Part shown: positions 1-61,371 of the stretch, piece after piece | Layout: every line of letters starts with the position of its first letter | How positions within the stretch are numbered: the stretch's first letter is position 1 | Source of the DNA: an uncultured Bacillales bacterium | GTDB lineage: Bacteria; Bacillota_I; Bacilli_A; RF39; UBA660 | Direction of reading: 5' to 3' | NCBI GenBank assembly: GCA_947306705.1 | Contig: CAMZHD010000001.1 | Span: 1-61,371 of the forward strand | Length of the DNA stretch: 61,371 bases | Notes under the pieces: generated by a model | Databases searched by the model: none | What the model was told of the DNA's origin: nothing | The model's input: the letters and a program-made list of their open reading frames with translations, nothing else | Program-made: the position numbers and the translations under genes

Positions 1-978
1 TTAGATTGTTGTATTGGACAAATCAATGTTTGTTAGAGGTTGATCCCCTTTATATCTTAGGATTCCTTCCCATGCCCCTGAATATGGACAAACTCCTAAT
101 TCTCTTCCATTTCCATCTCCGTTGACATTATCAAAGTCTCCATGAGCTCCTACCATAAAGCCTTCTCCAATATACATTTCTGTATGCTTTGTTTCATTTA
201 ATAAAACATCTCCTGGCCGTAAATCTTCTACTTTTGGATTTCCTGGAATCCATTCAAATAGTCCCGTAGAAGTAAATGCCTTCCTCATATTATGGGTTGT
301 TTTTGCTCCTGCAGCTTTTACTCCCGTTCCGGCAGAATCCCAACAGGTAATAACGAAAGAAGAGCAATCGTAGTTTGGATTTCCATAACGAGTTTGTTGG
401 GAATATCCGTGAGTATCATCTTGAGCAATTTCAATTGCTTTTGTTAGAACTTGTCTAACAGTACCAGTAGTCGTTGGTGCTACTTCATCCACTGTAACAG
501 CATTGGTTAATTCACGAGATCCTCTTCTAATGCCTTGATAGATATTAAGATGTCCTGTTGTTTGAGCATTTGTTATGGCTGTGCTAGATCCTAAGGAAGG
601 AGTTGAGGCTGCGGCTAGTGATGCTTCAATACTTGCTTTTAATTGTTCTAATTTTTCTTGACAACTTGAAATAATTCCATAGTAGTTTGCTTTACCAGGA
701 TCATCTTCTGTTAGAGAAGATAGAGCTGCTTGGGCAGCTTGTAGTTGTTGCTTTACTTGTTTATATTCTTGATACGTTGCAACTGCACTTGCAAATGCTT
801 GCATTTGTTTTTCAATTGCAGATTTATATTCACTTAGAAAAGAAGTTGCTTGTTTCGCAATATTATCATAAGAGTCCCCTTGCCAGTTCGCATGTAATCC
901 TGTAATACATGTTTCATAGGAACTTAAGGATGTACTTAAAGAACTCATATCACTACTAATCGTACCACTACTAACCAT
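1..978 (-). CDS. WXG100-like N-terminal hairpin fused to C-terminal NlpC/P60-type peptidoglycan hydrolase (candidate T7SS substrate), copy 1
   Basis: Complete 325-aa ORF (stop at 1-3). The N-terminus ...GLHANWQGDSYDNIAKQATSF... has a W-x-G turn between helical segments, as in EsxA-type proteins, followed by a Q/A-rich coiled-coil linker. The C-terminus has NPNYDCSSFV (Cys nucleophile context) and RPGDVLL..KHTEMYIG (His), typical of NlpC/P60. No Sec signal peptide. SD AAAGGATGA lies upstream of the ATG. Confidence 0.7.
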   Translation of the reverse strand: MVSSGTISSDMSSLSTSLSSYETCITGLHANWQGDSYDNIAKQATSFLSEYKSAIEKQMQAFASAVATYQEYKQVKQQLQAAQAALSSLTEDDPGKANYYGIISSCQEKLEQLKASIEASLAAASTPSLGSSTAITNAQTTGHLNIYQGIRRGSRELTNAVTVDEVAPTTTGTVRQVLTKAIEIAQDDTHGYSQQTRYGNPNYDCSSFVITCWDSAGTGVKAAGAKTTHNMRKAFTSTGLFEWIPGNPKVEDLRPGDVLLNETKHTEMYIGEGFMVGAHGDFDNVNGDGNGRELGVCPYSGAWEGILRYKGDQPLTNIDLSNTTI

Positions 979-1002
979 ACAATCATCCTTTCTATCATCT
1001 TC

Positions 1003-1040
1003 ATTATATCATTAATAAAACTATTTTTTTAAAAAAAAAA
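1003..1040 (-). promoter_or_regulatory. Putative sigma-A promoter with extended -10 for the gene at 1-978
   Basis: The minus strand reads TGATATAAT (1011->1003) about 25 nt upstream of the ATG. A T10/A7 tract (1040->1024) sits in the -35/UP position. The leader is conserved with the copy-2 leader at 49621-49658. Confidence 0.45.
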
Positions 1041-1060
1041 TTGTTCTTTACATAATAATA

Positions 1061-1086
1061 ATAGATAGTACCGGAGTACTATCTAT
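1061..1086 (-). terminator. Hairpin downstream of the 1101-1691 gene
   Basis: Perfect 11-bp stem ATAGATAGTAC/GTACTATCTAT with a 4-nt loop. The trailing sequence on the minus strand is A/T-rich but not a clean U-tract. Confidence 0.5.
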
Positions 1087-1100
1087 TATCTATTGGGGAG

Positions 1101-1691
1101 TTATTTTATTAATTGTTTGTTATCCGTTTTTGCTTCAGGCTGTTTTTTAGAATTCAAGTGAGCACTTAAAGAAATATTAAATGGGCATCCCACTAATATC
1201 CTTTCTTTGAATTCTTCGAATGTTTCAGGCCCGTCATACTCTAATCCGCTTTGTCTAATTTGTTCCATTAGTTCACTAAAATGAATATATCCATCTTTAG
1301 GAAAACCATATTTAACATAGTCAAAAGCATTGGAACGTATTCCATGTCTGAAACTTCTAACACTGCCCGTATAGTAACGAACAACGTCATCTAATGGTTC
1401 AGCATTTTGTTTTACAAAACCTAAACCATTTACATCTTTCTTTTCAAATACTAATCCTAGAATTAATCTCATTCTAATACTATCGTATTTCCAATAAGAT
1501 GCATAGCTTCGCGCTGCATCAGAAAAGTATTCCGAAATTTTTCCGTATTCTTTTTCACTGTCTATTTCACCTGGGATACGATAATCCTTTCTGACTTTTC
1601 TGTCATTACAGATGCAGACAGGAGCTGTTTCACGAGCAAAATCAGAATCACTTTTGATTTGTTGCAGTTTATCCAATAAACTATTTTCCAA
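1101..1691 (-). CDS. Hypothetical cytoplasmic protein (196 aa)
   Basis: Long ORF with no recognisable motif, signal peptide or TM segment. It is divergent from the LysR gene. Confidence 0.45.
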   Translation of the reverse strand: MENSLLDKLQQIKSDSDFARETAPVCICNDRKVRKDYRIPGEIDSEKEYGKISEYFSDAARSYASYWKYDSIRMRLILGLVFEKKDVNGLGFVKQNAEPLDDVVRYYTGSVRSFRHGIRSNAFDYVKYGFPKDGYIHFSELMEQIRQSGLEYDGPETFEEFKERILVGCPFNISLSAHLNSKKQPEAKTDNKQLIK

Positions 1692-1759
1692 CTCTAAACC
1701 CTCCTTCTATAGCATTTCGTTTGTAGGCCTCAAACTGGTTTGTATTATAATCACTTTTA

Positions 1760-1768
1760 TGCTATAAT
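1760..1768 (+). promoter_or_regulatory. Extended -10 element (TGCTATAAT) upstream of the LysR-type regulator gene
   Basis: TGCTATAAT at 1760-1768, about 50 nt upstream of the ATG at 1820. A second TATAAT lies at 1745-1750. Confidence 0.4.
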
Positions 1769-1819
1769 AAAAATACATATTTTTTATGTTATTCATAACT
1801 TTTGGTTATGGGAGGTTCT

Positions 1820-2698
1820 ATGAAGACAAATTTGGAATATTATAAAGTTTTCTATACGGTTGCGAAAAACAAAAATATTACGCAAGCAGCGAATGAATTA
1901 ATGGTATCTCAACCGGCTGTTAGTAAGAGTATTAAACTCTTAGAAAGAGATTTAGATACTATTCTTTTCACTAGAAGTAAGGATGGAGTTACTCTAACAA
2001 ATGCAGGAGAAATCTTATACAATAAAATTCATCAATCCATGGAATTGATTCAATCTGCTGAAGAAGATATTGATCAATTAAATAATATGGAGCAAGGTAC
2101 AATCAACATTGGTGCAGGAAATACGATTATGCAGAGATACTTAATGCCTTACATTAAAGAATTTCATGAAAAGTATCCGAATATCAATGTAATTGTTCAT
2201 ACTTTAGTTACTGGAGAATTATTTAAAAGAGCTCAGTTAGGATTAGTGGATATTGTATTTACGCATTTACCAAATAACATACCAGATGGTTTCAATGTGA
2301 TTAAGATTAAGAAGTTACATGATACATTTGTCGTGAATAAAGATAGTGAATATAAAGATAAAACTATTAAGAAGAAAGATTTAAATACTCTTCCTCTTGT
2401 TCTATTACCTTTTAGTGCTAGTAACCGAAATAACTTTAATAAATTTTGTTTAAAAAATAATATAATTATTAATCCCTTAATGGAAATTGGAAATGACTTA
2501 ATCATTGAAGATTGTGCACAAAATGGATTGGGTGTTGGATTAGTTGTGAGAGAATATGTACAAAATAAATTAGATTCCGGAGAATTATTTGAACTAAAAA
2601 CAAACTTCCATATAGAAGAAAAAGACTTAGTTTGTTCCATTGATGAAAGTCGTATGAACAATAAGATCATTCAAAATTTTATTAGTTTACTAAAATAA
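1820..2698 (+). CDS. LysR-family transcriptional regulator
   Basis: N-terminal wHTH motif NITQAANELMVSQPAVSKSIKLLERDL, followed by a substrate-binding-domain-sized C-terminus. Start set to the ATG at 1820, 5 nt after GGGAGG. The track ORF starts at a TTG at 1802. Confidence 0.85.
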   Translation: MKTNLEYYKVFYTVAKNKNITQAANELMVSQPAVSKSIKLLERDLDTILFTRSKDGVTLTNAGEILYNKIHQSMELIQSAEEDIDQLNNMEQGTINIGAGNTIMQRYLMPYIKEFHEKYPNINVIVHTLVTGELFKRAQLGLVDIVFTHLPNNIPDGFNVIKIKKLHDTFVVNKDSEYKDKTIKKKDLNTLPLVLLPFSASNRNNFNKFCLKNNIIINPLMEIGNDLIIEDCAQNGLGVGLVVREYVQNKLDSGELFELKTNFHIEEKDLVCSIDESRMNNKIIQNFISLLK

Positions 2699-2726
2699 AA
2701 AAAGAGAATTTAATTCTCTTTTTTAT
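2695..2726. terminator. Bidirectional rho-independent terminator between convergent units
   Basis: Stem AGAGAATT/AATTCTCT (2703-2719), flanked by an A-run upstream and a T-run downstream. Confidence 0.75.
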
Positions 2727-3235
2727 TGATTATTTAAATATGTTTCTATTGCCATGATCATGTCGGGAACAATCACTTTATTTTTTTCATTTTTATCCAT
2801 ATTCTCTTTTAGATATTGGACAGCTTCTTTTACTGGAATTGTTTCTAATTGGAAGTTTCCTTCTTTTTCATGTTCTGTATACTGACTGTTTTCTAGATTA
2901 GGACTCTTATCTGTTTCAATCCAATAATAATAGATTTCTGCTTTTCTATTTTTTCCTGGTTCTGGCCAATCTCTATTTTTAAATACTACTTTTAAAAATG
3001 GTTCTTGGATTTCTTCCTCTTCTATCTCAATTCCTGTTTCTTCTCTAATTTCTCTTTTTAGACAATCTATTAGGGACTCTCCTTCTTCTACATGGCCTCC
3101 TGGAAATTGATAAATATTATTTTCATTTCCAAAAAGAATTTTTTCGTCCTTTATGATCAATGCTTTTGTACGAACGACTACTTCTGTAATTTCTTCTTCC
3201 TCTACATTGTCTTGATTATGGATTATCTCCTTCAT
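2723..3235 (-). CDS. NUDIX hydrolase (last gene of the 10-gene operon)
   Basis: Nudix box GGHVEEGESLIDCLKREIREETGIE. Start set to the ATG at 3235 (MKEIIH), preceded by GGGAG. Confidence 0.8.
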   Translation of the reverse strand: MKEIIHNQDNVEEEEITEVVVRTKALIIKDEKILFGNENNIYQFPGGHVEEGESLIDCLKREIREETGIEIEEEEIQEPFLKVVFKNRDWPEPGKNRKAEIYYYWIETDKSPNLENSQYTEHEKEGNFQLETIPVKEAVQYLKENMDKNEKNKVIVPDMIMAIETYLNNQ

Positions 3236-3254
3236 ATGATCATCTCCCTCTATA

Positions 3255-3857
3255 TTATAAATCATTTCTATCTTTGATGAAACTTTTTCCTTTTTTCTTC
3301 CATTCTTGTATTGCGATTTCTCCTAATTCTTCTGGAAGAAATAATTCTGAATTTAATAGAATTCCTTTTACAAAATCATGGGAACATACATCTTCCCATT
3401 TTTCTTTTTCAGATTGTTGTTCTAGAATAGCTTCTTTTAAGGAACTATTTCTTTTTGGTTTACCTGTATTTTGGAAACGAATAGTCTCTCTTTCCAAACA
3501 AGTTTCTGGAGAACAATCTAAGTAAATCGCAATTACTTCGATTCCATTCTCTTTGAGGTTTTCCAATAATTCTTGTGAGATGGTTGGAACATATTCTGTT
3601 TCTCTACTTAATTGAACAGCATAGTGAACATCTGATAATACTACTTCTTCTCTCTTGCATTTCTTTAGAAAGTATTCATCTACTTCCTTTGAAGAGATTT
3701 CTTGAAAGATATTCTTGATTCCTCTTTCTTTTCCAAGTTCATAAAATCCATCTACTCTTCGAAAAGAAATACTGTTTGGTATTACCTTTTCTAAGTGTCT
3801 TGCCAATGTTGTTTTTCCACAAGCAGTGGGTCCCCCAATCAATATTACAGTACTCAT
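3255..3857 (-). CDS. P-loop NTPase, small-molecule or nucleoside kinase-like
   Basis: Walker A IGGPTACGKTTLARHL at the extreme N-terminus. At 200 aa it is kinase-sized. Its start overlaps the stop of the upstream gene. Confidence 0.55.
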   Translation of the reverse strand: MSTVILIGGPTACGKTTLARHLEKVIPNSISFRRVDGFYELGKERGIKNIFQEISSKEVDEYFLKKCKREEVVLSDVHYAVQLSRETEYVPTISQELLENLKENGIEVIAIYLDCSPETCLERETIRFQNTGKPKRNSSLKEAILEQQSEKEKWEDVCSHDFVKGILLNSELFLPEELGEIAIQEWKKKGKSFIKDRNDL

Positions 3858-4990
3858 AGGGTTTTCACTTTTGGTCTAATATATTCTGCAAATTCATCAT
3901 CAGGAGTTTCCTCTGTTGGATTCAATCCTTGGTAGAATTCTATTAATTCTTCTAATTTTATCTTTGGTTGATTCTCAATTTCTTGGAAATGATTTTTCAT
4001 TCGATTTCCTAATTCACCACAATAGAATACTTGATCTGGATCTAAATGAGAACGAATTGTAGAACCTAATGCATAGATTTTTTCTGTTTCTACACCTTCT
4101 CTTAGTAGTTCCTTTAATGCTTCAATTGCTTCTTCTTTCACAGATCCTTCTTTTAGGGAGAATCCTGCAATTTCTTTACTATGATCTAGATATTTTAAGT
4201 AGAAACCATACTCATCAAATAATTCAATTAAATCAATTAGGTTTTGATCAATTCTCCAACCACCACCTTGGAATACAAATACTCCTTCTTTACTTTTTTC
4301 CATCGCTTTTCTACAAAAGTTTAAATAGAATTTCAAAGAAGAAGGGCTCATCTCTAATAAGGCATGATTTGACATTGCGATATCAAATTCAATTGGTTCA
4401 TTTCTCATTTCCCATAGTTTCCAATAAGGGATATGAATACAACGAGAAGATCTATCTAAGTCTTGTGTTACAAGCTCATTTACTCCCGTTTTAGAGATTC
4501 TTTCAAATAATCGATTTTGTATTAAATAGAAGGCTTGCGTTACATCCGTTGATGCATAATTATAATCATCTTCTAGTAAGAGACATCCTAAGGTTCCAGA
4601 ACCTCCTCCTATTTCTAGTACTCTTTTTCCTTTTATATCATCTGTCGTGGATTCTAGAATTCTCTTCTCACATACAGAAGCCATCATAGGAGCTTTTACT
4701 AAGAAATGACCACCATATAGTTCTTTGGTTGCTTCAAAGATATCAATGGTTGCTTTTTTGACTAAATCAAATTCTTCTTTTGTAATTCCATTGCATAAAT
4801 CATGAAAGTGTCTTTCAAAACTATATGCATGCATACTATCAATATAACGAATTAATTCTTGTTCTTTCTCTACGTTTGTGGGAAATCCTCCATTATTAAA
4901 TGCTTTTGGTTTAAATGTTCTTATGAATCGATTGGATAATTGAATTCTTCCATCAATTTCTTTTTGATTGTAGTCTTCTATCGTTAGCAT
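3854..4990 (-). CDS. Class I SAM-dependent methyltransferase with a ~120-aa N-terminal extension
   Basis: Motif I VLEIGGGSGTLGCLLLEDD with an acidic residue after beta-2 (YASTDV). Overlaps both neighbouring genes. Confidence 0.65.
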   Translation of the reverse strand: MLTIEDYNQKEIDGRIQLSNRFIRTFKPKAFNNGGFPTNVEKEQELIRYIDSMHAYSFERHFHDLCNGITKEEFDLVKKATIDIFEATKELYGGHFLVKAPMMASVCEKRILESTTDDIKGKRVLEIGGGSGTLGCLLLEDDYNYASTDVTQAFYLIQNRLFERISKTGVNELVTQDLDRSSRCIHIPYWKLWEMRNEPIEFDIAMSNHALLEMSPSSLKFYLNFCRKAMEKSKEGVFVFQGGGWRIDQNLIDLIELFDEYGFYLKYLDHSKEIAGFSLKEGSVKEEAIEALKELLREGVETEKIYALGSTIRSHLDPDQVFYCGELGNRMKNHFQEIENQPKIKLEELIEFYQGLNPTEETPDDEFAEYIRPKVKTL

Positions 4991-5673
4991 ATTTTTTCTC
5001 CTTTCTTAGGTTTTTCTAATTCTAAACCATTCTTGTTTAGTTTATAAACTTTATCAGATATTTTCTGGATAAAACTGATTTCGTGAGAAACAATAATTAA
5101 AGTCATATCCTCTTTTCCTAATTGACTAATGAGGTTTAATACACTCTCTTTCATTTCTTCATCGAGAGCGGATGTTGGTTCATCTAATAAGATAATATCT
5201 GGTTTCATTAATATTGTTCTCGCAATGGCAACTCTTTGTTTTTGTCCACCAGATAATTCCTCTGGATATTTGTCTTTCTTTTCTAATAAATCTATTTCTT
5301 TTAAAATATTTGTTGCCATCTTAATACTTTTTTCTTTTTCAATTTTTTGAATTTGTGTTAAACCTATTGTTAAATTCTCAAGAACCGTTAAGTTTTCAAA
5401 TAAATTATAATCTTGAAATACAAAACCAATTCTTCTTCTTAATTCTGTTACTGGATAATCTATTATATTCTTTCCGTTTAAAAGGATTTCTCCAGAATCA
5501 ATTTCTTCTAATCGATTTAAACATTTTAAGAAAGTACTTTTTCCTACTCCACTTCTTCCTATGATTGAAATGATTTCTCCTTTTTTTACTTCTAGAGAAA
5601 CATTTCTAAATACCGTTTCATTTCCATAAGATTTTCCTACTTTATTAATTTTTAATACTTTTTCTCTTTTCAT
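4984..5673 (-). CDS. ABC transporter ATP-binding protein (polar amino acid type)
   Basis: Walker A GRSGVGKST, signature LSGGQKQRVAIART, Walker B ILLDEPTSALD. Confidence 0.9.
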   Translation of the reverse strand: MKREKVLKINKVGKSYGNETVFRNVSLEVKKGEIISIIGRSGVGKSTFLKCLNRLEEIDSGEILLNGKNIIDYPVTELRRRIGFVFQDYNLFENLTVLENLTIGLTQIQKIEKEKSIKMATNILKEIDLLEKKDKYPEELSGGQKQRVAIARTILMKPDIILLDEPTSALDEEMKESVLNLISQLGKEDMTLIIVSHEISFIQKISDKVYKLNKNGLELEKPKKGEKIC

Positions 5674-6431
5674 TTAGAAAACCTCCTTGGATTCATTCTT
5701 TTATCTGCATAATCTAATAATTTTCCTAGTAAGAAACAAATTAGAAAATAAATAAACGCTGTAAAGATTAATGGGAAGAAAGCTTCATAGGTTCTATTTC
5801 TTACAATATCACTTGCTTTTGTTAAATCTATAATAGAAATGTAACTCGCAATAGAAGTTAATTTAATAAGAGAAACCATTTCATTTTTATAGACTGGGAT
5901 CATATACGATAGAACTTGTGGAAGAATAATAAATCTTAATGTTTGTTTTTTTGTAAATCCCATCGAATAAGCAGAATAGATTTGATTTTTATTAATCGAT
6001 GCATAAGCTCCTTTCATTACTTCGGCAGCATAAGCAGAAAAGTAAATCGAAAAAGTTATGACTGCAACTAATACTGGATTAATGTCAATCATTCCAAAGA
6101 TTACATAATAGAAGATCAATAACAATACTGTGATCGGTATTCCTTGTAGAAGTCTAATGAAAATCGTTGTGATTTTTTGAATTGTTTTTTCTTTTCTACT
6201 AAGAATGAATAAGATAAATCCTAAGATGGTTCCAAAAAGAATGGATAATACCGATATTAATATGGTATTGGTTAATCCTTTTAAGAATATCTTGTATCGA
6301 TCTTCAAATAGTAATGTTCTATAAAAACTATTTTTAAAACTCTGTATCCCATTCCATATCATTGTATGGTTTTGATATAGGAAGATACTTAAAATCAATA
6401 GAAGAAAAAGTAGTATCATTTTCTTTTTCAT
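5670..6431 (-). CDS. Amino-acid ABC transporter permease
   Basis: Multi-TM protein with an EAA-like loop SAYSMGFTKKQTLRFIILPQ. Start set to the ATG at 6431 (MKKKMILL), 8 nt after AGGGG. The track ORF extends to 6452. Confidence 0.8.
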   Translation of the reverse strand: MKKKMILLFLLLILSIFLYQNHTMIWNGIQSFKNSFYRTLLFEDRYKIFLKGLTNTILISVLSILFGTILGFILFILSRKEKTIQKITTIFIRLLQGIPITVLLLIFYYVIFGMIDINPVLVAVITFSIYFSAYAAEVMKGAYASINKNQIYSAYSMGFTKKQTLRFIILPQVLSYMIPVYKNEMVSLIKLTSIASYISIIDLTKASDIVRNRTYEAFFPLIFTAFIYFLICFLLGKLLDYADKRMNPRRFSK

Positions 6432-6432
6432 A

Positions 6433-7215
6433 TTAAGAACCCCTAACGACAATTACAATTCCACCTGTGTAATCTGGTTCTGCGAATAAAACTGATTTTT
6501 TTCTTTCTTCTGTCACAATGATAGAAGTACCAGCCATATCTATTTTTCCAGATTTTAAGGCAGGAATAACCCCTTCAAAAGCCATATCAATAATTTCTAA
6601 TTCATATTTTAATTCTTTACAAACCATTTTTATTACTTCAATATCATACCCTACTAGTTCATTATTCTTATAATAAGCAAATGGGGCATTTCCAGATACA
6701 GCAGCAAATGTAATCTTTTTTCCATTTGTTTCATATTCATATGTGTCTAGTATTTTTTTCTCTTCATCATTTCCCATCCATTTTTCTTCTAATTTTTGTA
6801 GAGTTCCATTTTCTTTCATTTTTTTAATTTCTCTACTGATTTCTTTTTCTAACTCCGTTAGTTTTGGATTTAAGGCAAATGCATAACTATCTTCTGTTAA
6901 TTTTTCTTCTAATATTTTTAAATCTGGATGTTCTCGAAGAATCTCTTTCGCTAGAGGTTCATCTGTTAGGAAGCCATCTATTTTTCCAGATTTTAAGGCA
7001 GCAATTTGATCACTGTAACTATTATAGTATTGAGGAGTAGCTCCTTTGATATGTTCTTTTAGAATAGTATCATATTCTGAACCTGTATATACTCCAATCT
7101 TTTTATTCTCTAAATCTGTCATTGTTTGAATCGATGGCAATTCTCTTTGGCATCCTGTTACTAATACTAGAATGATTAGAATGAATAAAATGATTCCTTT
7201 ATGATTCTTTAACAT
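6433..7215 (-). CDS. Lipoprotein, family-3 (GlnH/ArtJ-like) solute-binding protein, circularly permuted
   Basis: Lipobox LVTGC. The C-terminal part KITFAAVSGNAPFAYYKNNELVGYDIEV...ALKSGKIDMAGTSIIVTEERKK matches the N-terminal lobe of GlnH-type proteins. The N-terminal part DLENKKIGVYTGSEYD...GTLQKLEEKWMG matches their C-terminal part. Confidence 0.8.
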   Translation of the reverse strand: MLKNHKGIILFILIILVLVTGCQRELPSIQTMTDLENKKIGVYTGSEYDTILKEHIKGATPQYYNSYSDQIAALKSGKIDGFLTDEPLAKEILREHPDLKILEEKLTEDSYAFALNPKLTELEKEISREIKKMKENGTLQKLEEKWMGNDEEKKILDTYEYETNGKKITFAAVSGNAPFAYYKNNELVGYDIEVIKMVCKELKYELEIIDMAFEGVIPALKSGKIDMAGTSIIVTEERKKSVLFAEPDYTGGIVIVVRGS

Positions 7216-8449
7216 ATTCTCTCTCCTTTCCTACTGCTTCTATTTTAAATTTACTAAATACATCTGTCATTTTCGCAAGAGTTTCTTCTGGTGTTTCTCC
7301 TTGAACTTGAACCCATCCAGAAGCATCATTTCCTACTCTTCTTTTCTTTTGATATTTTCCTAATTGTGCGAACATTTCTCCTCCGATGACTCCATCCATT
7401 TGTAGAAGTTCTTCTAGAGGAGTTAATTCTGTAATGATTCCTTCTTTGTTTGGTAAATATAAGTCCCCTACACTGATGATTTTATCTGGATAAGATAAGG
7501 TTACTTTATTATGAAGAGCAATATCAATTAATAGATTATAAATATCTATTCCATAAGAATAACTATGGTTTAGAGTGGATTGACATCCTGGTAATCTCCA
7601 ACCTAATTCACTAGCTTTTACTTGTCCATCTTCGGAAATGAATACTTCAATTGTCATTGCTCCATCCTTTAAATTCATTCCTGTTACAATTGTTTGAATG
7701 AACTCTTTTGGAACAAACTGGAAATACTCTGGTACTTCCGGTACTGTCATATGACAATTTAAATCATTCGCAATCGATGCCCAAATCGTTGGGTTTGGAA
7801 TATATGTTAAGTAGGAGTCTAGAACTACTCCATCTTGGACTAAACTTTCGATTGCCCATTCATGGTCTGAACAGAAATCTTCTGCCATATATTTTCCAGG
7901 TTCCCATTTAATATCTAAATTCTCGATATCTTCTAGAGAATCTATTTTATACGTATCGATACTATTCATTCCTCTTCTAGGTTTGAAGACGATTCTTTTT
8001 CCACCATTTTTTTGGAAGAATTCTATTAATTCTTCTTTTGAATCGATTGGGGTAAAGTCTACCGTATCTAGACCAATCTCACGGAATCTTTCTTTCATTT
8101 TTACTTTATCTCTTACCCATGCCGTTTGTTCTTCTGTTAATGCTTCTAATCCTAATTTAGAAGCAAATTGATTGGAATACTCTAAATAGTATTCTGAGTC
8201 ATTGAAGAAATAATCGATTTCTAGATGATTTTGTCTTAACCATTCTTGAAACTTTTTTACTTCTTCATCCATATCACCATAATAGTCTGCGACATAACAT
8301 GGAAACTTTTCAGTTTCTTTTAAGTATTCTTCCCTAAAAAACTTCATATTTTTAGTAGAACGTAAAATGATTAAGTTTATATCTTTTCTTTCCTGAAGTT
8401 TATGAGATAAGTTCGATTCATATTCTTCAAAATATAATAATGTCTTCAT
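7199..8449 (-). CDS. ATP-grasp enzyme (L-amino-acid or carboxylate-amine ligase-like), 416 aa
   Basis: ATP-grasp-type central region ...GGKRIVFKPRRGMNSIDTYKI... and overall size. Start set to the ATG at 8449 (MKTLLYF), preceded by AAGGAGAAGGA. The track ORF starts at 8491. Confidence 0.65.
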   Translation of the reverse strand: MKTLLYFEEYESNLSHKLQERKDINLIILRSTKNMKFFREEYLKETEKFPCYVADYYGDMDEEVKKFQEWLRQNHLEIDYFFNDSEYYLEYSNQFASKLGLEALTEEQTAWVRDKVKMKERFREIGLDTVDFTPIDSKEELIEFFQKNGGKRIVFKPRRGMNSIDTYKIDSLEDIENLDIKWEPGKYMAEDFCSDHEWAIESLVQDGVVLDSYLTYIPNPTIWASIANDLNCHMTVPEVPEYFQFVPKEFIQTIVTGMNLKDGAMTIEVFISEDGQVKASELGWRLPGCQSTLNHSYSYGIDIYNLLIDIALHNKVTLSYPDKIISVGDLYLPNKEGIITELTPLEELLQMDGVIGGEMFAQLGKYQKKRRVGNDASGWVQVQGETPEETLAKMTDVFSKFKIEAVGKEREYVKES

Positions 8450-8462
8450 CTTATCCTTCTCC

Positions 8463-9338
8463 TTATATTCTTTCTTTAATACTTTGAGCAAATGTATGGA
8501 TTATTTTCTTTTTGATTTTTGGATCTTCTATTTTTCTTGTCAGAAGATCGGGTTCTGTTAATTCCACTTCCATTACTTTTGCTTTTCCATTTGAGAGGAT
8601 CATGTCTACTCTCATATATAAATAATCTTTGTATTCTTCTAGTTGTTCTACTCTTTGAGCTAATTCTAATATTTCTCTTGGAACTTCTTCTACAAATTCT
8701 GTTTTTCTCTTTTCATGAAATACACTTGGAAATCGTTTCATTGTATGAGTTAGTTTTCCATTTATAAAGATACATGAATATTCTCCGTCTAGGATTCCTT
8801 CTTGATAGGGTTGAATCATAATCTTACAATCTGGATTCTCTTCTAAAATTCTATGATAGGTTTCCTCTACTGCTTCCAGTGGAATTGAATTTTTTCCTTC
8901 TCCATTGATTCGAAACGTATTTTCTCCACTTCCAGAAATCGATGGCTTTATGACGAAGGGAACTCCTTGATCCTTTTTCATAAGACTTCTTATTGAATCT
9001 TCTAATCCATCTTTTGATAAGAAGGTTGTTTCTACATGATCGATTCCATGTCTATCTAATAGTTGAAATTGTCTATCTTTTTTTATATTTTCTAAAAGAA
9101 TCTCTTTCTTATTACACATGGGCATTTTTGTATTATTTAACCAACTAATAAATTCTTGATAATGATTTTGATATCCCCAAATAGAACGAATGACTAATAA
9201 GTCATAATCCAAGATTGGTTTTTGCCAAGAAATGATATCTGCTTCTATTCCCATTTCTCTTAAAAATTCTTTAAGATTTTGATCTTCTTCTATTTTCCCT
9301 TTCCATTTATCACAGGATACAATGCCTACTTTTTTCAT
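8463..9338 (-). CDS. ATP-grasp enzyme, RimK/glutathione-synthetase-like, 291 aa
   Basis: PFVIKPSISGSGENTFRI nucleotide-binding strand and loop, C-terminal MRVDMILSNGKAKVMEVELTEP. Start is 1 nt after the upstream stop (TAAAATG). Confidence 0.65.
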   Translation of the reverse strand: MKKVGIVSCDKWKGKIEEDQNLKEFLREMGIEADIISWQKPILDYDLLVIRSIWGYQNHYQEFISWLNNTKMPMCNKKEILLENIKKDRQFQLLDRHGIDHVETTFLSKDGLEDSIRSLMKKDQGVPFVIKPSISGSGENTFRINGEGKNSIPLEAVEETYHRILEENPDCKIMIQPYQEGILDGEYSCIFINGKLTHTMKRFPSVFHEKRKTEFVEEVPREILELAQRVEQLEEYKDYLYMRVDMILSNGKAKVMEVELTEPDLLTRKIEDPKIKKKIIHTFAQSIKERI

Positions 9339-9339
9339 T

Positions 9340-10866
9340 TTATTTCAACTTCCTTAAACATTTATTCATGGCACCCATGTGATCAACTAATTCATCTCTT
9401 TCAAGGGCAGATGTTACTCTACCCACTAATTGATCTGTGTTTGGAAAGGAAATGGATTGACCTAAGATAATCTTTATTTTTTGTTGTTCATACATATATT
9501 TTAATAATTCTAATTCTGAAGTAATGACTCTTCCATCTGCTTCTTTATTTTTTAATTCCGTATAATCTAATAATTCAAAGAATCCTGAGTCAGGGATTGT
9601 TCCTTTTACGAAATGAACTCCTGGGATTCCTTCTAATAATTCTCCTGGATTTAAATCAGAAGAAGCATATCTCCTAATATCTTTTTCTACTTCTCTTCTG
9701 ATTCTAGGATCTTCAATGCAGTCTATTCCTTCTACTAATCCTTTTAATAATTCTAATCGATACTTATATTCTTCAATAATTGGATTGAAATAATTCTCAT
9801 ATGCTTGGTATCTCTCTGGAGATGCATTAAAAGCTGCTCCTAAAGCGACTCCTTGTAGTAAAGGAGAAGAATCCATATTTTGGAATATATAATTACGGAT
9901 TCCACGGATAATGGTTTCATCTGCGATTACCATTCCAGATCTTAGGGAAGCTAATCCATAACACTTAGATAATCCTGTAATAGATATTGTATTTCGAAAG
10001 AATTTTTCAAAAGAAGCCATTGGTAGAGATAAATCCTCTCTATCATATGTTAAGTCTCGATAAATCATATCATCGATTACAAATACTCCTTTTTCTAAAC
10101 AAACATCTCCTATTTTTTCTACTAATTCTTTCTTTTTACCATTCATTACTTTTCCTAATGGATTGTGTGGATTTTCATTTAGAAATGCTACAACTCTAGG
10201 AGTGTAATCTAATTTTCCTTCAAATTTCTTTTTTAACTCGGCATTTAACTCATCAATTCTTTTTGATAATTTTTCTGGATTTACATACCAATCATCTTCT
10301 TCGGATAAAGGTAATATTTCTACAGTAGCCCCTGAACTACGTTCTGGAACAAATGTGAATAATCCATAGTTAGGTCCTGTCATTAAAACAACGTCATAGG
10401 GTCTTGCGATTAAATTCATAATAATATTAAATGCTTGTGTCGTAGATACCGTAAAAATAACATTATTCTCATTTAAACCATTTGGGCTTTTGAATCCTTC
10501 TTTTTCTAGATACTCAACGATTCTTTTTCTAGATTCTTCATCTCCTGCGGCTAGTGGATATTCATACATATTATCCATTTCTATTAAGTCAATCATTGCC
10601 TTTTTACAAGGTTCAAAGATTTTTGTCTTCATAGGGCTTCCCCCACCAAGAGATTTCGTTTCCATTCCTCTGATTCTTTCATTTTCTAATTGATAGAGTT
10701 CGTTTCCATAAATAGAAAATGCATCATATATTCTTTTTACTTCTGGAGAAAATGGTTCTTTATCTGCTCGTGCTCCTAGATTTGGTAATCCTCTTACTTT
10801 ATATCTTAAAGATGGATTTTCTTCTAGAAATCTTTCAATTGAATCAATCTTATCCATGTTTCTCAC
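9340..10866 (-). CDS. PLP-dependent aminotransferase, class I/II fold, with a ~100-aa N-terminal extension
   Basis: NPHNPLG motif, DDMIYRDL, and a Schiff-base lysine context ITGLSKCYGLASLRSG. An alternative start is 9 nt downstream. Confidence 0.8.
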   Translation of the reverse strand: MRNMDKIDSIERFLEENPSLRYKVRGLPNLGARADKEPFSPEVKRIYDAFSIYGNELYQLENERIRGMETKSLGGGSPMKTKIFEPCKKAMIDLIEMDNMYEYPLAAGDEESRKRIVEYLEKEGFKSPNGLNENNVIFTVSTTQAFNIIMNLIARPYDVVLMTGPNYGLFTFVPERSSGATVEILPLSEEDDWYVNPEKLSKRIDELNAELKKKFEGKLDYTPRVVAFLNENPHNPLGKVMNGKKKELVEKIGDVCLEKGVFVIDDMIYRDLTYDREDLSLPMASFEKFFRNTISITGLSKCYGLASLRSGMVIADETIIRGIRNYIFQNMDSSPLLQGVALGAAFNASPERYQAYENYFNPIIEEYKYRLELLKGLVEGIDCIEDPRIRREVEKDIRRYASSDLNPGELLEGIPGVHFVKGTIPDSGFFELLDYTELKNKEADGRVITSELELLKYMYEQQKIKIILGQSISFPNTDQLVGRVTSALERDELVDHMGAMNKCLRKLK

Positions 10867-12679
10867 CTCTTTTTTTACAATATTCTTTTGCTTTTTCTAA
10901 TTCTTCTTCATATTCTTTTTGTACTTCTGGATCATCTGAATGAAGATACGTATCTATGGTTCCATCTTTAAACACTCTTATGAACCAGTCATAGGTACAT
11001 GTTGTGTAATCTTCTTCTTTCCCAGAAATTTGTCCATAATAATAAATCATACTTTCTCTTGTCGTTTCTTGAAACTTTGCAAATCTCAAGGAGATTAATA
11101 TTTTCTCTATTTCTCTATAATTATAATCATTTCCATCATGACGAGTTCTTTTAAAGATTTGATTGGTTTGATCACTATAAAGAGTATCTGGAATATATAA
11201 TTTTAAATCATGAATGGTTTTTTCTTCTTTTAAAGATACTAATCCTTGATAGGAATCAATTCCATTATAATATTGATGATTATCCTTTAGAATGGGATTA
11301 ATAATAAATGGTAATCTATTTTGATTATATGGAATTGTATTTTGATTGGTTAATCCGATAATAGAACCGATTAATTCAGGATCTTGATTTACAATTTCTT
11401 CTAATGCTTGTTTTACTGCTTCATAAAGTTTTCTACCTAGAATTTCATTTGGTACTCTTTTACTGGTTTCAATTCCTTGGGCTACTAGTACATTTCCATT
11501 TCTCATGAGTAATACCATACCAAAGTCTTTGTACTCTTCTGTTGAGATGGATAATAATCTCATATGAGGATTCGTTAAGAAATTATTAAAAAGAATAAAA
11601 GCATCTCCATTAATTCTAAAACAGTTTCCTGCTCGATATCCCATGACTAAGTTTCTTGGATCTTTTAAAGGAATCATTTCAAATGAATAATTTCCAATTT
11701 TCGGAATATCCACCTTTTTAATAGAAGACTTTGTCTTTTGTTTTAGTTTATCATTGTATGCTTGTAAATTCTTATCTATTACTTTTGATTCTTTCTCTGT
11801 AATATCATATTTATGATAATAAGAAGAAATCATATCTTGTAGAATATCTCCACTTAATTCTGGATTTTCTAATCTAGGAGATAAATATCTTTCTTTTAAT
11901 AATAAAATCACTTTGTTTCTATTTAGTTTATTTCCTAGTTTCTCTATAAATGCTTCTAAGGAATTATAGAAATAATCAAAGTTTAGGAATATTTCATTTA
12001 ATTCTCCTGAAAGCATTAATCTCATTGTATTATTTTGATCTTTTTTATTTCCAAATAAGAATTCTTGGAATACTTCTGTCTTTTCTCTTTTAGGATTTAA
12101 GTTTCCAAATAAGAAATGAATTGTTTCATAATCTACTTCTCCATATTTATTGGATAATAAATCAATTGAATTATTTAATCCAATAGAGAGAATCATTTTT
12201 ATTGCGATTCTTCTGATTTCTTCTTCTACTGGATGAGGAACTCTTTTTAATTTCCATTCTGGTCTTTCTTCTACACTCTTTTTAATAGGTAATTCTGAAT
12301 TAGAGTATTCTATGTTTTGTATCAAATTACTAATATATTTAATCTGTCTTTCTGGCACTTCAAAATAATCAGATGCTTGAATGGAATCGTCTGATAGAGA
12401 AACTTCACTTTTCTTTAAGAAGTTAATTAAATCATAAATATCTTTTGATTTCAAAGTATTCAATAATTCATCATATTCATTACTATGAAGAGTATGCATA
12501 AATAATCGGTAAAAATCTCTTGGCATTGATGTTCCATAATAATGATCTAAAAAGTATTTTAAAAGAGTAATATCTTCATAGGGAACTCTTGATAAAATTA
12601 AGTATAATTCAAAGATGTGAAAACTATTTAATTTCTTCTTACTTAAATTGTATAATCTTTGTTTTGCATTGGTTTTCAT
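10850..12679 (-). CDS. Hypothetical 609-aa cytoplasmic protein, first gene of the operon
   Basis: Long ORF with no motif I can assign. Start set to the second ATG (12679), after a GAGG SD. It overlaps the aminotransferase start by 17 nt. Confidence 0.45.
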   Translation of the reverse strand: MKTNAKQRLYNLSKKKLNSFHIFELYLILSRVPYEDITLLKYFLDHYYGTSMPRDFYRLFMHTLHSNEYDELLNTLKSKDIYDLINFLKKSEVSLSDDSIQASDYFEVPERQIKYISNLIQNIEYSNSELPIKKSVEERPEWKLKRVPHPVEEEIRRIAIKMILSIGLNNSIDLLSNKYGEVDYETIHFLFGNLNPKREKTEVFQEFLFGNKKDQNNTMRLMLSGELNEIFLNFDYFYNSLEAFIEKLGNKLNRNKVILLLKERYLSPRLENPELSGDILQDMISSYYHKYDITEKESKVIDKNLQAYNDKLKQKTKSSIKKVDIPKIGNYSFEMIPLKDPRNLVMGYRAGNCFRINGDAFILFNNFLTNPHMRLLSISTEEYKDFGMVLLMRNGNVLVAQGIETSKRVPNEILGRKLYEAVKQALEEIVNQDPELIGSIIGLTNQNTIPYNQNRLPFIINPILKDNHQYYNGIDSYQGLVSLKEEKTIHDLKLYIPDTLYSDQTNQIFKRTRHDGNDYNYREIEKILISLRFAKFQETTRESMIYYYGQISGKEEDYTTCTYDWFIRVFKDGTIDTYLHSDDPEVQKEYEEELEKAKEYCKKRGEKHG

Positions 12680-12701
12680 GGAACCCCTCATTCGGCTTCC
12701 T

Positions 12702-12735
12702 ATTATACCACAAAATAAAAAGAATTCAAACTATG
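12702..12735 (-). promoter_or_regulatory. Putative sigma-A promoter of the 10-gene operon
   Basis: The minus strand reads TTGAAT-16 nt-TATAAT with a TGG extension (TGGTATAAT, 12710->12702). The -35 lies inside the upstream terminator stem. Confidence 0.5.
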
Positions 12736-12745
12736 AATTCTTTTT
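12711..12745 (-). terminator. Rho-independent terminator of the surface-protein gene
   Basis: 7-bp stem AGAATTC/GAATTCT (12721-12741) with the stop codon in the loop. The minus strand continues TTTTTATTTTG. Confidence 0.6.
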
Positions 12746-15700
12746 ACTTGTATATTTCATCATAATCATAAATCCACTGATTAGTAAGATACTTGCGATG
12801 ATCTTAGAGATGAATCCTTTGGTTGCGAATGTATCAGGAGCTACAATACCTTCTCTTGCTCTTACGGTTACTAGTACTTGAACATCTTGTCCAGCAAATT
12901 GAATGGTTACTGTTTGCTCTCCTACTTTGGAAGAATCAAATCCTGATACTGTATATTGTCCTGGATAATCTGCCAATTCAACATTACTTGTTTCGCCATC
13001 GTCATATTGAAGTTTTAGAATCAATCCAGAAACATCAAAGGAATCTCCTTGTACATAAGATGTGATTTCAGGTTGTTGGATGATTTCTGCACTTGTAACA
13101 TTTCCAATGTCATAATCTTCTTCTGGTTCTTCTTCTTGATTATAAATAGTGACTTTAAAGGTTGTTTCAAATCCTTTATAAAGAACACGAAGAGTTTGCT
13201 CTCCTAACTTTGAATTATCAAAGTCTAATACCGTTATTTCACTATTGGTCATTTCTATTTCTTCTGTAGAATTATCTGATTTAGTGACTGTGATTTTTCC
13301 ACCATTCAGATTTAAGTTCTCTTGATATTGTTTATAGTTTCTTTGAGATGGAACTTGAGTGACTTCAATCTTTTGGATTTTTACTTCTGCTTTTGATACT
13401 GTTACTGTGAATGTTGCGGTTTTCTCTTGATATTTTACGGTAATTGTCTTGTTTCCTTCTTCTGTACTAGAGAATCCTGATACGGTAACATTACTATTAC
13501 TCATATCGATGATTTCATATTCTATCGTTGTAGTTTCTCCCACTGTTTTATTATATTTGGCTTTTATCTTTCCACCAGTTAGTACTAGTTCTTCTCCAAT
13601 TAAATAACTTGTTTTATTTGGATTACTATAAACTGTTATACTATCAAGAGTTTTTACTTCTGTTGGATCTGGTGCACTATTTACGATTATTTCCATTGTT
13701 GCTGATTTTCCACCAACTGTTAACGTAACGGTTTTCGTTCCTGCTGTTGCGGAATCAAATCCCGTAACTGTTACACTTTGATCAGTCATATCTACATTTG
13801 ATGTCATTCCATTATTGTAGGTTTTGATAATTTCTCCACCTGTTAGATTTAGAGATTCTCCTACTTGATAAACTATCTTACTTGGATATTGTCCTATATG
13901 AATTGATTTTAATTCTACAGTTGTTACAACTACAGTAAAGGAAGTCGTTTTTTCTTGATAAGTAACTTGGATAGTTTGTTCTCCTGCTGTATTTATATTA
14001 TATCCTGATACCGTTACTTCACTATTAGACATACTAATATCTTTTGTGGAATTATCAGAATACGTTACTTTGATAACTCCTCCTGCTACACTTAATTCTT
14101 CTCCTACAAAGTAACTTGTTTTTGTTGGATTTGTTTTTACAGAGATAGAAGTAATCGTAATTGCATTGACTGTTACTTGGAAGGAAGTAGATTTTCCTTT
14201 ATACGTAACGTTAATCGTTTGATCTCCTACTTTATTCGCATCATATCCTGTAATGGATACACCACTATCTTTCATCGAAATATCTTCTGTGTCTCCATTA
14301 CTCTTGGTTACGGTAATCACTCCTCCTGTAACATCTAATGTTTCTTTTTGAAGATAAGTAGTTTTTGTTGGATTTGTTTTTACTGTGATTTTTGTAATCT
14401 CTGTGATTACTTTTTCAGGTCTTAAAATGACATAAGCATCTTTTCCAAATAATGTTTGATAATTTGCATAATTATAATTTGTATCACTAGCTGGTCCATC
14501 AAATAAATATGTTTCAAGTGCTAAATTATTATTTGTATAATATTCTTTTGTAAATTCATTTCTCTTATAAGAATTATCTTTATGATTGACTCCTACAAAT
14601 TTTCCATTTTCTCCATTTGCATCTGTTAAATAGATAAATGCATATAGACCATTTTCTTTTGTATAACGTAAAGCTTCTTTTGTACTAGCTTTATCCATTG
14701 AATAGATTAATACATCTCCTACTTTAAAGTGACCAGATGCGATTGTATTTGCTCTATTAATTCCAGAAATATAGGTTCCCTTATTTTTTCCTCTCCAATT
14801 TGGGAATACATAATAATATTCGGTAGAACTCTTTTCTACTTTCGTTAACTTATTCCAATAATTATTTAGAATCATGTCTGTATAGATTTTATAATCTCCT
14901 GCAGTATTTAATTGAACCCGACTTGCTTTACCGGAAGGAACACTCATCATTTTATTCAAATAATCTCCATTAGAAGGACCAAACTTCGTGAAAGAAAAAG
15001 GTAAATCTTCTCCATATACACATTCATATGTTTTTTGAATTAAAGATAAAGATGAATATTTGCTTTTTAAATTATTATAACAAGTTCTATATTCAGCATC
15101 TGTTTTCGAAGTTGTATTAATAATTTCATGACGAACGGTACTTGTTTTAATAAAATAGTTTTCATCTAATGCATAGTTTTTATCTATTACATATACTTTT
15201 CCTTCTGCATTGATAAATTTTCCAATATTAGCAGTATCATTCTTTACTTTTACTTTGTATTTTAAGACAATCTCTTGGGTAGGCTCTAACTTTGTAATTT
15301 TCCAAGTAATGGTTCTTGTATTAGCATCATAAGTTCCTTTCTGAGAATCATCTATGGATGATGCTACATAATCAACTTCTGGTGGTAGAGTTTCTTTTAC
15401 ATAAAATTCTTTATAAGTAGACTTCTTACTTGTTCCATTGATTACAGAAAGATTACTATTGTTTATAATTCGAATTGTATATGTTATTGGATCATTTAAT
15501 ACGACACTATTATTATCATATTTTGAAGATGTTTTTGCGATAAAGATTCCAGGTAAATGTAATCTAGCTTTACTTGTTCTTTGATTTTCTGGCCAAGCAA
15601 TGTCATAATTGAAAACTGCTTTTCCATCAGAACCTTTATAGAAGGCTCTTGTAATAGAACACATATTCGTTGTGCAAGCAACAATTCCATCATTTACAAA

Positions 15701-16522
15701 TTTTTTATATTCAGATAACCATCTCCAATGAAGGGTTCCTTCATAAGGCATATAGGCACTTGTGATGTCTAAGATACCATTATTACTATTTTTTGATTTA
15801 CGGAAATATAATTGATGTAATTTTGTTTCTGTTGGATCAATTTTTGTTTTTACTTTTTTTCCACCAGTTCCTGATTCTACTAATAAGGCATCTACTTTTT
15901 TACCATCTGAATATTTAAAATCATATACTAATAAGACATGTCCATCATAAGAAACAATATCTCCTGGACGTAATACTTTTAAAAAGTTTGATAATTTTTT
16001 GATATTACTTAATTCTAATTTATTTGGGTTGTAGTAGTAAGGATCTTTATCAAGATCTTCATTGTAGTAGTAGATAACATATTCTCCTCTACATCCTACT
16101 TTTGGATCTTCACTACTTGGTTTTAGGGTTTTACATTCTTTCCCTACAACATTTTTTTCAGGATTTCCATATAAATAGAATTTTGCTTCATTGACATAAG
16201 CAGAAGATCCTGAAGGAGTATAGGCTCCTGGTACTCCATCATCTTCATTATTCGATTTGAATCCAAAGGCTTCCATAATCGCATCATTTGAGAATCCACT
16301 ACATACAGAATATCCGTTATCTTGTACTGTTGAATCTTCTGGGTGTCTTAATACTTCATATGTATTCTTTGAGGAATTGTATTGTCTATAAGATCCTCTC
16401 ATATACCATGCTTGCATGGACTGACGAATGGCTTCTTGTGCATCGTTATAAGTAAATTCTTCTGCATGAACTGAGAATGGTATTAATAATAAACATAAAA
16501 ACAAAATAACTTTATTCTTCAT
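12731..16522 (-). CDS. Large cell-surface protein: signal peptide, Cys/His papain-like-looking N-terminal modules, DUF11-like repeat, six Ig-like (Big_3-type) repeats, C-terminal membrane anchor
   Basis: Signal peptide MKNKVILFLCLLLIPFSVHA. YSVCSGFSNDA plus RPGDIVSYDGHVLLVYD form a Cys...His pair. ITYTIRIINNS...ITWKITKLEP is DUF11-like. There are six ~81-95-aa repeats of type TNPTKTxY..GE.L...GG.I.V.Y.....DI.M....VTVSG.D....G.QT..V.Y. The tail is a hydrophobic segment plus KYTSKKNS, with no LPXTG. Confidence 0.8.
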   Translation of the reverse strand: MKNKVILFLCLLLIPFSVHAEEFTYNDAQEAIRQSMQAWYMRGSYRQYNSSKNTYEVLRHPEDSTVQDNGYSVCSGFSNDAIMEAFGFKSNNEDDGVPGAYTPSGSSAYVNEAKFYLYGNPEKNVVGKECKTLKPSSEDPKVGCRGEYVIYYYNEDLDKDPYYYNPNKLELSNIKKLSNFLKVLRPGDIVSYDGHVLLVYDFKYSDGKKVDALLVESGTGGKKVKTKIDPTETKLHQLYFRKSKNSNNGILDITSAYMPYEGTLHWRWLSEYKKFVNDGIVACTTNMCSITRAFYKGSDGKAVFNYDIAWPENQRTSKARLHLPGIFIAKTSSKYDNNSVVLNDPITYTIRIINNSNLSVINGTSKKSTYKEFYVKETLPPEVDYVASSIDDSQKGTYDANTRTITWKITKLEPTQEIVLKYKVKVKNDTANIGKFINAEGKVYVIDKNYALDENYFIKTSTVRHEIINTTSKTDAEYRTCYNNLKSKYSSLSLIQKTYECVYGEDLPFSFTKFGPSNGDYLNKMMSVPSGKASRVQLNTAGDYKIYTDMILNNYWNKLTKVEKSSTEYYYVFPNWRGKNKGTYISGINRANTIASGHFKVGDVLIYSMDKASTKEALRYTKENGLYAFIYLTDANGENGKFVGVNHKDNSYKRNEFTKEYYTNNNLALETYLFDGPASDTNYNYANYQTLFGKDAYVILRPEKVITEITKITVKTNPTKTTYLQKETLDVTGGVITVTKSNGDTEDISMKDSGVSITGYDANKVGDQTINVTYKGKSTSFQVTVNAITITSISVKTNPTKTSYFVGEELSVAGGVIKVTYSDNSTKDISMSNSEVTVSGYNINTAGEQTIQVTYQEKTTSFTVVVTTVELKSIHIGQYPSKIVYQVGESLNLTGGEIIKTYNNGMTSNVDMTDQSVTVTGFDSATAGTKTVTLTVGGKSATMEIIVNSAPDPTEVKTLDSITVYSNPNKTSYLIGEELVLTGGKIKAKYNKTVGETTTIEYEIIDMSNSNVTVSGFSSTEEGNKTITVKYQEKTATFTVTVSKAEVKIQKIEVTQVPSQRNYKQYQENLNLNGGKITVTKSDNSTEEIEMTNSEITVLDFDNSKLGEQTLRVLYKGFETTFKVTIYNQEEEPEEDYDIGNVTSAEIIQQPEITSYVQGDSFDVSGLILKLQYDDGETSNVELADYPGQYTVSGFDSSKVGEQTVTIQFAGQDVQVLVTVRAREGIVAPDTFATKGFISKIIASILLISGFMIMMKYTSKKNS
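12857..14407 (-). repeat. Six tandem coding repeats (~243-285 nt each) encoding Ig-like domains
   Basis: Repeat boundaries counted from the protein: 14407-14162, 14161-13919, 13918-13658, 13657-13385, 13384-13100, 13099-12857. Repeats 1 and 2 are also clearly similar at the DNA level (AAAACAAATCCAACAAAAAC...). Confidence 0.8.
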
Positions 16523-16541
16523 ATATTATCACCTTATTATT

Positions 16542-16570
16542 ATCATAGAATAAATGTAAACTTTTATCAA
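16542..16570 (-). promoter_or_regulatory. Putative sigma-A promoter of the surface-protein gene
   Basis: The minus strand reads TTGATA (16570->16565)-17 nt-TATGAT (16547->16542). SD AAGGTGA precedes the ATG at 16522. Confidence 0.55.
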
Positions 16571-16583
16571 TCTTTCTGTCAAA

Positions 16584-16610
16584 CAAAAAAAGAAGTTTAC
16601 ACTTCTTTTT
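16584..16610 (-). terminator. Rho-independent terminator of the 1170-aa gene
   Basis: Stem AGAAGT/ACTTCT with loop TTAC. The minus strand continues TTTTTTTGTTTG. It overlaps the stop codon. Confidence 0.7.
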
Positions 16611-19600
16611 ATGGTATATTTGGACCTACTACTTTGTATGGATCTCGAATTACTAATTGTCTTTGATGGATTGGTTGAACTTCGTCTGGTTTTCCATTGA
16701 ATGCATAGATAGATGCCTCTTCTGATAGACAAGCTGCGATGAAGTTTTCTAATCCTATTTCTTTTACAACTGGGTTTTGAATTTGATAATCTTTTAAGAA
16801 TTCTGTACCAATTGTATCAATTGCTAATCTTCCATCTGGTAAGTATCTATCGACTGCAAATAATGGTCTACTGGCTAGTCCTAAATTTTGTTCATATCCA
16901 CTTTGTCCTGCTCCACATCCAGTAACACTATATAGTTTATTATCAATAACAGATGTTTCAAAGATATGTAAATGTCCCATAACAACTCTATGAACATCAT
17001 CTGCTAAAGACCCTAAACGATCAAAGTGTTTAGACATTCCTCTCGTTGGAGTATCTCCTTTTGCCAATTGGAACAGATGGGCATAAGAAATATTATATCC
17101 ATTGATTGTTTTGCATCCTTGTGGAGATTGAATAATATCTCCTTTTTTATTTACAACAAATTCACTTAATGCAATTTCCATATCAGAACCTATGAAATCA
17201 CTATATTCATCTAAGTATTGTTTTAACATCTTATATAGGTTGATTCCTTTTTTATCCCAATCGGAATTATACTCATGATTTCCTTCTGCTAGATGAATAA
17301 ATTTAAAGATTCTTAGTTTTAATAATTTTGCTCTTATGACTCTTTCATATGGTTTTAATTCTGGAGGTAATTGTAAATCTAATGTATTATAATCCACTCC
17401 ATCTTTTATCGTACATATATTTTGATAGAAGCCTTTTCCGTAATCAATTGCATCGATTGATTTTAAATGATTTAGGATTTTTTCAGATGTTCCTGGATCA
17501 ATTTGAAAATCCTCATACTCTCCCTTAAAGATAAATGGACTTATAACACCAAATGCTTCCCTTAACCATGGTTGTAGTAGTTTTACAATATCCACCATTT
17601 GTTGAGCAACACTCATAGCTCCTACATGTCTATTTTCATTTGCATAAGATTTGTAATTCCATCCATGTACTAAATCTCCATTTCCAAGAATTCCTTTTGG
17701 AGCTTTGTAATCATAGAAGAAATGGTCTAATGCTTTTAATGTATATTCTAGGCGTTCCGTTAGAGATCCTGATTGAATATCATTTAAATAGAATACATCT
17801 ACTTCTTCTAATGGTTTTCCCGTTTTATTAACATGTTCCATGACTTCTCTTGAACGTTTCCAATATGGAATAATTGTCATTTTCTCTCTGGCATCTCCTG
17901 TTACTGTCCAAGAACCAGGATAATTTGGTCTTGTGGAGATTTTATTGATTCTCGCATACGTTGGATCAGATTTTACTTCTCTCATTCCAGGTAATAATTC
18001 TGGATGGAGCAAATATTTAGAGTCATCAATCATTTGTGGAACATTCAAAGCTACTTGATCTCCATAATATGAGATTGATTGCATTCCTTGTCTACCATCT
18101 ACAAATAATTGAGGAATTTCACTTTTATTTTCTAAAGCTCCTGATTGATAGATTCGAATTCTCTTAACGATTCCTTGTGTTGGATCTGCATATTGTGTAT
18201 TAGAAGAAAACATTGGATTCTTCTCAATACTTACTTTCATCGCAGGATCGTCTCCATATTGATCTACTGTGGAATGAACCACTCTAAACATATCATTATC
18301 CTTTAAATATTCTGGTTTAATAAATTTTCCAAGATCTCCTAGAGGTAATCCTTCTGAATAGTTCTTTAGGGCAACACATAATTCTGTTACTCTTGTTTGA
18401 CTTTCTTCATCTGTGAAGAAGTTAGTTACATCTTCTCCACTACGAATTAGATAAGGAATTAATTGTTGTCTAATAATTGGTTTTACCCAATCGTGTGATG
18501 ATTTATTATCTTCTCTTGCTAAGAAGTTATATCCTTTTACTCCTTGTTCTCTTGTATAGATTGTGAACATATCATCGGCAAGATGTTCTTCTTCATCTCC
18601 CATTTGATATACTACTTTGATTCCTGCATCATTTAGTCTTTTTACTAATTTTTTAGCAGCTTTTAATCTTTGATCAAGAGTTTCATATTTTGGATCAATT
18701 AATCCTCTTCTTGCGACTTGATTATGATAGAATGTGGAATAAATTAATCCTTGAATATACATCGTATCAACATGATCTGCAATTGCCATGTCGATTACAT
18801 TTTGTATATCTTCTTCACTATTATAAATATTTCCAATATTAGCTCCTGCCATAAAGGAAATCAATGGAAATCCTTTTTCTGCTGGTTCTACTGGTGTTAA
18901 ATGAGTTAGTGGTTTTCTTTTCTTTCTGCTTTCTTCAATGAATGTTGCACCAATACTATCATAGGTACGAACATTTAATCCTGCCGTTGGATGCATTGAA
19001 AAATCATTTGAGCCTGATCGATTGACTTTAATATATCTTTCTACATTTTTCTTAATAAATTGATAAGATTCTTGTAGGGATTCTGCATGTGGTAGAAAAG
19101 CAATATCAATTGGGAATGTATTTGGTTTTTGTTCTCTACCAATGAATCCTTCATTTTCTAATACTCTTTCTAATTTTGCTAAACCTGCATCCGTAGAAAT
19201 ATCAATTCCAGGTAAGAAATGAACTGCTGAGTGACCTTTTTTATTGATTAAAGACTTATATCCCTCATATAGATCATCCCTACATAATATGTGATGCCCA
19301 CCATTCTTTTTAATGTCTTCTGAAAGATATTTTACTAAATCATCATAGTTTTTATCTTTTGCGAGATACTCTGTCATAGACTTTGCGATAGATTCAAATA
19401 GAGCCATATTCTCGTTACTTAATTTTCCCTCTACTTGTTTCATTAATAATTTATAATGTTTTTCTGGATCGTATTTTTTAGATCTTGCGAATTGTTCTAA
19501 TTTTGCGACATCAAAGCATTCTTCTTTGTCCCTCATCGCTCTATGTGGCAAGTCATGATCTTTTGCGATGATTTCATCATAATACTCTGGACATCTTCTA

Positions 19601-20121
19601 TAATCTCGTAGTGCTTTCACCCTAATTCTTTTTCTTTCAACACCCTGTGTATCATTCTCTTGACGATAAACTTGTATAATGTAACTTTCATATTTAGCTG
19701 GATCTAATCCTTGAATAATAGATTTATCATCTAATCCAAATAAAGTGGTTATATAGTCTTCTTTTTTATCACATGCTTGCATCAACAATGTATTGTAGAT
19801 TGCATTTGCGATATTATTTGTTTTTCTATCAAAAAATAATAAAGATGGTTTCACTCTACTATTAGCAGCTGCATATCCTGCTTGTGAAGCCATCACATAA
19901 AAACCACCTACTTGACTAATCATAATAGGTGCATGTTTTGCTTTTTGTAAATCTCTAAAAGCAATACTTAAATCATTGAAATCATCAGATGAACATAATT
20001 TAATTCTTTCATCATTTAGTTTTAGACTTGTCTCTCCATACATATCTAAAAATTCTTTAATTCTTTTTTCTTTAAAACTCTTCTTTTTTTCGGCACTAAA
20101 TTTAACTTCGTCTTTAACCAT
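16609..20121 (-). CDS. Large cytoplasmic protein with a C-terminal calcineurin-like metallophosphoesterase core and an unassigned N-terminal ~750 aa
   Basis: Metallophosphoesterase motifs in order: GNGDLVHGW (GDxxH/D-like), AEGNHEYN (GNHE), VVMGHLH (GHxH). Motif I looks degenerate (LNDIQSG). Start set to the ATG at 20121, 8 nt after GGAGGG. The track ORF starts at a GTG at 20127. Confidence 0.55.
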   Translation of the reverse strand: MVKDEVKFSAEKKKSFKEKRIKEFLDMYGETSLKLNDERIKLCSSDDFNDLSIAFRDLQKAKHAPIMISQVGGFYVMASQAGYAAANSRVKPSLLFFDRKTNNIANAIYNTLLMQACDKKEDYITTLFGLDDKSIIQGLDPAKYESYIIQVYRQENDTQGVERKRIRVKALRDYRRCPEYYDEIIAKDHDLPHRAMRDKEECFDVAKLEQFARSKKYDPEKHYKLLMKQVEGKLSNENMALFESIAKSMTEYLAKDKNYDDLVKYLSEDIKKNGGHHILCRDDLYEGYKSLINKKGHSAVHFLPGIDISTDAGLAKLERVLENEGFIGREQKPNTFPIDIAFLPHAESLQESYQFIKKNVERYIKVNRSGSNDFSMHPTAGLNVRTYDSIGATFIEESRKKRKPLTHLTPVEPAEKGFPLISFMAGANIGNIYNSEEDIQNVIDMAIADHVDTMYIQGLIYSTFYHNQVARRGLIDPKYETLDQRLKAAKKLVKRLNDAGIKVVYQMGDEEEHLADDMFTIYTREQGVKGYNFLAREDNKSSHDWVKPIIRQQLIPYLIRSGEDVTNFFTDEESQTRVTELCVALKNYSEGLPLGDLGKFIKPEYLKDNDMFRVVHSTVDQYGDDPAMKVSIEKNPMFSSNTQYADPTQGIVKRIRIYQSGALENKSEIPQLFVDGRQGMQSISYYGDQVALNVPQMIDDSKYLLHPELLPGMREVKSDPTYARINKISTRPNYPGSWTVTGDAREKMTIIPYWKRSREVMEHVNKTGKPLEEVDVFYLNDIQSGSLTERLEYTLKALDHFFYDYKAPKGILGNGDLVHGWNYKSYANENRHVGAMSVAQQMVDIVKLLQPWLREAFGVISPFIFKGEYEDFQIDPGTSEKILNHLKSIDAIDYGKGFYQNICTIKDGVDYNTLDLQLPPELKPYERVIRAKLLKLRIFKFIHLAEGNHEYNSDWDKKGINLYKMLKQYLDEYSDFIGSDMEIALSEFVVNKKGDIIQSPQGCKTINGYNISYAHLFQLAKGDTPTRGMSKHFDRLGSLADDVHRVVMGHLHIFETSVIDNKLYSVTGCGAGQSGYEQNLGLASRPLFAVDRYLPDGRLAIDTIGTEFLKDYQIQNPVVKEIGLENFIAACLSEEASIYAFNGKPDEVQPIHQRQLVIRDPYKVVGPNIP

Positions 20122-20220
20122 TTCCACTACCCTCCATAGTATATTATCTCATACTTAAAAGAACAGTACAAATAAATATTACTTAACTCTTTAAGATTTA
20201 ATATAACCTAGTTTTATCAA

Positions 20221-20254
20221 AATAAAAATGCAAATTATAAACTTGCATTTTTTC
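20221..20254 (-). terminator. Rho-independent terminator of the HD-domain gene
   Basis: 9-bp stem AAAATGCAA/TTGCATTTT with a 9-nt loop containing the stop codon. U-rich trail on the minus strand. Confidence 0.65.
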
Positions 20255-21011
20255 TTATATTTGTATTTGTCTTTTTAATATACTGTACTACTTTTTGGAA
20301 TAACTCACTGTCTTTATAAATTGGTGCATCATTATGAATCCATAAGTCAAATGCTGTTTTAACTTCTCCGCTATCAATCAATGCTTTATTATTAGGATTC
20401 ATTGTGATTTTACTAGATTGTTCTCCTAGAGGTTTATGCATTCCTCTATCTTGATAAACTTTAGAACGAATATCAGCATCCATCTTATCACAATAATAAG
20501 CTAGTCTTGATTCTTTTGTCTTATGTTCATCAAACTCAAGTAATAATTCATATATTTCATCGCTGGTACATAAATCTCCAATGACTTCTTTCATAGCTTG
20601 ATGTTCTAATTCTATTTTTTGCTCTCTCGTAATATTGTCATAAGGAGTAATATCTCCAATTAATACTTCTCCGATTTCATGAAGCAATAACATTTTTAAT
20701 ACTTTTCCAATATTGACTCCTAAATCAAACTGAGCATCTAAACTAATCGCAAGAATACCAGTACCAAATGTGTGTTCTCCTACACTCTCTAGTCTTTCAC
20801 TATTAACTCTCCAATGTTCATTATCCCAACCACTTCTAATTTTATCTTTTAGTTCTGTTGCGAGAAGGTAAAATCTCATTGCTTCTGCAATATAGGATTC
20901 TACTTCTTTTTCTACATCTCTTCCTTGTAGTTTCATAATTCCTTTTGATACTTTGTTTCGAATCTTATAAGGTAAACTCGTATTGAAGGAATAAATCTTT
21001 AATCGCTTCAT
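20235..21011 (-). CDS. HD-domain phosphohydrolase, YfbR-like 5'-deoxynucleotidase family, with an N-terminal extension
   Basis: RSGW...ESVGEHTF (His) and LLHEIGEVLIGDITPYD (HD..D) motifs. AGGAGG SD. Confidence 0.7.
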   Translation of the reverse strand: MKRLKIYSFNTSLPYKIRNKVSKGIMKLQGRDVEKEVESYIAEAMRFYLLATELKDKIRSGWDNEHWRVNSERLESVGEHTFGTGILAISLDAQFDLGVNIGKVLKMLLLHEIGEVLIGDITPYDNITREQKIELEHQAMKEVIGDLCTSDEIYELLLEFDEHKTKESRLAYYCDKMDADIRSKVYQDRGMHKPLGEQSSKITMNPNNKALIDSGEVKTAFDLWIHNDAPIYKDSELFQKVVQYIKKTNTNIRKNASL

Positions 21012-21062
21012 AAATCCTCCTGATGACTTTTTATCCTACCATAGTCTTTATTATTCATCAAT

Positions 21063-21089
21063 AAAAAAAGAGATAAAAATCTCTTTTTT
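21063..21089 (-). terminator. Rho-independent terminator after the 88-aa membrane protein gene
   Basis: Stem AAAGAGAT/ATCTCTTT flanked by A and T runs. Confidence 0.7.
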
Positions 21090-21354
21090 AAAATACAGAT
21101 GCATTTTCTAATAATAGGATAATCACTAATGTAATATAAATTAATAGACAGAATGCTACTCCTACAATTCCTGTGATTAGTCCAGCAATTCCTAGTTTCT
21201 TTCCATCCTTCTTGTAAGATCTTGCTCCTAAGACAATTGCGGTAATTCCTGTAGGCAAAGAAATATACCAAAAGAAAGTCGTGATTGCTGATATGATTCC
21301 TAATACTAAGGAAATAATATGAGATAGTTGTCTATCTTGTTCTTTATTTTTCAT
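21088..21354 (-). CDS. Small two-TM membrane protein (DUF4190-like)
   Basis: 88 aa with two hydrophobic segments separated by GARSYKKDGKKLG. Start is 1 nt after the upstream stop. The overlapping ORF 21008-21271 is treated as spurious. Confidence 0.5.
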   Translation of the reverse strand: MKNKEQDRQLSHIISLVLGIISAITTFFWYISLPTGITAIVLGARSYKKDGKKLGIAGLITGIVGVAFCLLIYITLVIILLLENASVF

Positions 21355-21355
21355 T

Positions 21356-23314
21356 TTAATGGTCTCCTTCCTTAAATTTTAATTGACTAATTTCTTTTAA
21401 ATCACTTAATTGATTTACTTTTAATTCTGTTTCAGATACAGTATATAGATTCTCTTCAATATACAATCCTCTTAATAATTTAGATGGATAATATTGATAC
21501 CAATCATCTTCTTTTTTCTCATGATTAATAACTCCTTTTAATTGGAATCCTTCTAAATCTATATGATATACAAAGTATCCTTCTGAAACATAATCATCTT
21601 TTTCTTTAAACAATTCTATATCTTCCTCTATCATTTCAGATTCTTCAATCAAGAAATCCTCTTGATAATGATTCACTGGAATTGCGAGTAATTCTTTTTC
21701 TTTTGAGAATAATAATGCTTTTGGATTTGTTAGGATGGCAGATACGGTTCTTGAATCTCCTATCGTTGTCTTATCAATTTCTCTTGGATTATGAATATCT
21801 GATACATCAAATAAACTCATCTTCATTCCTGTAATGGTTACCCATGAACTCGTTACATTTCCATAACTATCTCTATTAATGACTTCTTCTGTATCCATTC
21901 CAATTCCAATCAAATGATTTTCATCATATGGATGTAGATACGTACTATATCCAGGTATTTTTAATTCTCCTAATACTTCTGGTTTCTTTGGATTACTTAA
22001 ATCAATCACAAATAGTGGATCTGTATTTCGATAGGTTACTAAATAGGCTTTATCTCCTATAAAACGAGAAGCATACATATCTTCATTCTTTTCTAGGCTT
22101 TCTGTTTCTCCTAATAATTTTAAATTCTTATCAAGAACTGCTACTCTTGTTCCTTCCCAAGACTCTAAAGCAATTCTTAAATTTCCGTCTTTCTCATCTA
22201 GAGAATATTGATTAATTGTGTGTCCATTTATTGTGGTATTTGTTTGATAAGTTACTCCCTTTTTCTTATCTAATGCAAATTTATAAATTCTTGTTTGATT
22301 TCCATAAGAATAATCATTATTATCAATTTCTTCTATAATTCCAAAGATTCCTTTCCATCCAAAAATAGATTTTAATGGGATTCTTCTATGATTATAATGA
22401 GTATTTAATAGATAAATATTTTCTTTTGAAATATAAGCATTGGATAAATCCATTAAGTAAGAAGATAATTCTACTTCTTGAATATTATTTAAATCCAATT
22501 CAGCAATTAAAGTTTGTATACTATTAACTTGATCTTTCAAATAATGAATTTTCTTTAATTCAATTTGCTTTGTTTTATTATCTTCGATATAGTCTCTATT
22601 AATCTTATCATTTTCTTCTCTTAAATATCCTTTTGAAAAAACATATAATTTTCCATCTATACATCTTGTTGTGAAATATGGTTCTTGTAGTTCAAAACTC
22701 TTTAACCGTTTTGGAGTATCTTTTTCTTTTATATCATAGATATCTACTACTGTATTACTCCTATTATAATAGTAAAAACGATATTCTCTTTCTAAGTCTG
22801 TTTCTGCAGAGATTACTACTAATCTATCTTTATATAGTAATAAATCACTTGGAATCGCATTATCATTATAGATGGTTGCTTCTATTTTAGGATTTTCTGG
22901 ATCTTTTACGTTTGTAATAATGACTTTATTTTCCGAAATAGAATAAATATAATTTCCATCTGTTTTGATAATATCTGCTTCATCGACTCCTTCTACTTGA
23001 ATATTGGTTTCAGAATACTCTTTTGGTTCTACAGATGTTGTTGTGCCTTCTGCATCTTCTACATAATCAACCATTCTTCCACCTTTTGAATTATAAGCAT
23101 AGATTCTTCTATCATTTGCAAAGATAGAGAATGGTAGTGTAATCATCTTTTCAAAGAAACTTAGACGATTCCCTCTTTCTTCTTTTACGATTTGAAGCAA
23201 TTCTTTTTCACTTTTGATGGTTCTAATCTCTTGTTTCTTTTGAATTGAACTTAAAGAAACGGCAAGAACTATTAATATTAATAAAACAATGAATAATTTC
23301 TTTACTTCTTTCAT
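21356..23314 (-). CDS. Membrane-anchored or secreted beta-propeller domain protein (COG4880/PF09826-like)
   Basis: N-terminal TM anchor. ETNIQVEGVDEADIIKTDGNYIY is the characteristic opening of this family, followed by a long beta-rich remainder. Confidence 0.65.
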   Translation of the reverse strand: MKEVKKLFIVLLILIVLAVSLSSIQKKQEIRTIKSEKELLQIVKEERGNRLSFFEKMITLPFSIFANDRRIYAYNSKGGRMVDYVEDAEGTTTSVEPKEYSETNIQVEGVDEADIIKTDGNYIYSISENKVIITNVKDPENPKIEATIYNDNAIPSDLLLYKDRLVVISAETDLEREYRFYYYNRSNTVVDIYDIKEKDTPKRLKSFELQEPYFTTRCIDGKLYVFSKGYLREENDKINRDYIEDNKTKQIELKKIHYLKDQVNSIQTLIAELDLNNIQEVELSSYLMDLSNAYISKENIYLLNTHYNHRRIPLKSIFGWKGIFGIIEEIDNNDYSYGNQTRIYKFALDKKKGVTYQTNTTINGHTINQYSLDEKDGNLRIALESWEGTRVAVLDKNLKLLGETESLEKNEDMYASRFIGDKAYLVTYRNTDPLFVIDLSNPKKPEVLGELKIPGYSTYLHPYDENHLIGIGMDTEEVINRDSYGNVTSSWVTITGMKMSLFDVSDIHNPREIDKTTIGDSRTVSAILTNPKALLFSKEKELLAIPVNHYQEDFLIEESEMIEEDIELFKEKDDYVSEGYFVYHIDLEGFQLKGVINHEKKEDDWYQYYPSKLLRGLYIEENLYTVSETELKVNQLSDLKEISQLKFKEGDH

Positions 23315-23405
23315 AACTCCTCCTTATTATCTATATTATAACATAAAAAAGAATCATTATTGATTTTCTTTTCTTTTTAGTATTCCATAAGCTAATGCGA
23401 CCAAA

Positions 23406-23924
23406 TTATCTATGTTTACGCTTTAGAAGTGTATATCCGCCGTAACTAAGGGCTCCTACAGATAATAATCCTATGATGGAGTCTCCTGATTCATTTTCTT
23501 TTTTTATTTGCTCTACTACTTCTTTTTCATAGACACAACTATTATCATCTACAGTAGCTTCTGGATTATAGTTTTCAGCATGCATGTTCATACAACCTTT
23601 AATATCATATTTACAGGAACCATCATCTACAGTTGCTTCTTTATTATAATTTTTTGCTTGTGGATCCATGCATCCTTTTACGGTATAGACACAGCTTCCA
23701 TCATCATGATTTGCATCTAAGTTATAGTTATCTGCTTTATAATCCGTACATCCCCATACTTCTGGTGGAGTACAAGTACATGTCTTACTTAAGGTATTAT
23801 CACAACACACTTGTCTTCCATATTTACTACAGCCACATACTCCTCCATGACTGGAACAACATCCTCTTGCGGCATAAATATTAATTGGAATGATTAATAG
23901 AATGATTAATAACAGTTTTCTCAT
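23406..23924 (-). CDS. Secreted Cys-rich protein with three ~24-aa C-x-D..A.NYN..A..DDGSC.Y repeats and a C-terminal TM anchor
   Basis: Signal peptide, then GCCSSHGGVCGC. Three repeats follow: GCTDYKADNYNLDANHDDGSCVY, GCMDPQAKNYNKEATVDDGSCKY, GCMNMHAENYNPEATVDDNSCVY. The tail is hydrophobic plus KRKHR. Start set to the ATG at 23924, after AAGGTG. Confidence 0.55.
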   Translation of the reverse strand: MRKLLLIILLIIPINIYAARGCCSSHGGVCGCSKYGRQVCCDNTLSKTCTCTPPEVWGCTDYKADNYNLDANHDDGSCVYTVKGCMDPQAKNYNKEATVDDGSCKYDIKGCMNMHAENYNPEATVDDNSCVYEKEVVEQIKKENESGDSIIGLLSVGALSYGGYTLLKRKHR

Positions 23925-23995
23925 TTCATTCACCTTACTCTTCTTAAATTATATCATAAGATAAGATATGATATAATGGTTATTGAAGTGATTGT

Positions 23996-25018
23996 ATGAA
24001 AGATTGTGCACCATTATTATTAGATTGGTATTTAAAAAACAAAAGAGAATTGCCTTGGAGAAGGGATAAAGATCCTTATCATGTATGGATTAGTGAAATT
24101 ATGCTTCAACAAACTAGGATAGAAGCAGTGATTGACTATTACCATCGCTTTATGGAGAAAGTTCCTTCTATTCAAGCATTAAGTGAAATATCAGAAGATG
24201 AATTATTAAAATTATGGGAAGGTCTAGGATATTATAGTCGAGCTCGTAATTTAAAAAAGGCTGCTTGTATGATTATGGAGAAATATCATGGAGAATTTCC
24301 TAAGAATTATCATGATATTTTATCTCTTCCTGGTATTGGAGAGTATACGGCAGGAGCTATTTCTTCTATTTGTTTTAATTTGCCTGAAGTTGCGATTGAT
24401 GGAAATGTCATGCGTGTATACTGTAGAGTTACAGATAGTGATTTAGATATTAGTGATTTAAAAGTAAAAAAAGAAATTGGAGAAAAAGTTAGAGAAATTC
24501 TTCCGAAAGAAAGTGGAGATTTCAATCAAGGAATCATGGAATTAGGAGAAGTTATTTGTATTCCAGGAGGAGTTCCTAAATGTGAAATTTGTCCTTTAAG
24601 ATTTCATTGTATGGCTCATGTGAATCATAGGGAGACATTAATTCCTAGAAAGATTGTGAAAAAAGAAAAATTAGAAGAAGAATATACTTTGTTTTTAATA
24701 AAGTATAAAAACACTTATGCTTTGAGAAAACGAGGAGATGGTCTTCTAAAAAATATGTGGGAGTTTCCGAATGAAAATGGTTTTCTTACGATGGAAGAAG
24801 TTAAAGGAAAGATTAAGAATATCAAGAGTATTCAAAGTAGTATTACTAATACTCATATCTTTACTCATAAAAAATGGTTTATGAACAGTTATTTGATAGA
24901 AGTAAGTAAGAAAGATCCTTCTTATGAATGGTTCTCTCTAGAAGAAATTGAAACAAATTGTGCACTTGCTTCTGCTTATATGCCTTTCCTAGAAGCAATC
25001 AAAAAATCTACTGAGTAG
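23996..25018 (+). CDS. mutY: A/G-specific adenine DNA glycosylase
   Basis: ISEIMLQQTRIEAV, GLGYYSRARNL, the HhH-GPD motif LPGIGEYTAGAI, the 4Fe-4S cluster cysteines C..PKCEICPLRFHC, and a C-terminal Nudix-like domain. Confidence 0.85.
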   Translation: MKDCAPLLLDWYLKNKRELPWRRDKDPYHVWISEIMLQQTRIEAVIDYYHRFMEKVPSIQALSEISEDELLKLWEGLGYYSRARNLKKAACMIMEKYHGEFPKNYHDILSLPGIGEYTAGAISSICFNLPEVAIDGNVMRVYCRVTDSDLDISDLKVKKEIGEKVREILPKESGDFNQGIMELGEVICIPGGVPKCEICPLRFHCMAHVNHRETLIPRKIVKKEKLEEEYTLFLIKYKNTYALRKRGDGLLKNMWEFPNENGFLTMEEVKGKIKNIKSIQSSITNTHIFTHKKWFMNSYLIEVSKKDPSYEWFSLEEIETNCALASAYMPFLEAIKKSTE

Positions 25019-25068
25019 ATTTTTTTGTTTCTCTATGTTATAATAAACAACCGAAATCAGGTGGGGTT

Positions 25069-26661
25069 ATGGAGAGAATCCTTTATAAAGATGAAACATG
25101 TGAACTAGTATTGTTTATCAATTCTACTTCTATTACTGGATATAAAATAATGGATCAAGAAATGTTTCCTATTACGCAAAAAGATTTAGATGTTTTTTCT
25201 TTTCTAAGAAATATTGATAATCTTCCATCTTTCTTTTATAGAAAAGGGATTCCTACTACAATGTATCGTGGGAAGGGAATCCGTTTAGGAGAAGAAAGAA
25301 AATTAACGTTTGGACAAAGAATAATTCTTTGTACAATCATTGGTCTTACTCTTTTAGTGGGGCCTAGAGAAATTCCTGTAGTTGCGAAAGCAAATGATTT
25401 TATTCAGTTTATGAAAGCTTCACAGGATTATTCTGTAGAAGGTGTATTGGCTTCTATTCAAGCATCTCCTTATTTAACACAAGAGGAAAAGAATTTCTTA
25501 AAGAATGAAGATTTAATAGAAGATGTTTTAAAAACTGTTAATACGGATTTATCCACAAAAGCATTATTCTTAAGTTATATTCATCACATCGATATTCAAT
25601 CTTATGGAGCAGAAGATCCACAATATAATAGTGCTTATGGGTATTACAATCTATCTACTCCTAGTACAATGTTTATGAAAGACTATACAGGTTTAAATGA
25701 CAAAGAAGATACTCTTGCACATGAATATATTCATTTACTTCAAGATACTTCAGGATATAATTTGATCATTGAAGCTTGTGCTGAAATAGTATCTACTGAA
25801 TATTATCATGTACCGGAGTCTTACTATCCTTTCCAAGTACAATTATTAAAAGTATTGATGGAAACCATTGGTTCTGATGTTGTTTGGAATTATAGTTTTA
25901 CAGGAGATTTTTCAGGAATTGAAGAAAGAGTAAAACCTCATCTTAGTGAGGAAGAATATCAAGACTTCTTAGATTGTTTAACATTTGATTATGATAATGC
26001 TTCTGCTAATTATCCTAAATATGATCGATTAAGAGAACTGATCAGTAAACTATATAAGAGTATTTATCATAAAGACATCGAGGAGGATTTAATAATTCAG
26101 TTAATTAATCATTATGATTTTACTTTGAATCGTTCTTACTTTAATCCTAGACAAACAAATGATTCTTACTATTTAAATTATGAATTAGGAGAATATGAAA
26201 CATTAAGTTATGAAGATGCCATTAATAGAGGAATGATTCTCGTTTTTGCAACCCAAAGAACTCCTATTAGTATGGATGAAGCTATGGAAATTGTGAGAAA
26301 TAGGAATTATGCTATTCATCGTGATATTGATAATAATGGGCATCAAGTTAGTTTCCTTAGAACATCTAGTGATGGAGTTCAAATGATTGTATCTGTCATT
26401 ATAGATGGAGAACGATATGAGAATATCGACATTGATGAATTAGCTAGAAGAGGAATTCTAACCATTCATTATTCTATGGTAAAACAAAAGAAGTTAACGT
26501 ATGAAGAATATAGAGATCATAATTATTGGGAAGATGCAGAAATACGTATCATGCATGCTGGAGATACTACTTTAAATGAAGATAATGTTGTAGGATTTGT
26601 TCCTATGAAAATACTTCTTCCTTCTATCGAAGAACGTTATCAAACTCAAAATCAAAAATAA
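25069..26661 (+). CDS. Membrane-anchored protein with an HExxH motif (putative zinc metallopeptidase)
   Basis: One TM segment (IILCTIIGLTLLVGP). AHEYIHLLQD followed by EACAE. Nothing else is assignable. Confidence 0.4.
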   Translation: MERILYKDETCELVLFINSTSITGYKIMDQEMFPITQKDLDVFSFLRNIDNLPSFFYRKGIPTTMYRGKGIRLGEERKLTFGQRIILCTIIGLTLLVGPREIPVVAKANDFIQFMKASQDYSVEGVLASIQASPYLTQEEKNFLKNEDLIEDVLKTVNTDLSTKALFLSYIHHIDIQSYGAEDPQYNSAYGYYNLSTPSTMFMKDYTGLNDKEDTLAHEYIHLLQDTSGYNLIIEACAEIVSTEYYHVPESYYPFQVQLLKVLMETIGSDVVWNYSFTGDFSGIEERVKPHLSEEEYQDFLDCLTFDYDNASANYPKYDRLRELISKLYKSIYHKDIEEDLIIQLINHYDFTLNRSYFNPRQTNDSYYLNYELGEYETLSYEDAINRGMILVFATQRTPISMDEAMEIVRNRNYAIHRDIDNNGHQVSFLRTSSDGVQMIVSVIIDGERYENIDIDELARRGILTIHYSMVKQKKLTYEEYRDHNYWEDAEIRIMHAGDTTLNEDNVVGFVPMKILLPSIEERYQTQNQK

Positions 26662-26690
26662 AATATCCACAAGTTTTGTGGATATTTTTT
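26655..26690. terminator. Bidirectional terminator; near-identical copy at 28805-28840
   Basis: AAAAATAAAATATCCACAAGTTTTGTGGATATTTTTT. Stem ATATCCACA/TGTGGATAT. Confidence 0.75.
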
Positions 26691-27681
26691 AATTTGGGCA
26701 ATGAGAAAGGTCTATCTCTACTATTCGATAAATCCTTGTAGCTTGGTCTTCTATTTTATCTTCTATATGAAATGGAAAGTAATGTTCTTGTCGACATGCT
26801 TCATTCTCTTCAACAGTGTCTGCATCCCTTATACAATCATGATATTCGTGATCTTCAGAGTAAACAACTAATTGATGTTCTGGATCTTTTCCTAAAAATG
26901 CATTTAAACTATTCTGTGTTTCTTCATCTTCTGAAAGATAATATACACTCTTATCATATTCTGCAAAAGTCATTCCTCTTTCAAAAGGGAAAGTTCTTTC
27001 TTCTTCATGATCCTTGTCACACATGACTGTACGAATGACAAATGTTCCTTCTTGTCTTACTTCTACTTCTGCAGTCACAGTAAGAGAAAGTTTTTCATAA
27101 GCATAAATACTTAGTGGAATCATCCATACTGTCAATAATAGATACATTATTTCTTTTCTACCACTACTGATTCCAATAGAGATAATTACAAATCCTAATA
27201 CTAACAACAAAATAATTATTGCTCTTGTATTTGTCTTTGGATTTTCTTCGTTCGATAAGTTTAATTCCATATTATTGTTTTCTACGTAAACACCATTTAC
27301 AAAATCATCATCATCTACTGGAGATTGATAAACAATTTTAATAAAGAATTCTTTTTCTTCATTTGCTTTAATAATTCTACTATTATCTTCTGATAAATAT
27401 TCATATTTTATAAAGTCTCCTGATCCAAACTCTTTTGCATTAGCAATTTCATATGGAGTATTCGTATTATTCTTAATTATAATTTTATATTTAGCATAAT
27501 CTTCTACATCAACAAACTTTAAGAAGAAATCAATTTTTAATCCTTCAAATTGGATTGGTTTTGTTTCTCCTGCTTTATCAGATTTTTCTACTAATATTGC
27601 TTCTTTAATTTCGACATTTTCTTTTGCGAATACAAAGGCTGGGAATAATAATATTACTAACAATAATAATACTTTTTTCAT
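26689..27681 (-). CDS. Envelope protein, paralog A: signal peptide, beta-rich domain, internal NPKTN sorting-like signal, TM hairpin, C-terminal Cys/His/acidic domain
   Basis: Signal peptide MKKVLLLLVILLFPAFVFA. NPKTN, a hydrophobic stretch and GRKE occupy residues 147-177. A second signal-like segment MYLLLTVWMIPLSIYA/YEK follows. It is a paralog of 27704-28762. Confidence 0.6.
   Translation of the reverse strand: MKKVLLLLVILLFPAFVFAKENVEIKEAILVEKSDKAGETKPIQFEGLKIDFFLKFVDVEDYAKYKIIIKNNTNTPYEIANAKEFGSGDFIKYEYLSEDNSRIIKANEEKEFFIKIVYQSPVDDDDFVNGVYVENNNMELNLSNEENPKTNTRAIIILLLVLGFVIISIGISSGRKEIMYLLLTVWMIPLSIYAYEKLSLTVTAEVEVRQEGTFVIRTVMCDKDHEEERTFPFERGMTFAEYDKSVYYLSEDEETQNSLNAFLGKDPEHQLVVYSEDHEYHDCIRDADTVEENEACRQEHYFPFHIEDKIEDQATRIYRIVEIDLSHCPN
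27229..27243 (-). other. Internal NPKTN motif (sortase-B-type sorting-signal look-alike)
   Basis: The minus strand reads AATCCAAAGACAAAT = N-P-K-T-N, followed by 21 hydrophobic residues and SSGRKE. Confidence 0.4.
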
Positions 27682-27703
27682 AAGTCACCTCTATTCACAT
27701 ACT

Positions 27704-28762
27704 CTAAGTCAGAGAACATTTTACTCCCGTATTATAATAATCACCAATATCTTGTGTTTGAATTTCATCTTTATAAGATACTACGTGAGAATTTGACAAA
27801 ACACAATTTCTATATTCTCGATCGGCTTCTGCTTGTTGTTCCACTGCTTGAGCACGTTCTTCCTCTGTCATATCATCACTAAATGATGGATATACGATAG
27901 GATCAACACATTCACTAAAATCTATCGCATTAAAAAATTCTAGGTAATCAGATTCTGTAGCAGATGTATTTGGTTTATCTTTTATCATTGACAATGAAGT
28001 TTCAATTCTATTTTTCATTTCTTCAGTAAGTGTATTATTATCTTGGTAACTATTATCTAATTCTTCCCATGTCATTCCTTTAATAAATGGAAAGTCAGTA
28101 GGTTCACAGTCAATAGATCCTTGCGTAGAACCAATCGTTCCGACTTTTACGACTGTTTCCATTTCTAGTGTTATTTTTTCATAAGCAAAGATTGTCGTTG
28201 GGATTAAAATGAATAACGCAATCAAAAGAACCATTGCACTTTTATTTGTTGTTAAAACTCCAACTGTTAACAAAATAAATGCGATCATTAATATAACTAA
28301 TAAGACTGTCTTTGTAGAAGTTTTAGGATTATCTCCATTAGATAGGTCAATATTCATGGCAATTTCTTCTTCATATTTTCCATCTACAAGATCTGTATCT
28401 TCAATTTCGTTACAATTGATTGTAATATAGGCTTGTTTTTCTTTCCCTGCTTTTACGATATTCCCCTCTTCTTGATTAAACTCTACTGAATATGTTACGT
28501 ATTTTCCATTTTTTTGATTTTGTACACTTGTTATTTCATAATCCTTGTTTGAATCATTTTGAATCGTAACAACATATTTCATAGTTCCGCCTTCTATTGA
28601 AAACCGAATCATTGATTTGATTTTTAATCCTTCAAAACTGATTGGTTCAATTTCTGTGGAATTCCCTTCTACTAATTCGATGTTTTTAATATATACATCT
28701 TCTTTTGCGAATACAAAGGTTGGGAATAATAATATTATTAATAAAAATACTATCTTTTTCAT
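27704..28762 (-). CDS. Envelope protein, paralog B (same architecture as 26689-27681)
   Basis: Signal peptide MKKIVFLLIILLFPTFVFA. NPKTS, a hydrophobic stretch and TTNKS come next, then MVLLIALFILIPTTIFA/YEK. The RBS and start region is identical to paralog A (TTTTTTCATAAGTCACCTCTATT on the plus strand). Confidence 0.6.
   Translation of the reverse strand: MKKIVFLLIILLFPTFVFAKEDVYIKNIELVEGNSTEIEPISFEGLKIKSMIRFSIEGGTMKYVVTIQNDSNKDYEITSVQNQKNGKYVTYSVEFNQEEGNIVKAGKEKQAYITINCNEIEDTDLVDGKYEEEIAMNIDLSNGDNPKTSTKTVLLVILMIAFILLTVGVLTTNKSAMVLLIALFILIPTTIFAYEKITLEMETVVKVGTIGSTQGSIDCEPTDFPFIKGMTWEELDNSYQDNNTLTEEMKNRIETSLSMIKDKPNTSATESDYLEFFNAIDFSECVDPIVYPSFSDDMTEEERAQAVEQQAEADREYRNCVLSNSHVVSYKDEIQTQDIGDYYNTGVKCSLT
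28316..28330 (-). other. Internal NPKTS motif (sortase-B-type sorting-signal look-alike)
   Basis: Residues 145-149 of paralog B, in the same position as NPKTN in paralog A. Confidence 0.4.
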
Positions 28763-28804
28763 AAGTCACCTCTATTATGATTTCATTATACACTACTTTA
28801 TTAA

Positions 28805-28840
28805 AAAATAAAATATCCACAATTTCTGTGGATATTTTTA
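28805..28840 (-). terminator. Rho-independent terminator; near-identical copy of 26655-26690
   Basis: AAAAATAAAATATCCACAATTTCTGTGGATATTTTTA. Stem ATATCCACA/TGTGGATAT. Confidence 0.7.
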
Positions 28841-29032
28841 ATTACATAATTCTTTTAAGTATTCTGATGTGAATTCCTTAAAATTAGTTGGTTGCTTTGT
28901 TTTTTCTTTATTTTTGATTTTTTGTACGATATAAAGTACGTTTGTATCTACTTGAGGTACCTTGATACTTCTTAGTAGAAAGACTGGTAATATGAGAATA
29001 CTACCAATGAATAATATTTTTAATGTTTTCAT
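28838..29032 (-). CDS. Small membrane or secreted protein (64 aa)
   Basis: N-terminal hydrophobic segment. Good SD (AGGGGGA) 5 nt upstream of the ATG. Confidence 0.4.
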   Translation of the reverse strand: MKTLKILFIGSILILPVFLLRSIKVPQVDTNVLYIVQKIKNKEKTKQPTNFKEFTSEYLKELCN

Positions 29033-29062
29033 AGGATTCCCCCTTGTTTTCTTATTATATCA

Positions 29063-29962
29063 CTAAATGTCCATTATGGCTAGTATTAGAATTCCTATTA
29101 AGACTAGAGATATGAAACAATATTCTTTCTTAGTTAGTTTTTCTTTTAGATAGACTCTTGATAATAACATGGATAATACACAATAACTTCCTACGATAGG
29201 AGCTGATATGGTTGCATTCCCACTCATGGCATATACATAGAAGAATTGACCTGCAGTTTCAAAGAGTGCCGCTAAAAGTTTGGGAGCTTCTTTAGGTCCT
29301 TCCATTGGAATCTTTTTCATTCTTAAGTAGATATAAGTAATAATTCCATAGATTAGGAATGTATACTCATAGGCTACTAAAGCTGTATCTTCTTCGATTA
29401 AACTAAGTTTATCTAAGTAGATTCCATCTAAAAAAGTACCTGCTCCATCTAATAAGCAATATATTAAAGGGAATAAAATGGTTAGTGATAACACTTTTTT
29501 TAATGTATTGCTTTTATAAAAATTCTTTCTTTGTTCTTTATTTTCTTGTAGTTCAATAGAGGATAAAGCAAAGATTCCGATGAATATTAGTATGACTGCG
29601 ATATAGAATGGAAAGTCAAAGTGCTCTTGGAATATGAGTAATAAGAGGATTGCGGTTATGACTCCACTTGTATTTTGGATGGGACTGGAAATGGATAGTT
29701 CTAAGTATTTTAATCCCCTATACCCTATTACCATACTCGATATATAGAGGATGGATACTGGTAAGTATCTTAAAAGATCTAATACTTGTATATTGGTTTC
29801 TTTGATTAATAGGAAAATAGTTGCGTGGATTCCCATGATAAAACCTACAAATACACCGGTTTTTAAATGGTTTCCCTCTCCTTTTCCTTGATTTCCTATT
29901 TTATAGAATAGATCTGCAATTCCCCAACATAGGAATGTAAGTAATGTACATCCTATCCACAT
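29063..29962 (-). CDS. DMT-superfamily (EamA/GRP-like) 10-TM transporter
   Basis: 299 aa, about 10 hydrophobic segments, two-fold internal repeat layout. Confidence 0.6.
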   Translation of the reverse strand: MWIGCTLLTFLCWGIADLFYKIGNQGKGEGNHLKTGVFVGFIMGIHATIFLLIKETNIQVLDLLRYLPVSILYISSMVIGYRGLKYLELSISSPIQNTSGVITAILLLLIFQEHFDFPFYIAVILIFIGIFALSSIELQENKEQRKNFYKSNTLKKVLSLTILFPLIYCLLDGAGTFLDGIYLDKLSLIEEDTALVAYEYTFLIYGIITYIYLRMKKIPMEGPKEAPKLLAALFETAGQFFYVYAMSGNATISAPIVGSYCVLSMLLSRVYLKEKLTKKEYCFISLVLIGILILAIMDI

Positions 29963-29971
29963 ATTATCACC

Positions 29972-31447
29972 TTAATTCTTTGTTACTACTAGTCGTTTAT
30001 TTTCTTTTACATTACTATCTAAATGTTGATGCGTTGATAAATACTCTTCTAATACATCTCTACAAGAAGTCGCACAAATTCTTGATTTTCCATTTTCTTC
30101 TAGTGCTTTTACGGTTGTATTAAATCCTTCTTCAATGTTTAAGAAATGGAATTTTTGTAATCCTACTTTGAATAAATCATCATTCTTGACTGGTTTTCCT
30201 TCAAAATTGAATGTCACAAACTTCTTTGTTTTTCTGGAATATTCTACTTCTACTCCACTTGAAAATTGATAGAACTCTGTATGATCTCCTTCAAAGGCTT
30301 CTTCTCTTAACATATAATGAATCATATCTTTTAGTTGTTTTCCTGTTACTGTTACCATATGAATGGAATCATCATATGGGAATATTTCCATTAAATCTTG
30401 TAGAGTTATGATTGGGCCAAGTTTTTCTTTTCTGATAGAACCAGATCCTAATAGCATGATATCCAATCCTAGACTATCTCTTAGAATATCAGCGAATAGA
30501 TCTCCTAATTCTGTTTCTTGATAACGATTTGGATGGGTTAATTCTCTTTTTAAACGAGTAATGACTCTTCCATACTTCGTATCGGTTTGATTTTTGTATT
30601 TACTGATAATCTCTTCTAACTTCTCATCTTTTGGACAAGTTTTATCATTGATTGGGATACATTCCCAAGTCCATTTATGGGTACAGTTCTTTTCTGTATC
30701 AATTTCAATATCAAATCTTCCTATTTGATCGGTTCCTGTACCTGCTTGTACTATTAGAATATCATTTACTATTTCCGGTTTTTCTATAAAAGTATGAGAA
30801 TGTCCTCCAATAATCACATCTACTCCCCAAGATGGGTCTAATAGAGCTGCTAGTTTCTTATCTTCTTCAAATCCAATATGTGTTAATAATACTGTATAAT
30901 CTATATCAATTGCGTTATACGTATTACAAATATGTCCTACTTCTTCTGCTGCTTCACTAATATCTACAAACGTCCCAATTAATCCTTCATTTTTTGTATT
31001 TGCAAGGACAGATTCAGTAACGATTCCAATAAAAAGGATTTTCATCCCATCTATTTCTATAATCTTATATGGTTGAAATAGTCTTGAACGATTGGTTGTG
31101 ATAAACATATTGGCATTGATAATTGGAAATTTTGCACATTTCTCTAAGAATAATAAATGAGAAAGCCCATAATCTGTTTCATGATTTCCTACTGTCACTA
31201 CATCTGGAGAAATCATATTCATAATTTCAATGGTAGAGATTCCTTTATATTCCGAATCAATTACGTTTCCTCTAAACATGTCTCCTGCGATACAGTAGAT
31301 TACGTTTTTCTCTTCTGCTCTTGTTTTACTGATATATCCAGATAATCTTGAGATTCCCCCTATTAAAACATCTTTTCCTTTTTCACTAAAGAAATCACCG
31401 TGTAAATCATTGGAATGTAATAACGTCAATTTTTTATATCTTTTCAT
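29972..31447 (-). CDS. Bifunctional metallophosphatase/5'-nucleotidase family protein (no signal peptide)
   Basis: LLHSNDLHG, AGDMFRG, VGNHETDYG, GGHSH, plus a C-terminal 5'-nucleotidase-type domain. Confidence 0.8.
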   Translation of the reverse strand: MKRYKKLTLLHSNDLHGDFFSEKGKDVLIGGISRLSGYISKTRAEEKNVIYCIAGDMFRGNVIDSEYKGISTIEIMNMISPDVVTVGNHETDYGLSHLLFLEKCAKFPIINANMFITTNRSRLFQPYKIIEIDGMKILFIGIVTESVLANTKNEGLIGTFVDISEAAEEVGHICNTYNAIDIDYTVLLTHIGFEEDKKLAALLDPSWGVDVIIGGHSHTFIEKPEIVNDILIVQAGTGTDQIGRFDIEIDTEKNCTHKWTWECIPINDKTCPKDEKLEEIISKYKNQTDTKYGRVITRLKRELTHPNRYQETELGDLFADILRDSLGLDIMLLGSGSIRKEKLGPIITLQDLMEIFPYDDSIHMVTVTGKQLKDMIHYMLREEAFEGDHTEFYQFSSGVEVEYSRKTKKFVTFNFEGKPVKNDDLFKVGLQKFHFLNIEEGFNTTVKALEENGKSRICATSCRDVLEEYLSTHQHLDSNVKENKRLVVTKN

Positions 31448-31476
31448 AAAGTCTCCTTTTGGGTTTAGTATAGCAT

Positions 31477-31505
31477 AAAAAAAAGACTAACAAATAGTCT
31501 TTTTC
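31477..31505 (-). terminator. Rho-independent terminator ending the fibre/HINT operon
   Basis: Stem AAAAGACTA/TAGTCTTTT with loop ACAAA. The minus strand continues TTTTTTATG. Confidence 0.75.
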
Positions 31506-32021
31506 TTATTTTTCTTTCTTTACTTTAATAGATTTAAATAGTTCTTGGACTTTTTTATCATTTACGACATCTGCTACTACAACTTCTTCTTTTGTATCAA
31601 GTCGAGATACAGATACGAAGATTGCTTTTGCCATATCATTTTCATCCTCTAATAAGATATTTAAGTAAGCTCCACTTGTATATTCTCCATACATGTAAGC
31701 TTCATAGTCTCCAAACTTATACTCATTAAAGTATTTCTTTTCAGAACGAGATTTTTTTAGATTATCATAGGTAGCTTTACGAGATTCAATATAATACATT
31801 TCAAACTCTAAATCTAATTCTTCATTCTTAAATGTAATCTCTGTTGTCTTTCCACTATGATCTTCTTCTGGTTCTGTATAAACTTCTTTTTCTGGATATG
31901 AGAATGTTGTGGTATATCCAAATTCTTTATCAGATAATTTGATTTCTTTTAAATTACTCTTTCCACATCCTGTTACTAAAACTAATAATAGTACTAGTAT
32001 TAAAACAATTTTCTTTTTCAT
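31506..32021 (-). CDS. Lipoprotein (171 aa), last gene of the fibre/HINT operon
   Basis: MKKKIVLILVLLLVLVTGCGKS lipobox. Start set to the internal ATG at 32021, because the longer track ORF (to 32102) would overlap the upstream gene by 47 nt. Confidence 0.6.
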   Translation of the reverse strand: MKKKIVLILVLLLVLVTGCGKSNLKEIKLSDKEFGYTTTFSYPEKEVYTEPEEDHSGKTTEITFKNEELDLEFEMYYIESRKATYDNLKKSRSEKKYFNEYKFGDYEAYMYGEYTSGAYLNILLEDENDMAKAIFVSVSRLDTKEEVVVADVVNDKKVQELFKSIKVKKEK

Positions 32022-32055
32022 ATAGTCCTTCCTTTCGCACTTATTATAACACATT

Positions 32056-34317
32056 TTATTGTTTTTCAAAATGCATTCCTGTCCAAACTTGTACTTTTTC
32101 ATGTGAATGGTAATATTTGTGCTCAGAAGTAGAGTACCAAGTTCCTTCTGGAAGTTCGAAAGTGTCTCCTTCTTTGATGTATTCTTTCTCTGTTAGATTA
32201 ATGGATACTGGCCAATAACGAGAACCTTCTCTTTCAATTGGTTTTTGTAACATAAAGTCACTGGTAATCCATAGACTGATATAATCTTTGAAATCAATTA
32301 GAGATACTCCTTTATTTAATAGGACTGCTAATTCTCCTGCTCTGAAACCTTTATACATGTAATATGGTAATACATCTTGTAGGTATTCATAGTCTAATTC
32401 TTCATTGGTTTTTCCTTGCCATTTCATTTGATCATTAAATTCATATAAATTCGTAATATCCGTAAATGCATCTGTTGTGACAAAATCATCTGAAATAATA
32501 TTCCAATAACGAGTAGAAGCTACAAAGTAGAAGTTTACTTCTTCTTTGACGGTTTCTATCTTTGTTACTTGTACCGTTTTTAGATTATTGTTTTCTACTT
32601 TTGCGATATTTGTTCCTATATGGAATTCTTCACTATTATCAGCAGATACGAATCTATGAAGATCTTCACTAAAGAAAGCATGACTTCCTACGATTTTGAT
32701 TTCTGAATTATCTGAGAATGTAATCTTTGTATATTCTTTTGTTTTCTTTTCTTTTTCAATCCAGATTGGATATTCTCTTGTAAGAGTTCCTGTATCATAA
32801 CTCCATACCATTAATAAGTCATCATACGTAATATCTTCAACATTCTTTGTTGTATTGTCTCCTAATAGAACTTTCGTTCCTTCTACTAAACAACCATTTC
32901 CTGTTTGACCGGTAATGACTAAGTCTCCTGTAACATTTGGAACACTTAATCGTCCATTATTTGCATTATAGGTATATTGTGTATTTGATAGAGTATTTCC
33001 TCCCATCGTAATGTTTAAATTATTTGGACGGGTTCTATTGTTGTTTGCAGTAATTGTAGTTGTATAGGTTTGTCCATAATCAACTGTATAGTTACCATTT
33101 GGACCTCCTTGTGTAATATTAACTCTTACATTCATGGTCCAAATATAGTTTCTTGTCTCACTTTGTGCAGAGGAACTATTTCCACTAGTATCATAGGTTG
33201 TTACCTTGAAATAATAATTTCCTTCTTGTAATCCTGTTACTAGATATTCTTGTTCATCTGACTGGGTTTGATTCGTTGATACTAATGTAGCATTGTTGTT
33301 TACAACTCTATATGTTTCAATGACACTATGATCTACTCCAATATCATCAGATGCATTAAAGGTTACATTAACAGATCCTCTTGTTGTCTGCATAGTTCCT
33401 ACAACATTAGATACTGTTGGAGGGGTTACATCTACTAATGTACTATCCGTTGTAACATAAGCTATTACTACACCCATACTAGTTCTTGAAGAATCAGATG
33501 GTTCTAAGTAGATGTTCATACTTTGCCTTTCGGCTGCAAAACGGGCTTCTGATTTCACTTTTAAATAAATATTATAAGTTTCTGTTCCATTCGCAAGAAT
33601 GGTATATTCTTCTAATGGTTGATTATTACTATCTACTAAATAAAAATTATCATTGCTTACTGTAATATGAAAATTCTTAGGTGCTTCATATGTATTCATA
33701 ACAGTTGCGGCAATCGCGATGGATTGATTTGTATTTTTCAAATCTCCTGAGATATTCTTAGGAATGGATCCTAATAATCTTCCTGTTGGTTCTCCTTGTT
33801 CTAATTCAAATTCTGTATCTCCTGATACATTGAAATTACCTGAATTGTTAGGAGTCATTATTATTTTCAATGTGAATGTTACTGAATCTAGAGTTGGGAT
33901 AACATCCCCTGCTTCTATTCCCTCTAATTCGTAACTAACTTCCATATCCTCATTATTAATGGTAGTTAAAGAGGGATTAAAATGAGTTTCATTAAATGTA
34001 TAATCATAGAATGTATTATTACTAATTGTAATGGTATACAATCCATAATATTCATCTTGTAGAGCTTCTTCTGTTGGTGCTACATTAAAATTCATATTAA
34101 AATGAATAGAATGCCCATCTATTGTTGGATTCTCTTGATTCAATAAGTTCTTATAATCTGTTAAGATTGCACTGGAAATTACAATTTCTCCATTTTTAGT
34201 AAACGTACTTTGTCCTTCAATTCTTGCTTGTGCATTATAGACTGCATATCCTACAGAAGTAAATGCAAAAAGAAGAAGTGCAATCAAAGTAACGATGATA
34301 CTTTCCTTACTTTTCAT
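32056..34317 (-). CDS. 753-aa secreted multidomain protein: TasA-type N-terminal signal and domain, Ig/Fn3-like modules, HINT (intein-like) domain, unknown 138-aa C-terminal module
   Basis: The N-terminus ...SVGYAVYNAQARIEGQSTFTK parallels that of the 183-aa protein at 36550-37101. The Fn3-like region is VTPPTVSNV...GLQEGNYYFKVTTYDTSGNSS. HINT motifs are GNG-CLVEGTKVLLGD (block A, Cys476) and KIVGSHAFFS (block B). Confidence 0.65.
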   Translation of the reverse strand: MKSKESIIVTLIALLLFAFTSVGYAVYNAQARIEGQSTFTKNGEIVISSAILTDYKNLLNQENPTIDGHSIHFNMNFNVAPTEEALQDEYYGLYTITISNNTFYDYTFNETHFNPSLTTINNEDMEVSYELEGIEAGDVIPTLDSVTFTLKIIMTPNNSGNFNVSGDTEFELEQGEPTGRLLGSIPKNISGDLKNTNQSIAIAATVMNTYEAPKNFHITVSNDNFYLVDSNNQPLEEYTILANGTETYNIYLKVKSEARFAAERQSMNIYLEPSDSSRTSMGVVIAYVTTDSTLVDVTPPTVSNVVGTMQTTRGSVNVTFNASDDIGVDHSVIETYRVVNNNATLVSTNQTQSDEQEYLVTGLQEGNYYFKVTTYDTSGNSSSAQSETRNYIWTMNVRVNITQGGPNGNYTVDYGQTYTTTITANNNRTRPNNLNITMGGNTLSNTQYTYNANNGRLSVPNVTGDLVITGQTGNGCLVEGTKVLLGDNTTKNVEDITYDDLLMVWSYDTGTLTREYPIWIEKEKKTKEYTKITFSDNSEIKIVGSHAFFSEDLHRFVSADNSEEFHIGTNIAKVENNNLKTVQVTKIETVKEEVNFYFVASTRYWNIISDDFVTTDAFTDITNLYEFNDQMKWQGKTNEELDYEYLQDVLPYYMYKGFRAGELAVLLNKGVSLIDFKDYISLWITSDFMLQKPIEREGSRYWPVSINLTEKEYIKEGDTFELPEGTWYSTSEHKYYHSHEKVQVWTGMHFEKQ
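32473..32892 (-). other. HINT / bacterial intein-like autoprocessing domain (residues ~476-615 of the 753-aa protein)
   Basis: Cys476 (codon 32890-32892, TGT) in CLVEGTKVLLGDNTTKNVEDITYDDL. A TxxH-like block is present (GSHAFF). A hydrophobic block F/G-like segment VNFYFVASTRYWNIISDDFVTT is present, but there is no terminal HN plus Cys/Ser/Thr. Confidence 0.6.
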
Positions 34318-35357
34318 CTTCTAGCACTCCTTCTATATTTTCTTTTTTCTAAGACATATTTCCAAGCTGTATTATCATTGAATAAGATAAATATACTTCT
34401 GTCGTCTTTTTGATAACAGTTAATTGGCATTCTTATTTCACTATGAGCATCAATTAATTCTTCGAAGCTTTCTACTTTGATTAAATTATAATCATCTAAT
34501 CTAGGTTCTTCTTCTACGTTAACAATGATACTATCATAGGTTGTTAAGATTTTCTTTAATTCTAATTCATATTGATTATTCATCTTATATATCTTTTTAT
34601 TATGGATTAGTAACCATATAAAGAAGGCACCTGCGATAAATAATAGAACTCCCATTATTTTCCATAATAGATATCTTATATTATGATCTTCAAATGTTTC
34701 TGTAAATGATTTTACTTGATTATCAATATCACTATCGATAGATGCCTCTATTGCTAATTCTGACAATGGTAATTTTAATATCAAATCACTATCTACTTTT
34801 GTTTTTAGATCATCATTTTCTAACTTATTCTTTACTTTTAAATATACTTTTAGAACTCCTTCTGATTGTAGTCCTAATGTCTTTTTAAAACTATTTAGCA
34901 TTTCATTGTATTGATTATAATCAATCTTTACATTTTGATGAATTGCAAAGTTTTCTTTTTGATTGAATCTTTCTTGTTTGACTTTTGTTACTTCATATTC
35001 TTTTGTCCAGTAATTGCCTGAATTACTATCAGCTTTATTGGCTTCGATCTTCGCAATTACTTGATATTCTACTTCTCCATCTACTGGTTGATCAAAATAG
35101 ATGTTATAAGAATAATCCGCATCAATATAATCAATTAAGCTTGTGATATAGGTTTTTCCTTTTTCAATAAAAGGTTCTTCAAAGAATGCATTCTCTTTTA
35201 AATATACTTTGTAGTCAATATCATTATCTTCTTTATATTTTAAAGATAGTGTTTTCTTATTTTGAAAACCTGTATATAGGAATAAGACACCTAAGAAAAA
35301 GCATACAAGAAAAGATGACAAGATAATTATTTGTCTTTTCGTATACGAATTTTTCAT
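34314..35357 (-). CDS. Two-TM membrane protein with a ~200-aa extracytoplasmic domain (unknown function), operon member
   Basis: TM segments at residues ~12-32 and ~235-255. Translationally coupled to both neighbours (4-nt overlaps). Confidence 0.5.
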   Translation of the reverse strand: MKNSYTKRQIIILSSFLVCFFLGVLFLYTGFQNKKTLSLKYKEDNDIDYKVYLKENAFFEEPFIEKGKTYITSLIDYIDADYSYNIYFDQPVDGEVEYQVIAKIEANKADSNSGNYWTKEYEVTKVKQERFNQKENFAIHQNVKIDYNQYNEMLNSFKKTLGLQSEGVLKVYLKVKNKLENDDLKTKVDSDLILKLPLSELAIEASIDSDIDNQVKSFTETFEDHNIRYLLWKIMGVLLFIAGAFFIWLLIHNKKIYKMNNQYELELKKILTTYDSIIVNVEEEPRLDDYNLIKVESFEELIDAHSEIRMPINCYQKDDRSIFILFNDNTAWKYVLEKRKYRRSARR

Positions 35358-36484
35358 CCACTCGTCTCCTCTCCAATAAATACATCATGGAACCATAGAG
35401 TTGGATAACCAATATACTTCACTGAGTACTTAACGACTCCTAATACCTCTTCATCTTTGACTTTAAAGGAGTCAGGGGTTTTATTGGCATCTCCTTTAGT
35501 TTGAAACTGATAATGACTGTCTATTTTTTCTATATTCATTACTCTATGAGTAACAATTATTCCTTCTTTTTTGAAAACTAATATTTCTCCAATTTCTACA
35601 TTCTTAGCAGCTTTCTTTTGATAGACAACTGCATCTCCTCTACAATACGTTGGTTTCATGGAATTAGAACCAATCGAAATCATTGTATGAGTGAAGAATC
35701 CAGATACTAGGAATACTAGTATCAATAGAAATGTAAATGCTGGAATATAAAATAATCTTCTTATGGTTTGTTTTTGATATATTTCTTGTTTATCTTGGTA
35801 GTGACTTAATCTTCCTACAAAGAAATAAACTCCATAAGGTAATGCAATATTCGCAACTGCATATAAATAGTTTCCTAAACTAGGAATAATTGGTAGTACC
35901 AATTCATATAAGTATAAAGATAGTTTAAATACAATACTTGGTTTATAACTAACTTTATAAGTGATATAGGAACAAACGGCTTCTCTACTTATAATTGGTA
36001 ATACAACGGTTGTTGCAAATATAAATAGAGCTTCATGATCTGCTAGATTCAAACCATTTATTTCTAGGATAATATTTAAACATGATAAAACGAAAGCATA
36101 CAAAAGTACAGGTAATTTTTGATGTGGTGTATTACGACAGATAATATATCGTACAATTTCTTCCAAAACAATTACAATGGTTCCCAATCCAATGATTCTT
36201 AATAAATAATCTCCATTGAATGAGAAAACTGTATGATGGAATCCTGTTAATAATCCAATCATATAGATTGTTAATAAATATACCAAGATACTAGATATTA
36301 CAATTCTAGTAACGATTTTTTGAGTATAATTATTATCTTTCATCATTCCAAATCTAGCAATAAAGTATATAGATATTAAAATGATGGATAAATCTAATAG
36401 ATAAGGATTTCGTATGATTTGAGTAAATACTATCATACAAATAAATAATAATAATTCTAAAAAATAGATTTCCCATTTTTTCAT
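35354..36484 (-). CDS. SipW-type (ER/archaeal-type, Ser-His) signal peptidase I fused to an N-terminal ~260-aa polytopic membrane domain
   Basis: The C-terminal domain has SIGSNSMKPTYCRGDAVVY (catalytic Ser in SMxP) and GIIVTHRV (His). About 8 hydrophobic segments precede it. Confidence 0.7.
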   Translation of the reverse strand: MKKWEIYFLELLLFICMIVFTQIIRNPYLLDLSIILISIYFIARFGMMKDNNYTQKIVTRIVISSILVYLLTIYMIGLLTGFHHTVFSFNGDYLLRIIGLGTIVIVLEEIVRYIICRNTPHQKLPVLLYAFVLSCLNIILEINGLNLADHEALFIFATTVVLPIISREAVCSYITYKVSYKPSIVFKLSLYLYELVLPIIPSLGNYLYAVANIALPYGVYFFVGRLSHYQDKQEIYQKQTIRRLFYIPAFTFLLILVFLVSGFFTHTMISIGSNSMKPTYCRGDAVVYQKKAAKNVEIGEILVFKKEGIIVTHRVMNIEKIDSHYQFQTKGDANKTPDSFKVKDEEVLGVVKYSVKYIGYPTLWFHDVFIGEETSG

Positions 36485-36503
36485 GTGATCAACCCCATTA
36501 TGA

Positions 36504-36541
36504 TTATAAGAATTATCCCATAGGAGGGATAATTCTTATAA
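36504..36541 (-). other. Perfect 16-bp intra-operon RNA stem-loop between the small-subunit gene and the peptidase gene
   Basis: TTATAAGAATTATCCC-ATAGGA-GGGATAATTCTTATAA. No U-tract follows on the minus strand. Confidence 0.7.
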
Positions 36542-36549
36542 TACTCGGA

Positions 36550-37101
36550 TTAATTTGTTTTTGCTTCGTAATCTAAACCAACTGTAAGAGCTACTGTTAC
36601 ATCATCAGAAGGTAAATCTGTTGCCTCTTCTGGTAAAAGGTATTCAACATGTACTTTTACAGTATGAGAAGCGTTTCCAGCTAAAGCGATTGCTAAGCCA
36701 TCAGTTGTTTCTGTATAGTCAGTTCCATTATAAGTTACTGTATAATCGATAAACTTCTTTTGTGCATCTGTTAATCCAGATAAAGTAATTTTCTTTAAAA
36801 GAGCATCGATTGTACCAAAGTTTTTAGCATTTACACTGAATTCATATTCGTCTCCAGGTTTTTCTAAGGTAACTTCATAAGTAATTAAAGTGTTACCTAC
36901 ATCCTTTGTGGTTGCAGTAATAGTAGTATTTTCATTAAATGTAGTAGTATCAAAATGTACATCCCAAACTGCTTTTGAGAATGTAGCACTACCATTAATA
37001 TTTAAAGTTTGTGCATATACTGCGTAACCAATTGACATAACTAATACAGCTGCTGCTAAAACAATCATAACAACATTTTGAACTAAATTTTCTTTTCTCA
37101 T
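36550..37101 (-). CDS. TasA/camelysin-like small secreted subunit (183 aa)
   Basis: N-terminal anchor and signal ...VLVMSIGYAVYAQTLNINGSATFSK. The beta-rich body includes TLEKPGDEYEFSVNAKNFGTIDALL, which from memory resembles the TasA L.PGD...F...N.G segment. Start set to the ATG at 37101, after GGAGGAG. Confidence 0.55.
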   Translation of the reverse strand: MRKENLVQNVVMIVLAAAVLVMSIGYAVYAQTLNINGSATFSKAVWDVHFDTTTFNENTTITATTKDVGNTLITYEVTLEKPGDEYEFSVNAKNFGTIDALLKKITLSGLTDAQKKFIDYTVTYNGTDYTETTDGLAIALAGNASHTVKVHVEYLLPEEATDLPSDDVTVALTVGLDYEAKTN

Positions 37102-37123
37102 ATTCTCCTCCAATCTTATCTTT

Positions 37124-37153
37124 ATTTTATCATTGTCTTTTTTTTCATGTAAA
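37124..37153 (-). promoter_or_regulatory. Putative sigma-A promoter of the fibre operon
   Basis: The minus strand reads TTTACA (37153->37148)-18 nt-TAAAAT with a TG extension (TGATAAAAT, 37132->37124). Confidence 0.45.
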
Positions 37154-37163
37154 TAAAATGCAA

Positions 37164-37205
37164 GAAAAAAAAAGAATAGTGTACTATACTTTACACTATT
37201 TTTTT
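37164..37205 (-). terminator. Rho-independent terminator of the HTH gene
   Basis: Stem AATAGTGTA/TACACTATT with an 8-nt loop. The minus strand continues TTCTTTTTTTTT. Confidence 0.75.
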
Positions 37206-37713
37206 AATTATTTAGTAATTTACAGTTATGATCATATAGAAATTCATTAATTTGAGATAGGTTATAAATGTGTTCTTTGAAACAGAATCGTAAGATTAAA
37301 TCATAGGTTGAATTCTTTGGGAGTGAGTAAGATGCACTTTTTAGTAAGTCTTCTATTTCTTCTTCACTACATTCTAGGGCGATTCCTAATAATAGAATGG
37401 TTTCTTTACTAGGATGATACTCTTTATCACTTCTAATTTTACTGAATAATCGACGATCAATATTTACTTTATTATAGACATCTGAGTCTTTTAAATTTTT
37501 AGAATCAATCATATTAAATAATTTCATTTGAAAGGTATCTTCTTCTTTTTCTTTATCAATATATTCTCCAATCGATCCAGATTCATTGCAGCATTCTTCT
37601 TCCATTCTAGCGGATGCCATCATTCTCTTCGCAACTGGTAATACTCCGATGAAGGCTCCTTCTGGATATTGATTCTGCATTAAGTATTTTTCTAATTTTA
37701 CTTTGATATTCAT
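37204..37713 (-). CDS. Putative HTH DNA-binding protein (169 aa)
   Basis: DVYNKVNIDRRLFSKIRSDKEYHPSKETILLLGIALECSEEEIEDLL is an XRE-like HTH arrangement seen in many Firmicutes. Start set to the ATG at 37713, after AAGGAGGGG. Confidence 0.5.
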   Translation of the reverse strand: MNIKVKLEKYLMQNQYPEGAFIGVLPVAKRMMASARMEEECCNESGSIGEYIDKEKEEDTFQMKLFNMIDSKNLKDSDVYNKVNIDRRLFSKIRSDKEYHPSKETILLLGIALECSEEEIEDLLKSASYSLPKNSTYDLILRFCFKEHIYNLSQINEFLYDHNCKLLNN

Positions 37714-37785
37714 AAATGTCCCCTCCTTGGCGACCAAATGGTTTTCTTTTTACGATATTATTATACCAGAAAAGGAGAGAGGATT

Positions 37786-38376
37786 ATGAAAAAAGAAAGA
37801 AAAAAATTGGATGTTGTCTTTATTCTAGACAAAAGTGGTTCTATGGGAGGAAGTGAAGATCATACGATTAGTAGCTTCAATGAATATTTAGAAAGGGAAA
37901 AGAAAAATCGTTTTGATACCTATATCACAACTATTTTATTTAGTGATTCTTATCACGTATTATACCAAGATAAAAATGTGAAAGAGGTTTCTCCTCTTAC
38001 AAGAGAAGAATACTATGTAGGTGGATGTACTGCTTTATATGATGCATTAGGAAACGCAATTCATTCTAAAGAACATTCTAAAAAAGCATTATTTGTTATT
38101 ATTACAGATGGATATGAAAATGCATCAAAGGAATATTCAAAAGATAAGATTCGTAAGATGATTAAGAGTCATTCTAACTTTGAATTTGTTTATATAGGAG
38201 CTGATATTGATTCTTATGCAACGGGAGGAGAACTCGGAATTAAAAGAGATAATATTGCGAATTATACAAAGTCAGGAGAAGGAACTTCTAAACTCTTTAG
38301 AGCTGTTGGTAACTTTGAATGTGCGATGATGGAAGAAAGCTGTGCATCTGCTTCTTGGAAAGAAGAGTTAGAGTAA
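37786..38376 (+). CDS. Cytoplasmic von Willebrand factor A (vWA) domain protein
   Basis: MIDAS motif DVVFILDKSGSMGG, later GGCTALYDAL and VIITDGYEN. Start set to the ATG at 37786, after AAAGGAGAGAGG. Confidence 0.7.
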   Translation: MKKERKKLDVVFILDKSGSMGGSEDHTISSFNEYLEREKKNRFDTYITTILFSDSYHVLYQDKNVKEVSPLTREEYYVGGCTALYDALGNAIHSKEHSKKALFVIITDGYENASKEYSKDKIRKMIKSHSNFEFVYIGADIDSYATGGELGIKRDNIANYTKSGEGTSKLFRAVGNFECAMMEESCASASWKEELE

Positions 38377-38380
38377 CTGT

Positions 38381-38408
38381 AAAATAGAGAATTTCTCTAT
38401 TTTTTTTC
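38381..38408 (+). terminator. Rho-independent terminator of the vWA gene
   Basis: Stem ATAGAGA/TCTCTAT followed by T8. Confidence 0.65.
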
Positions 38409-38447
38409 TTTTTTGTTTGTGGTATTCTATTAATAGTAGGTGGTTGT

Positions 38448-39209
38448 GTGATACGAAATAATTTTCATCGTAAAATGCAAGAAAAGATACAACAGTATTC
38501 CAATCAACAATATCTAGATGGATATGTAAAAAGAGAATTTCTTACAAATGATGGAGATGCTGATATCTTTTTCCATATTGATAATCGAAATGACCTAATC
38601 GATAGTTGTTCTTATGGGGAACAATTGTCTCTTGATTGGGGTGTTTATGATTTCTTAGAAGAAAAGACTTCTATGCTTGGAAGTGATATTCCTATCCACT
38701 TCCATATTAAAGGAATTGCATTACCTTCTAAAGAACAAGAAGCGATTCGTCATATTTTTAAAGAACATTATGCCATCGAATTATTTAAAGTACAAAAGAA
38801 ATATGTTCAATGTCGAAATAAAATTATTAAGTTAGTATGTTCTGGAACATTCTTTTTACTTGCTTATGCTCTTCTTTATTTATTTACAGATTTTGATTTC
38901 TTTATGACGGTATTTGGATTTTTATTTTCTTTCTCTTTGTGGGAGGCATTTGATGCTTATATCTATACTTTTAATGATATTAAAATTGAAAGAGAAGCTG
39001 TTACTCAGAATCTTTTAACCAATATTGTTTTTGAAGAAGAAAAGAATGTGGAAGAAGAGAAGGAAGAACCGGAAGAAGATATGGTAGAAGATCCTTCGAA
39101 TGGATTCTACCAAGAAGATGAAAATGAAAATCCACCAGAAGAGTCTGATGGATTTGATACAAACCATGTTCAAGAAGATATTCTTGATATTGATGAAGAA
39201 TTAATCTAA
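38448..39209 (+). CDS. Membrane protein with two TM segments and an acidic C-terminal tail
   Basis: Hydrophobic pair at residues ~130-175. The C-terminus is E/D-rich (EEEKEEPEEDMVED...). The start codon is uncertain (GTG at 38448 or the ATG 27 nt downstream). Confidence 0.4.
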   Translation: MIRNNFHRKMQEKIQQYSNQQYLDGYVKREFLTNDGDADIFFHIDNRNDLIDSCSYGEQLSLDWGVYDFLEEKTSMLGSDIPIHFHIKGIALPSKEQEAIRHIFKEHYAIELFKVQKKYVQCRNKIIKLVCSGTFFLLAYALLYLFTDFDFFMTVFGFLFSFSLWEAFDAYIYTFNDIKIEREAVTQNLLTNIVFEEEKNVEEEKEEPEEDMVEDPSNGFYQEDENENPPEESDGFDTNHVQEDILDIDEELI

Positions 39210-39210
39210 T

Positions 39211-39241
39211 AAAAAAATAGTATCTTGGATACTATTTTCTT
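39211..39241. terminator. Bidirectional terminator
   Basis: Stem AATAGTATC/GATACTATT with loop TTG, flanked by A and T runs. Confidence 0.75.
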
Positions 39242-39909
39242 TTTGCTTTTTCTTCTACATTTAAATACTTGTGTAGAACAGCAGCTAGTGAACCTCCTAC
39301 TAGTGGAGCAAGAATAAATAACCAAACTTGTTTTAAGGCATCTCCACATAAGAAGATTGCTGGTGCTAAACTTCTTGCAGGGTTAACAGAAGTTCCTGTT
39401 AGAGGGATTCCAATTAAATGCACAAATGTAAGAGTAAGACCAATTACAATTCCTGCAACGGTAGAATTCTTTTCCTCTTTTGTTACTCCTAGAATTGTAT
39501 ATACAAATACACAAGTTAATAATGCTTCTACAAAGAAGGCAGCTAATGCACCAATATTATTGGCAGACATTTCTCCGTAATAATTTGCTCCTAGAGCAGC
39601 AGTACCGAAATCTGTACTATTAAGTACTAATACTAAAACAGCAGTTCCTGTAATGGCTCCTAATAATTGGAATAATACATAGAACCAAAAGTCTTTAACT
39701 TTCATTCTCTTTGAGATTAGCATTGCTAGAGATACAGCTGGATTAACATGACATCCAGATATACTACCAAGGGCATAAGCTTCTGCTACAATTGCTAATC
39801 CAAAAGCTAAAGAAGTAGCTACTAAATTTCCCCCTGATACAACGGCAACTCCGGTTCCAAATAAAACTAAGACAAATGTCCCAAAAAATTCAGCAAAATA
39901 CTTTCTCAT
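39232..39909 (-). CDS. MIP-family channel (aquaporin/glycerol facilitator)
   Basis: Two NPA boxes (SGCHVNPAVS, GTSVNPARS) and six TM segments. Confidence 0.85.
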   Translation of the reverse strand: MRKYFAEFFGTFVLVLFGTGVAVVSGGNLVATSLAFGLAIVAEAYALGSISGCHVNPAVSLAMLISKRMKVKDFWFYVLFQLLGAITGTAVLVLVLNSTDFGTAALGANYYGEMSANNIGALAAFFVEALLTCVFVYTILGVTKEEKNSTVAGIVIGLTLTFVHLIGIPLTGTSVNPARSLAPAIFLCGDALKQVWLFILAPLVGGSLAAVLHKYLNVEEKAKRK

Positions 39910-40047
39910 GCGCGGTTCTCCTTTCTACATTTATTATAGTTTTTCTGGGAAAGCTTGTCAATTTTTTTAATGACTCAAAAGTAAACTTTTCTCTTTTTTA
40001 TTTCAAATGTTTATGTTATACTTATTTATATAGTAGGATGTGATGGT

Positions 40048-41586
40048 ATGTCAGATACAGATGTAAGAGACCTAAGGCAAGATCAAATCGCTCTTATGGT
40101 TGAAGACTTTTATAATCGAAACGAAATATTACATATTGTTCCCTATGGGTATTATGCAGAAAAAGTCATTGCAAAATACCTAGACTCTAATCTATCTCTT
40201 GATGCCATCCGAAGAGAACTTGAAAAATTAGTAGAAGAAAAAAAGAAACGTTTAAATGCACAATTTGATCCTACTATCGTGCAAAAGAACCATGAATTTA
40301 TCTATGCAAAATTAAGAAAATTAATTAAGTTATTAAATCGTTCAGGAGCAGATTATCATCTTGCGGGAGCCTTAGCTGCTTATGTTTATTATGGAATTGA
40401 ATCTACTCGTGTTCATGATGATATCGATATTCATATTAATGAAAAAGATATTAATAAATTAAAAAATGCTTGTGAAGCGATGGGATTAAAGTTCCATGAC
40501 AAACGTTTGAATTCTCCAAGAGTATTAATTAATGGAATTCCTACTGGAAAACATGAAATATCCGCAACTTCTGATAAGAGTGATTTCCATATTGGAGCTT
40601 TCTGTTTTGAACGTATGACTGATGGTTCTATTATTTCCAAAGGTTATTACCATGATGAAAATAATAAAGCTTGTGCAAGAGAAGTTATATTAAGTCCTGA
40701 ATTGGCAAAAGAGATTTATACTAGAAAACCAATCTATTTCCATGATTTACCTGTATTTATTACTTCTCCAGAATATTTATATTCTTTGAAGAATTATACA
40801 AGAACAGAAAAAGATTTAGTTGACATTGCATTTTTAGAGAAACATATTGATCGTGAAAAACTTGCGAGAATGCGTATTTTATCAAAAACAGACAAGCATG
40901 TTCAATGTGTTCGAGTAAATGGATTACCTGCTACTAGTAAAATTAATCGAAAAGCAATTGAAAATGATAATTCTGAACTAAGTAAGATGTTAGTTCATTC
41001 TGAGAAACCAGGAGACGAAAATCCTGTAGAAGAAAAACCTGTGGAATCTCCTGTAGAGGAAAAAGCACTTGAATCTTCTATAGAAGAAAGTCCTGTACAA
41101 TTAGAGGAACACTTAGAGAAACCTGCAGAAGCAACTTCTCAGGTAAGTCCTATTCATCCAGTACAAAATACTCCTGTAGAAACTCCTTCTGTTCCAATTC
41201 CTACACCAAAGGAAGAAAAGCCTGAGAAAGAACCGGAAGAAGAACATCTAGAAGCTGAGGAAGACTCTACAGAAGTATTAGAAGAAACAAAAAAATCCGA
41301 TTTATATGAAATGCTTCAGGAAGTTGAAGAAAGAGAAGAAGTTCATCATAGTACTTCTCGCCCAAAAGACTTGATTCAAGAACTTGATTCTTTCCATGAA
41401 CAAGATAGTATGAAACCACAAGGACTTGGAGAGTTTAAAACCTATTTTAAACAAAAGAGAGACCGATTTGTGGAAAAATGGAATGATTCTGATGAAACTG
41501 GATTTACTACAAAAGATAATATTCTAATTATTTTATTCCTTGTAGTTGGATTAACGGTTATCTTATTATTAATATTAACAAAATAG
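40048..41586 (+). CDS. Nucleotidyltransferase-fold protein with a Pro/Glu-rich linker and a C-terminal TM anchor
   Basis: ADYHLAGALAAYVYYGIESTRVHDDIDIHI resembles the G-x-A...R..DIDI core of Lnu/ANT-type nucleotidyltransferases. Residues ~330-410 are low-complexity (P/E/V). The final 20 residues are hydrophobic. Confidence 0.45.
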   Translation: MSDTDVRDLRQDQIALMVEDFYNRNEILHIVPYGYYAEKVIAKYLDSNLSLDAIRRELEKLVEEKKKRLNAQFDPTIVQKNHEFIYAKLRKLIKLLNRSGADYHLAGALAAYVYYGIESTRVHDDIDIHINEKDINKLKNACEAMGLKFHDKRLNSPRVLINGIPTGKHEISATSDKSDFHIGAFCFERMTDGSIISKGYYHDENNKACAREVILSPELAKEIYTRKPIYFHDLPVFITSPEYLYSLKNYTRTEKDLVDIAFLEKHIDREKLARMRILSKTDKHVQCVRVNGLPATSKINRKAIENDNSELSKMLVHSEKPGDENPVEEKPVESPVEEKALESSIEESPVQLEEHLEKPAEATSQVSPIHPVQNTPVETPSVPIPTPKEEKPEKEPEEEHLEAEEDSTEVLEETKKSDLYEMLQEVEEREEVHHSTSRPKDLIQELDSFHEQDSMKPQGLGEFKTYFKQKRDRFVEKWNDSDETGFTTKDNILIILFLVVGLTVILLLILTK

Positions 41587-41603
41587 CTTCGGCTATTTTT
41601 TTT
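41581..41603 (+). terminator. Rho-independent terminator
   Basis: Stem AATAGC/GCTATT with loop TTCG, followed by T8. Confidence 0.7.
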
Positions 41604-41631
41604 GTGATACAATAGGAATGAGGTTTTTATT

Positions 41632-42522
41632 ATGGAATTATTAAAAGCATGTATGTTGTGTCCTCATAAGTGTGGAGTTAATCGTTATGAAACAGTTGGT
41701 TTTTGTGGAGCAACGAATAAAGTAAGAGTTGCGGATTATCGTCTTCATATGTGGGAAGAACCAGTTATTTCTGGTACCAAAGGAAGTGGTACCGTATTCT
41801 TCTCTCATTGTAATATGAGATGTATGTACTGCCAAAATCAAAAGATTAGTCTTCATGGATATGGAAAAGATATTTCGAATAAACGATTAAAAGAAATCTT
41901 TTTGGAATTACAAAAGATGGGAGCTCATAATATTAATTTAGTAACCCCTACTCCGTATATTCCACAGATTGCATCTGTCCTAAAGAAAATTAAAAATACT
42001 GAATTAGCAATACCGGTTGTTTATAATACGAGTAGTTATGAAAATATTGGTGCTTTGATGGTCATGAAAAATCTTGTTGATATTTATCTAGCGGATTTAA
42101 AGTACTATGATGATGAACTAGGAAGAAAGTATTCTTTCTCTGATCATTATTTTGAAACAGCTACTCTTGCGATTGATGAGATGTACAGACAAGTTGGTTC
42201 TTTAGAATTCCAAAAGAATGGATTATTAAAAAAAGGAGTCATTGTACGAGTACTTATTCTTCCAGGACATTTAGATGACGCGAAGAAGATATTAGAATAT
42301 TTATATCATACGTATCATGATGAAATCTTTATTAGTATTATGAATCAATATACTCCAGTTGTGCATTGCCCTTATGAGAATTTAAATCGAAAGATTACAG
42401 AAGAAGAGTACGATGAAGTGATAGATTATGCCTATTCAATTGGAATACGGAATGCTTTTATTCAAGAAGGAGATACGGCTGATGAGAGTTTTATCCCTGA
42501 TTTTAATAAAAAAAAGATATAA
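41632..42522 (+). CDS. Radical SAM protein, PflX/PflA-like activase family
   Basis: CNMRCMYCQN (CX3CX2C), an N-terminal extra Cys pair (CMLCPHKCGV), size ~296 aa. Confidence 0.75.
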   Translation: MELLKACMLCPHKCGVNRYETVGFCGATNKVRVADYRLHMWEEPVISGTKGSGTVFFSHCNMRCMYCQNQKISLHGYGKDISNKRLKEIFLELQKMGAHNINLVTPTPYIPQIASVLKKIKNTELAIPVVYNTSSYENIGALMVMKNLVDIYLADLKYYDDELGRKYSFSDHYFETATLAIDEMYRQVGSLEFQKNGLLKKGVIVRVLILPGHLDDAKKILEYLYHTYHDEIFISIMNQYTPVVHCPYENLNRKITEEEYDEVIDYAYSIGIRNAFIQEGDTADESFIPDFNKKKI

Positions 42523-42570
42523 TTTTGTAATTTCAAATGAATTATGTTATGATATTTCTAGGAGGTTAAT

Positions 42571-43122
42571 ATGAAAAAGTTTTTGTTATTATTAGTAGTT
42601 GTATTACTAGTACCTTTTATGGTTTTTGCTGATGAAGGAGAAGAAGATTTATTAATTGCTACTTCTAATGAAGTAAAAGTTTATTTCTTTAGAGGAGAAG
42701 GATGCCCTCACTGTGCTGATGCTGAAACTTTCTTTCAATCTATTGAAGAAGAATATGGAAGTATGTTTGAAATCGTAGATTATGAAACTTGGTATAACAC
42801 AGAGAATGCTGCTTTGCTTGAAAAAGTTGGAGAAGTAAGAGGAGAAGAAATCGGTGGAGTTCCTTATATCCTTATTGGAAATAAATCATGGAATGGATTT
42901 ACAGATGAATGGGGACAAGAAATGCTTGCTGAAATAAAATCTCAATATAATGTAGATCCTGCTGAAAGATATGATGTTATGCAACTAATTGAGACTGGTT
43001 CAACTGGTGGAGAAGAAAAGAAATCTGTTGGATCTGATATTTTAAGTTTAGTAATCATCTTATTAATAGCTTGTGGAATTGGATTTGGAATTTCAAAAGC
43101 TAGAAGTACAGTAACTGAATAA
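42571..43122 (+). CDS. Extracytoplasmic thioredoxin-fold thiol-disulfide oxidoreductase with a C-terminal TM anchor
   Basis: Signal peptide, CPHC active-site motif (FFRGEGCPHCADAE), C-terminal hydrophobic segment. Confidence 0.65.
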   Translation: MKKFLLLLVVVLLVPFMVFADEGEEDLLIATSNEVKVYFFRGEGCPHCADAETFFQSIEEEYGSMFEIVDYETWYNTENAALLEKVGEVRGEEIGGVPYILIGNKSWNGFTDEWGQEMLAEIKSQYNVDPAERYDVMQLIETGSTGGEEKKSVGSDILSLVIILLIACGIGFGISKARSTVTE

Positions 43123-43147
43123 AAAAAGACCTGAATGGTCTTTTTTA
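43121..43147. terminator. Bidirectional terminator
   Basis: AAAAAAAGACC-TGAAT-GGTCTTTTTT. Confidence 0.75.
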
Positions 43148-43396
43148 TTTGTTCTTAAATTTATCAAAGATGTTATTAATATCAAATTCTGAGTAAGAAT
43201 CTACTATTTCTTTTATTGGTTCTATTTCATCCATAATATTTCGATAGACTTTGTAAGCAGTAAAAGATAAAGCAATAATAATTAGAAGAGTAAATACAAA
43301 TTTCAAAATACTAAGAATTTTTCTATTTCTTTCTCTCTTTTCTATTTTTTCTACTCTTTCTTCTAATTCATCTAATTTCTTATTTAATTCTTCCAT
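43145..43396 (-). CDS. Small single-TM coiled-coil protein (83 aa)
   Basis: Charged helical N-terminus with a central hydrophobic segment. Confidence 0.4.
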   Translation of the reverse strand: MEELNKKLDELEERVEKIEKRERNRKILSILKFVFTLLIIIALSFTAYKVYRNIMDEIEPIKEIVDSYSEFDINNIFDKFKNK

Positions 43397-43419
43397 AACA
43401 ATCTCCTATTCTATATTTA

Positions 43420-44364
43420 TTATAACATATTTTTTATTTTTAATATGATCGCAATAATGATGGATAGAACTAAGGAACCTATACTAATGATTAATACAGA
43501 TTGAGGAGAGGTTGATAAGAACCCTAGTGGTACATTCATTCCTAAGAAAGAATATATCATGGTAGGAATGGATAATACAATGGTTGCTCCTGCTAGGAAC
43601 TTCATTACTATATTTAAATTATTAGAAACAATCGTTGCATACGTATCGGTAATAGAAGATAAGATATCTCGATAGATACCACTCATTTCAATTGCTTGTT
43701 TATTTTCAATAATGGCATCTTCTAATAAATCATTATCATTTTCAAATAATGGGAATATCGTTCCTTTAGATAGTTTTTCTAATACTAAATCATTAGCTTT
43801 TAGAGAAGTAATAAAATAAACTAATGTTTTTTCAATCTCTAATAGATCAATTAAATCTTTATTCTCTGTTGATTTCTTTAATACTTGTTCTTTCTTTTCG
43901 ATATCATTATTGACTTGTTTTAAAGCTCTTAAATAATAGTTAGATGTTTTTAATAGAATCTGTATTAAGAAACGTACTTTTTTAGCAGTTCTAAAGTCTT
44001 TTACTTTATCCTTTTTAAAGTCTTGTAGAATGGTTGTTTTCTTTGGGGATACTGTGATGACATAATTATTATCTGTAATGATGATTCCTAGGGGATAGGT
44101 TGTATAAACATGAGCCGTATCTCCTTCTTCTAGGAATGGGGTATCAATAACGACTAAGGTAGCATTTCCACTTTGTTCTACACGAGGACGTTCTTCATCA
44201 TCTAACATTTTTAAGATTAAGTCTTTATCTACACCAGTTCTTGCGACTACTTTTTCAATTTCATCCGATGTCGGAGTGCTTAAATCTATCCAGGAATCGA
44301 CTGAGATTCTTTTAATTCTTTTAATACTTTTATCTGTTGCATTTGTCTTATATACTTTTAACAT
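43420..44364 (-). CDS. corA: CorA-family magnesium/cobalt transporter
   Basis: GMN signature (FLGMNVPLG) between two C-terminal TM segments. Start set to the ATG at 44364, 8 nt after AAGGGAG. Confidence 0.85.
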   Translation of the reverse strand: MLKVYKTNATDKSIKRIKRISVDSWIDLSTPTSDEIEKVVARTGVDKDLILKMLDDEERPRVEQSGNATLVVIDTPFLEEGDTAHVYTTYPLGIIITDNNYVITVSPKKTTILQDFKKDKVKDFRTAKKVRFLIQILLKTSNYYLRALKQVNNDIEKKEQVLKKSTENKDLIDLLEIEKTLVYFITSLKANDLVLEKLSKGTIFPLFENDNDLLEDAIIENKQAIEMSGIYRDILSSITDTYATIVSNNLNIVMKFLAGATIVLSIPTMIYSFLGMNVPLGFLSTSPQSVLIISIGSLVLSIIIAIILKIKNML

Positions 44365-44408
44365 ATTAAACACTCCCTTTCAGCATGGACTATTATATCA
44401 CAAAATAC

Positions 44409-44438
44409 AAAAAAATAGTTCCAAAAGAACTATTTTTA
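44409..44438 (-). terminator. Rho-independent terminator ending the five-gene WXG-NlpC/P60 operon
   Basis: Stem AATAGTTC/GAACTATT with loop CAAAA. The minus strand continues TTTTTTGTATTTTG. Confidence 0.75.
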
Positions 44439-45242
44439 TTAGAAGCCATGGCCTCCACCACCACCGGAGAAGCCACCGCCTCCTCCTCCACCTCCACCGC
44501 CGGAGTATCCTCCAGAAGATCCTCCTGAATAGGATGATCCACCAGAAGAACCACTGTCAGTATGCGGATTATAGACTCTGTGATCTCCTGTTTTCTTTAC
44601 TTCGCTTGATAAAACTTCTAATTCTTTTTTACCACTATCGAGTAATTCTTTATTACTTGCTTTTTTCGTTCTAGCTGTTGCCATGACAAAGAAGAATGCA
44701 AAGAAGAATCCTAATACAAGAGAAATAATAATATTACTTGTATATCTCATTGGTTCTAGTATTTTTCCACCAGAAAGTAACTTATTGATTTCTCTAAATG
44801 CTTCCATTGCACATTCAAAGTAATCTCCTGATCTTGCATATCGATAAATATTATCGGTAATGATATAGGCTTTTTCATCCGTTATCGTTCGATAGTTGTC
44901 TCCTGCAGAACAAATATAGATGTACCTAGAATCCATATCAATGATCATTAAAGTACCACTATCATTTCTAAAATGATCATAGTAATAGTTTTCTGCATAT
45001 ACTTCTGTACTTCCACTTGGATTCTCTCCAATTGTTAGGAATGCAATATTTCCATATTCTGTTAGAGACATCATTTGATCTTCTAATTGATGACGTTCTG
45101 CTTCTGTTAGTAACTCTGCTTCATCTTCGATGATTAATTGATAATTTGTCTCTTCATTCATTCTCGTAATTGGTTCTGCATGAACGAAGATTGGCATTAA
45201 TAATAATAAAAGAAATAATGCTATTTTTTTACGCATTTTCAT
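44439..45242 (-). CDS. Secreted TPM-domain (TLP18.3/Psb32/MOLO-1-like) protein with a TM segment and a Gly-rich tail
   Basis: Signal peptide, then a TPM-like region (LIIEDEAELLTEAERHQLEDQM...GTLMIIDMDSRYIYI). A TM segment and a C-terminal ...GGSSGGYSGGGGGGGGGGFSGGGGGHGF tail follow. Confidence 0.6.
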   Translation of the reverse strand: MKMRKKIALFLLLLLMPIFVHAEPITRMNEETNYQLIIEDEAELLTEAERHQLEDQMMSLTEYGNIAFLTIGENPSGSTEVYAENYYYDHFRNDSGTLMIIDMDSRYIYICSAGDNYRTITDEKAYIITDNIYRYARSGDYFECAMEAFREINKLLSGGKILEPMRYTSNIIISLVLGFFFAFFFVMATARTKKASNKELLDSGKKELEVLSSEVKKTGDHRVYNPHTDSGSSGGSSYSGGSSGGYSGGGGGGGGGGFSGGGGGHGF

Positions 45243-46605
45243 CCCCTCCTCTTTTCTCTAATTGAGGTAATTTAGAAGATGATAATTCGTTATGTTCTAT
45301 TACTAAATCATGGAAAGCCCACAATACAAATAATAGAGATAGAATCGCAGCTCCATAATAGACAGTGTCTTCTATGGTTCCTGATACAGCTGCGAGAAAG
45401 CTAATAAGAAAACTAATGGTTTGTTTCCAATTATGCTTTATATAACGTTCTGTAAATTTCATTTTAACTTTTCTATCATCTGATGCTATTTGATATCCTT
45501 TATCATCTAAGTGTTCTCTATCTCTTTTAATAGCATCTAGTTGGGAATTTGATAGGAACAAACTCATGACAGAGAATAACATACCAATAAATGTTACTGT
45601 TTTAGGTTGTACTAAAGGTCCAGTACTAATTAGGAAATAAGCTGGAACTGCTAATAATAATGATAATAAAATATACTTTTTATAATCAATTGGCATATCC
45701 ATTGCAACTTTTCCTGTTTGTCCGTTAACAACAGCATAGTGAACAATATCTTTATCTTTGTTCACCATTGCTAAGAAATAAACTGGGAACATTCCTATTT
45801 TTCTATTTTCAATACTAACAGGTACTGTAGGGACTACACATCCATGAGATGCAAATTTTAAACTTCTCTTTTTACTTAATTCATTTCTTGCATCATTTCT
45901 CGCAATTTTCGTTATTTGTGTATCATAGGTATCTATGTCAATATCTTTTGAATCAGCATAGTAACCACTCATATAGTTTAGATTGAATTCCTCTACATCT
46001 TTATATTGAAAAGGAAGTGCCATACTATATTTATCATAAAACTTAGAAGCTAGGTCATAAGAAAATCCATCATAATTGGCTTTTATTTGAGCACTAACTT
46101 TGTAATCATGATAATAATCATATCCAAATAAATGTAGATATTTAACGCTTCCTCTACTAGATACATCTCCTTCATATCCCATATCATAGATACAATATGG
46201 CATATAGATTCCTCTAAATTTTTCTACGGTCGTATCTAGTTTAAAAGATCTTGGTACTAATAAAGAACGACCAATCTTCCTACGATATGCTTTAATAGCT
46301 TCTTCTTTGGTAATCTTAAAAGGAATAATATAATCTGGATTATTGACTTTCATTTTTTCATTTACAAGTGCATTTGATCCACAATAATTACAGAATGTAA
46401 TAGCAGTATCATCAAATACTAATAGAGTTGCGCCACATTGAGAACAGGTATAACTTGTGGCATCTAGTTTTTTTACTTCTTTTGAAAGATTAATAATCGT
46501 ACGTAATTCTTTTGGTTCAAATTTAGAATTACAATAGTCGCATGTTACTTTTTTCTCTTTAGGATTGTACTTTGTTTCTCCTCCACAATTGGGACATTTA
46601 ATCAT
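45229..46605 (-). CDS. Membrane protein with two N-terminal zinc-ribbon motifs
   Basis: CPNCGG...CDYCNS and CSQCGA...CNYCGS. Four C-terminal hydrophobic segments. Confidence 0.55.
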   Translation of the reverse strand: MIKCPNCGGETKYNPKEKKVTCDYCNSKFEPKELRTIINLSKEVKKLDATSYTCSQCGATLLVFDDTAITFCNYCGSNALVNEKMKVNNPDYIIPFKITKEEAIKAYRRKIGRSLLVPRSFKLDTTVEKFRGIYMPYCIYDMGYEGDVSSRGSVKYLHLFGYDYYHDYKVSAQIKANYDGFSYDLASKFYDKYSMALPFQYKDVEEFNLNYMSGYYADSKDIDIDTYDTQITKIARNDARNELSKKRSLKFASHGCVVPTVPVSIENRKIGMFPVYFLAMVNKDKDIVHYAVVNGQTGKVAMDMPIDYKKYILLSLLLAVPAYFLISTGPLVQPKTVTFIGMLFSVMSLFLSNSQLDAIKRDREHLDDKGYQIASDDRKVKMKFTERYIKHNWKQTISFLISFLAAVSGTIEDTVYYGAAILSLLFVLWAFHDLVIEHNELSSSKLPQLEKRGGDENA

Positions 46606-46613
46606 TTTATCAC

Positions 46614-47651
46614 CTACTTTTCTTCTAATTTCAATGAAATACTCTTTTTACTTCCATTTCTTTCAATTACAAAATGAATGGTATCTCCTATTTCATGTTT
46701 ATATAATTCATAACGGAAATGGGTTGTATTTTGAATGTCTTCCTCATCCACTTTTAAGATAATATCTCCTTTTTGAAGATGTGCATGATCTGCTTGAGAG
46801 TTTTCTTCTACTTTTGTAATGATGATTCCTTGTTTATATTCTTTCATGATATCAATATTATTATTTACTAACGAAGCGGTATCATCAATATTAGCCATTC
46901 CGATTCCTAGATGAGGTCTTACAATTTCTTTTCCTTCTTCTAGGCGTTCTACTAATCTCATAGCTTCTTCTATTGGGATTGCAAATCCCATTCCTTCTAT
47001 TTCTAGATCTGTAATTTTTAAGGAGCAGATTCCGATGACTTCTCCTTTAGCATTTACTACAGGTCCACCACTGTTTCCTTGATTAATAGGAGCATCTATT
47101 TGAATTTCTTTGATTCCAATTTCAAAATCCATATCTTCTTTTGAGAAAGAAACAAATCGATCTTTTCCAGAAATAATTCCCGCTGTTACAGTTCCTTGAA
47201 AAGAATGTCCGAGAGGAGAACCTACTACAAAGATTCTATCTCCTACTTTAGAAGTTTCACTCGTTGTGATATTCGCAACTTGCTTACAATTCTTTTTTGG
47301 TACCCTTATAACTGCGATATCGGAATAACTATCAGATCCAAGGAGAGTTCCGTTTTCTTCTGATTTATTATTAAAATATACTGTAATATCTTCTTTATCC
47401 TTAATGACATGTTCATTTGTTAGAATATATCCATATTTAGAATCTTTCTTATAGATAAAACCAGATCCTATTGTTCCATCTGAATTAATTTCTACTACTG
47501 CTTTTTCTATTTTTTCAATTGCAGGAGATAGGGAAGATTGATCCATAATAATGGTTTCTTGTTTTTGATTCATCCATAGAAACATTACAATGATTCCCAT
47601 TAGAAAAGAAGAAATGATTAGGTACATTTCTTTCTTTGAGTTTTTATTCAT
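46614..47651 (-). CDS. htrA: HtrA/DegP-family serine protease (trypsin-like domain plus PDZ), membrane-anchored
   Basis: LTNEHV (His), SDIAVI (Asp), GNSGGPVVN (Ser), C-terminal PDZ. Start set to the ATG at 47651, which overlaps the Abi_2 stop (ATGAATAA). Confidence 0.85.
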   Translation of the reverse strand: MNKNSKKEMYLIISSFLMGIIVMFLWMNQKQETIIMDQSSLSPAIEKIEKAVVEINSDGTIGSGFIYKKDSKYGYILTNEHVIKDKEDITVYFNNKSEENGTLLGSDSYSDIAVIRVPKKNCKQVANITTSETSKVGDRIFVVGSPLGHSFQGTVTAGIISGKDRFVSFSKEDMDFEIGIKEIQIDAPINQGNSGGPVVNAKGEVIGICSLKITDLEIEGMGFAIPIEEAMRLVERLEEGKEIVRPHLGIGMANIDDTASLVNNNIDIMKEYKQGIIITKVEENSQADHAHLQKGDIILKVDEEDIQNTTHFRYELYKHEIGDTIHFVIERNGSKKSISLKLEEK

Positions 47652-48597
47652 TGATATCTTTACTCCTTTCGATTTTCGCAAGGTCTTGCCAATTCAATGG
47701 GAATCCCATACGGTCCAATACAACTTCTATTGTAATCGTATGAAGATTATAATTCAAGGTTTCAATGATATTATCTAATTCAACTGTCATATTTTTAAAG
47801 TCTTCATTTTGAAGTAATTGTTTCATAATAATAATGAGCGCAAATAAATCATTTTTTCCATACTTATATACATCATCTTCTTTTGGTATTCTTAATAGTT
47901 GATGATATACCGTATTATTGATAGACTTTTGTGTTCTATTTTCATATAAGATATCTTCATGAGCACAAAGATTTCTGTAATTTGCGAGAATTGGTAAATA
48001 TACCATAAATACTTCTGGTTCTACTTCATATATCTTTGCGATTTCTTGTTGGTCTTCTGGTTTTAAGATTTGATACATTTCACTAACAATTCCAAAGGAT
48101 AATACTTTTACTAAGATCCATAATGGAATATATCCATAATTGGATACATAGTGTTGTGTTGCGGAATGCTGAGAACCATTAACACGAATTTGTCTCTTCA
48201 TCTTCTTTAATAAATCATTTAATTGTGCTTGTTTTTCCGGTGCTTTTGTAAAGTTCTTTTCTTTTAAATAATCTCTTTCACGATACCCATATTTTTTAGA
48301 TAATTGATAAGAGATAATTGATTTTAAGTTGTTTTCGATTACTAATAAATATTTAAATAATACATTTCTAAATGAACGATCAAATAAGAAAAGACTATAT
48401 AATTCTTCAAAAGTAGTTCCTGGTTTAAATGTCTTATCTTCTTTAGACTTTGTAAAAAGATGACGATATCCATTCAAAAAGAAGTAGTTTTCTCTTAATA
48501 GAACTCTCTTGGTATATCGTTCATCATTGACGATCATCCCTTTTCCTCTTAGGATCTCTACTTGTTCGTCTAAAGTTTTAAAGTTTTTTTCTATCAT
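47644..48597 (-). CDS. Abi_2 (AbiD/AbiF-like) abortive-infection family protein
   Basis: LDEQVEILRGKGMIV, LLRENYFFLNGYRHLF, LFLFDRSFRNVLFKYLLVIENNLK and ANYRNLCAHEDILY match the family pattern (RNxxAH). Confidence 0.8.
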   Translation of the reverse strand: MIEKNFKTLDEQVEILRGKGMIVNDERYTKRVLLRENYFFLNGYRHLFTKSKEDKTFKPGTTFEELYSLFLFDRSFRNVLFKYLLVIENNLKSIISYQLSKKYGYRERDYLKEKNFTKAPEKQAQLNDLLKKMKRQIRVNGSQHSATQHYVSNYGYIPLWILVKVLSFGIVSEMYQILKPEDQQEIAKIYEVEPEVFMVYLPILANYRNLCAHEDILYENRTQKSINNTVYHQLLRIPKEDDVYKYGKNDLFALIIIMKQLLQNEDFKNMTVELDNIIETLNYNLHTITIEVVLDRMGFPLNWQDLAKIERSKDINE

Positions 48598-48606
48598 AGT
48601 ATCACC

Positions 48607-49623
48607 CTATATTTGTTTTTCTTCTTGTTTATCCTCTTCATCTTTGGATACCCCTTGTTCTCCTACATAGTGTAGAAAACGATATCCTTTTCCATTTCCT
48701 CTTGCGCTGATGTATTGATCAATACTACATTCCCCTACACCGTTCGTAATATATTTAGAAGAGTGAATCATTTTTCCATCTCCTAAATATAATCCTACGT
48801 GATAACAGTTTTCTGCAGCGGAATGATATCCAGCCGTATCCCCTTTATTTACAAAGCATACAATATCTCCTGGTTGTGCTTCGCTGGCATCTACTTCTAT
48901 GAATCCTTTATTGTATGCATCAAAATTATCTTTTGTAACATTTCCCCAATAGTTCTTGCAGCTTCCATAGAAACCACCGTTTCCTTTTTCTTGGGCACTT
49001 GCTCCATTGAATAGTACATTGTTGTAGCAGTAACTAACAAACATGGCACATCCAAATCCTTGATTATCTCCATCTTTTGGCCCATAATGCATACTATTAT
49101 AGGGTTGTCCTATTTGAGATCTTGCATAATCAATTAATTGTTCTATCTGTTGTGGTGTTAATTCTCCTCCTGAAATAATTGGATCTAATGGAATTGAAAT
49201 TCCGGAAGCTCCTGAGACTCCATCAGTCGAAAGTATTCCTGAAATAGAGTTTAGTAATGATTCTATTTCACTCTTTAGACTTTGTAGTTTTTGATTACAA
49301 GCTTCTATTTCACTGGCTAGTCTACTTAATTCTTTTTGATTCTCACGACTATTGGCAATTGCTTGATAAGCAGCTTCTGCTGCTTCTTTTTGACTTTTTA
49401 CTTCTTTATATTCTGTGTATAGATCGCAGGCAGCTGAAAAAGCATTCATTTCTTTTTCAATCATAGAAATGAATTCAGATTGAAATACATCCACTTGATT
49501 CGATAAATTGGTATAGGAATCTCCTTTCCAATTTCCTGATAATCCGGTGATTTCGCTCGTGTACTGGTTCATATAAGTTTTAACAGAACTTAGATCGCTA
49601 TTAACGACTCCTCCAGATACCAT
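48607..49623 (-). CDS. WXG100-like N-terminal hairpin fused to C-terminal NlpC/P60-type hydrolase, copy 2
   Basis: ...GLSGNWKGDSYTNLSNQVDVF... (W-x-G), a coiled-coil linker, GFGCAMFVSYCY (Cys), and QPGDIVCF...CYHVGLYLGDGKMIHSS (His). No signal peptide. Confidence 0.7.
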   Translation of the reverse strand: MVSGGVVNSDLSSVKTYMNQYTSEITGLSGNWKGDSYTNLSNQVDVFQSEFISMIEKEMNAFSAACDLYTEYKEVKSQKEAAEAAYQAIANSRENQKELSRLASEIEACNQKLQSLKSEIESLLNSISGILSTDGVSGASGISIPLDPIISGGELTPQQIEQLIDYARSQIGQPYNSMHYGPKDGDNQGFGCAMFVSYCYNNVLFNGASAQEKGNGGFYGSCKNYWGNVTKDNFDAYNKGFIEVDASEAQPGDIVCFVNKGDTAGYHSAAENCYHVGLYLGDGKMIHSSKYITNGVGECSIDQYISARGNGKGYRFLHYVGEQGVSKDEEDKQEEKQI

Positions 49624-49649
49624 AATTCATCCTACTCTCTATCATTATC

Positions 49650-49678
49650 ATTTTATCAAAAAAGGGTTTTTCATACAA
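49650..49678 (-). promoter_or_regulatory. Putative sigma-A promoter of the five-gene operon
   Basis: The minus strand reads TTGTAT (49678->49673)-17 nt-TAAAAT with a TG extension (TGATAAAAT, 49658->49650). Confidence 0.55.
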
Positions 49679-49767
49679 TATTTCTAGGTGAATCTGGAAA
49701 ATAAAGGTGTAAAATAAATGATGTATGTTATAATAAAATATATATGACGGATTGGGGGAATTTGTCT

Positions 49768-50736
49768 ATGCCAGCTACTGTTACCCATGCATATTTTGCG
49801 AAAGATGTATGTGAAGTGTTACCGGATGAAATTCAATCTAAGGTTGATGTGAATCGTTGTAAGACATTTGGTCAAAGCCATGATTGTTTTATGTTTTATA
49901 ACCTTTTCTCACTATACCCTGGTAAAAAAATACGTGATTTTTCTGGATATTTTCAAAGTCATAATACACAAGAATTCTTTGTAAATATCTTAAAATATAT
50001 TCGAGATAATGAAATTGATGATATTGATACTTATTCATTTTTAGTAGGTTCTATTTGCCATTATGCATTAGATTCTACTTTACATCCTTATATTATCTAT
50101 CGTACTGGAATATTTGATAAAAAGAAGCCAAGTACCTATAAATATAATAATGTTCATGCTTTTATGGAAGCCTTTATTGATAATGATATGATTCGTAGAA
50201 GAGAATGCGTAAATCCTTATCGATTTGATCATGGAAAGTTTTGCTTTGATTTAAAACCTTTTTCTAATTCTTTAAATCAAACCATTCGTTTTACTTTTTA
50301 TAATACTTATCATTTAAATAATATGGATAAAGTATACTATAAATCTTTAAAACAAATGAAAAGCGCGATTATGACTTTTAGAAGAGATCCTATTGGTTTC
50401 AAAAGAGGAGTCTATCAATTCTTTGATACCATTACTCCTCGTCGTACTTATCGATTTGAAGCGATTAGTTATCATTATCCATTAGAAGATAAACATAATT
50501 ATTTGAATAGTAATCATTCTTTATGGAGACATCCTGTTTCTTATGATGTAACGAGTAGAGAATCTTTTGTAGATTTATACTTAAGAGCGATTAAGCTTGC
50601 GAAAATACTTGTTTGTGCTAGTTTCGATTATATTCATAAAAAAGATATTGATCTTGAGAAAATATTCCCAAATATTAGTTATGTTACAGGATTAAACTGT
50701 GAAGATAATCGAGAAATAAAATATTTTGATTTTTAA
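49768..50736 (+). CDS. Zinc-dependent phospholipase C-like family protein (cytoplasmic)
   Basis: N-terminal PATVTHAYFAKD and internal ICHYALDSTLHPYI His-rich motifs are typical of the family. Start set to the ATG at 49768, after GGGGGAA. No signal peptide. Confidence 0.55.
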   Translation: MPATVTHAYFAKDVCEVLPDEIQSKVDVNRCKTFGQSHDCFMFYNLFSLYPGKKIRDFSGYFQSHNTQEFFVNILKYIRDNEIDDIDTYSFLVGSICHYALDSTLHPYIIYRTGIFDKKKPSTYKYNNVHAFMEAFIDNDMIRRRECVNPYRFDHGKFCFDLKPFSNSLNQTIRFTFYNTYHLNNMDKVYYKSLKQMKSAIMTFRRDPIGFKRGVYQFFDTITPRRTYRFEAISYHYPLEDKHNYLNSNHSLWRHPVSYDVTSRESFVDLYLRAIKLAKILVCASFDYIHKKDIDLEKIFPNISYVTGLNCEDNREIKYFDF

Positions 50737-50737
50737 A

Positions 50738-50768
50738 TAAAAAAGGACTTTATTAAAGTCCTTTATTT
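50738..50768. terminator. Bidirectional terminator ending the T7SS-like operon
   Basis: Stem AAAGGACTT/AAGTCCTTT with a 5-nt loop containing the stop of the 75-aa gene, flanked by A and T runs. Confidence 0.7.
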
Positions 50769-50980
50769 AATTGATCTTTTAAATCAGCTAATGCATCATC
50801 TGCATCTCGATTAATCTCAATTGTATTTTCTAAAAATTTTGTATATCCTTCTACGGTTGCAGCAAAATCTGTAAGTTCTTGGATATTTCTATTTTTTACT
50901 AATGAATCAATGATTTCTGCTTGTGCTTTTAGTTCTTGCGCTATATCGAAAACTTCATCATAAGATAACTTATCAATCAT
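50753..50980 (-). CDS. Small all-helical protein (75 aa), T7SS-operon member
   Basis: Predicted helix-turn-helix hairpin. No Trp and no WXG. Its start overlaps the upstream stop (ATGATTGA). Confidence 0.5.
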   Translation of the reverse strand: MIDKLSYDEVFDIAQELKAQAEIIDSLVKNRNIQELTDFAATVEGYTKFLENTIEINRDADDALADLKDQLNKGL

Positions 50981-51188
50981 CGCCTAACGCCTCCAAACTT
51001 TCAGAATTTGCATTGACTTCTACAGGAGATTCTTTAAACACTTCTGCTTTTAGTGCGACAATTTGTTTATACTCTTCAATTGTTTCGATGTAGTTTAAAT
51101 TATCTAAACTATTCCAGCCAGCTTTCATCTTAGCGACATAATCAAATATCTTATTGATTGCGGTTACATATTGATTATACTCTGACAT
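50973..51188 (-). CDS. Small all-helical protein (71 aa), T7SS-operon member
   Basis: Helical with an acidic C-terminus. It has KAGWNS rather than a canonical central W-x-G. Confidence 0.5.
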   Translation of the reverse strand: MSEYNQYVTAINKIFDYVAKMKAGWNSLDNLNYIETIEEYKQIVALKAEVFKESPVEVNANSESLEALGDD

Positions 51189-51199
51189 AGTATTCCTCC

Positions 51200-51460
51200 T
51201 TATAGTAGTATGATTCTTGATCCATTCTTTAAATCAGTATCTCTTACATTTTGATTAACATCATAGATAGAACCATCATCTTTATTATAAAAGTTTGTAT
51301 CACTTTTAATTAGATAAGCTCCATCTGATAATTCTACTAATGCTTTTTCTAGTAGGGATTTAATTGTTCCTACTTTTTTATTGATAGGAATAAATAAATC
51401 ATATTTCTTTTCAATAATTGGGATTTCTAATTCAATTAATATTTTATTCTTATTGTTCAT
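51200..51460 (-). CDS. esaB: YukD/EsaB-family ubiquitin-like T7SS protein
   Basis: 86 aa. ILIELEIPIIEKKYDLFIPINKKVGTIKSLL...LKNGSRIILL matches the beta-grasp YukD pattern. Located immediately after essC. Confidence 0.75.
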   Translation of the reverse strand: MNNKNKILIELEIPIIEKKYDLFIPINKKVGTIKSLLEKALVELSDGAYLIKSDTNFYNKDDGSIYDVNQNVRDTDLKNGSRIILL

Positions 51461-51471
51461 TTCTATCCCTC

Positions 51472-61371: not shown

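Follow-up and report, generated by a model that had tools for sequence, protein, structure and literature searches.

Small WXG100 proteins, and LXG toxins acting inside target cells or on their membrane, are what T7SSb is known for. These toxins and their Lap or WXG100-like partners (TelA-D in S. intermedius, EsaD with EsxB, EsxC and EsxD in S. aureus) are among the closest described relatives of the arrangement reported here: they too lack a signal and consist of a helical targeting domain with a conserved turn motif at the N-terminus, a linker and a C-terminal enzyme that can be exchanged, and they are encoded, like members of the present family in related bacteria, in clusters with small helical partner genes and with essC nearby. 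However, their targeting domain spans about 200 aa, whereas the one described below spans about 125 aa and matches the WXG100 instead of the LXG HMM, is fused almost only to wall hydrolases, and has neither a DUF4176 chaperone nor, in 11 clusters, an adjacent immunity-like gene for an exported protein, in clusters that occupy a conserved murJ/femAB position.

Cargo attacking peptidoglycan or its precursor is exemplified by Tae/Tge of the T6SS and TelC of the T7SS, which come with their own immunity protein, periplasmic or extracellular (TipC for TelC), whereas none was seen in the 11 clusters in our set. Actinobacterial T7SSa effectors with Tap partners (the arabinanase EatA and the predicted NlpC/P60 payloads of M. 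abscessus) and PE/PPE-enzyme fusions also combine a PPE-like helical N-domain, small partner genes and an envelope-degrading payload, including NlpC/P60. These are, however, T7SSa systems of Mycobacteriales, their adjacent immunity proteins have lipoprotein signals or TM helices, and it is in fold that they were found to resemble the present hydrolases. RipA/RipC, CwlO and PcsB are built in the same order, with a long helical N-domain and then a C-terminal papain-like hydrolase, but they bear a Sec or Tat signal and stand under the control of FtsEX or SteAB.

The CHAP hydrolase EssH of S. aureus is also a papain-like murein hydrolase encoded beside T7SSb genes, with the proposed function of making an opening in the wall for the apparatus or for what it secretes. 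A previous, sequence-only reading of the DNA studied here had invoked EssH as a functional analogue, and the analogy is one of function only. EssH has not been described as T7SS cargo, is taken as Sec-exported and lacks a WXG domain, whereas here the hydrolase itself bears the T7SS-type module. According to recent reviews, no close EssH homologues have been reported outside staphylococci, EssH is the only case in which a functional link between T7SSb and a hydrolase at its locus is established, and the passage of T7SSb substrates across the thick Gram-positive wall is still unexplained. A T7SS-type module found almost only on murein hydrolases would offer a direct handle on this question.

Two hydrolase genes with one N-terminal module

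The window (the whole stretch of 61,371 nucleotides that was analysed) comes from an uncultured ruminant-gut bacterium. It encodes two proteins, here called copy 1 and copy 2, in ORFs that have the extents previously assigned to them (Table 1). The peptides HANWQGDSY and SGNWKGDSY were confirmed; they place W-x-G at residues 32-34 of each protein, and none of the window's ORFs of 60-130 aa contains the motif. A Sec signal is absent from both: over the first 50 aa, no 15-residue segment has a Kyte-Doolittle mean above about 0.5, and the first 10 aa contain neither K nor R.

The two genes had been presented as copies of one gene, a description that did not survive comparison, since only the N-domain module and a promoter-proximal motif are common to both. 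The N-domains are homologous (42% identity, E 1.5e-30), whereas in the catalytic parts identity drops to 20% (E 0.027), on which ground a whole-gene duplication was rejected. These parts also belong to separate Pfam families. Copy 1 lies 47 kb from essC with a LysR regulator gene and a 196-aa gene upstream, and copy 2 is followed by Abi_2 and HtrA-like genes that are probably co-transcribed with it, a trio also present in the related locus L012.

Table 1. Location of the features discussed in the text (nucleotide positions in the window)
Feature	Position	Strand	Description
Copy 1 CDS	1..978	-	325 aa: WXG-type N-domain, linker, ELLD-type papain-like hydrolase
Copy 1 stop codon	1-3		very first triplet of the window
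Copy 1 catalytic domain	46..471	-	residues about 170-311; ELLD PF25309, E 2.3e-11
Copy 1 catalytic residues	364-366; 184-186; 142-144		Cys205; His265; His279
Copy 1 linker	472..603	-	residues about 126-169; low-confidence, length varies among homologues
Copy 1 N-domain (export-type)	604..978	-	residues 1-125; helices 4-30, 35-88, 96-125
Copy 1 W32-x-G34	877-885	-
Copy 1 promoter and leader	979..1032	-	TG-extended -10 TGATATAAT at 1011-1003; weak -35 TTAAAA at 1032-1027
Copy 1 leader elements	about 990-986 (SD-like)	-	shared motif GATGATAGA; SD-like AAGGA
AT-rich inverted repeat	1061..1086	-	ATAGATAGTAC-TCCG-GTACTATCTAT, after the upstream 196-aa gene
HtrA-like protease gene	46614-47681	-	3' of the Abi_2 gene; no shown role in the system
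Abi_2 gene	47644-48597	-	start 9 nt past the copy 2 stop; no shown role in the system
Copy 2 CDS	48607..49623	-	338 aa: WXG-type N-domain, linker, NlpC/P60 hydrolase
Copy 2 catalytic part	about 48664-49146
Copy 2 catalytic residues	49048-49050; 48799-48801; 48763-48765		Cys192; His275; His287
Copy 2 N-domain	49249-49623
Copy 2 W32-x-G34	49522-49530
Copy 2 promoter and leader	49624..49658	-	TG-extended -10 TGATAAAAT at 49658-49650; shared motif AATGATAGAG; SD-like TAGGA
Terminator-like hairpin	50742..50764	.	bidirectional; closes the essC operon and parts it from the copy 2 unit
Small genes completing the essC operon	50753..51460	-	three: 86, 71 and 75 aa
75-aa gene	50753-50980	-	candidate small substrate or targeting partner
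71-aa gene	50973-51188	-	candidate small substrate or targeting partner
86-aa gene	51200-51460	-	ubiquitin/YukD-like, by inspection only
essC	51472..56049	-	FHA and three FtsK/SpoIIIE ATPase domains; T7SSb motor, presumed exporter

A WXG100-related N-terminal domain

The N-domain is a three-helix module of about 125 aa (AF2, pLDDT 93.5), in which W32-x-G34 sits at the turn between helices 4-30 and 35-88. The positions M1, W32, G34, S36, A65, Y69 and Y72 are invariant, and the WxG and an N-terminal MVS are invariant or almost so family-wide. The helix-WxG-helix element that had been recognized earlier is thus there, but not as a bare hairpin fused directly to the enzyme, because a third helix follows and then a low-confidence linker of some 25-45 aa (in copy 1, pLDDT < 50 at residues 131-155; indel-rich columns across the linker in alignment A1).

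The best Foldseek matches of the domain are PPE15 (probability 0.98) and PPE4 (TM 0.74), with the weak E-values (0.2-2) that are usual for helical bundles, and a profile search of the PDB returned several EsxA and EsxB chains, aligned in register. When the N-termini were compared with WXG100 HMMs, as the sequence-only reading had proposed, the window proteins themselves fell below the cutoffs, copy 2 reaching 14.1 of the 27.3 bits required by PF06013 and 19 of the 44.85 bits required by TIGR03930, and copy 1 matching TIGR03930 alone (E 0.18), whereas matches were found at the level of the family. PF06013 is matched at E <= 0.01 by 23 of 35 family N-domains (best 5e-7) and by 25 of 97 family representatives, and an ortholog in L022 passes the Pfam WXG100 cutoff (27.4 vs 27.3). 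The N-domain is therefore WXG100-related, on the strength of the family as a whole and not of the scores of the window proteins, and it has a PPE/LXG-like fold. A WXG100 protein proper stands alone and has about 100 aa, whereas these have 325 and 338 aa, a third helix and a fused enzyme. Membership in the LXG family was dropped: PF04740 matches neither window protein at E <= 1, and LXG is absent from the families matched by 35 N-domains, among the matches listed (25 of 54 families).

The family comprises only 269 clusters in 1.84 billion proteins, and the domain always starts at residue 1. Its payloads include NlpC/P60, CHAP, ELLD, C39-like, M23, M15, lysozyme, glucosaminidase, Amidase_5 and esterase domains, and no nuclease, NADase or deaminase was found among the fusions. 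The N-domain is thus a lineage-specific cassette fused almost only to wall-active enzymes, and this near-exclusive use suggests a secretion system with either a wall-remodelling job or a wall-degrading weapon.

Whether the domain has anything to do with T7SS may nevertheless be questioned, since it could be a regulatory or autoinhibitory coiled coil comparable to that of RipA/RipC, CwlO and PcsB, with the enzymes leaving the cell by another route (holin-like release, lysis or an unrecognized signal) and the linkage to essC being coincidental. The whole-model Foldseek list consists mostly of coiled-coil hydrolases and BAR-like helices, headed by Cg1735, a RipA-type coiled-coil and NlpC/P60 hydrolase (E 1.5e-3), and copy 2 matches the RipC model NF038345 from the coiled coil into the beginning of the catalytic domain (E 1.3e-13), although with 51 bits against a cutoff of 425. 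The sub-threshold WXG100 scores of the window proteins and the distance between copy 1 and essC also fit such a coiled coil, but the invariant WxG at the helix 1-2 turn and the WXG100 matches of the family do not, nor do the lack of a Sec/Tat signal, the absence of ftsEX genes among the scanned neighbours of copy 1 and copy 2, and the systematic adjacency of WXG100 genes (in L022 of essC too). We consider this explanation quite improbable. Its specific form, an FtsEX-regulated hydrolase of the RipC/CwlO type, was rejected, there being no signal peptide, no ftsEX among the scanned neighbours and an HMM score far under the cutoff.

Catalytic domains

Judging from their modelled fold and from the catalytic residues found, both proteins are predicted papain-like Cys-His-His peptidoglycan hydrolases. 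Cys and His residues occur in the expected contexts, as had been stated (C205/H265/H279 in copy 1, C192/H275/H287 in copy 2); these contexts are invariant within the family, and the three copy 1 columns are so in 26 homologues. The assignment of both C-termini to NlpC/P60 holds for copy 2 (PF00877, 38.4 bits; cutoff 23) but not for copy 1, which is an ELLD protein (PF25309, 44.3 bits; cutoff 27) and remains below the NLPC_P60 cutoff (20.9 vs 23). By Foldseek, the catalytic fold of copy 1 matches the Lys2972 endolysin, MepS and Cg1735. The catalytic core of copy 2 is 79% identical between species.

As the catalytic domain of copy 1 is 36-40% identical to phage tail lysins and its Pfam family is called 'endolysin-like domain', and as some homologues of the copy 2 catalytic domain have a T4SS_pilin match in Pfam, the genes could in principle be remnants of prophage or conjugative-element lysins that have helical N-termini by chance. 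The resemblance, however, is limited to the catalytic domains (to tail lysins or C40 peptidases), the N-domain is missing from phage and plasmid records, both genes lie among chromosomal housekeeping genes with none of phage or conjugative type, and synteny is kept across species. A prophage or plasmid origin was accordingly rejected, and the remnant explanation as a whole is extremely improbable.

The essC operon and the clusters of relatives

EssC is unambiguous at the level of the profile (TIGR03928: E 1.3e-299, 997 bits; cutoff 778) and 93% identical to its ortholog in L012, a locus that has the same four-gene operon and in which the three small genes are 83-90% conserved. Two features mark the family of the 71-aa protein, the invariant turn GWN[SNG]xDNxNY and, at the C-terminus, LEALG[DN]D. 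A kinship of this protein with WXG100 or with the N-domain was considered and discarded (no Pfam match; hhalign probability 0.1%), and neither the 71- nor the 75-aa protein has a detectable relation to WXG100. EsaA, EssA and EssB gave no Pfam/NCBIfam match among the window ORFs scanned (61 kb) and may be encoded elsewhere in the genome.

No small WXG100 gene adjoins copy 1 or copy 2 in the window. In relatives, three WXG100 genes lie 2-6 kb downstream of the hydrolase genes in 12 of the 13 species-level loci, and in L022 the hydrolases, the three WXG100 genes, essC, a yukD-like gene and small ORFs of about 100 aa follow each other in one direction. L012 keeps the synteny of essC with the hydrolase-Abi_2-HtrA trio. 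The clusters of relatives are usually flanked by murJ-like and femAB genes (L022 has a murD-like gene), a context that is absent around copy 1 in the present organism.

Delivery by the T7SS to Gram-positive neighbours, which would be lysed, with the producer shielded by its own wall chemistry (e.g. FemAB-type cross-bridge changes) and not by an immunity protein, has several features in its favour. At least four N-domain types carry the same payloads and the same N-domain is found on many payloads, a shuffling typical of polymorphic effectors; relatives have paralog arrays; the M23, CHAP and lysozyme payloads are like those of bacteriolysins; N-domains diverge fast (44% identity between orthologs vs 93% for EssC); and femAB stands at the cluster edge in most loci, twice in L010. 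The immunity factors of lysostaphin and zoocin offer a parallel for such FemAB-type changes. Moreover, antagonism is the best-known role of T7SSb, and T7SSa loci with NlpC/P60 payloads encode predicted toxins. However, none of the 11 clusters has an exported or membrane immunity-like gene (no non-nested gene with a TM or signal segment was found), the Abi_2 protein encoded 3' of copy 2 being cytoplasmic, and no orphan toxin or immunity cassettes were seen. In addition, between species with 35-65% identity the clusters stay at a conserved place in the chromosome, surrounded by housekeeping wall genes, and the copy 2 catalytic core is well conserved. An antibacterial role is rather unlikely. The producer's own wall is the most likely target, because there is no exported immunity gene and the clusters lie among wall-synthesis genes.

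Export route and role

The earlier proposal that the hydrolases are T7SS cargo appears likely, given the WXG100-related N-domain, the missing Sec signal, the presence of EssC in the window and the synteny in relatives. On balance, we think it probable that they are murein hydrolases exported by T7SSb, with the N-domain as export module, and that they act on the wall of the producer. Both lack a Sec signal and would be exported by the EssC-driven T7SSb of the same window. Small helical partners probably join the N-domain (about 125 residues) in forming a helical bundle; the candidates are the three WXG100 proteins of about 100 aa in relatives and, in the window, the 71- and 75-aa products of the essC operon. 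This bundle may then be bound by EssC, to judge from the analogous LXG-Lap and PE-PPE pairs. The N-domain would be tethered flexibly, through the linker, to the papain-like Cys-His-His amidase or endopeptidase, which, once outside the membrane, is predicted to cut peptidoglycan stem peptides of the own wall for growth, separation or turnover, possibly also opening the wall for the T7SS itself.

Several observations were counted against this explanation. Module shuffling and paralog arrays would fit a polymorphic weapon too, the whole protein resembles the Sec/Tat-exported RipA/RipC as much as a T7SS substrate, copy 1 is outside the murJ/femAB context here, and EsaA/EssA/EssB are not visible in 61 kb.

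A more specific, tentative proposal, which is possible but somewhat doubtful, is that of a pared-down T7SSb with a housekeeping role in this gut lineage of Bacilli, dedicated to the export of the cell's own autolysins, all of which would bear one WXG-type tag and be co-expressed by way of a common promoter motif. Such a system would consist of an operon for EssC, a YukD-like protein and two proteins of about 70 aa, without EsaA/EssA/EssB alongside, and its cargo would comprise amidases, endopeptidases, M23 and M15 peptidases, lysozymes, glucosaminidases and esterases. If true, it would explain how T7SSb substrates cross a thick wall without EsaA. More generally, action on the own wall would give T7SS a housekeeping task in wall growth or in division, whereas action on neighbours would make the enzymes a new class of T7SSb bacteriolytic effectors working without protein immunity. 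Either way, the N-domain profile represents a compact candidate export tag, and the hydrolases, which come from gut bacteria of ruminants and humans, a predicted source of lytic activities.

Promoters and transcription units

The upstream strings that had been quoted for the two genes are exact and alignable, with 28 of 35 nt identical (80%), as compared with 65% for the DNA encoding the N-domains and 51% for the next 100 nt upstream. Alone, this similarity is unexceptional: among the 1485 pairs that the window's upstream regions (45 nt each) form, it comes about 7th. Its weight comes from conservation in orthologs instead. In both genes the TG-extended -10 element precedes a conserved motif that contains ATAG, and the motif of copy 2 is kept upstream of a 62%-identical ortholog in L012 and L013. 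Two pattern searches, partly circular as their patterns were derived from the matched sites, showed the motif to be exact at both sites and absent from the rest of the window, and placed 12 of 13 regex matches in 286 kb upstream of substrate-like genes. That the promoter was duplicated together with the gene, as had been suggested, is not supported, as the motif also occurs 5' of substrate-like genes with another N-domain type. A motif common to other substrate operons of the lineage suggests, at the sequence level, common expression. Three metatranscriptome runs gave no coverage of the sequence, which only DNA runs contain.

The inverted repeat upstream of copy 1 is probably a terminator that makes this gene a separate transcription unit; it was read by eye, and a consensus scan, which needs more G-C pairs, made no call. 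On the other side, metagenome contigs were scanned for the gene 3' of copy 1, both with an exact pattern and at the protein level, and neither scan gave a match. The L094 contig, which carries an 85%-identical copy 1 homologue, ends 68 nt past the stop codon; this short segment contains a terminator hairpin as well as the beginning of an ORF (MNKKH...).

Two hydrolases with a common N-terminal module

The window, a complete metagenomic contig of 61,371 bp, has its sequence also represented in the gut metagenomes of cattle, goat and sheep. The proteins encoded by copy 1 and copy 2, the two hydrolase genes (see table), both start with MVS(S/G)G and display a W-x-G motif at residues 32-34 (HANWQGDSY and SGNWKGDSY). 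Their N-termini contain neither a hydrophobic segment (best 15-residue hydropathy mean of ~0.5 in the first 50 residues) nor a Lys/Arg within the first ten residues. ORF translation and hydropathy thus agree with the sequence-only reading on the two ORFs, their WxG strings and the lack of a Sec signal, and the upstream strings it quoted are exact, so the underlying observation is real. However, its notion of two copies of one gene has to be abandoned. Overall identity is 28% (BLASTP), but it is 42% over the first 128 residues (E 1.5e-30) and 20% across 100 residues of the C-terminal parts (E 0.027), which belong to separate Pfam families, and whole-gene duplication was therefore rejected. An N-terminal module and a promoter-proximal motif, rather than the entire gene, are common to both.

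Features discussed in the text (positions in the window, or in the relative's locus where one is named)
Feature	Position	Strand	Description
Copy 1	1..978	minus	325 aa; stop codon is the first triplet of the window
Rise in unitig depth	~200-370		inside copy 1 catalytic core
Ligase-like genes	3854-12691		one direction; two ATP-grasp/L-amino-acid-ligase-like genes, aminotransferase gene, 613-aa unknown gene, amino-acid ABC transporter
Very large ORFs	12731-20127		1263 and 1172 aa
Signal-peptidase-like cluster	32056-37737		S26 signal-peptidase-like, DUF5305, 753-aa protein, two ~180-aa ORFs without Pfam matches
Abi_2 (AbiD/F-like) and HtrA-like protease genes	46614-48597		after copy 2
Copy 2	48607..49623	minus	338 aa
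Phospholipase C-like gene	49744-50736		Zn-dependent domain, signal-less; between essC operon and copy 2, convergent with essC
essC operon	50753-56049		four genes: essC and ORFs for 86, 71 and 75 aa
71-aa protein gene	50973-51188		in essC operon
Copy 2 ortholog	L012 10001-11002		
Genes with further N-domain types	L010 3828-10499; L008 7381-12305; L022 9989-20407		

The C-terminus of copy 1 is an ELLD ('endolysin-like domain', PF25309; 44.3 bits for a Pfam cutoff of 27), while that of copy 2 genuinely matches NLPC_P60 (38.4 bits). The NlpC/P60 assignment initially made for both thus stands for copy 2 but not for copy 1, which stays below the Pfam cutoff (20.9 versus 23). Cys and His do occupy the expected papain-like contexts in both proteins, C205/H265/H279 of copy 1 being invariant across 26 homologs and C192/H275/H287 of copy 2 lying in conserved contexts. 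In an AlphaFold model of copy 1 (pLDDT 80), the C-terminal core resembles the endolysin Lys2972, MepS and the RipA-type hydrolase Cg1735. Both proteins therefore show the fold of a papain-like hydrolase and an intact triad, from which muralytic activity is predicted.

Fold and distribution of the N-terminal domain

An isolated model of the N-domain (the first ~125 residues), built with 35 homologs, shows a confident three-helix unit (pLDDT 93.5; residues 4-30, 35-88 and 96-125) with WxG exactly at the first turn; in the copy 1 model, a low-confidence linker follows. This third helix does not fit the bare EsxA-like hairpin originally proposed, nor do the closest folds, which are the T7SS substrates PPE15 (probability 0.98) and PPE4 (TM 0.74), although with weak E-values. 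Against WXG100 HMMs both proteins fall under the cutoffs (copy 2, E 0.06 on PF06013 and 0.0012 on TIGR03930; copy 1, only E 0.18), but PF06013 is matched by 23 of 35 family N-domains at E <= 0.01 (best 5e-7) and by 25 of 97 family representatives, and one ortholog in L022 (a relative's locus) reaches the Pfam gathering score. When PDB sequences were searched with a profile, several EsxA and EsxB chains came up in the correct register (E 0.03-1). The suggested kinship hence survives at the family level for WXG100 only, since the LXG HMM is matched by neither window protein and is absent from the 25 of 54 matched families listed for the 35 N-domains, so that LXG membership was rejected. The N-domain is read as a WXG100-superfamily module of PPE/LXG-like shape.

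When its profile was run against 1.84 billion representative proteins, only 269 clusters were found, with the match always beginning at residue 1; full-length homologs occur solely in uncultured gut Bacilli, Erysipelotrichaceae and 'Mollicutes' MAGs. In 97 full-length representatives, Pfam scans revealed NlpC/P60 (18), Peptidase_C39_2 (14), CHAP (11), Peptidase_C39 (11), ELLD (9), Peptidase_C70 (8), M23 (8), M15 (7), phage-type lysozyme (3), glucosaminidase (2), Amidase_5 (2) and NAGPA (1) payloads, together with a few alpha/beta esterases. The usual LXG payloads (nucleases, NADases, deaminases and pore formers) were absent from these 97 proteins. Since, in addition, at least four other helical N-termini, all signal-less, precede the catalytic domain of copy 2, the N-domain is an exchangeable tag, in this lineage almost only on wall-active enzymes. 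Further signal-less helical N-domains in relatives (MNEY..., MS/AxF...E..., MADEKF... and MSDYT...) carry the same kinds of enzyme (C39-like, lysozyme, glucosaminidase, NlpC/P60 and ELLD).

Genomic context

The window contains a bona fide essC (TIGR03928, 997 bits) in an operon ending at a bidirectional terminator, and the same minimal four-gene operon is found in L012, a relative's locus. No EsaA, EssA or EssB-like match was found anywhere in the 61 kb; this T7SSb is either pared-down or has its missing parts encoded elsewhere. At least 167 clusters, 63-82% identical, make up the very conserved, unannotated family of the 71-aa protein, in which the turn GWN[SNG]xDNxNY and the C-terminal LEALG[DN]D are both invariant. 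Neither Pfam nor an hhalign comparison with the hydrolase N-domain gave a match for this protein, which resembles a degenerate small substrate of the WXG100 type carrying an export tail at its C-terminus.

At a distance of 1.1 kb beyond the essC operon, copy 2 forms a unit of its own. Abi_2 begins 9 nt past its stop codon and overlaps the start of the HtrA-like protease gene by 38 nt, a trio that is kept in L012 (Abi_2, 90% identical), where essC, copy 2, Abi_2 and HtrA have exactly the same arrangement (EssC 93% and hydrolase 62% identical). Between the two copy 2 orthologs, the N-domain is only 44% identical versus 79% for the catalytic core, so that the export module is either fast-evolving or swapped among paralogs. 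The phospholipase C-like gene is 76% identical in L012, where a SpoIID-like gene adjoins it.

Other species have their copy 1 homologs in a conserved cluster, which opens with a murJ-like gene and one or two WXG-ELLD hydrolases, continues with signal-less enzymes (esterase, C39-like, lysozyme, glucosaminidase) whose helical N-domains are of the same or another type, and ends with three WXG100 genes of ~95-105 aa and, on the opposite strand, femAB. Among the species-level genome loci surveyed by tblastn, 13 had a full-length homolog, with the WXG100 trio 2-6 kb downstream in 12 and the murJ-like gene upstream in nine. In L022, hydrolases and trio run directly into essC, a yukD-like gene and further small ORFs of ~100 aa, with a murD-like gene and femAB immediately upstream; the ORFs past essC number six, the 93-aa yukD-like one and five others. 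Both hydrolase genes are genomically linked to WXG100 genes and essC. This linkage, the invariant WxG and the missing signal peptide all make it less likely that these are RipA/CwlO-like coiled-coil hydrolases unrelated to T7SS.

In the window, the context of copy 1 differs from this cluster, the gene being preceded by a LysR regulator gene and a 196-aa gene, as is an 85%-identical homolog on another contig, L094. Both contigs end directly after the gene; past it, L094 shows a terminator hairpin and an ORF beginning MNKKH. Metagenome unitig depth rises 3-4 fold within copy 1, which fits paralogs or strains with this stretch in common, breaking assembly there.

A likely shared promoter signature

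In front of both genes, a TG-extended -10 element (TGATATAAT and TGATAAAAT) precedes (A/G)ATGATAGA, with an SD-like AGGA after it. The 35 nt 5' of the ATG are 80% identical, versus 65% for N-domain coding DNA and 51% further upstream. The leaders are thus alignable as claimed, but their claimed duplication with the gene is not supported, as the motif also precedes substrate-like genes with another N-domain type. Relatives, moreover, have kept it in front of the copy 2 ortholog and the first gene of the cluster. The pair is not statistically unique, since it ranks ~7th of 1485 upstream-region pairs within the window, and although 12 of 13 regex matches in 286 kb lie upstream of substrate-like genes, the regex was built from those sites, making this partly circular. 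The motif is likely to be a shared, constrained promoter signature of substrate genes, not simply a by-product of gene duplication. Copy 1 and copy 2 may be co-regulated; three metatranscriptome runs gave no coverage of the locus.

Possible role

Both proteins combine a WXG-superfamily three-helix N-domain with the lack of a signal peptide. By analogy with LXG-Lap and PE-PPE, the N-domain would pair with small helical partners and EssC would recognise the N-domain/partner, after which the exported protein would cut stem peptides. The producer's own wall is the favoured target because the payloads are wall-active, the clusters are without immunity genes and the position among wall-synthesis genes is conserved. 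No genuine gene of 11 clusters encodes a TM or signal segment, which leaves the clusters without a candidate for an extracytoplasmic immunity protein. The principal alternative is a bacteriolytic weapon against which wall chemistry would confer immunity; module shuffling, arrays of paralogs, femAB as a neighbour and the fast divergence of the N-domain relative to the catalytic core and EssC fit this reading. Action on the producer's wall could include opening it for a T7SS without EsaA, EssA and EssB in the 61 kb.

The 2012 polymorphic-toxin census listed Tox-NlpC/P60 for T6SS, PVC and Tc systems alone and for neither WXG nor LXG. In T7SSb reviews of 2023 and 2026, the wall-related substrate is TelC, a lipid II phosphatase with TipC immunity, EssH is a separately exported helper and how substrates pass through the wall is considered unresolved. 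A 2026 study of mycobacterial T7SSa predicted NlpC/P60 payloads behind helical bundles together with immunity proteins, unlike the 11 clusters here. In the literature searched, outside which lie subscription journals, no T7SSb WXG-type module dedicated to murein hydrolases is described.

Other loci in the window

The 1263-aa ORF has six Big_3 repeats and a GBS104-like tip-pilin Ig domain, while the 1172-aa ORF has no Pfam match; both are probably surface adhesins. The signal-peptidase-like cluster is reminiscent of SipW-dependent fibre loci, and the ligase-like genes may form a small peptide or amino-acid-ligation pathway.

Follow-up and report, generated by a model that had tools for sequence, protein, structure and literature searches.

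A gene set in an uncultured Bacillales bacterium that probably encodes a TasA-superfamily fibre of the AbpX/Tafi plan

The minus-strand genes at positions 31506-37153 of the DNA studied here (the window, the whole stretch of 61,371 nt that was analysed), which comes from a bacterium of gut or rumen, raise the question of whether they build an extracellular fibre and, if so, after which of the known systems. A preliminary description had read them as a five-gene operon comparable to tapA-sipW-tasA of Bacillus subtilis, and all five open reading frames were recovered at the positions given there (Table 1). Our analyses indicate that four of these genes, encoding a small subunit, a signal peptidase, a DUF5305 protein and a large subunit, probably specify a surface or matrix fibre that leaves the cell through the Sec pathway, belongs to the TasA superfamily, whose fibres serve Bacillus and archaea in biofilms, and follows the AbpX/Tafi plan, as judged from the genes and structural models.

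Table 1. Features of the fibre locus and its surroundings, with positions in the window
Feature	Position	Strand	Basis
Body-only paralog 2, 330 aa, architecture as paralog 1	26689-27681	minus	hmmsearch with profile A4, E 8.5e-8
Body-only paralog 1, 352 aa, candidate fibre anchor	27704-28762	minus	hmmsearch with profile A4, E 2.4e-5
Intrinsic terminator closing the transcription unit	31475-31509	minus	hairpin -15 kcal/mol, z -6.3, then U8
Lipoprotein gene, 171 aa (MKKKIVLILVLLLVLVTGC), lipobox L-V-T-G-C	31506-32021	minus	ribosome-binding site, extended -10
Lipoprotein ORF as read, 198 aa	31506-32102	minus	
Large subunit gene, 753 aa	32056-34317	minus	
Large subunit aa 617-753, conserved C-terminal extension	32059-32469	minus	AF2, family conservation
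Large subunit aa 476-616, bacterial intein-like (BIL) Hint domain	32470-32892	minus	Foldseek, conservation
Large subunit aa 181-471, three Ig/FN3-type beta-sandwich domains, presumed shaft or adhesive part	32905-33777	minus	AF2
Large subunit aa 1-176, signal ending S-V-G-Y-A, presumed donor strand (aa 26-42), pilin-like beta-sandwich	33790-34317	minus	hhalign
DUF5305 gene, 347 aa	34314-35357	minus	
Signal peptidase I gene, 376 aa	35354-36484	minus	
Stem-loop, 17 bp, without U tract, between small subunit and peptidase genes	36503-36542	minus	fold
Small subunit gene, 183 aa	36550-37101	minus	ATG start behind GGAGGAG ribosome-binding site
Small subunit aa 1-28, signal or TM helix ending S-I-G-Y-A			
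Small subunit aa 29-47, presumed donor strand (VYAQTLNINGSATFSK...)			
Small subunit aa 48-180, beta-sandwich body			
Promoter-like site	37124-37153	minus	TTTACA, 18 nt, TG-n-TAAAAT; consensus match 10/12, TG-extended

Genes overlap by 4 nt where the peptidase stop meets the DUF5305 start and again where the DUF5305 stop meets the start of the large subunit gene, and an alternative TTG start would lengthen the small subunit to 187 aa. The terminator proposed after the fifth gene was borne out. The proposed promoter matches the consensus and is well placed, within a 90-nt gap and just after the hairpin and U-run of the upstream gene, but such sites are not enriched across the region (61 found versus 65.7 expected from shuffled sequence), so that its designation rests on position. 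The stem-loop between the small subunit and peptidase genes is strong (-29.9 kcal/mol, z -6.0, with 0 of 200 shuffles as good), and 16 of 28 related loci have a hairpin of 13-17 bp at the corresponding position, with pairing preserved and differing sequences; it is presumed to be a transcript-stability element or a leaky attenuator favouring the major subunit.

Evidence for a fibre comes from the N-termini of the two secreted proteins, whose previously quoted peptides translate exactly at nt 36973-37035 (small) and nt 34195-34257 (large). The pattern S-[IVL]-G-Y-A-[IVL]-[YF] has only two matches across the six frames of the window, namely these two proteins. With hhalign, the small-family profile (A1) aligned over 144 columns with a large-family profile limited to residues 1-185 (A4), at a probability of 99% and an E-value of 6.4e-18; the two are homologous and not alike by chance. 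The large protein thus opens with a 185-residue paralog of the small subunit, as would suit a minor, tip or accessory role, in keeping with the earlier proposal of a major fibre subunit accompanied by a large one. In the small family, A27 is invariant and G25 nearly so, while in the large family G23 is invariant (51 rows) and A25 is nearly invariant in 51 rows and invariant in a 21-row N-terminal alignment. Since signal and junction (S-[VI]-G-Y-A) are common to both proteins, both are likely substrates of the operon peptidase, as had been suggested; the predicted cleavage site is placed solely by the small residues at -1 and -3. Conservation continues for about 16 residues past this site in an alternating, strand-like pattern, with an aromatic residue at mature position 2, as in AbpX, and Gln at donor-strand position 4, in contrast to the conserved acidic residue of AbpX-like proteins. 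In AF2 models (mean pLDDT 89.8 for the small subunit and 85.4 for the large), the only low-confidence unstructured stretches beside well-folded bodies span residues 29-47 in the small protein and, in the large one, residues 23-41 (pLDDT <50).

The fold of the small protein, the presumed major fibre subunit, points in the same direction. Its top Foldseek matches in the PDB are the AbpA pilus (7ueg, E 4e-5), the TasA fibre (8aur, E 3.5e-4) and the Saci_0406 thread (7pnb, E 2.5e-3), all of them donor-strand fibres of the TasA superfamily, with low TM-scores of 0.38-0.39. Furthermore, the best PDB match of the small-family profile is AbpX (9sj2), at a borderline E-value of 1e-3, with PGdeyeftvnvkNeGTidA aligned opposite PGAEVNVTFTLENVGTIPA. 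The predicted mature form is acidic (pI 4.35, Asp+Glu 14.7%). The family is very large and without a curated model, which we report as new: one search returned homologs in 129 clusters, and 1054 clusters at 50% identity contain relatives scoring E <= 1e-30.

These low TM-scores, and the fusion of the N-terminal module to many different passenger domains (DUF285/LRR, DUF4886, ALK_LTK_GRD), as a generic export or display module would be, are also what could be expected if no fibre were formed, that is, if the small and large proteins were individual surface proteins, signal-anchored or released, with the peptidase and DUF5305 protein serving export only and the N-terminus acting as a specialised secretion signal; polymerization is here predicted from sequence and models. 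We consider this unlikely, as the conservation extends well beyond the predicted cut, the conserved stretch is unstructured in monomer models exactly as in donor-strand subunits, and the closest structures are without exception donor-strand polymers and not other beta-sandwiches.

A further argument against individually displayed proteins comes from two nearby genes whose products have the pilin body but lack the strand, an architecture that is hard to explain unless strands are exchanged. In paralog 1, an ordinary signal peptide is followed by a pilin-like body that lacks the donor strand, then by an N-P-K-T-S motif, TM1 with a basic loop, TM2 (ending ..TIFA-YEKITLEMETVVKV) and a C-terminal domain; paralog 2 carries N-P-K-T-N and a TM2 ending ..LSIYA-YEKLSLTVTAEVEV, and in its third matched stretch TM2 and the junction align with the portion of the profile that covers signal and donor strand. 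The profile of these body-only proteins (A5) aligns with A4 at a probability of 98.3% (E 1.5e-14), beginning just past the donor-strand position. Such paralogs near the operon are a new observation, and from their sequences they may anchor the fibre, a role suggested, at 3-10 kb from the operon, by their architecture and by the adjacency of paralog 2 homologs to the fibre operon in two relatives, L006 and L008, directly upstream of the small gene in the latter. To be set against the fibre proposal is the absence of a sortase gene from the window.

If the locus encodes a fibre of the TasA superfamily, it could be an ordinary member of the TasA/camelysin and SipW family, that is, tapA-sipW-tasA plus extra genes working as in Bacillus subtilis. 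The adjacency of a SipW-type Ser/His peptidase and a secreted beta-sandwich protein that contains a PGD...N.G segment, together with the second-best fold match, would agree with this. However, in the HMM search that had been proposed as a check, neither the small nor the large protein matched Peptidase_M73/camelysin or TIGR04088/04089/04090-type (SipW-signal) models at E <= 0.1. The L.KPGD...N.G segment earlier described as TasA-like is indeed present at aa 79-100 of the small subunit and conserved (L79, P82, G83, N94, G96, T97, D99 and A100 are invariant or nearly so), but it is not specific to TasA, since those models fail and, among 47 family members, sub-threshold M73 matches occur in 4 and generic DUF11 beta-sandwich matches in 17; the generic DUF11 and CARDB models give weak matches as many as, or more than, M73. 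Moreover, a TapA-like gene is absent, and the junction is G-[YF]-A instead of the G-G-T-x-A-x-F-x-D type. The HMM results already largely refute membership in the ordinary TasA/camelysin and SipW family, which we regard as very improbable.

The peptidase and its neighbour likewise separate the locus from that family. By its sequence, the peptidase is a signal peptidase I with a Ser/His mechanism, dedicated to this operon and belonging to the archaeal/ER/SipW type. It passes TIGR02228 (87.5 bits, cut-off 51.85) and falls far below the cut-off of the Bacillus SipW equivalog NF046067 (54, cut-off 190), and it is a fusion in which a polytopic membrane domain of ~245 aa, with about nine hydrophobic segments between aa 6 and 265, precedes the catalytic domain (aa ~266-376). 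In 41 orthologs, the catalytic S275 (SNSMKP), H313 (THRV) and D332 (KGDAN) are conserved together with E109 and R112 of the membrane domain. The adjoining two-TM protein, previously thought to have no counterpart, belongs to DUF5305 (PF17231, E 6.7e-14, 52.3 bits, cut-off 29), with TM segments at 10-28 and 234-252 enclosing an external domain and followed by a cytoplasmic tail. In AbpX/Tafi-type loci, a many-TM signal peptidase I occurs with tip proteins and with a DUF5305 protein proposed as accessory subunit; the family member of Tafi loci is TafG, beside a dedicated peptidase whose deletion blocks subunit processing and fibre formation, and ten TM segments are reported for AbpX-linked peptidases (bioRxiv 10.64898/2026.01.04.697558; PMC11821415), compared to about nine here. 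As in AbpX and Tafi loci, DUF5305 here stands beside a dedicated peptidase, which it may serve as an accessory subunit. The parallel to tapA-sipW-tasA remains valid for a TasA-superfamily fibre-type operon with its own Ser/His peptidase, but by this comparison the AbpX/Tafi locus type is the closer paradigm. The order small subunit, peptidase, DUF5305, large subunit is complete in 30 of 56 species-level related loci, and in 9 further ones the peptidase and DUF5305 genes adjoin the large gene.

After the signal, junction, donor strand and pilin-like body, the large subunit continues with three Ig/FN3-like domains, the Hint domain and a C-terminal domain that is likewise conserved, and this full-length architecture is conserved to ~30% identity (122 clusters). 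The Ig/FN3-like part gave weak Pfam matches (DUF4998, Y_Y_Y, PKD) and Foldseek matches to FN3 arrays and Enterococcus WxLIP. The Hint domain has Cys476 as nucleophile and His546 as block-B histidine and ends in T-T-D and not His-Asn; it resembles the BIL2 domain 6y75 (TM on target 0.78, rmsd 2.9 A) and inteins, and scored just below the cut-off of TIGR01445 intein_Nterm (23.7 versus 24.5). C476 (50/50), H546 (45/45), N606 (46/46) and T614 (44/45) are conserved. A conserved BIL-type Hint domain without the splicing asparagine in such a subunit is new; as had been noted, it has no counterpart in tapA-sipW-tasA, nor has one been described in AbpX/Tafi-type systems. The extension that follows is modelled as a helical part (aa ~619-684) with a small beta domain behind it (aa ~699-752).

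Two functions may be considered for this domain within a fibre. It could be a transferase, in which a Gly475 thioester is resolved by a nucleophile recruited by the C-terminal domain, tying the large subunit covalently to the envelope or another protein: the catalytic Cys and His are invariant, the conserved extension occupies the position of the sterol-recognition region of Hedgehog, the closest solved Hint structure is the BIL2 domain of Tetrahymena, and the conserved module contains no LPXTG, SLH or other anchor. Nevertheless, nothing points to a particular nucleophile, separate anchor candidates exist in the paralogs, and a Hint-less variant (P0224) ends in ...GCG within an otherwise identical locus. 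Furthermore, a cassette made up of the Hint domain and the first ~50 aa of the extension also closes unrelated large proteins, at their extreme C-terminus, and most of these alignments begin exactly at Cys476; some of these proteins lack signal peptides and one matches a phage virion protein, so that a removable pro-domain fits better, and we hold the transferase to be quite unlikely.

The fifth gene brings in another reading of the Hint domain. The lipoprotein gene most likely starts at 32021; a AAGGAAGGA ribosome-binding site of its own precedes this start, and a TGTTATAAT extended -10 is located upstream. It is co-directional with the operon and probably co-transcribed, but the 56 related loci contain no homolog of it and differ in their downstream gene, and therefore it is a passenger outside the conserved module; Pfam/TIGR-type HMM searches matched it to no curated family. 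Polymorphic toxins of the PT-HINT layout have a Hint domain, a C-terminal domain and then a small gene, and the arrangement here is alike, with the lipoprotein gene immediately downstream, so that the toxin might be the C-terminal domain of the 753-aa protein, released by the Hint domain, and the lipoprotein its immunity protein. This is extremely improbable, as the C-terminal domain is conserved together with the whole protein instead of being variable, an unrelated gene lies downstream in each related locus, HMM searches matched no toxin family, and the locus is intact in Hint-less variants.

Returning to the fibre, both subunits would be made with an N-terminal membrane-spanning signal ending in S-[VI]-G-[YF]-A, a step evident in their sequences, and the operon peptidase, probably with the DUF5305 protein, would cut after the junction Ala on the outer membrane face. 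Each cut subunit would then begin with x-[YF]-x-Q-x-L-x-I-x-G-x-A, an amphipathic strand to which the monomer models assign no structure and which would enter the open beta-sandwich groove of a neighbouring subunit; by repetition, the 183-aa protein would form the bulk of the fibre, and the conserved hairpin after its gene probably keeps its mRNA above the downstream message. The 753-aa protein would join the same polymer, since its strand and body match those of the small subunit, to which its three Ig-like domains would add an end piece or a decoration. The Hint domain would most likely form a Gly475-Cys476 thioester after export and cut off itself and the C-terminal domain, leaving a mature large subunit that would end where the natural Hint-less variants end, and the body-only paralogs with their membrane spans would be the best candidates for the cell-proximal anchor. 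This type of system has been recognised only recently, and the version described here belongs to a very large family that has no name.

Sequence comparison and structural models place the operon in the TasA superfamily as a clade of its own, with the organisation of the AbpX and Tafi loci and a conserved core of four genes. Its polymerisation, the site of cleavage, the activity of the Hint domain and the mode of anchoring are predictions. The preliminary description of a TasA/SipW-like fibre operon was right in outline, at the level of the TasA superfamily, but the system is not a member of the TasA/camelysin family. One genome per species was scanned for close relatives of the large protein, using an alignment of its Hint region as query, and 56 related loci were found, all in uncultured rumen or gut MAGs labelled, bar some evident mislabels, as Bacilli, Erysipelotrichaceae, Tenericutes or Mollicutes. 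The complete order of small subunit, peptidase, DUF5305 protein and large subunit occurs in 30 of the 56, peptidase and DUF5305 genes lie beside the large gene in 9 further loci, and most of the remainder are cut by contig ends. Some loci carry two small-subunit genes, and in five (L002, L004, L016, L024 and L036) a second, more divergent set of small-subunit, peptidase and DUF5305 genes adjoins the first, which points to a duplication of the fibre system in some genomes. The gene that follows that of the large subunit varies from locus to locus and the lipoprotein, formerly counted as an operon member, has no homolog in the 56 loci; it is therefore dropped from the system. A gene upstream of the operon, encoding a protein with a weak Cro/C1-type HTH match, was considered as a regulator of the system and rejected, being conserved only in the closest relative, L001; genes for a VWA-domain protein and a membrane protein diverge from it.

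The window is AT-rich (30.5% G+C), and the five open reading frames of the operon region, all on the minus strand, run in one direction within 37153-31475. The peptidase, DUF5305 and large-subunit genes are coupled, with a 4-nt overlap at each junction. A 34-nt gap ahead of the lipoprotein gene holds an extended -10, TGTTATAAT, through which the latter may also have its own transcription. A promoter-like site does lie where a promoter had been proposed, but such sites are no commoner than in shuffled sequence, so that its position after the terminator of the upstream gene is the one argument for a promoter. The terminator proposed downstream of the operon is convincing, a hairpin of -15 kcal/mol (z -6.3) followed by U8. 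A second hairpin, directly 3' of the small-subunit gene, is perfect, with 15-17 bp and no U-tract (-29.9 kcal/mol, z -6.0), and a hairpin follows the small-subunit gene in 16 of 28 related loci, its sequence differing while pairing is kept. This recurrence with preserved pairing is consistent with differential expression of a major subunit, and the hairpin may be an mRNA-stability or attenuation element setting subunit stoichiometry. The energies of both hairpins were obtained by direct folding; a conventional terminator scan called neither, a miss attributable to the AT-rich stems, and an Rfam scan of the window gave no match.

Coordinates of the fibre locus and of other features in the window
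Feature	Position	Strand	Remarks
Small-subunit gene	36550-37101	-	ATG at 37101, GGAGGAG ribosome-binding site ahead; 183 aa
Peptidase gene	35354-36484	-	376 aa
Peptidase membrane domain	35750-36484	-	aa 1-245
DUF5305 (two-TM) protein gene	34314-35357	-	
Large-subunit gene	32056-34317	-	753 aa
Lipoprotein gene	31506-32021	-	Most plausible start 32021, own ribosome-binding site; 171 aa
Promoter-like site	~37124-37153		
Hairpin after the small-subunit gene	36503-36542	-	Hairpin-bearing relatives: L001, L005, L006, L008, L009, L017-L019, L031, L038-L043, L052
Extended -10	32042-32050	-	
Body-only paralog	27704-28762	-	352 aa, tandem with the next
Body-only paralog	26689-27681	-	330 aa
Weak-HTH gene	37204-37737	-	177 aa
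VWA-domain and membrane protein genes	37738-39209	+	Membrane protein of 253 aa with acidic tail
Beta_propel (PF09826) gene	21356-23314	-	652 aa, secreted
Cys-rich protein gene	23406-23933	-	175 aa, secreted; C-terminal TM helix with basic tail
FHA and FtsK/SpoIIIE ATPase gene	51472-56049	-	1525 aa

The small protein falls in no curated family. Neither it nor the large protein matched the TasA/camelysin model expected for such an operon (PF12389, Peptidase_M73) at E <= 0.1; matches to Peptidase_M73 occurred in 4 of 47 small-family members, all sub-threshold (best E 1.4e-3), and the commonest weak match among these homologs was a generic DUF11 beta-sandwich (17/47). Models of the SipW-dependent signal (TIGR04088 and relatives) likewise matched neither protein at E <= 0.1, and they are not among the 25 families that these 47 members matched most frequently (E <= 1). 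The N-terminal peptides previously quoted for both proteins are exact translations whose motif was matched nowhere else in the six frames of the window, and the junction in this system reads S-[VI]-G-[YF]-A. At the related locus L042, two genes directly after the large gene (10106-10759 and 10830-11423) encode proteins of ~200 aa with signals ending G-A-T-F-A-Y-F-S; these resemble classical SipW-cognate signals, with a sub-threshold TIGR04088 score (16.3 against a cut-off of 19), and the SipW-cognate and G-[YF]-A classes may coexist at this one locus.

The L.KPGD...N.G segment on which a likeness to TasA had been based is confirmed and almost invariant, without being a diagnostic feature of TasA. 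When the small-family profile was compared with the PDB, the best match was AbpX (9sj2/9rhp; E 1e-3), in an alignment that includes PGdeyeftvnvkNeGTidA against PGAEVNVTFTLENVGTIPA. With the AF2 model of the small protein (mean pLDDT 89.8), the top three Foldseek matches in the PDB were the AbpA bundling pilus (7ueg), the TasA fibre (8aur) and the Saci_0406 thread (7pnb), all of them donor-strand fibres, at E 4e-5 to 2.5e-3 and probability 1.0; the TM-scores were only 0.38-0.39, owing in part to the 28-residue signal helix and loose N-terminal arm of the model. Taken together, profile and model point to the jelly-roll/beta-sandwich fold of solved TasA-superfamily members. Residues 29-47 of the small and 23-41 of the large protein are modelled by AF2 with no secondary structure and lowered pLDDT, the same behaviour as reported for the donor strand of AbpX, an unstructured arm in the monomer (bioRxiv 10.64898/2026.01.04.697558). 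The donor-strand consensus is A-x-[YF]-x-Q-T-L-N-I-N-G-T-A, with cleavage predicted after its first A, so that mature position 2 is Tyr/Phe and position 4 is Gln in most members. The proteins thus appear to possess the amphipathic, monomer-unstructured N-terminal arm with aromatic clamp of the superfamily, and the predicted mature small protein is acidic (pI 4.35, 14.7% Asp+Glu).

The peptidase passes TIGR02228 (archaeal/ER/SipW-type signal peptidase I) with 87.5 bits against a cut-off of 51.85, and Ser275, His313 and Asp332 are conserved in 41 orthologs, which gives a Ser/His and not a Ser/Lys pair. Its earlier designation as a SipW-type Ser-His signal peptidase is sound in this broad sense but does not extend to the Bacillus SipW equivalog NF046067 (54 bits against a cut-off of 190). 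About nine hydrophobic segments precede the catalytic domain; the AbpX-linked peptidases have ten TM helices instead of the usual two (bioRxiv 10.64898/2026.01.04.697558). The membrane domain matched no curated family, and its invariants across the 41 orthologs are G77, F82, E109, R112, P198 and P201; a CPBP-like EExxxR motif (EEIVRY) was considered here and discarded, as only E109 and R112 are conserved and there is no Pfam Abi/CPBP match. The two-TM protein, for which no counterpart had been recognised, is a DUF5305 protein (PF17231; 52.3 bits against 29) with TM segments at 10-28 and 234-252 flanking an external domain. DUF5305 is present in Tafi and AbpX loci, and in the literature searched it is mentioned solely in connection with them; there it is found beside the dedicated peptidase, to which it is sometimes fused, and is proposed to be an accessory subunit (PMC11821415; PMC12337348; bioRxiv 10.64898/2026.01.04.697558). 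In Haloarcula, deletion of the peptidase results in no subunit processing and no fibre (PMC11821415; PMC12337348).

The first 185 residues of the large subunit are homologous to the small subunit in signal, junction, strand and body (hhalign of the large N-terminal region against the small profile: probability 99%, E 6.4e-18, 144 columns). A PDB profile search with this N-terminal domain returned only noise; it is through homology to the small subunit that the large one is tied to the fibre fold. The protein (AF2 model, pLDDT 85.4) consists, in order, of the disordered arm (23-41), a pilin-like body, three Ig/FN3-like domains, a Hint domain (476-616), a helical segment and a small beta domain, and the whole of this architecture, including the C-terminal domain, is kept across the family (122 clusters) down to ~30% identity. 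Sequence models place the Hint domain below threshold (Pfam Hint, 15.3 against 29.7 bits); structurally it superposes on Tetrahymena BIL2 (6y75; TM 0.78, rmsd 2.9 A) and also on inteins. Cys476 is present in 50 of 50 and His546 in 45 of 45 family members covering the respective region, and the modelled fold, the N-terminal Cys nucleophile and the block-B His place the domain in the Hint superfamily. The domain ends in T614-T615-D616, followed by Gly or Ala, with neither a His-Asn nor a +1 nucleophile. Protein splicing by an intein was rejected on the absence of the C-terminal His-Asn and the T-T-D end; with Cys476 and His546 in place, N-terminal thioester formation and cleavage would be available, and splicing would be impossible.

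A conserved extension of ~135 aa follows the Hint domain in the large subunit. The Hint domain with ~50 further residues also terminates various unrelated large proteins, most alignments starting exactly at the Cys, and some of these proteins have no signal peptide. In a PHROGs scan of eight other proteins with this cassette, a single one matched a phage virion structural protein, so the link to phages is weak; a search of viral folds found that Hint domains occur in phage proteins. A polymorphic toxin with its immunity protein, made up of the Hint domain, the C-terminal domain and the lipoprotein, was also considered, and was rejected on the grounds that the lipoprotein, like the downstream gene as a whole, lacks the conservation seen in the C-terminal domain. 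Natural Hint-less variants of the large subunit end in ...GCG precisely at the Hint start, one of them in a four-gene locus that is otherwise the same and has MurD, Lgt and a GH25 lysozyme among its neighbours. The simplest interpretation is that Hint and C-terminal region form a self-removing C-terminal module. It is improbable, in our estimation, that the domain is instead a Hedgehog- or BIL-like transferase, which after export would turn the Gly475-Cys476 bond into a thioester, while the extension would offer a specific nucleophile, for example a lipid of the envelope, a precursor of the wall or a lysine belonging to another subunit; the terminal subunit of the fibre would then be covalently attached with no need of a sortase. 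Hint domains (intein-type) also terminate two clusters of body-only paralogs, P0403 and P0404, and were the transferase reading true, Hint-mediated ligation would be a general device of these gut-Bacilli fibres. The Hint domain had been described as lacking a counterpart in the tapA-sipW-tasA paradigm, and the AbpX preprint makes no mention of Hint or intein (bioRxiv 10.64898/2026.01.04.697558). No paper in the searchable literature combines TasA, donor strand and Hint, and with the silence of the preprint this makes the Hint-bearing subunit and the body-only paralogs appear undescribed.

These paralogs, two tandem genes found by searching the window with both subunit profiles, encode proteins 38% identical to each other, with a pilin-like body and no donor strand: the body aligns with the large (E 1.5e-14) and small (E 3.6e-7) subunits starting just after the donor-strand position. 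Across 17 clusters, an ordinary signal peptide precedes the body, which is followed by an N-P-x-T-[SNG] motif, two TM helices separated by a basic loop, and a C-terminal domain that varies. Viewed against the LPXTG/NPXTN-type signals of sortase substrates, the motif has P and T invariant and N nearly so, and TM and K/R residues then follow; 180-200 residues lie beyond it, and the window encodes no TLxTC sortase. Where the second TM helix ends and in the residues just beyond (..IYA-YEKLSLTVTAEVEV), the sequence is reminiscent of the G-Y-A junction and donor strand found in the operon substrates. In locus L008 homologs are encoded immediately upstream of the small-subunit gene, and in L006 near the operon. 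The body-only paralogs may be a cell-proximal anchor of the fibre, held in the membrane and accepting a strand but donating none; a body of this kind also resembles the engineered circular permutant sc-AbpX (bioRxiv 10.64898/2026.01.04.697558). Elsewhere in the window, the protein with FHA and FtsK/SpoIIIE ATPase domains resembles EssC-type type VII secretion ATPases, and the secreted Beta_propel protein gene adjoins that of the Cys-rich protein with repeated C-x-x-x-D-D-x-S-C units.

Among the closest known parallels in organisation are the loci encoding AbpX of Pyrodictium abyssi and its homologs in archaea, Bacillota and Chloroflexota (bioRxiv 10.64898/2026.01.04.697558). They share with the present locus an acidic jelly-roll subunit of ~160 aa, whose donor strand is N-terminal and whose second position is aromatic, together with a dedicated signal peptidase I of many TM segments, a two-TM DUF5305 accessory protein and larger "tip" proteins containing the pilin module; in gene content, with many-TM SPase I, DUF5305 and tip/minor subunits, our locus follows the AbpX type. 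However, the sequence relation is borderline (E 1e-3) and the clade a separate one, position 4 of the donor strand is Gln and not the conserved acidic calcium ligand, the peptidase has ~9 TM segments as opposed to ten, the conserved module carries no SLH/LPXTG anchor, c-di-GMP or kinase genes, and the large subunit ends in a Hint domain. The haloarchaeal Tafi loci (tafA-tafG) likewise encode one or more fibre subunits, a dedicated signal peptidase (TafD) and a DUF5305 protein (TafG), as well as proposed tip and membrane-anchor proteins of the same jelly-roll (PMC11821415; PMC12337348). In contrast, they use the Tat pathway with twin-arginine signals where those of the present operon are of the Sec type, TafD combines four TM segments with two external domains, and no sequence similarity of the proteins described here to TafA or TafE was detected. 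As in tapA-sipW-tasA of Bacillus subtilis, a Ser/His SipW-type peptidase is encoded beside a beta-sandwich subunit and a second, larger protein has the same signal type, and the TasA fibre is the second-best fold match; sequence family and junction motif differ, TapA is missing, and DUF5305, the polytopic peptidase domain and the Hint-bearing subunit are additional. Hint domains of the BIL and Hedgehog types have the same fold, N-terminal Cys nucleophile and block-B His, that is, the chemistry of the N-S acyl shift and N-terminal cleavage, whereas the one in question stands at the end of a donor-strand fibre subunit, ahead of the conserved extension. Finally, the chaperone-usher pili of Gram-negative bacteria, several pilins of which are among the lower fold matches of the small protein, are also assembled by donor-strand complementation, contain a major subunit besides specialised terminal ones and express the major subunit differentially, all of which is predicted in our case; unlike them, the present system involves no chaperone, usher or outer membrane, its proteins are unrelated in sequence, and its strand-less subunits are membrane-tethered instead of being distal adhesins.

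Although no curated model exists for it anywhere, the family of the pilin-like module is very large: in a search of 1.84 billion cluster representatives (clusters at 50% identity), the small-family profile matched 9108 at E <= 1e-3, 5226 at E <= 1e-10 and 1054 at E <= 1e-30. Many of the best matches are of ~185 aa, and many others carry the region as an N-terminal module on proteins of 300-900 aa, with passenger domains including DUF285/LRR, DUF4886 and ALK_LTK_GRD; 10 of 10 clusters checked were named only "hypothetical protein". Given its size and passenger domains, the family could explain much of the unannotated surface protein in gut metagenomes. The link between TasA-superfamily donor-strand fibres of bacteria and those of archaea dates only from 2022, and it was not until 2025-2026 that a locus plan comprising subunit, many-TM signal peptidase, DUF5305 protein and tip protein was described; the locus reported here shows this AbpX/Tafi-type plan in uncultured, small-genome Bacilli of the rumen and gut. 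The Hint domain with invariant Cys and His at the end of the large subunit suggests an autoproteolytic, possibly ligating, maturation of a fibre subunit, and the membrane-tethered paralogs with a body and no strand suggest how such fibres gain anchoring and polarity.

Follow-up and report, generated by a model that had tools for sequence, protein, structure and literature searches.

A conserved two-part tail on a fibre-operon protein that looks like a portable cutting or transfer device

What is the C-terminal tail of the large protein in this fibre operon for? The gene lies in a window of 61,371 nucleotides, the whole stretch of DNA analysed, from an uncultured Bacillales bacterium. An initial annotation had recognised at the end of its product a Hint (intein-like) domain and an unassigned module, followed by a lipoprotein gene, and had offered two readings: a toxin module with the lipoprotein as its immunity protein, or Hedgehog-type chemistry by which an external nucleophile resolves a thioester, so that the N-terminal fibre part becomes covalently attached to a wall or lipid acceptor. 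Hint domains are known from inteins, from Hedgehog and other Hog proteins and from scattered bacterial BIL or pre-toxin domains. The two-part tail described here is conserved and so far unnamed, and it looks like a portable cutting or transfer device, not a toxin.

The fibre operon and the layout of its large protein

The large gene and its neighbours are as follows (positions in the window).

36550..37113, minus strand: small 187-aa putative fibre subunit, homologue of the N1 domain of the large protein and conserved first gene of the gene cassette
35354..36484, minus strand: signal peptidase I of the SipW/archaeal type, whose N-terminus carries a polytopic extension of ~245 aa (TIGR02228, residues 252-362, 87.5 bits; cut-off 51.85)
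34314..35357, minus strand: DUF5305 (TafG-like) membrane protein, conserved operon partner (PF17231, 52.3 bits; cut-off 29)
32056..34317, minus strand: large fibre-operon gene, 753 aa, complete (ORF call)
31506..32021, minus strand: gene of a 171-aa lipoprotein, with its ATG at 32021, the lipobox LVTGC and the ribosome-binding site AAGGAAGGA (ORF and motif)

This gene order is kept in most related loci with enough flanking sequence, the DUF5305 gene likewise adjoins the large gene in most of them, and the signal peptidase I is retained at full length. As in TasA, Abp and Tafi loci, a SipW/archaeal-type signal peptidase I and a DUF5305 protein stand beside a small secreted subunit, and TafG has been proposed as a signal-peptidase helper in archaeal Tafi loci (PMC12337348). 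The resemblance extends to the large protein, whose N-terminal copy of the small-subunit domain parallels the minor or accessory subunits of such systems. TapA is an example of such a fibre subunit. The small subunit, however, shows no significant similarity to TasA or Abp structures, the PDB giving only weak, sub-threshold matches to archaeal AbpX (E = 0.17-0.27), and a Hint cassette has not been described in the literature on TasA, Abp or Tafi systems. A promoter and terminator scan of the operon was uninformative, with 46 promoter-like sites against 41 expected.

The lipoprotein gene is present where it had been annotated. A TGnTATAAT-like element at 32043-32051, just past the stop codon of the large gene, is a perfect extended -10-like sequence and therefore suggests that the lipoprotein gene has its own promoter. 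A homologue of this gene follows the large gene only in the loci L010 and L011 (relatives with 69-71% identity) and is absent from the other loci, where the downstream neighbours are as different as infC, ligA, a parA-like gene and housekeeping genes. The lipoprotein is a lineage-specific neighbour outside the system. Elsewhere in the window lies a type VII secretion EssC gene. A wall-less, Mollicutes-like host with lipid anchoring was also considered; since LdcA-like and RipC-like peptidoglycan enzymes are encoded in the window, a cell wall is probably present.

From its N-terminus, which is of the SipW type, the large protein continues through a fibre-subunit-like domain and an Ig/fn3-like stalk to the Hint domain and its C-terminal module. 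The parts upstream of the Hint domain are these.

34237..34317, minus strand: N-terminal hydrophobic signal segment, residues 1-27 with an approximate boundary (...FTSVGYAVYNA), common to the small subunit
33793..34236, minus strand: N1 domain, approximately residues 28-175, homologue of the entire small fibre subunit (family N-terminal HMM)
32908..33792, minus strand: stalk of Ig-like/fn3-like domains, residues 176-470 (weak Pfam matches)
32893..32907, minus strand: short variable linker QTGNG, ending at the predicted scissile bond Gly475-Cys476 (translation)

The G-Y-A motif of the signal segment is near-invariant in the large-protein family, and the N-terminus of the 187-aa subunit is 53% identical over 34 aa to that of the large-protein orthologue in locus L002. 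Beyond the signal segment, the family N-terminal HMM (positions 1-170) recognises, with E-values of 1e-6 to 3e-14, the ORFs of the small subunit both in the window and in loci L001-L007. Weak Pfam matches within the stalk (DUF4998, Y_Y_Y, K319L-like PKD and Ig_J, residues 316-388) are accompanied by fn3 (PF00041) domains already annotated in many homologues. When all 753 residues were compared with PDB sequences, the single match was the "probable RNA-binding protein" 3gku (E = 1.7e-4, residues 120-236), which lies away from the tail studied here, is backed by nothing else and is therefore likely spurious. A single-sequence homologue search returned 10 fragmentary matches; the family becomes visible by profile search, with at least 317 homologues of 720-810 aa, none of them named. 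A cluster 99% identical to the 753-aa protein is also present in the sequence database. The best-conserved parts of the protein are the Hint domain and the C-terminal module, with mean column conservations of 0.68 and 0.59, respectively, against 0.45-0.55 in the N-terminal parts.

The Hint domain and its catalytic residues

The following features belong to the Hint domain.

32470..32892, minus strand: Hint (BIL-like) domain, residues 476-616, predicted autoprocessing (AF2, Foldseek, profile against BIL2, conservation)
32890-32892, minus strand: Cys476 (translation)
32680-32682, minus strand: block-B His546 (alignment with BIL2)
32470-32472, minus strand: Asp616, in the place of the terminal Asn of inteins (alignment with BIL2)

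A HINT domain had been claimed for about residues 476-615, and the structural comparison confirms it, with residue 616 as its end. For residues 460-753 AF2 gives a model with a pLDDT of 92.8 and a pTM of 0.88, and over the Hint domain the pLDDT reaches 95-98. Foldseek returned 60 matches in the PDB with E <= 1e-3, and all 50 of those listed are Hint domains, headed by BIL2 (Tetrahymena BUBL BIL2, 6y75/6tmm; E = 4e-9, target TM 0.80) and continued by inteins, the Clostridium thermocellum BIL (2lwy) and Hedgehog 1at0. BIL2 is the best match of the domain by sequence as well, its sequence being recognised by the family profile with E = 1.8e-6. According to the model, residues 476-616 are a genuine Hint fold, far beyond chance. 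Several independent Hint and intein models begin at Cys476 in the window protein, each under its curated cut-off, among them the Pfam models Hint (E = 0.015), Hom_end_hint and Intein_splicing, and TIGR01445 intein_Nterm with 23.7 bits against a cut-off of 24.5. The initial annotation had pointed to the Hint, Hint_2 and PT-HINT profiles; the first of these matches at the sub-threshold level just given, whereas Hint_2 (PF13403) finds 6 of 32 family members (best E = 0.032) and PT-HINT (PF07591) finds none of the 32 at E <= 0.1 and nothing in the window protein at E <= 1.

The translation of 32470..32907 on the minus strand reads QTGNG/CLVEGTKVLLGD...IKIVGSHAFFS...NFYFVASTRYWNIISDDFVTTD and therefore puts Cys476, the sole Cys of the 753-aa protein, at 32890-32892; the position proposed for the nucleophile after GNG was thus right. 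In the alignment with BIL2, Cys476 pairs with Cys1, His546 with the block-B His, Thr615 with the penultimate His and Asp616 with the terminal Asn143. Each of Cys476, His546, Asp500 and Lys491 is kept in all 239 family members, although sequences with the invariant Cys1 and block-B His diverge to ~30-40% identity; judged from these alignments, the catalytic Cys/His set is under purifying selection. Glu521, at Hint position 46, is 95% conserved; in Hedgehog numbering the general base, Asp46, has this position too, a match by number only. The domain thus combines what characterises the Hint superfamily, a beta-fold with an N-terminal nucleophile (block A) and a block-B His; it lacks both the classical TxxH Thr and the block-F Asp/His.

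At the other end of the domain an intein block-G-like strand is present, with Thr-Asp replacing His-Asn. The motif TTD closes the Hint in 171 of 195 sequences, Asp616 is conserved in about 88-93%, and the +1 residue, Ala617 in the window, is Gly in 124 and Ala in 21 of ~200 relatives. Since Thr-Asp replaces the intein His-Asn and Gly or Ala stands at +1, the sequence rules out canonical splicing by this Hint. Because the nucleophile and the block-B His are intact while HN and a +1 nucleophile are missing, at most cleavage or transfer at the N-terminal junction is to be expected, which agrees with the earlier description of the domain as intein-like but not a true intein. The conservation of Asp616 hints at a chemistry of the C-terminal junction that our preferred explanation leaves unused.

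The BILs are the nearest relatives, and their types A and B reportedly go back to Amitai et al. in 2003. Like BILs, the domain occurs in a secreted protein without housekeeping function, has Cys1 together with the block-B His, and lacks a +1 nucleophile. This lack is the defining trait of BILs, in which cleavage dominates (PMC4031507). By the same definition the missing +1 nucleophile would suit type A, but the Thr-Asp end in place of His-Asn sets the domain apart from it; from type B it differs in the sparse Hint_2 matches and in the retained block-G similarity to BIL2 and inteins. Moreover, BILs have not been described with an obligate C-terminal partner like the 137-aa module or with a fixed position at the protein end.

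A partner module and a portable cassette

The remainder of the protein had been left unassigned, and residues 617-753 (137 aa) indeed have no Pfam or NCBIfam match. The two halves of this module can be described separately.

32239..32469, minus strand: module first half, residues 617-693, an extended NLYxF...W segment followed by three helices with the invariant LPYYMYKGxRAxE (AF2, conservation)
32059..32238, minus strand: module second half, residues 694-753, a small beta subdomain resembling Flg_new / InlB B-repeats, EG..Y.LP...WY.TS.NK.Y.PG..V.V..G..F (profile and weak structure matches)

Y625, F627, P651, Y653, G657 and R659 are invariant in the first half, which is modelled together with the Hint domain at a pLDDT of 91-95. 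When the module is modelled without the Hint, its first ~20 residues drop to 56-74, and the models therefore suggest that the start of the module is physically integrated with the Hint domain, the extended segment being ordered only alongside it. As to the second half, the family profile matches 9 Flg_new repeats of protein P0237, hhalign aligns the module with Flg_new at E = 2e-4 (probability 47%), BFVD proteins named "internalin B" match the beta subdomain with a probability of 0.92 but E = 0.2, and weak ubiquitin-like beta-grasp matches occur in the PDB. The last ~50 residues look Flg_new-like on evidence that is concordant and, at the fold level, not significant. For the module as a whole, no Pfam family was found in the 32 members, no significant fold match in the PDB or BFVD, no toxin family or fold in Pfam, the PDB or BFVD, and no similarity to the Hedgehog SRR or to ligand-binding families in family and fold searches.

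Searched exhaustively with HMMER, 1.84 billion representatives yielded the module in only 226 clusters at 50% identity. This same Hint domain directly precedes it in all 98 proteins with room upstream, separated by 1-9 residues apart from one outlier of 64, and in 91 of these 98 informative proteins at most 10 residues follow the module. None of the 98 carries the module without a Hint, nor has another C-terminus taken the place of the module. The passengers, by contrast, vary: SipW/TasA-like fibre subunits, type IV pilin-like proteins (such as P0178, N_methyl 25.3 bits), BspA-LRR and Flg_new proteins and one lipoprotein. The sequence before the Hint Cys is unrelated between passenger types, and the Cys lies exactly where passenger similarity stops. 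From this distribution in the sequences, Hint and module are a portable C-terminal cassette, which is frequent in gut and rumen Erysipelotrichaceae-like Firmicutes and is undescribed in the literature on SipW with Hint, on DUF5305, on BILs with surface proteins and on Hedgehog-like bacterial autoprocessing.

The distribution also speaks to the kind of Hint domain involved. A true class 1 intein would end in His-Asn (or Gln/Asp) followed by Cys, Ser or Thr at +1, whereas here Thr615-Asp616 is followed by Ala or Gly; intein-free alleles number 0 of 98, and the flanks are not those of a single conserved host protein. The readings as a true or mobile intein were accordingly rejected for their missing splicing residues, missing Hint-free alleles and varied flanks.

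Proposed autoprocessing and the readings that compete with it

We consider it reasonably likely, with a probability of roughly 0.6, that residues 476-753 form a self-contained Hog-like autoprocessing cassette, in which a BIL-type Hint and an obligate, packed partner module bring about the release or transfer of the passenger; this reading also takes the module to be no toxin and the lipoprotein encoded downstream to have no connection with it. Once the protein has been exported by Sec and processed by SipW, Cys476 would, with the help of His546, carry out an N-to-S acyl shift at Gly475-Cys476, as the conserved catalytic residues and the fold suggest. A nucleophile could then resolve the thioester, freeing the passenger (the fibre-subunit-like head and the Ig/fn3 stalk) from Hint and module, and on the sequence evidence given above no canonical splicing would follow. 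The outcome might be plain release, or the passenger C-terminus could be passed to a candidate acceptor such as the wall, a glycan or a lysine amine. There is a precedent for the latter in BIL2, the closest solved relative, where a lysine resolves the thioester to give an isopeptide (PMC8616854). The proposed Hedgehog-type chemistry, in which an outside nucleophile resolves the thioester, fits the architecture of the cassette better than the toxin idea does.

The comparison with Hog proteins, which consist of a Hint and an SRR or ARR, is one of architecture only: a passenger, a Hint initiated by Cys and then a conserved non-Hint region that always sits at the extreme C-terminus (PMC2362128). 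The fold is the same (1at0, 6tyy; Foldseek E ~5e-7, TM 0.72-0.77), C-terminal Asn chemistry is unneeded in both, and nematode Hog proteins likewise carry diverse secreted passenger domains. The cassette family, however, is bacterial, its 137-aa module is unlike the SRR or ARR in sequence and fold, and the Gly-Cys-Phe motif is missing, with a variable residue at -1 (T, G, S, I, V or A) and Leu at +2. In this comparison the partner module would be the counterpart of the Hedgehog sterol- or adduct-recognition region, needed for or directing the resolution of the thioester; as no similarity to the SRR or to ligand-binding families is detectable, such a role is proposed by architectural analogy only.

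More tentatively, the cassette may be a bacterial Hog counterpart in a stricter sense, a single-turnover transferase. Its aromatic-rich module, with an invariant Arg and Glu, would dock the acceptor, which then resolves the Cys476 thioester, resulting in covalent anchoring or "covalent adhesion" independent of sortase and ATP. Candidate acceptors would be an amine or hydroxyl of peptidoglycan or teichoic acid, a fibre-subunit lysine, and glycans or proteins of a host or partner cell. The passenger attached to them via its C-terminus could be a type IV pilin-like protein, an LRR adhesin, or a subunit from the base or tip of a fibre.

Among the competing explanations is BIL-type double processing or splicing, which we regard as unlikely. 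Asp616 would cyclise and cut the bond between Hint and module, the amine of Gly/Ala617 would attack the Cys476 thioester, and the Hint would be excised with the passenger ligated to the module as a true C-extein. The exact match of Asp616 with the terminal Asn143 of BIL2 and its place in the common TTD motif are in keeping with this, but Thr occupies the place of the penultimate His that assists cyclisation. The next residue, mostly Gly, would offer an unhindered amine, and the Flg_new-like beta subdomain would suit a mature adhesin; the start of the module, however, seems in the models to depend on the Hint for folding, unlike an independent extein, and the pTM of 0.88 is that of one rigid unit. 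While inteins with a C-terminal Asp reportedly splice (Amitai et al. 2004, JBC 279:3121), a Hint-less fusion of passenger and module was seen in 0 of 98 informative proteins. Aminolysis is, on the other hand, the splicing route of type A BILs (PMC4031507).

We give little credence to the idea that the Hint is silent, a structural or binding domain in a protein that stays full length, with Hint and module as a C-terminal adhesive or wall-binding head. The sub-threshold scores of the curated Hint models and the loss of the TxxH Thr and block-F Asp/His could be read in this way, and non-catalytic Hint folds exist elsewhere, the AXH module weakly matching 31 of 32 members; yet it leaves unexplained why Cys1 and the block-B His persist throughout the family at such low identity, and why the Cys always marks the exact boundary of passenger similarity.

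That a pre-toxin HINT frees a 138-aa C-terminal toxin with the downstream lipoprotein as immunity protein is very improbable: although the Hint stands, as in PT-HINT proteins, close to the C-terminal end of a large secreted or surface-located protein and directly before its final domain, with a small gene next to it, and although the EssC gene makes inter-bacterial antagonism plausible in this organism, the same conserved, never swapped module on different passengers is the reverse of a variable toxin on a conserved scaffold, PT-HINT and toxin matches are missing, and no conserved immunity gene lies downstream, where the genes vary by lineage and the lipoprotein gene, confined to the nearest relatives, appears to have a separate promoter.

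To return to the autoprocessing cassette, eukaryotic Hog proteins are the only characterised case of a Hint domain with a dedicated region that directs the thioester. The cassette would be a bacterial family of the same logic, unannotated, with at least 226 clusters and a partner module for which there is no Pfam or NCBIfam model. The cassette could also find use in protein engineering as a compact self-cleaving or ligating tag. If only hydrolysis takes place, it would still be a new and cleanly delimited BIL subfamily. Since the cassette stands at the protein end in at least three surface systems (SipW/TasA-like, type IV pilin-like and LRR/Flg_new adhesins), it is a candidate for a general C-terminal maturation or anchoring signal of Gram-positive surface proteins. 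Should the transferase reading be true, several unrelated surface-fibre systems of gut Firmicutes would have this anchoring route in common.

The Hint domain of the large protein

Genes of the four-gene set, in the order in which they follow one another
36550..37113, minus strand: small subunit, first gene in order
35354..36484, minus strand: SipW/archaeal-type signal peptidase I (TIGR02228, 87.5 bits)
34314..35357, minus strand: DUF5305 protein (PF17231, 52.3 bits)
32056..34317, minus strand: large protein, ORF of 753 aa

In translation, residues 468-488 of the large protein read ITGQTGNG followed by CLVEGTKVLLGD, which begins at Cys476 (codon 32890-32892), the sole cysteine of the protein; residues 540-550 read IKIVGSHAFFS, and residues 595-620 read NFYFVASTRYWNIISDDFVTTD followed by AFTD. 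Cys476 is the exact match start for four curated Hint/intein models, every one of them under its cut-off, namely Pfam Hint (E=0.015), Hom_end_hint, Intein_splicing and TIGR01445 (23.7 bits, cut-off 24.5). Taken alone, these sequence models are only suggestive of a Hint identity for the residues from Cys476 on. The lone PDB match to residues 120-236, 3gku ('probable RNA-binding protein'; phmmer E=1.7e-4), is without support and probably spurious.

A profile search retrieved at least 317 homologues, 720-810 aa long and unnamed in every source. The initial annotation had placed a Hint domain at Cys476. In an AlphaFold2 model of residues 460-753, built on an alignment of 115 homologues (mean pLDDT 92.8, pTM 0.88), residues 476-616 are all-beta. 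Foldseek returned 60 PDB matches at E<=1e-3, and 50 of the 50 matches listed are Hint domains. They include BIL2 of the Tetrahymena BUBL1 locus, the closest solved relative (E=4e-9, target TM 0.80), many mini-inteins, the bacterial intein-like (BIL) domain of Clostridium thermocellum (2lwy) and Hedgehog (1at0 and 6tyy). Moreover, a profile made from the Hint region alone matched the BIL2 sequence across the whole domain (E=1.8e-6). The Hint observation is therefore real.

In the profile alignment, verified with the residue numbers of the C1A/N143A crystal construct, Cys476 and His546 correspond to Cys1 and the block-B His of BIL2, and Thr615 and Asp616 to its penultimate His and terminal Asn143. 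At +1 the large protein has Ala617, and most relatives have Gly. All 239 complete Hint domains of the family keep Cys476, His546, Lys491 and Asp500; Asp536 occurs in 238 of them, and conservation of Glu521 reaches 95%. The Cys nucleophile and block-B His are intact and absolutely conserved. The His-Asn pair and the +1 nucleophile are absent, as the first reading had correctly stated. That the Hint is a silent structural element is unlikely, because Cys and His are both kept in all 239 domains.

The C-terminal module and the distribution of the cassette

The C-terminal module (residues 617-753), modelled alone on a 32-sequence alignment (pLDDT 87), comprises an extended N-terminal segment, three helices and a small beta subdomain. 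Its first 20 residues reach a pLDDT of only 56-74 alone versus 91-95 with the Hint present; this loss and the pTM of the joint model suggest that the module packs on the Hint. Searches of the PDB and BFVD gave no significant structural neighbour (best E 0.15), and none of the 32 members has a Pfam family for the module. The last ~50 residues resemble the Flg_new/InlB B-repeat unit (hhalign E=2e-4, probability 47%), the family profile matched nine Flg_new repeats of the unrelated SLH protein P0237, and the weak fold matches comprise proteins annotated 'internalin B' and beta-grasp proteins of the ubiquitin-like kind. We regard this likeness as a lead, not a finding.

The decisive evidence lies in distribution and architecture. 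When 1.84 billion representative proteins were searched exhaustively with HMMER, the module profile matched only 226 (E<=1e-3); family HMMs for the N-terminal part, Hint and module were mapped on 143 further proteins among the best 150 of these. Among the matches listed, the Hint directly precedes the module in all 98 proteins with at least 150 residues upstream (gap of 1-9 residues, one outlier), and in 91 of the 98 at most 10 residues follow the module. The module is an obligate, apparently co-folded C-terminal partner of the Hint, with which it forms a cassette.

The cassette is also portable across passengers, the protein parts upstream of the Cys. Among the matches listed, 67 of the 89 long proteins share the fibre-type N-terminal region. 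In 16 of the other 17 the cassette follows a different N-terminal region, and the seventeenth is P0237, matched by its repeats only. These alternative passengers include type IV pilin-like N-termini (KGFTLLE; N_methyl 25.3 bits in P0178), BspA-type LRR arrays (P0195, P0268), Flg_new arrays on a lipoprotein (P0243) and N-termini with plain Sec signals. In the 90 residues that lead up to the Cys, the non-fibre passengers show no relation to one another (Ser-rich, Thr/Lys-rich and Pro/Ile-repeat linkers and an LRR cap are among them), and similarity therefore begins exactly at the Cys. One module-profile match, P0175 (728 aa), has a canonical BIL-A-like Hint ending in NILVHN, followed by V, ~60 residues upstream of the cassette Cys, and thus bears two different Hint types in tandem.

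The putative fibre operon and its neighbours

Most related loci whose flanks are long enough also have the four-gene set, at identities as low as about 30-40%; in some, its first three genes are divergently oriented. These loci come from gut and rumen MAGs of uncultured Erysipelotrichaceae, Bacilli and Firmicutes. Over its first ~170 residues, the large protein is homologous to the entire small subunit, which has no significant direct similarity to solved TasA or Abp structures. TasA fibre loci pair a SipW-type peptidase with a subunit gene. In archaeal Tafi loci, a signal peptidase and DUF5305 (TafG) adjoining pilin genes form the signature, and assembly proceeds by strand donation, as in bundling pili (PMC12337348). 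By analogy, the similar gene set and the subunit homology make 'fibre operon' a reasonable label for the locus.

In the signal peptidase, which is some two times as long as usual, a ~245-aa polytopic membrane region, for which no family match was found, precedes the S26 catalytic domain (residues 246-362), and the long form (374-402 aa) is kept in all related loci. Two tandem paralogues of 330 and 352 aa with ordinary Sec signals (26689..27681 and 27704..28762, both minus strand) have an N-terminal domain related to the fibre-subunit domain (N1) of the large protein (HMM E=2.7e-6). tblastn gives 25-26% to loci L001 and L003, and L001, L045 and L046 encode homologues of the 352-aa protein close to the cassette.

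In three related loci, a second small-subunit/SipW/DUF5305 set adjoins the first (L003 11125..14475, L004 10810..14377, L008 12690..18013). Its large protein, in L008 a 749-aa Flg_new protein, has no Hint cassette; the cassette is therefore optional for such fibre loci. Cassette proteins of ~1110 aa (L023-L026, L030, L031) have a partly duplicated N-terminal region, and their genes lie singly amid housekeeping genes (glmS, ffh, ftsY, rnj, rny, recA); neither a SipW nor a DUF5305 gene occurs within about 2.3-10 kb on either side.

Elsewhere, the window encodes EssC, the Firmicute-type type VII secretion ATPase (51472..56049, minus strand; TIGR03928 E=1e-299), and a 1263-aa surface protein (12731..16522, minus strand) that contains six Big_3 repeats and weakly matches the GBS104 tip-pilin Ig model. 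The latter has no LPXTG-like motif and ends in a hydrophobic segment and KK tail (APDTFATKGFISKIIASILLISGFMIMMKYTSKKNS), perhaps a sorting signal of variant form, perhaps just a TM anchor. Three large ORFs had no Pfam/NCBIfam match at the thresholds used: 16609..20127 (minus strand, 1172 aa), 10850..12691 (minus strand, 613 aa) and 25069..26661 (plus strand, 530 aa).

Possible function and class of the cassette

After export, Cys476 would form a thioester with Gly475, and its resolution would separate the passenger from Hint and module. The nearest analogy in logic is the Hedgehog autoprocessing (Hog) domain, a Hint plus SRR/ARR whose C-terminal region directs the nucleophile (PMC2362128). In BIL2, lysine resolves the thioester to an isopeptide (PMC8616854), and covalent transfer therefore has precedent in this Hint branch. 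On adhesin-like and pilin-like proteins the cassette stands where a C-terminal anchor is usually found, and the organism appears to have peptidoglycan, because the window encodes LdcA-like and RipC-like genes. Together, these points make transfer of the passenger to a wall component or a fibre-subunit amine attractive, if tentative (probability roughly 0.3); plain hydrolytic release is equally possible.

The strongly conserved Thr-Thr-Asp-Gly and the exact Asn-to-Asp correspondence at Asp616 speak for splicing of the BIL-A-like kind, or for double cleavage that would use Asp616 and the amine of Gly617. Against this reading, the penultimate His is lost, Hint-less alleles are absent and the module is apparently integrated structurally with the Hint.

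The proposal that the Hint releases a C-terminal toxin, with the downstream 171-aa lipoprotein as immunity protein, is contradicted on every defining feature tested. PT-HINT, the pre-toxin type, matched none of the 32 members. Mean column conservation in the fibre-type family is 0.68 for the Hint, 0.59 for the module and 0.45-0.55 for every N-terminal segment, the reverse of the polymorphic-toxin pattern. From each lineage to the next, another gene lies 3' of the large gene (among them infC, ligA, a parA-like gene and rny), and L010 and L011, the two closest loci, are the only ones in which a lipoprotein homologue follows it. In the window, the lipoprotein gene is preceded by an RBS, and TGtTATAAT (32043..32051, minus strand), a perfect extended -10-like element 5 nt past the large-gene stop and 21 nt before the lipoprotein ATG, suggests a separate promoter for it. 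A mobile intein is excluded.

The domain belongs to the Hint superfamily and is BIL-like by the operational definition of a non-intein context and no +1 nucleophile (PMC4031507). It lacks the His-Asn that defines BIL type A, as well as the defining features of true inteins, PT-HINT and Hint_2/type B; the Hint_2 profile gave weak matches in 6 of 32 members. The Hog domain is alike in architecture, but its partner region is without homology. For neither the module nor the cassette did we find a published description or a model in Pfam or NCBIfam. The cassette is a distinct, sizeable and cleanly delimited unit of Hint and partner on Firmicute surface-fibre proteins.
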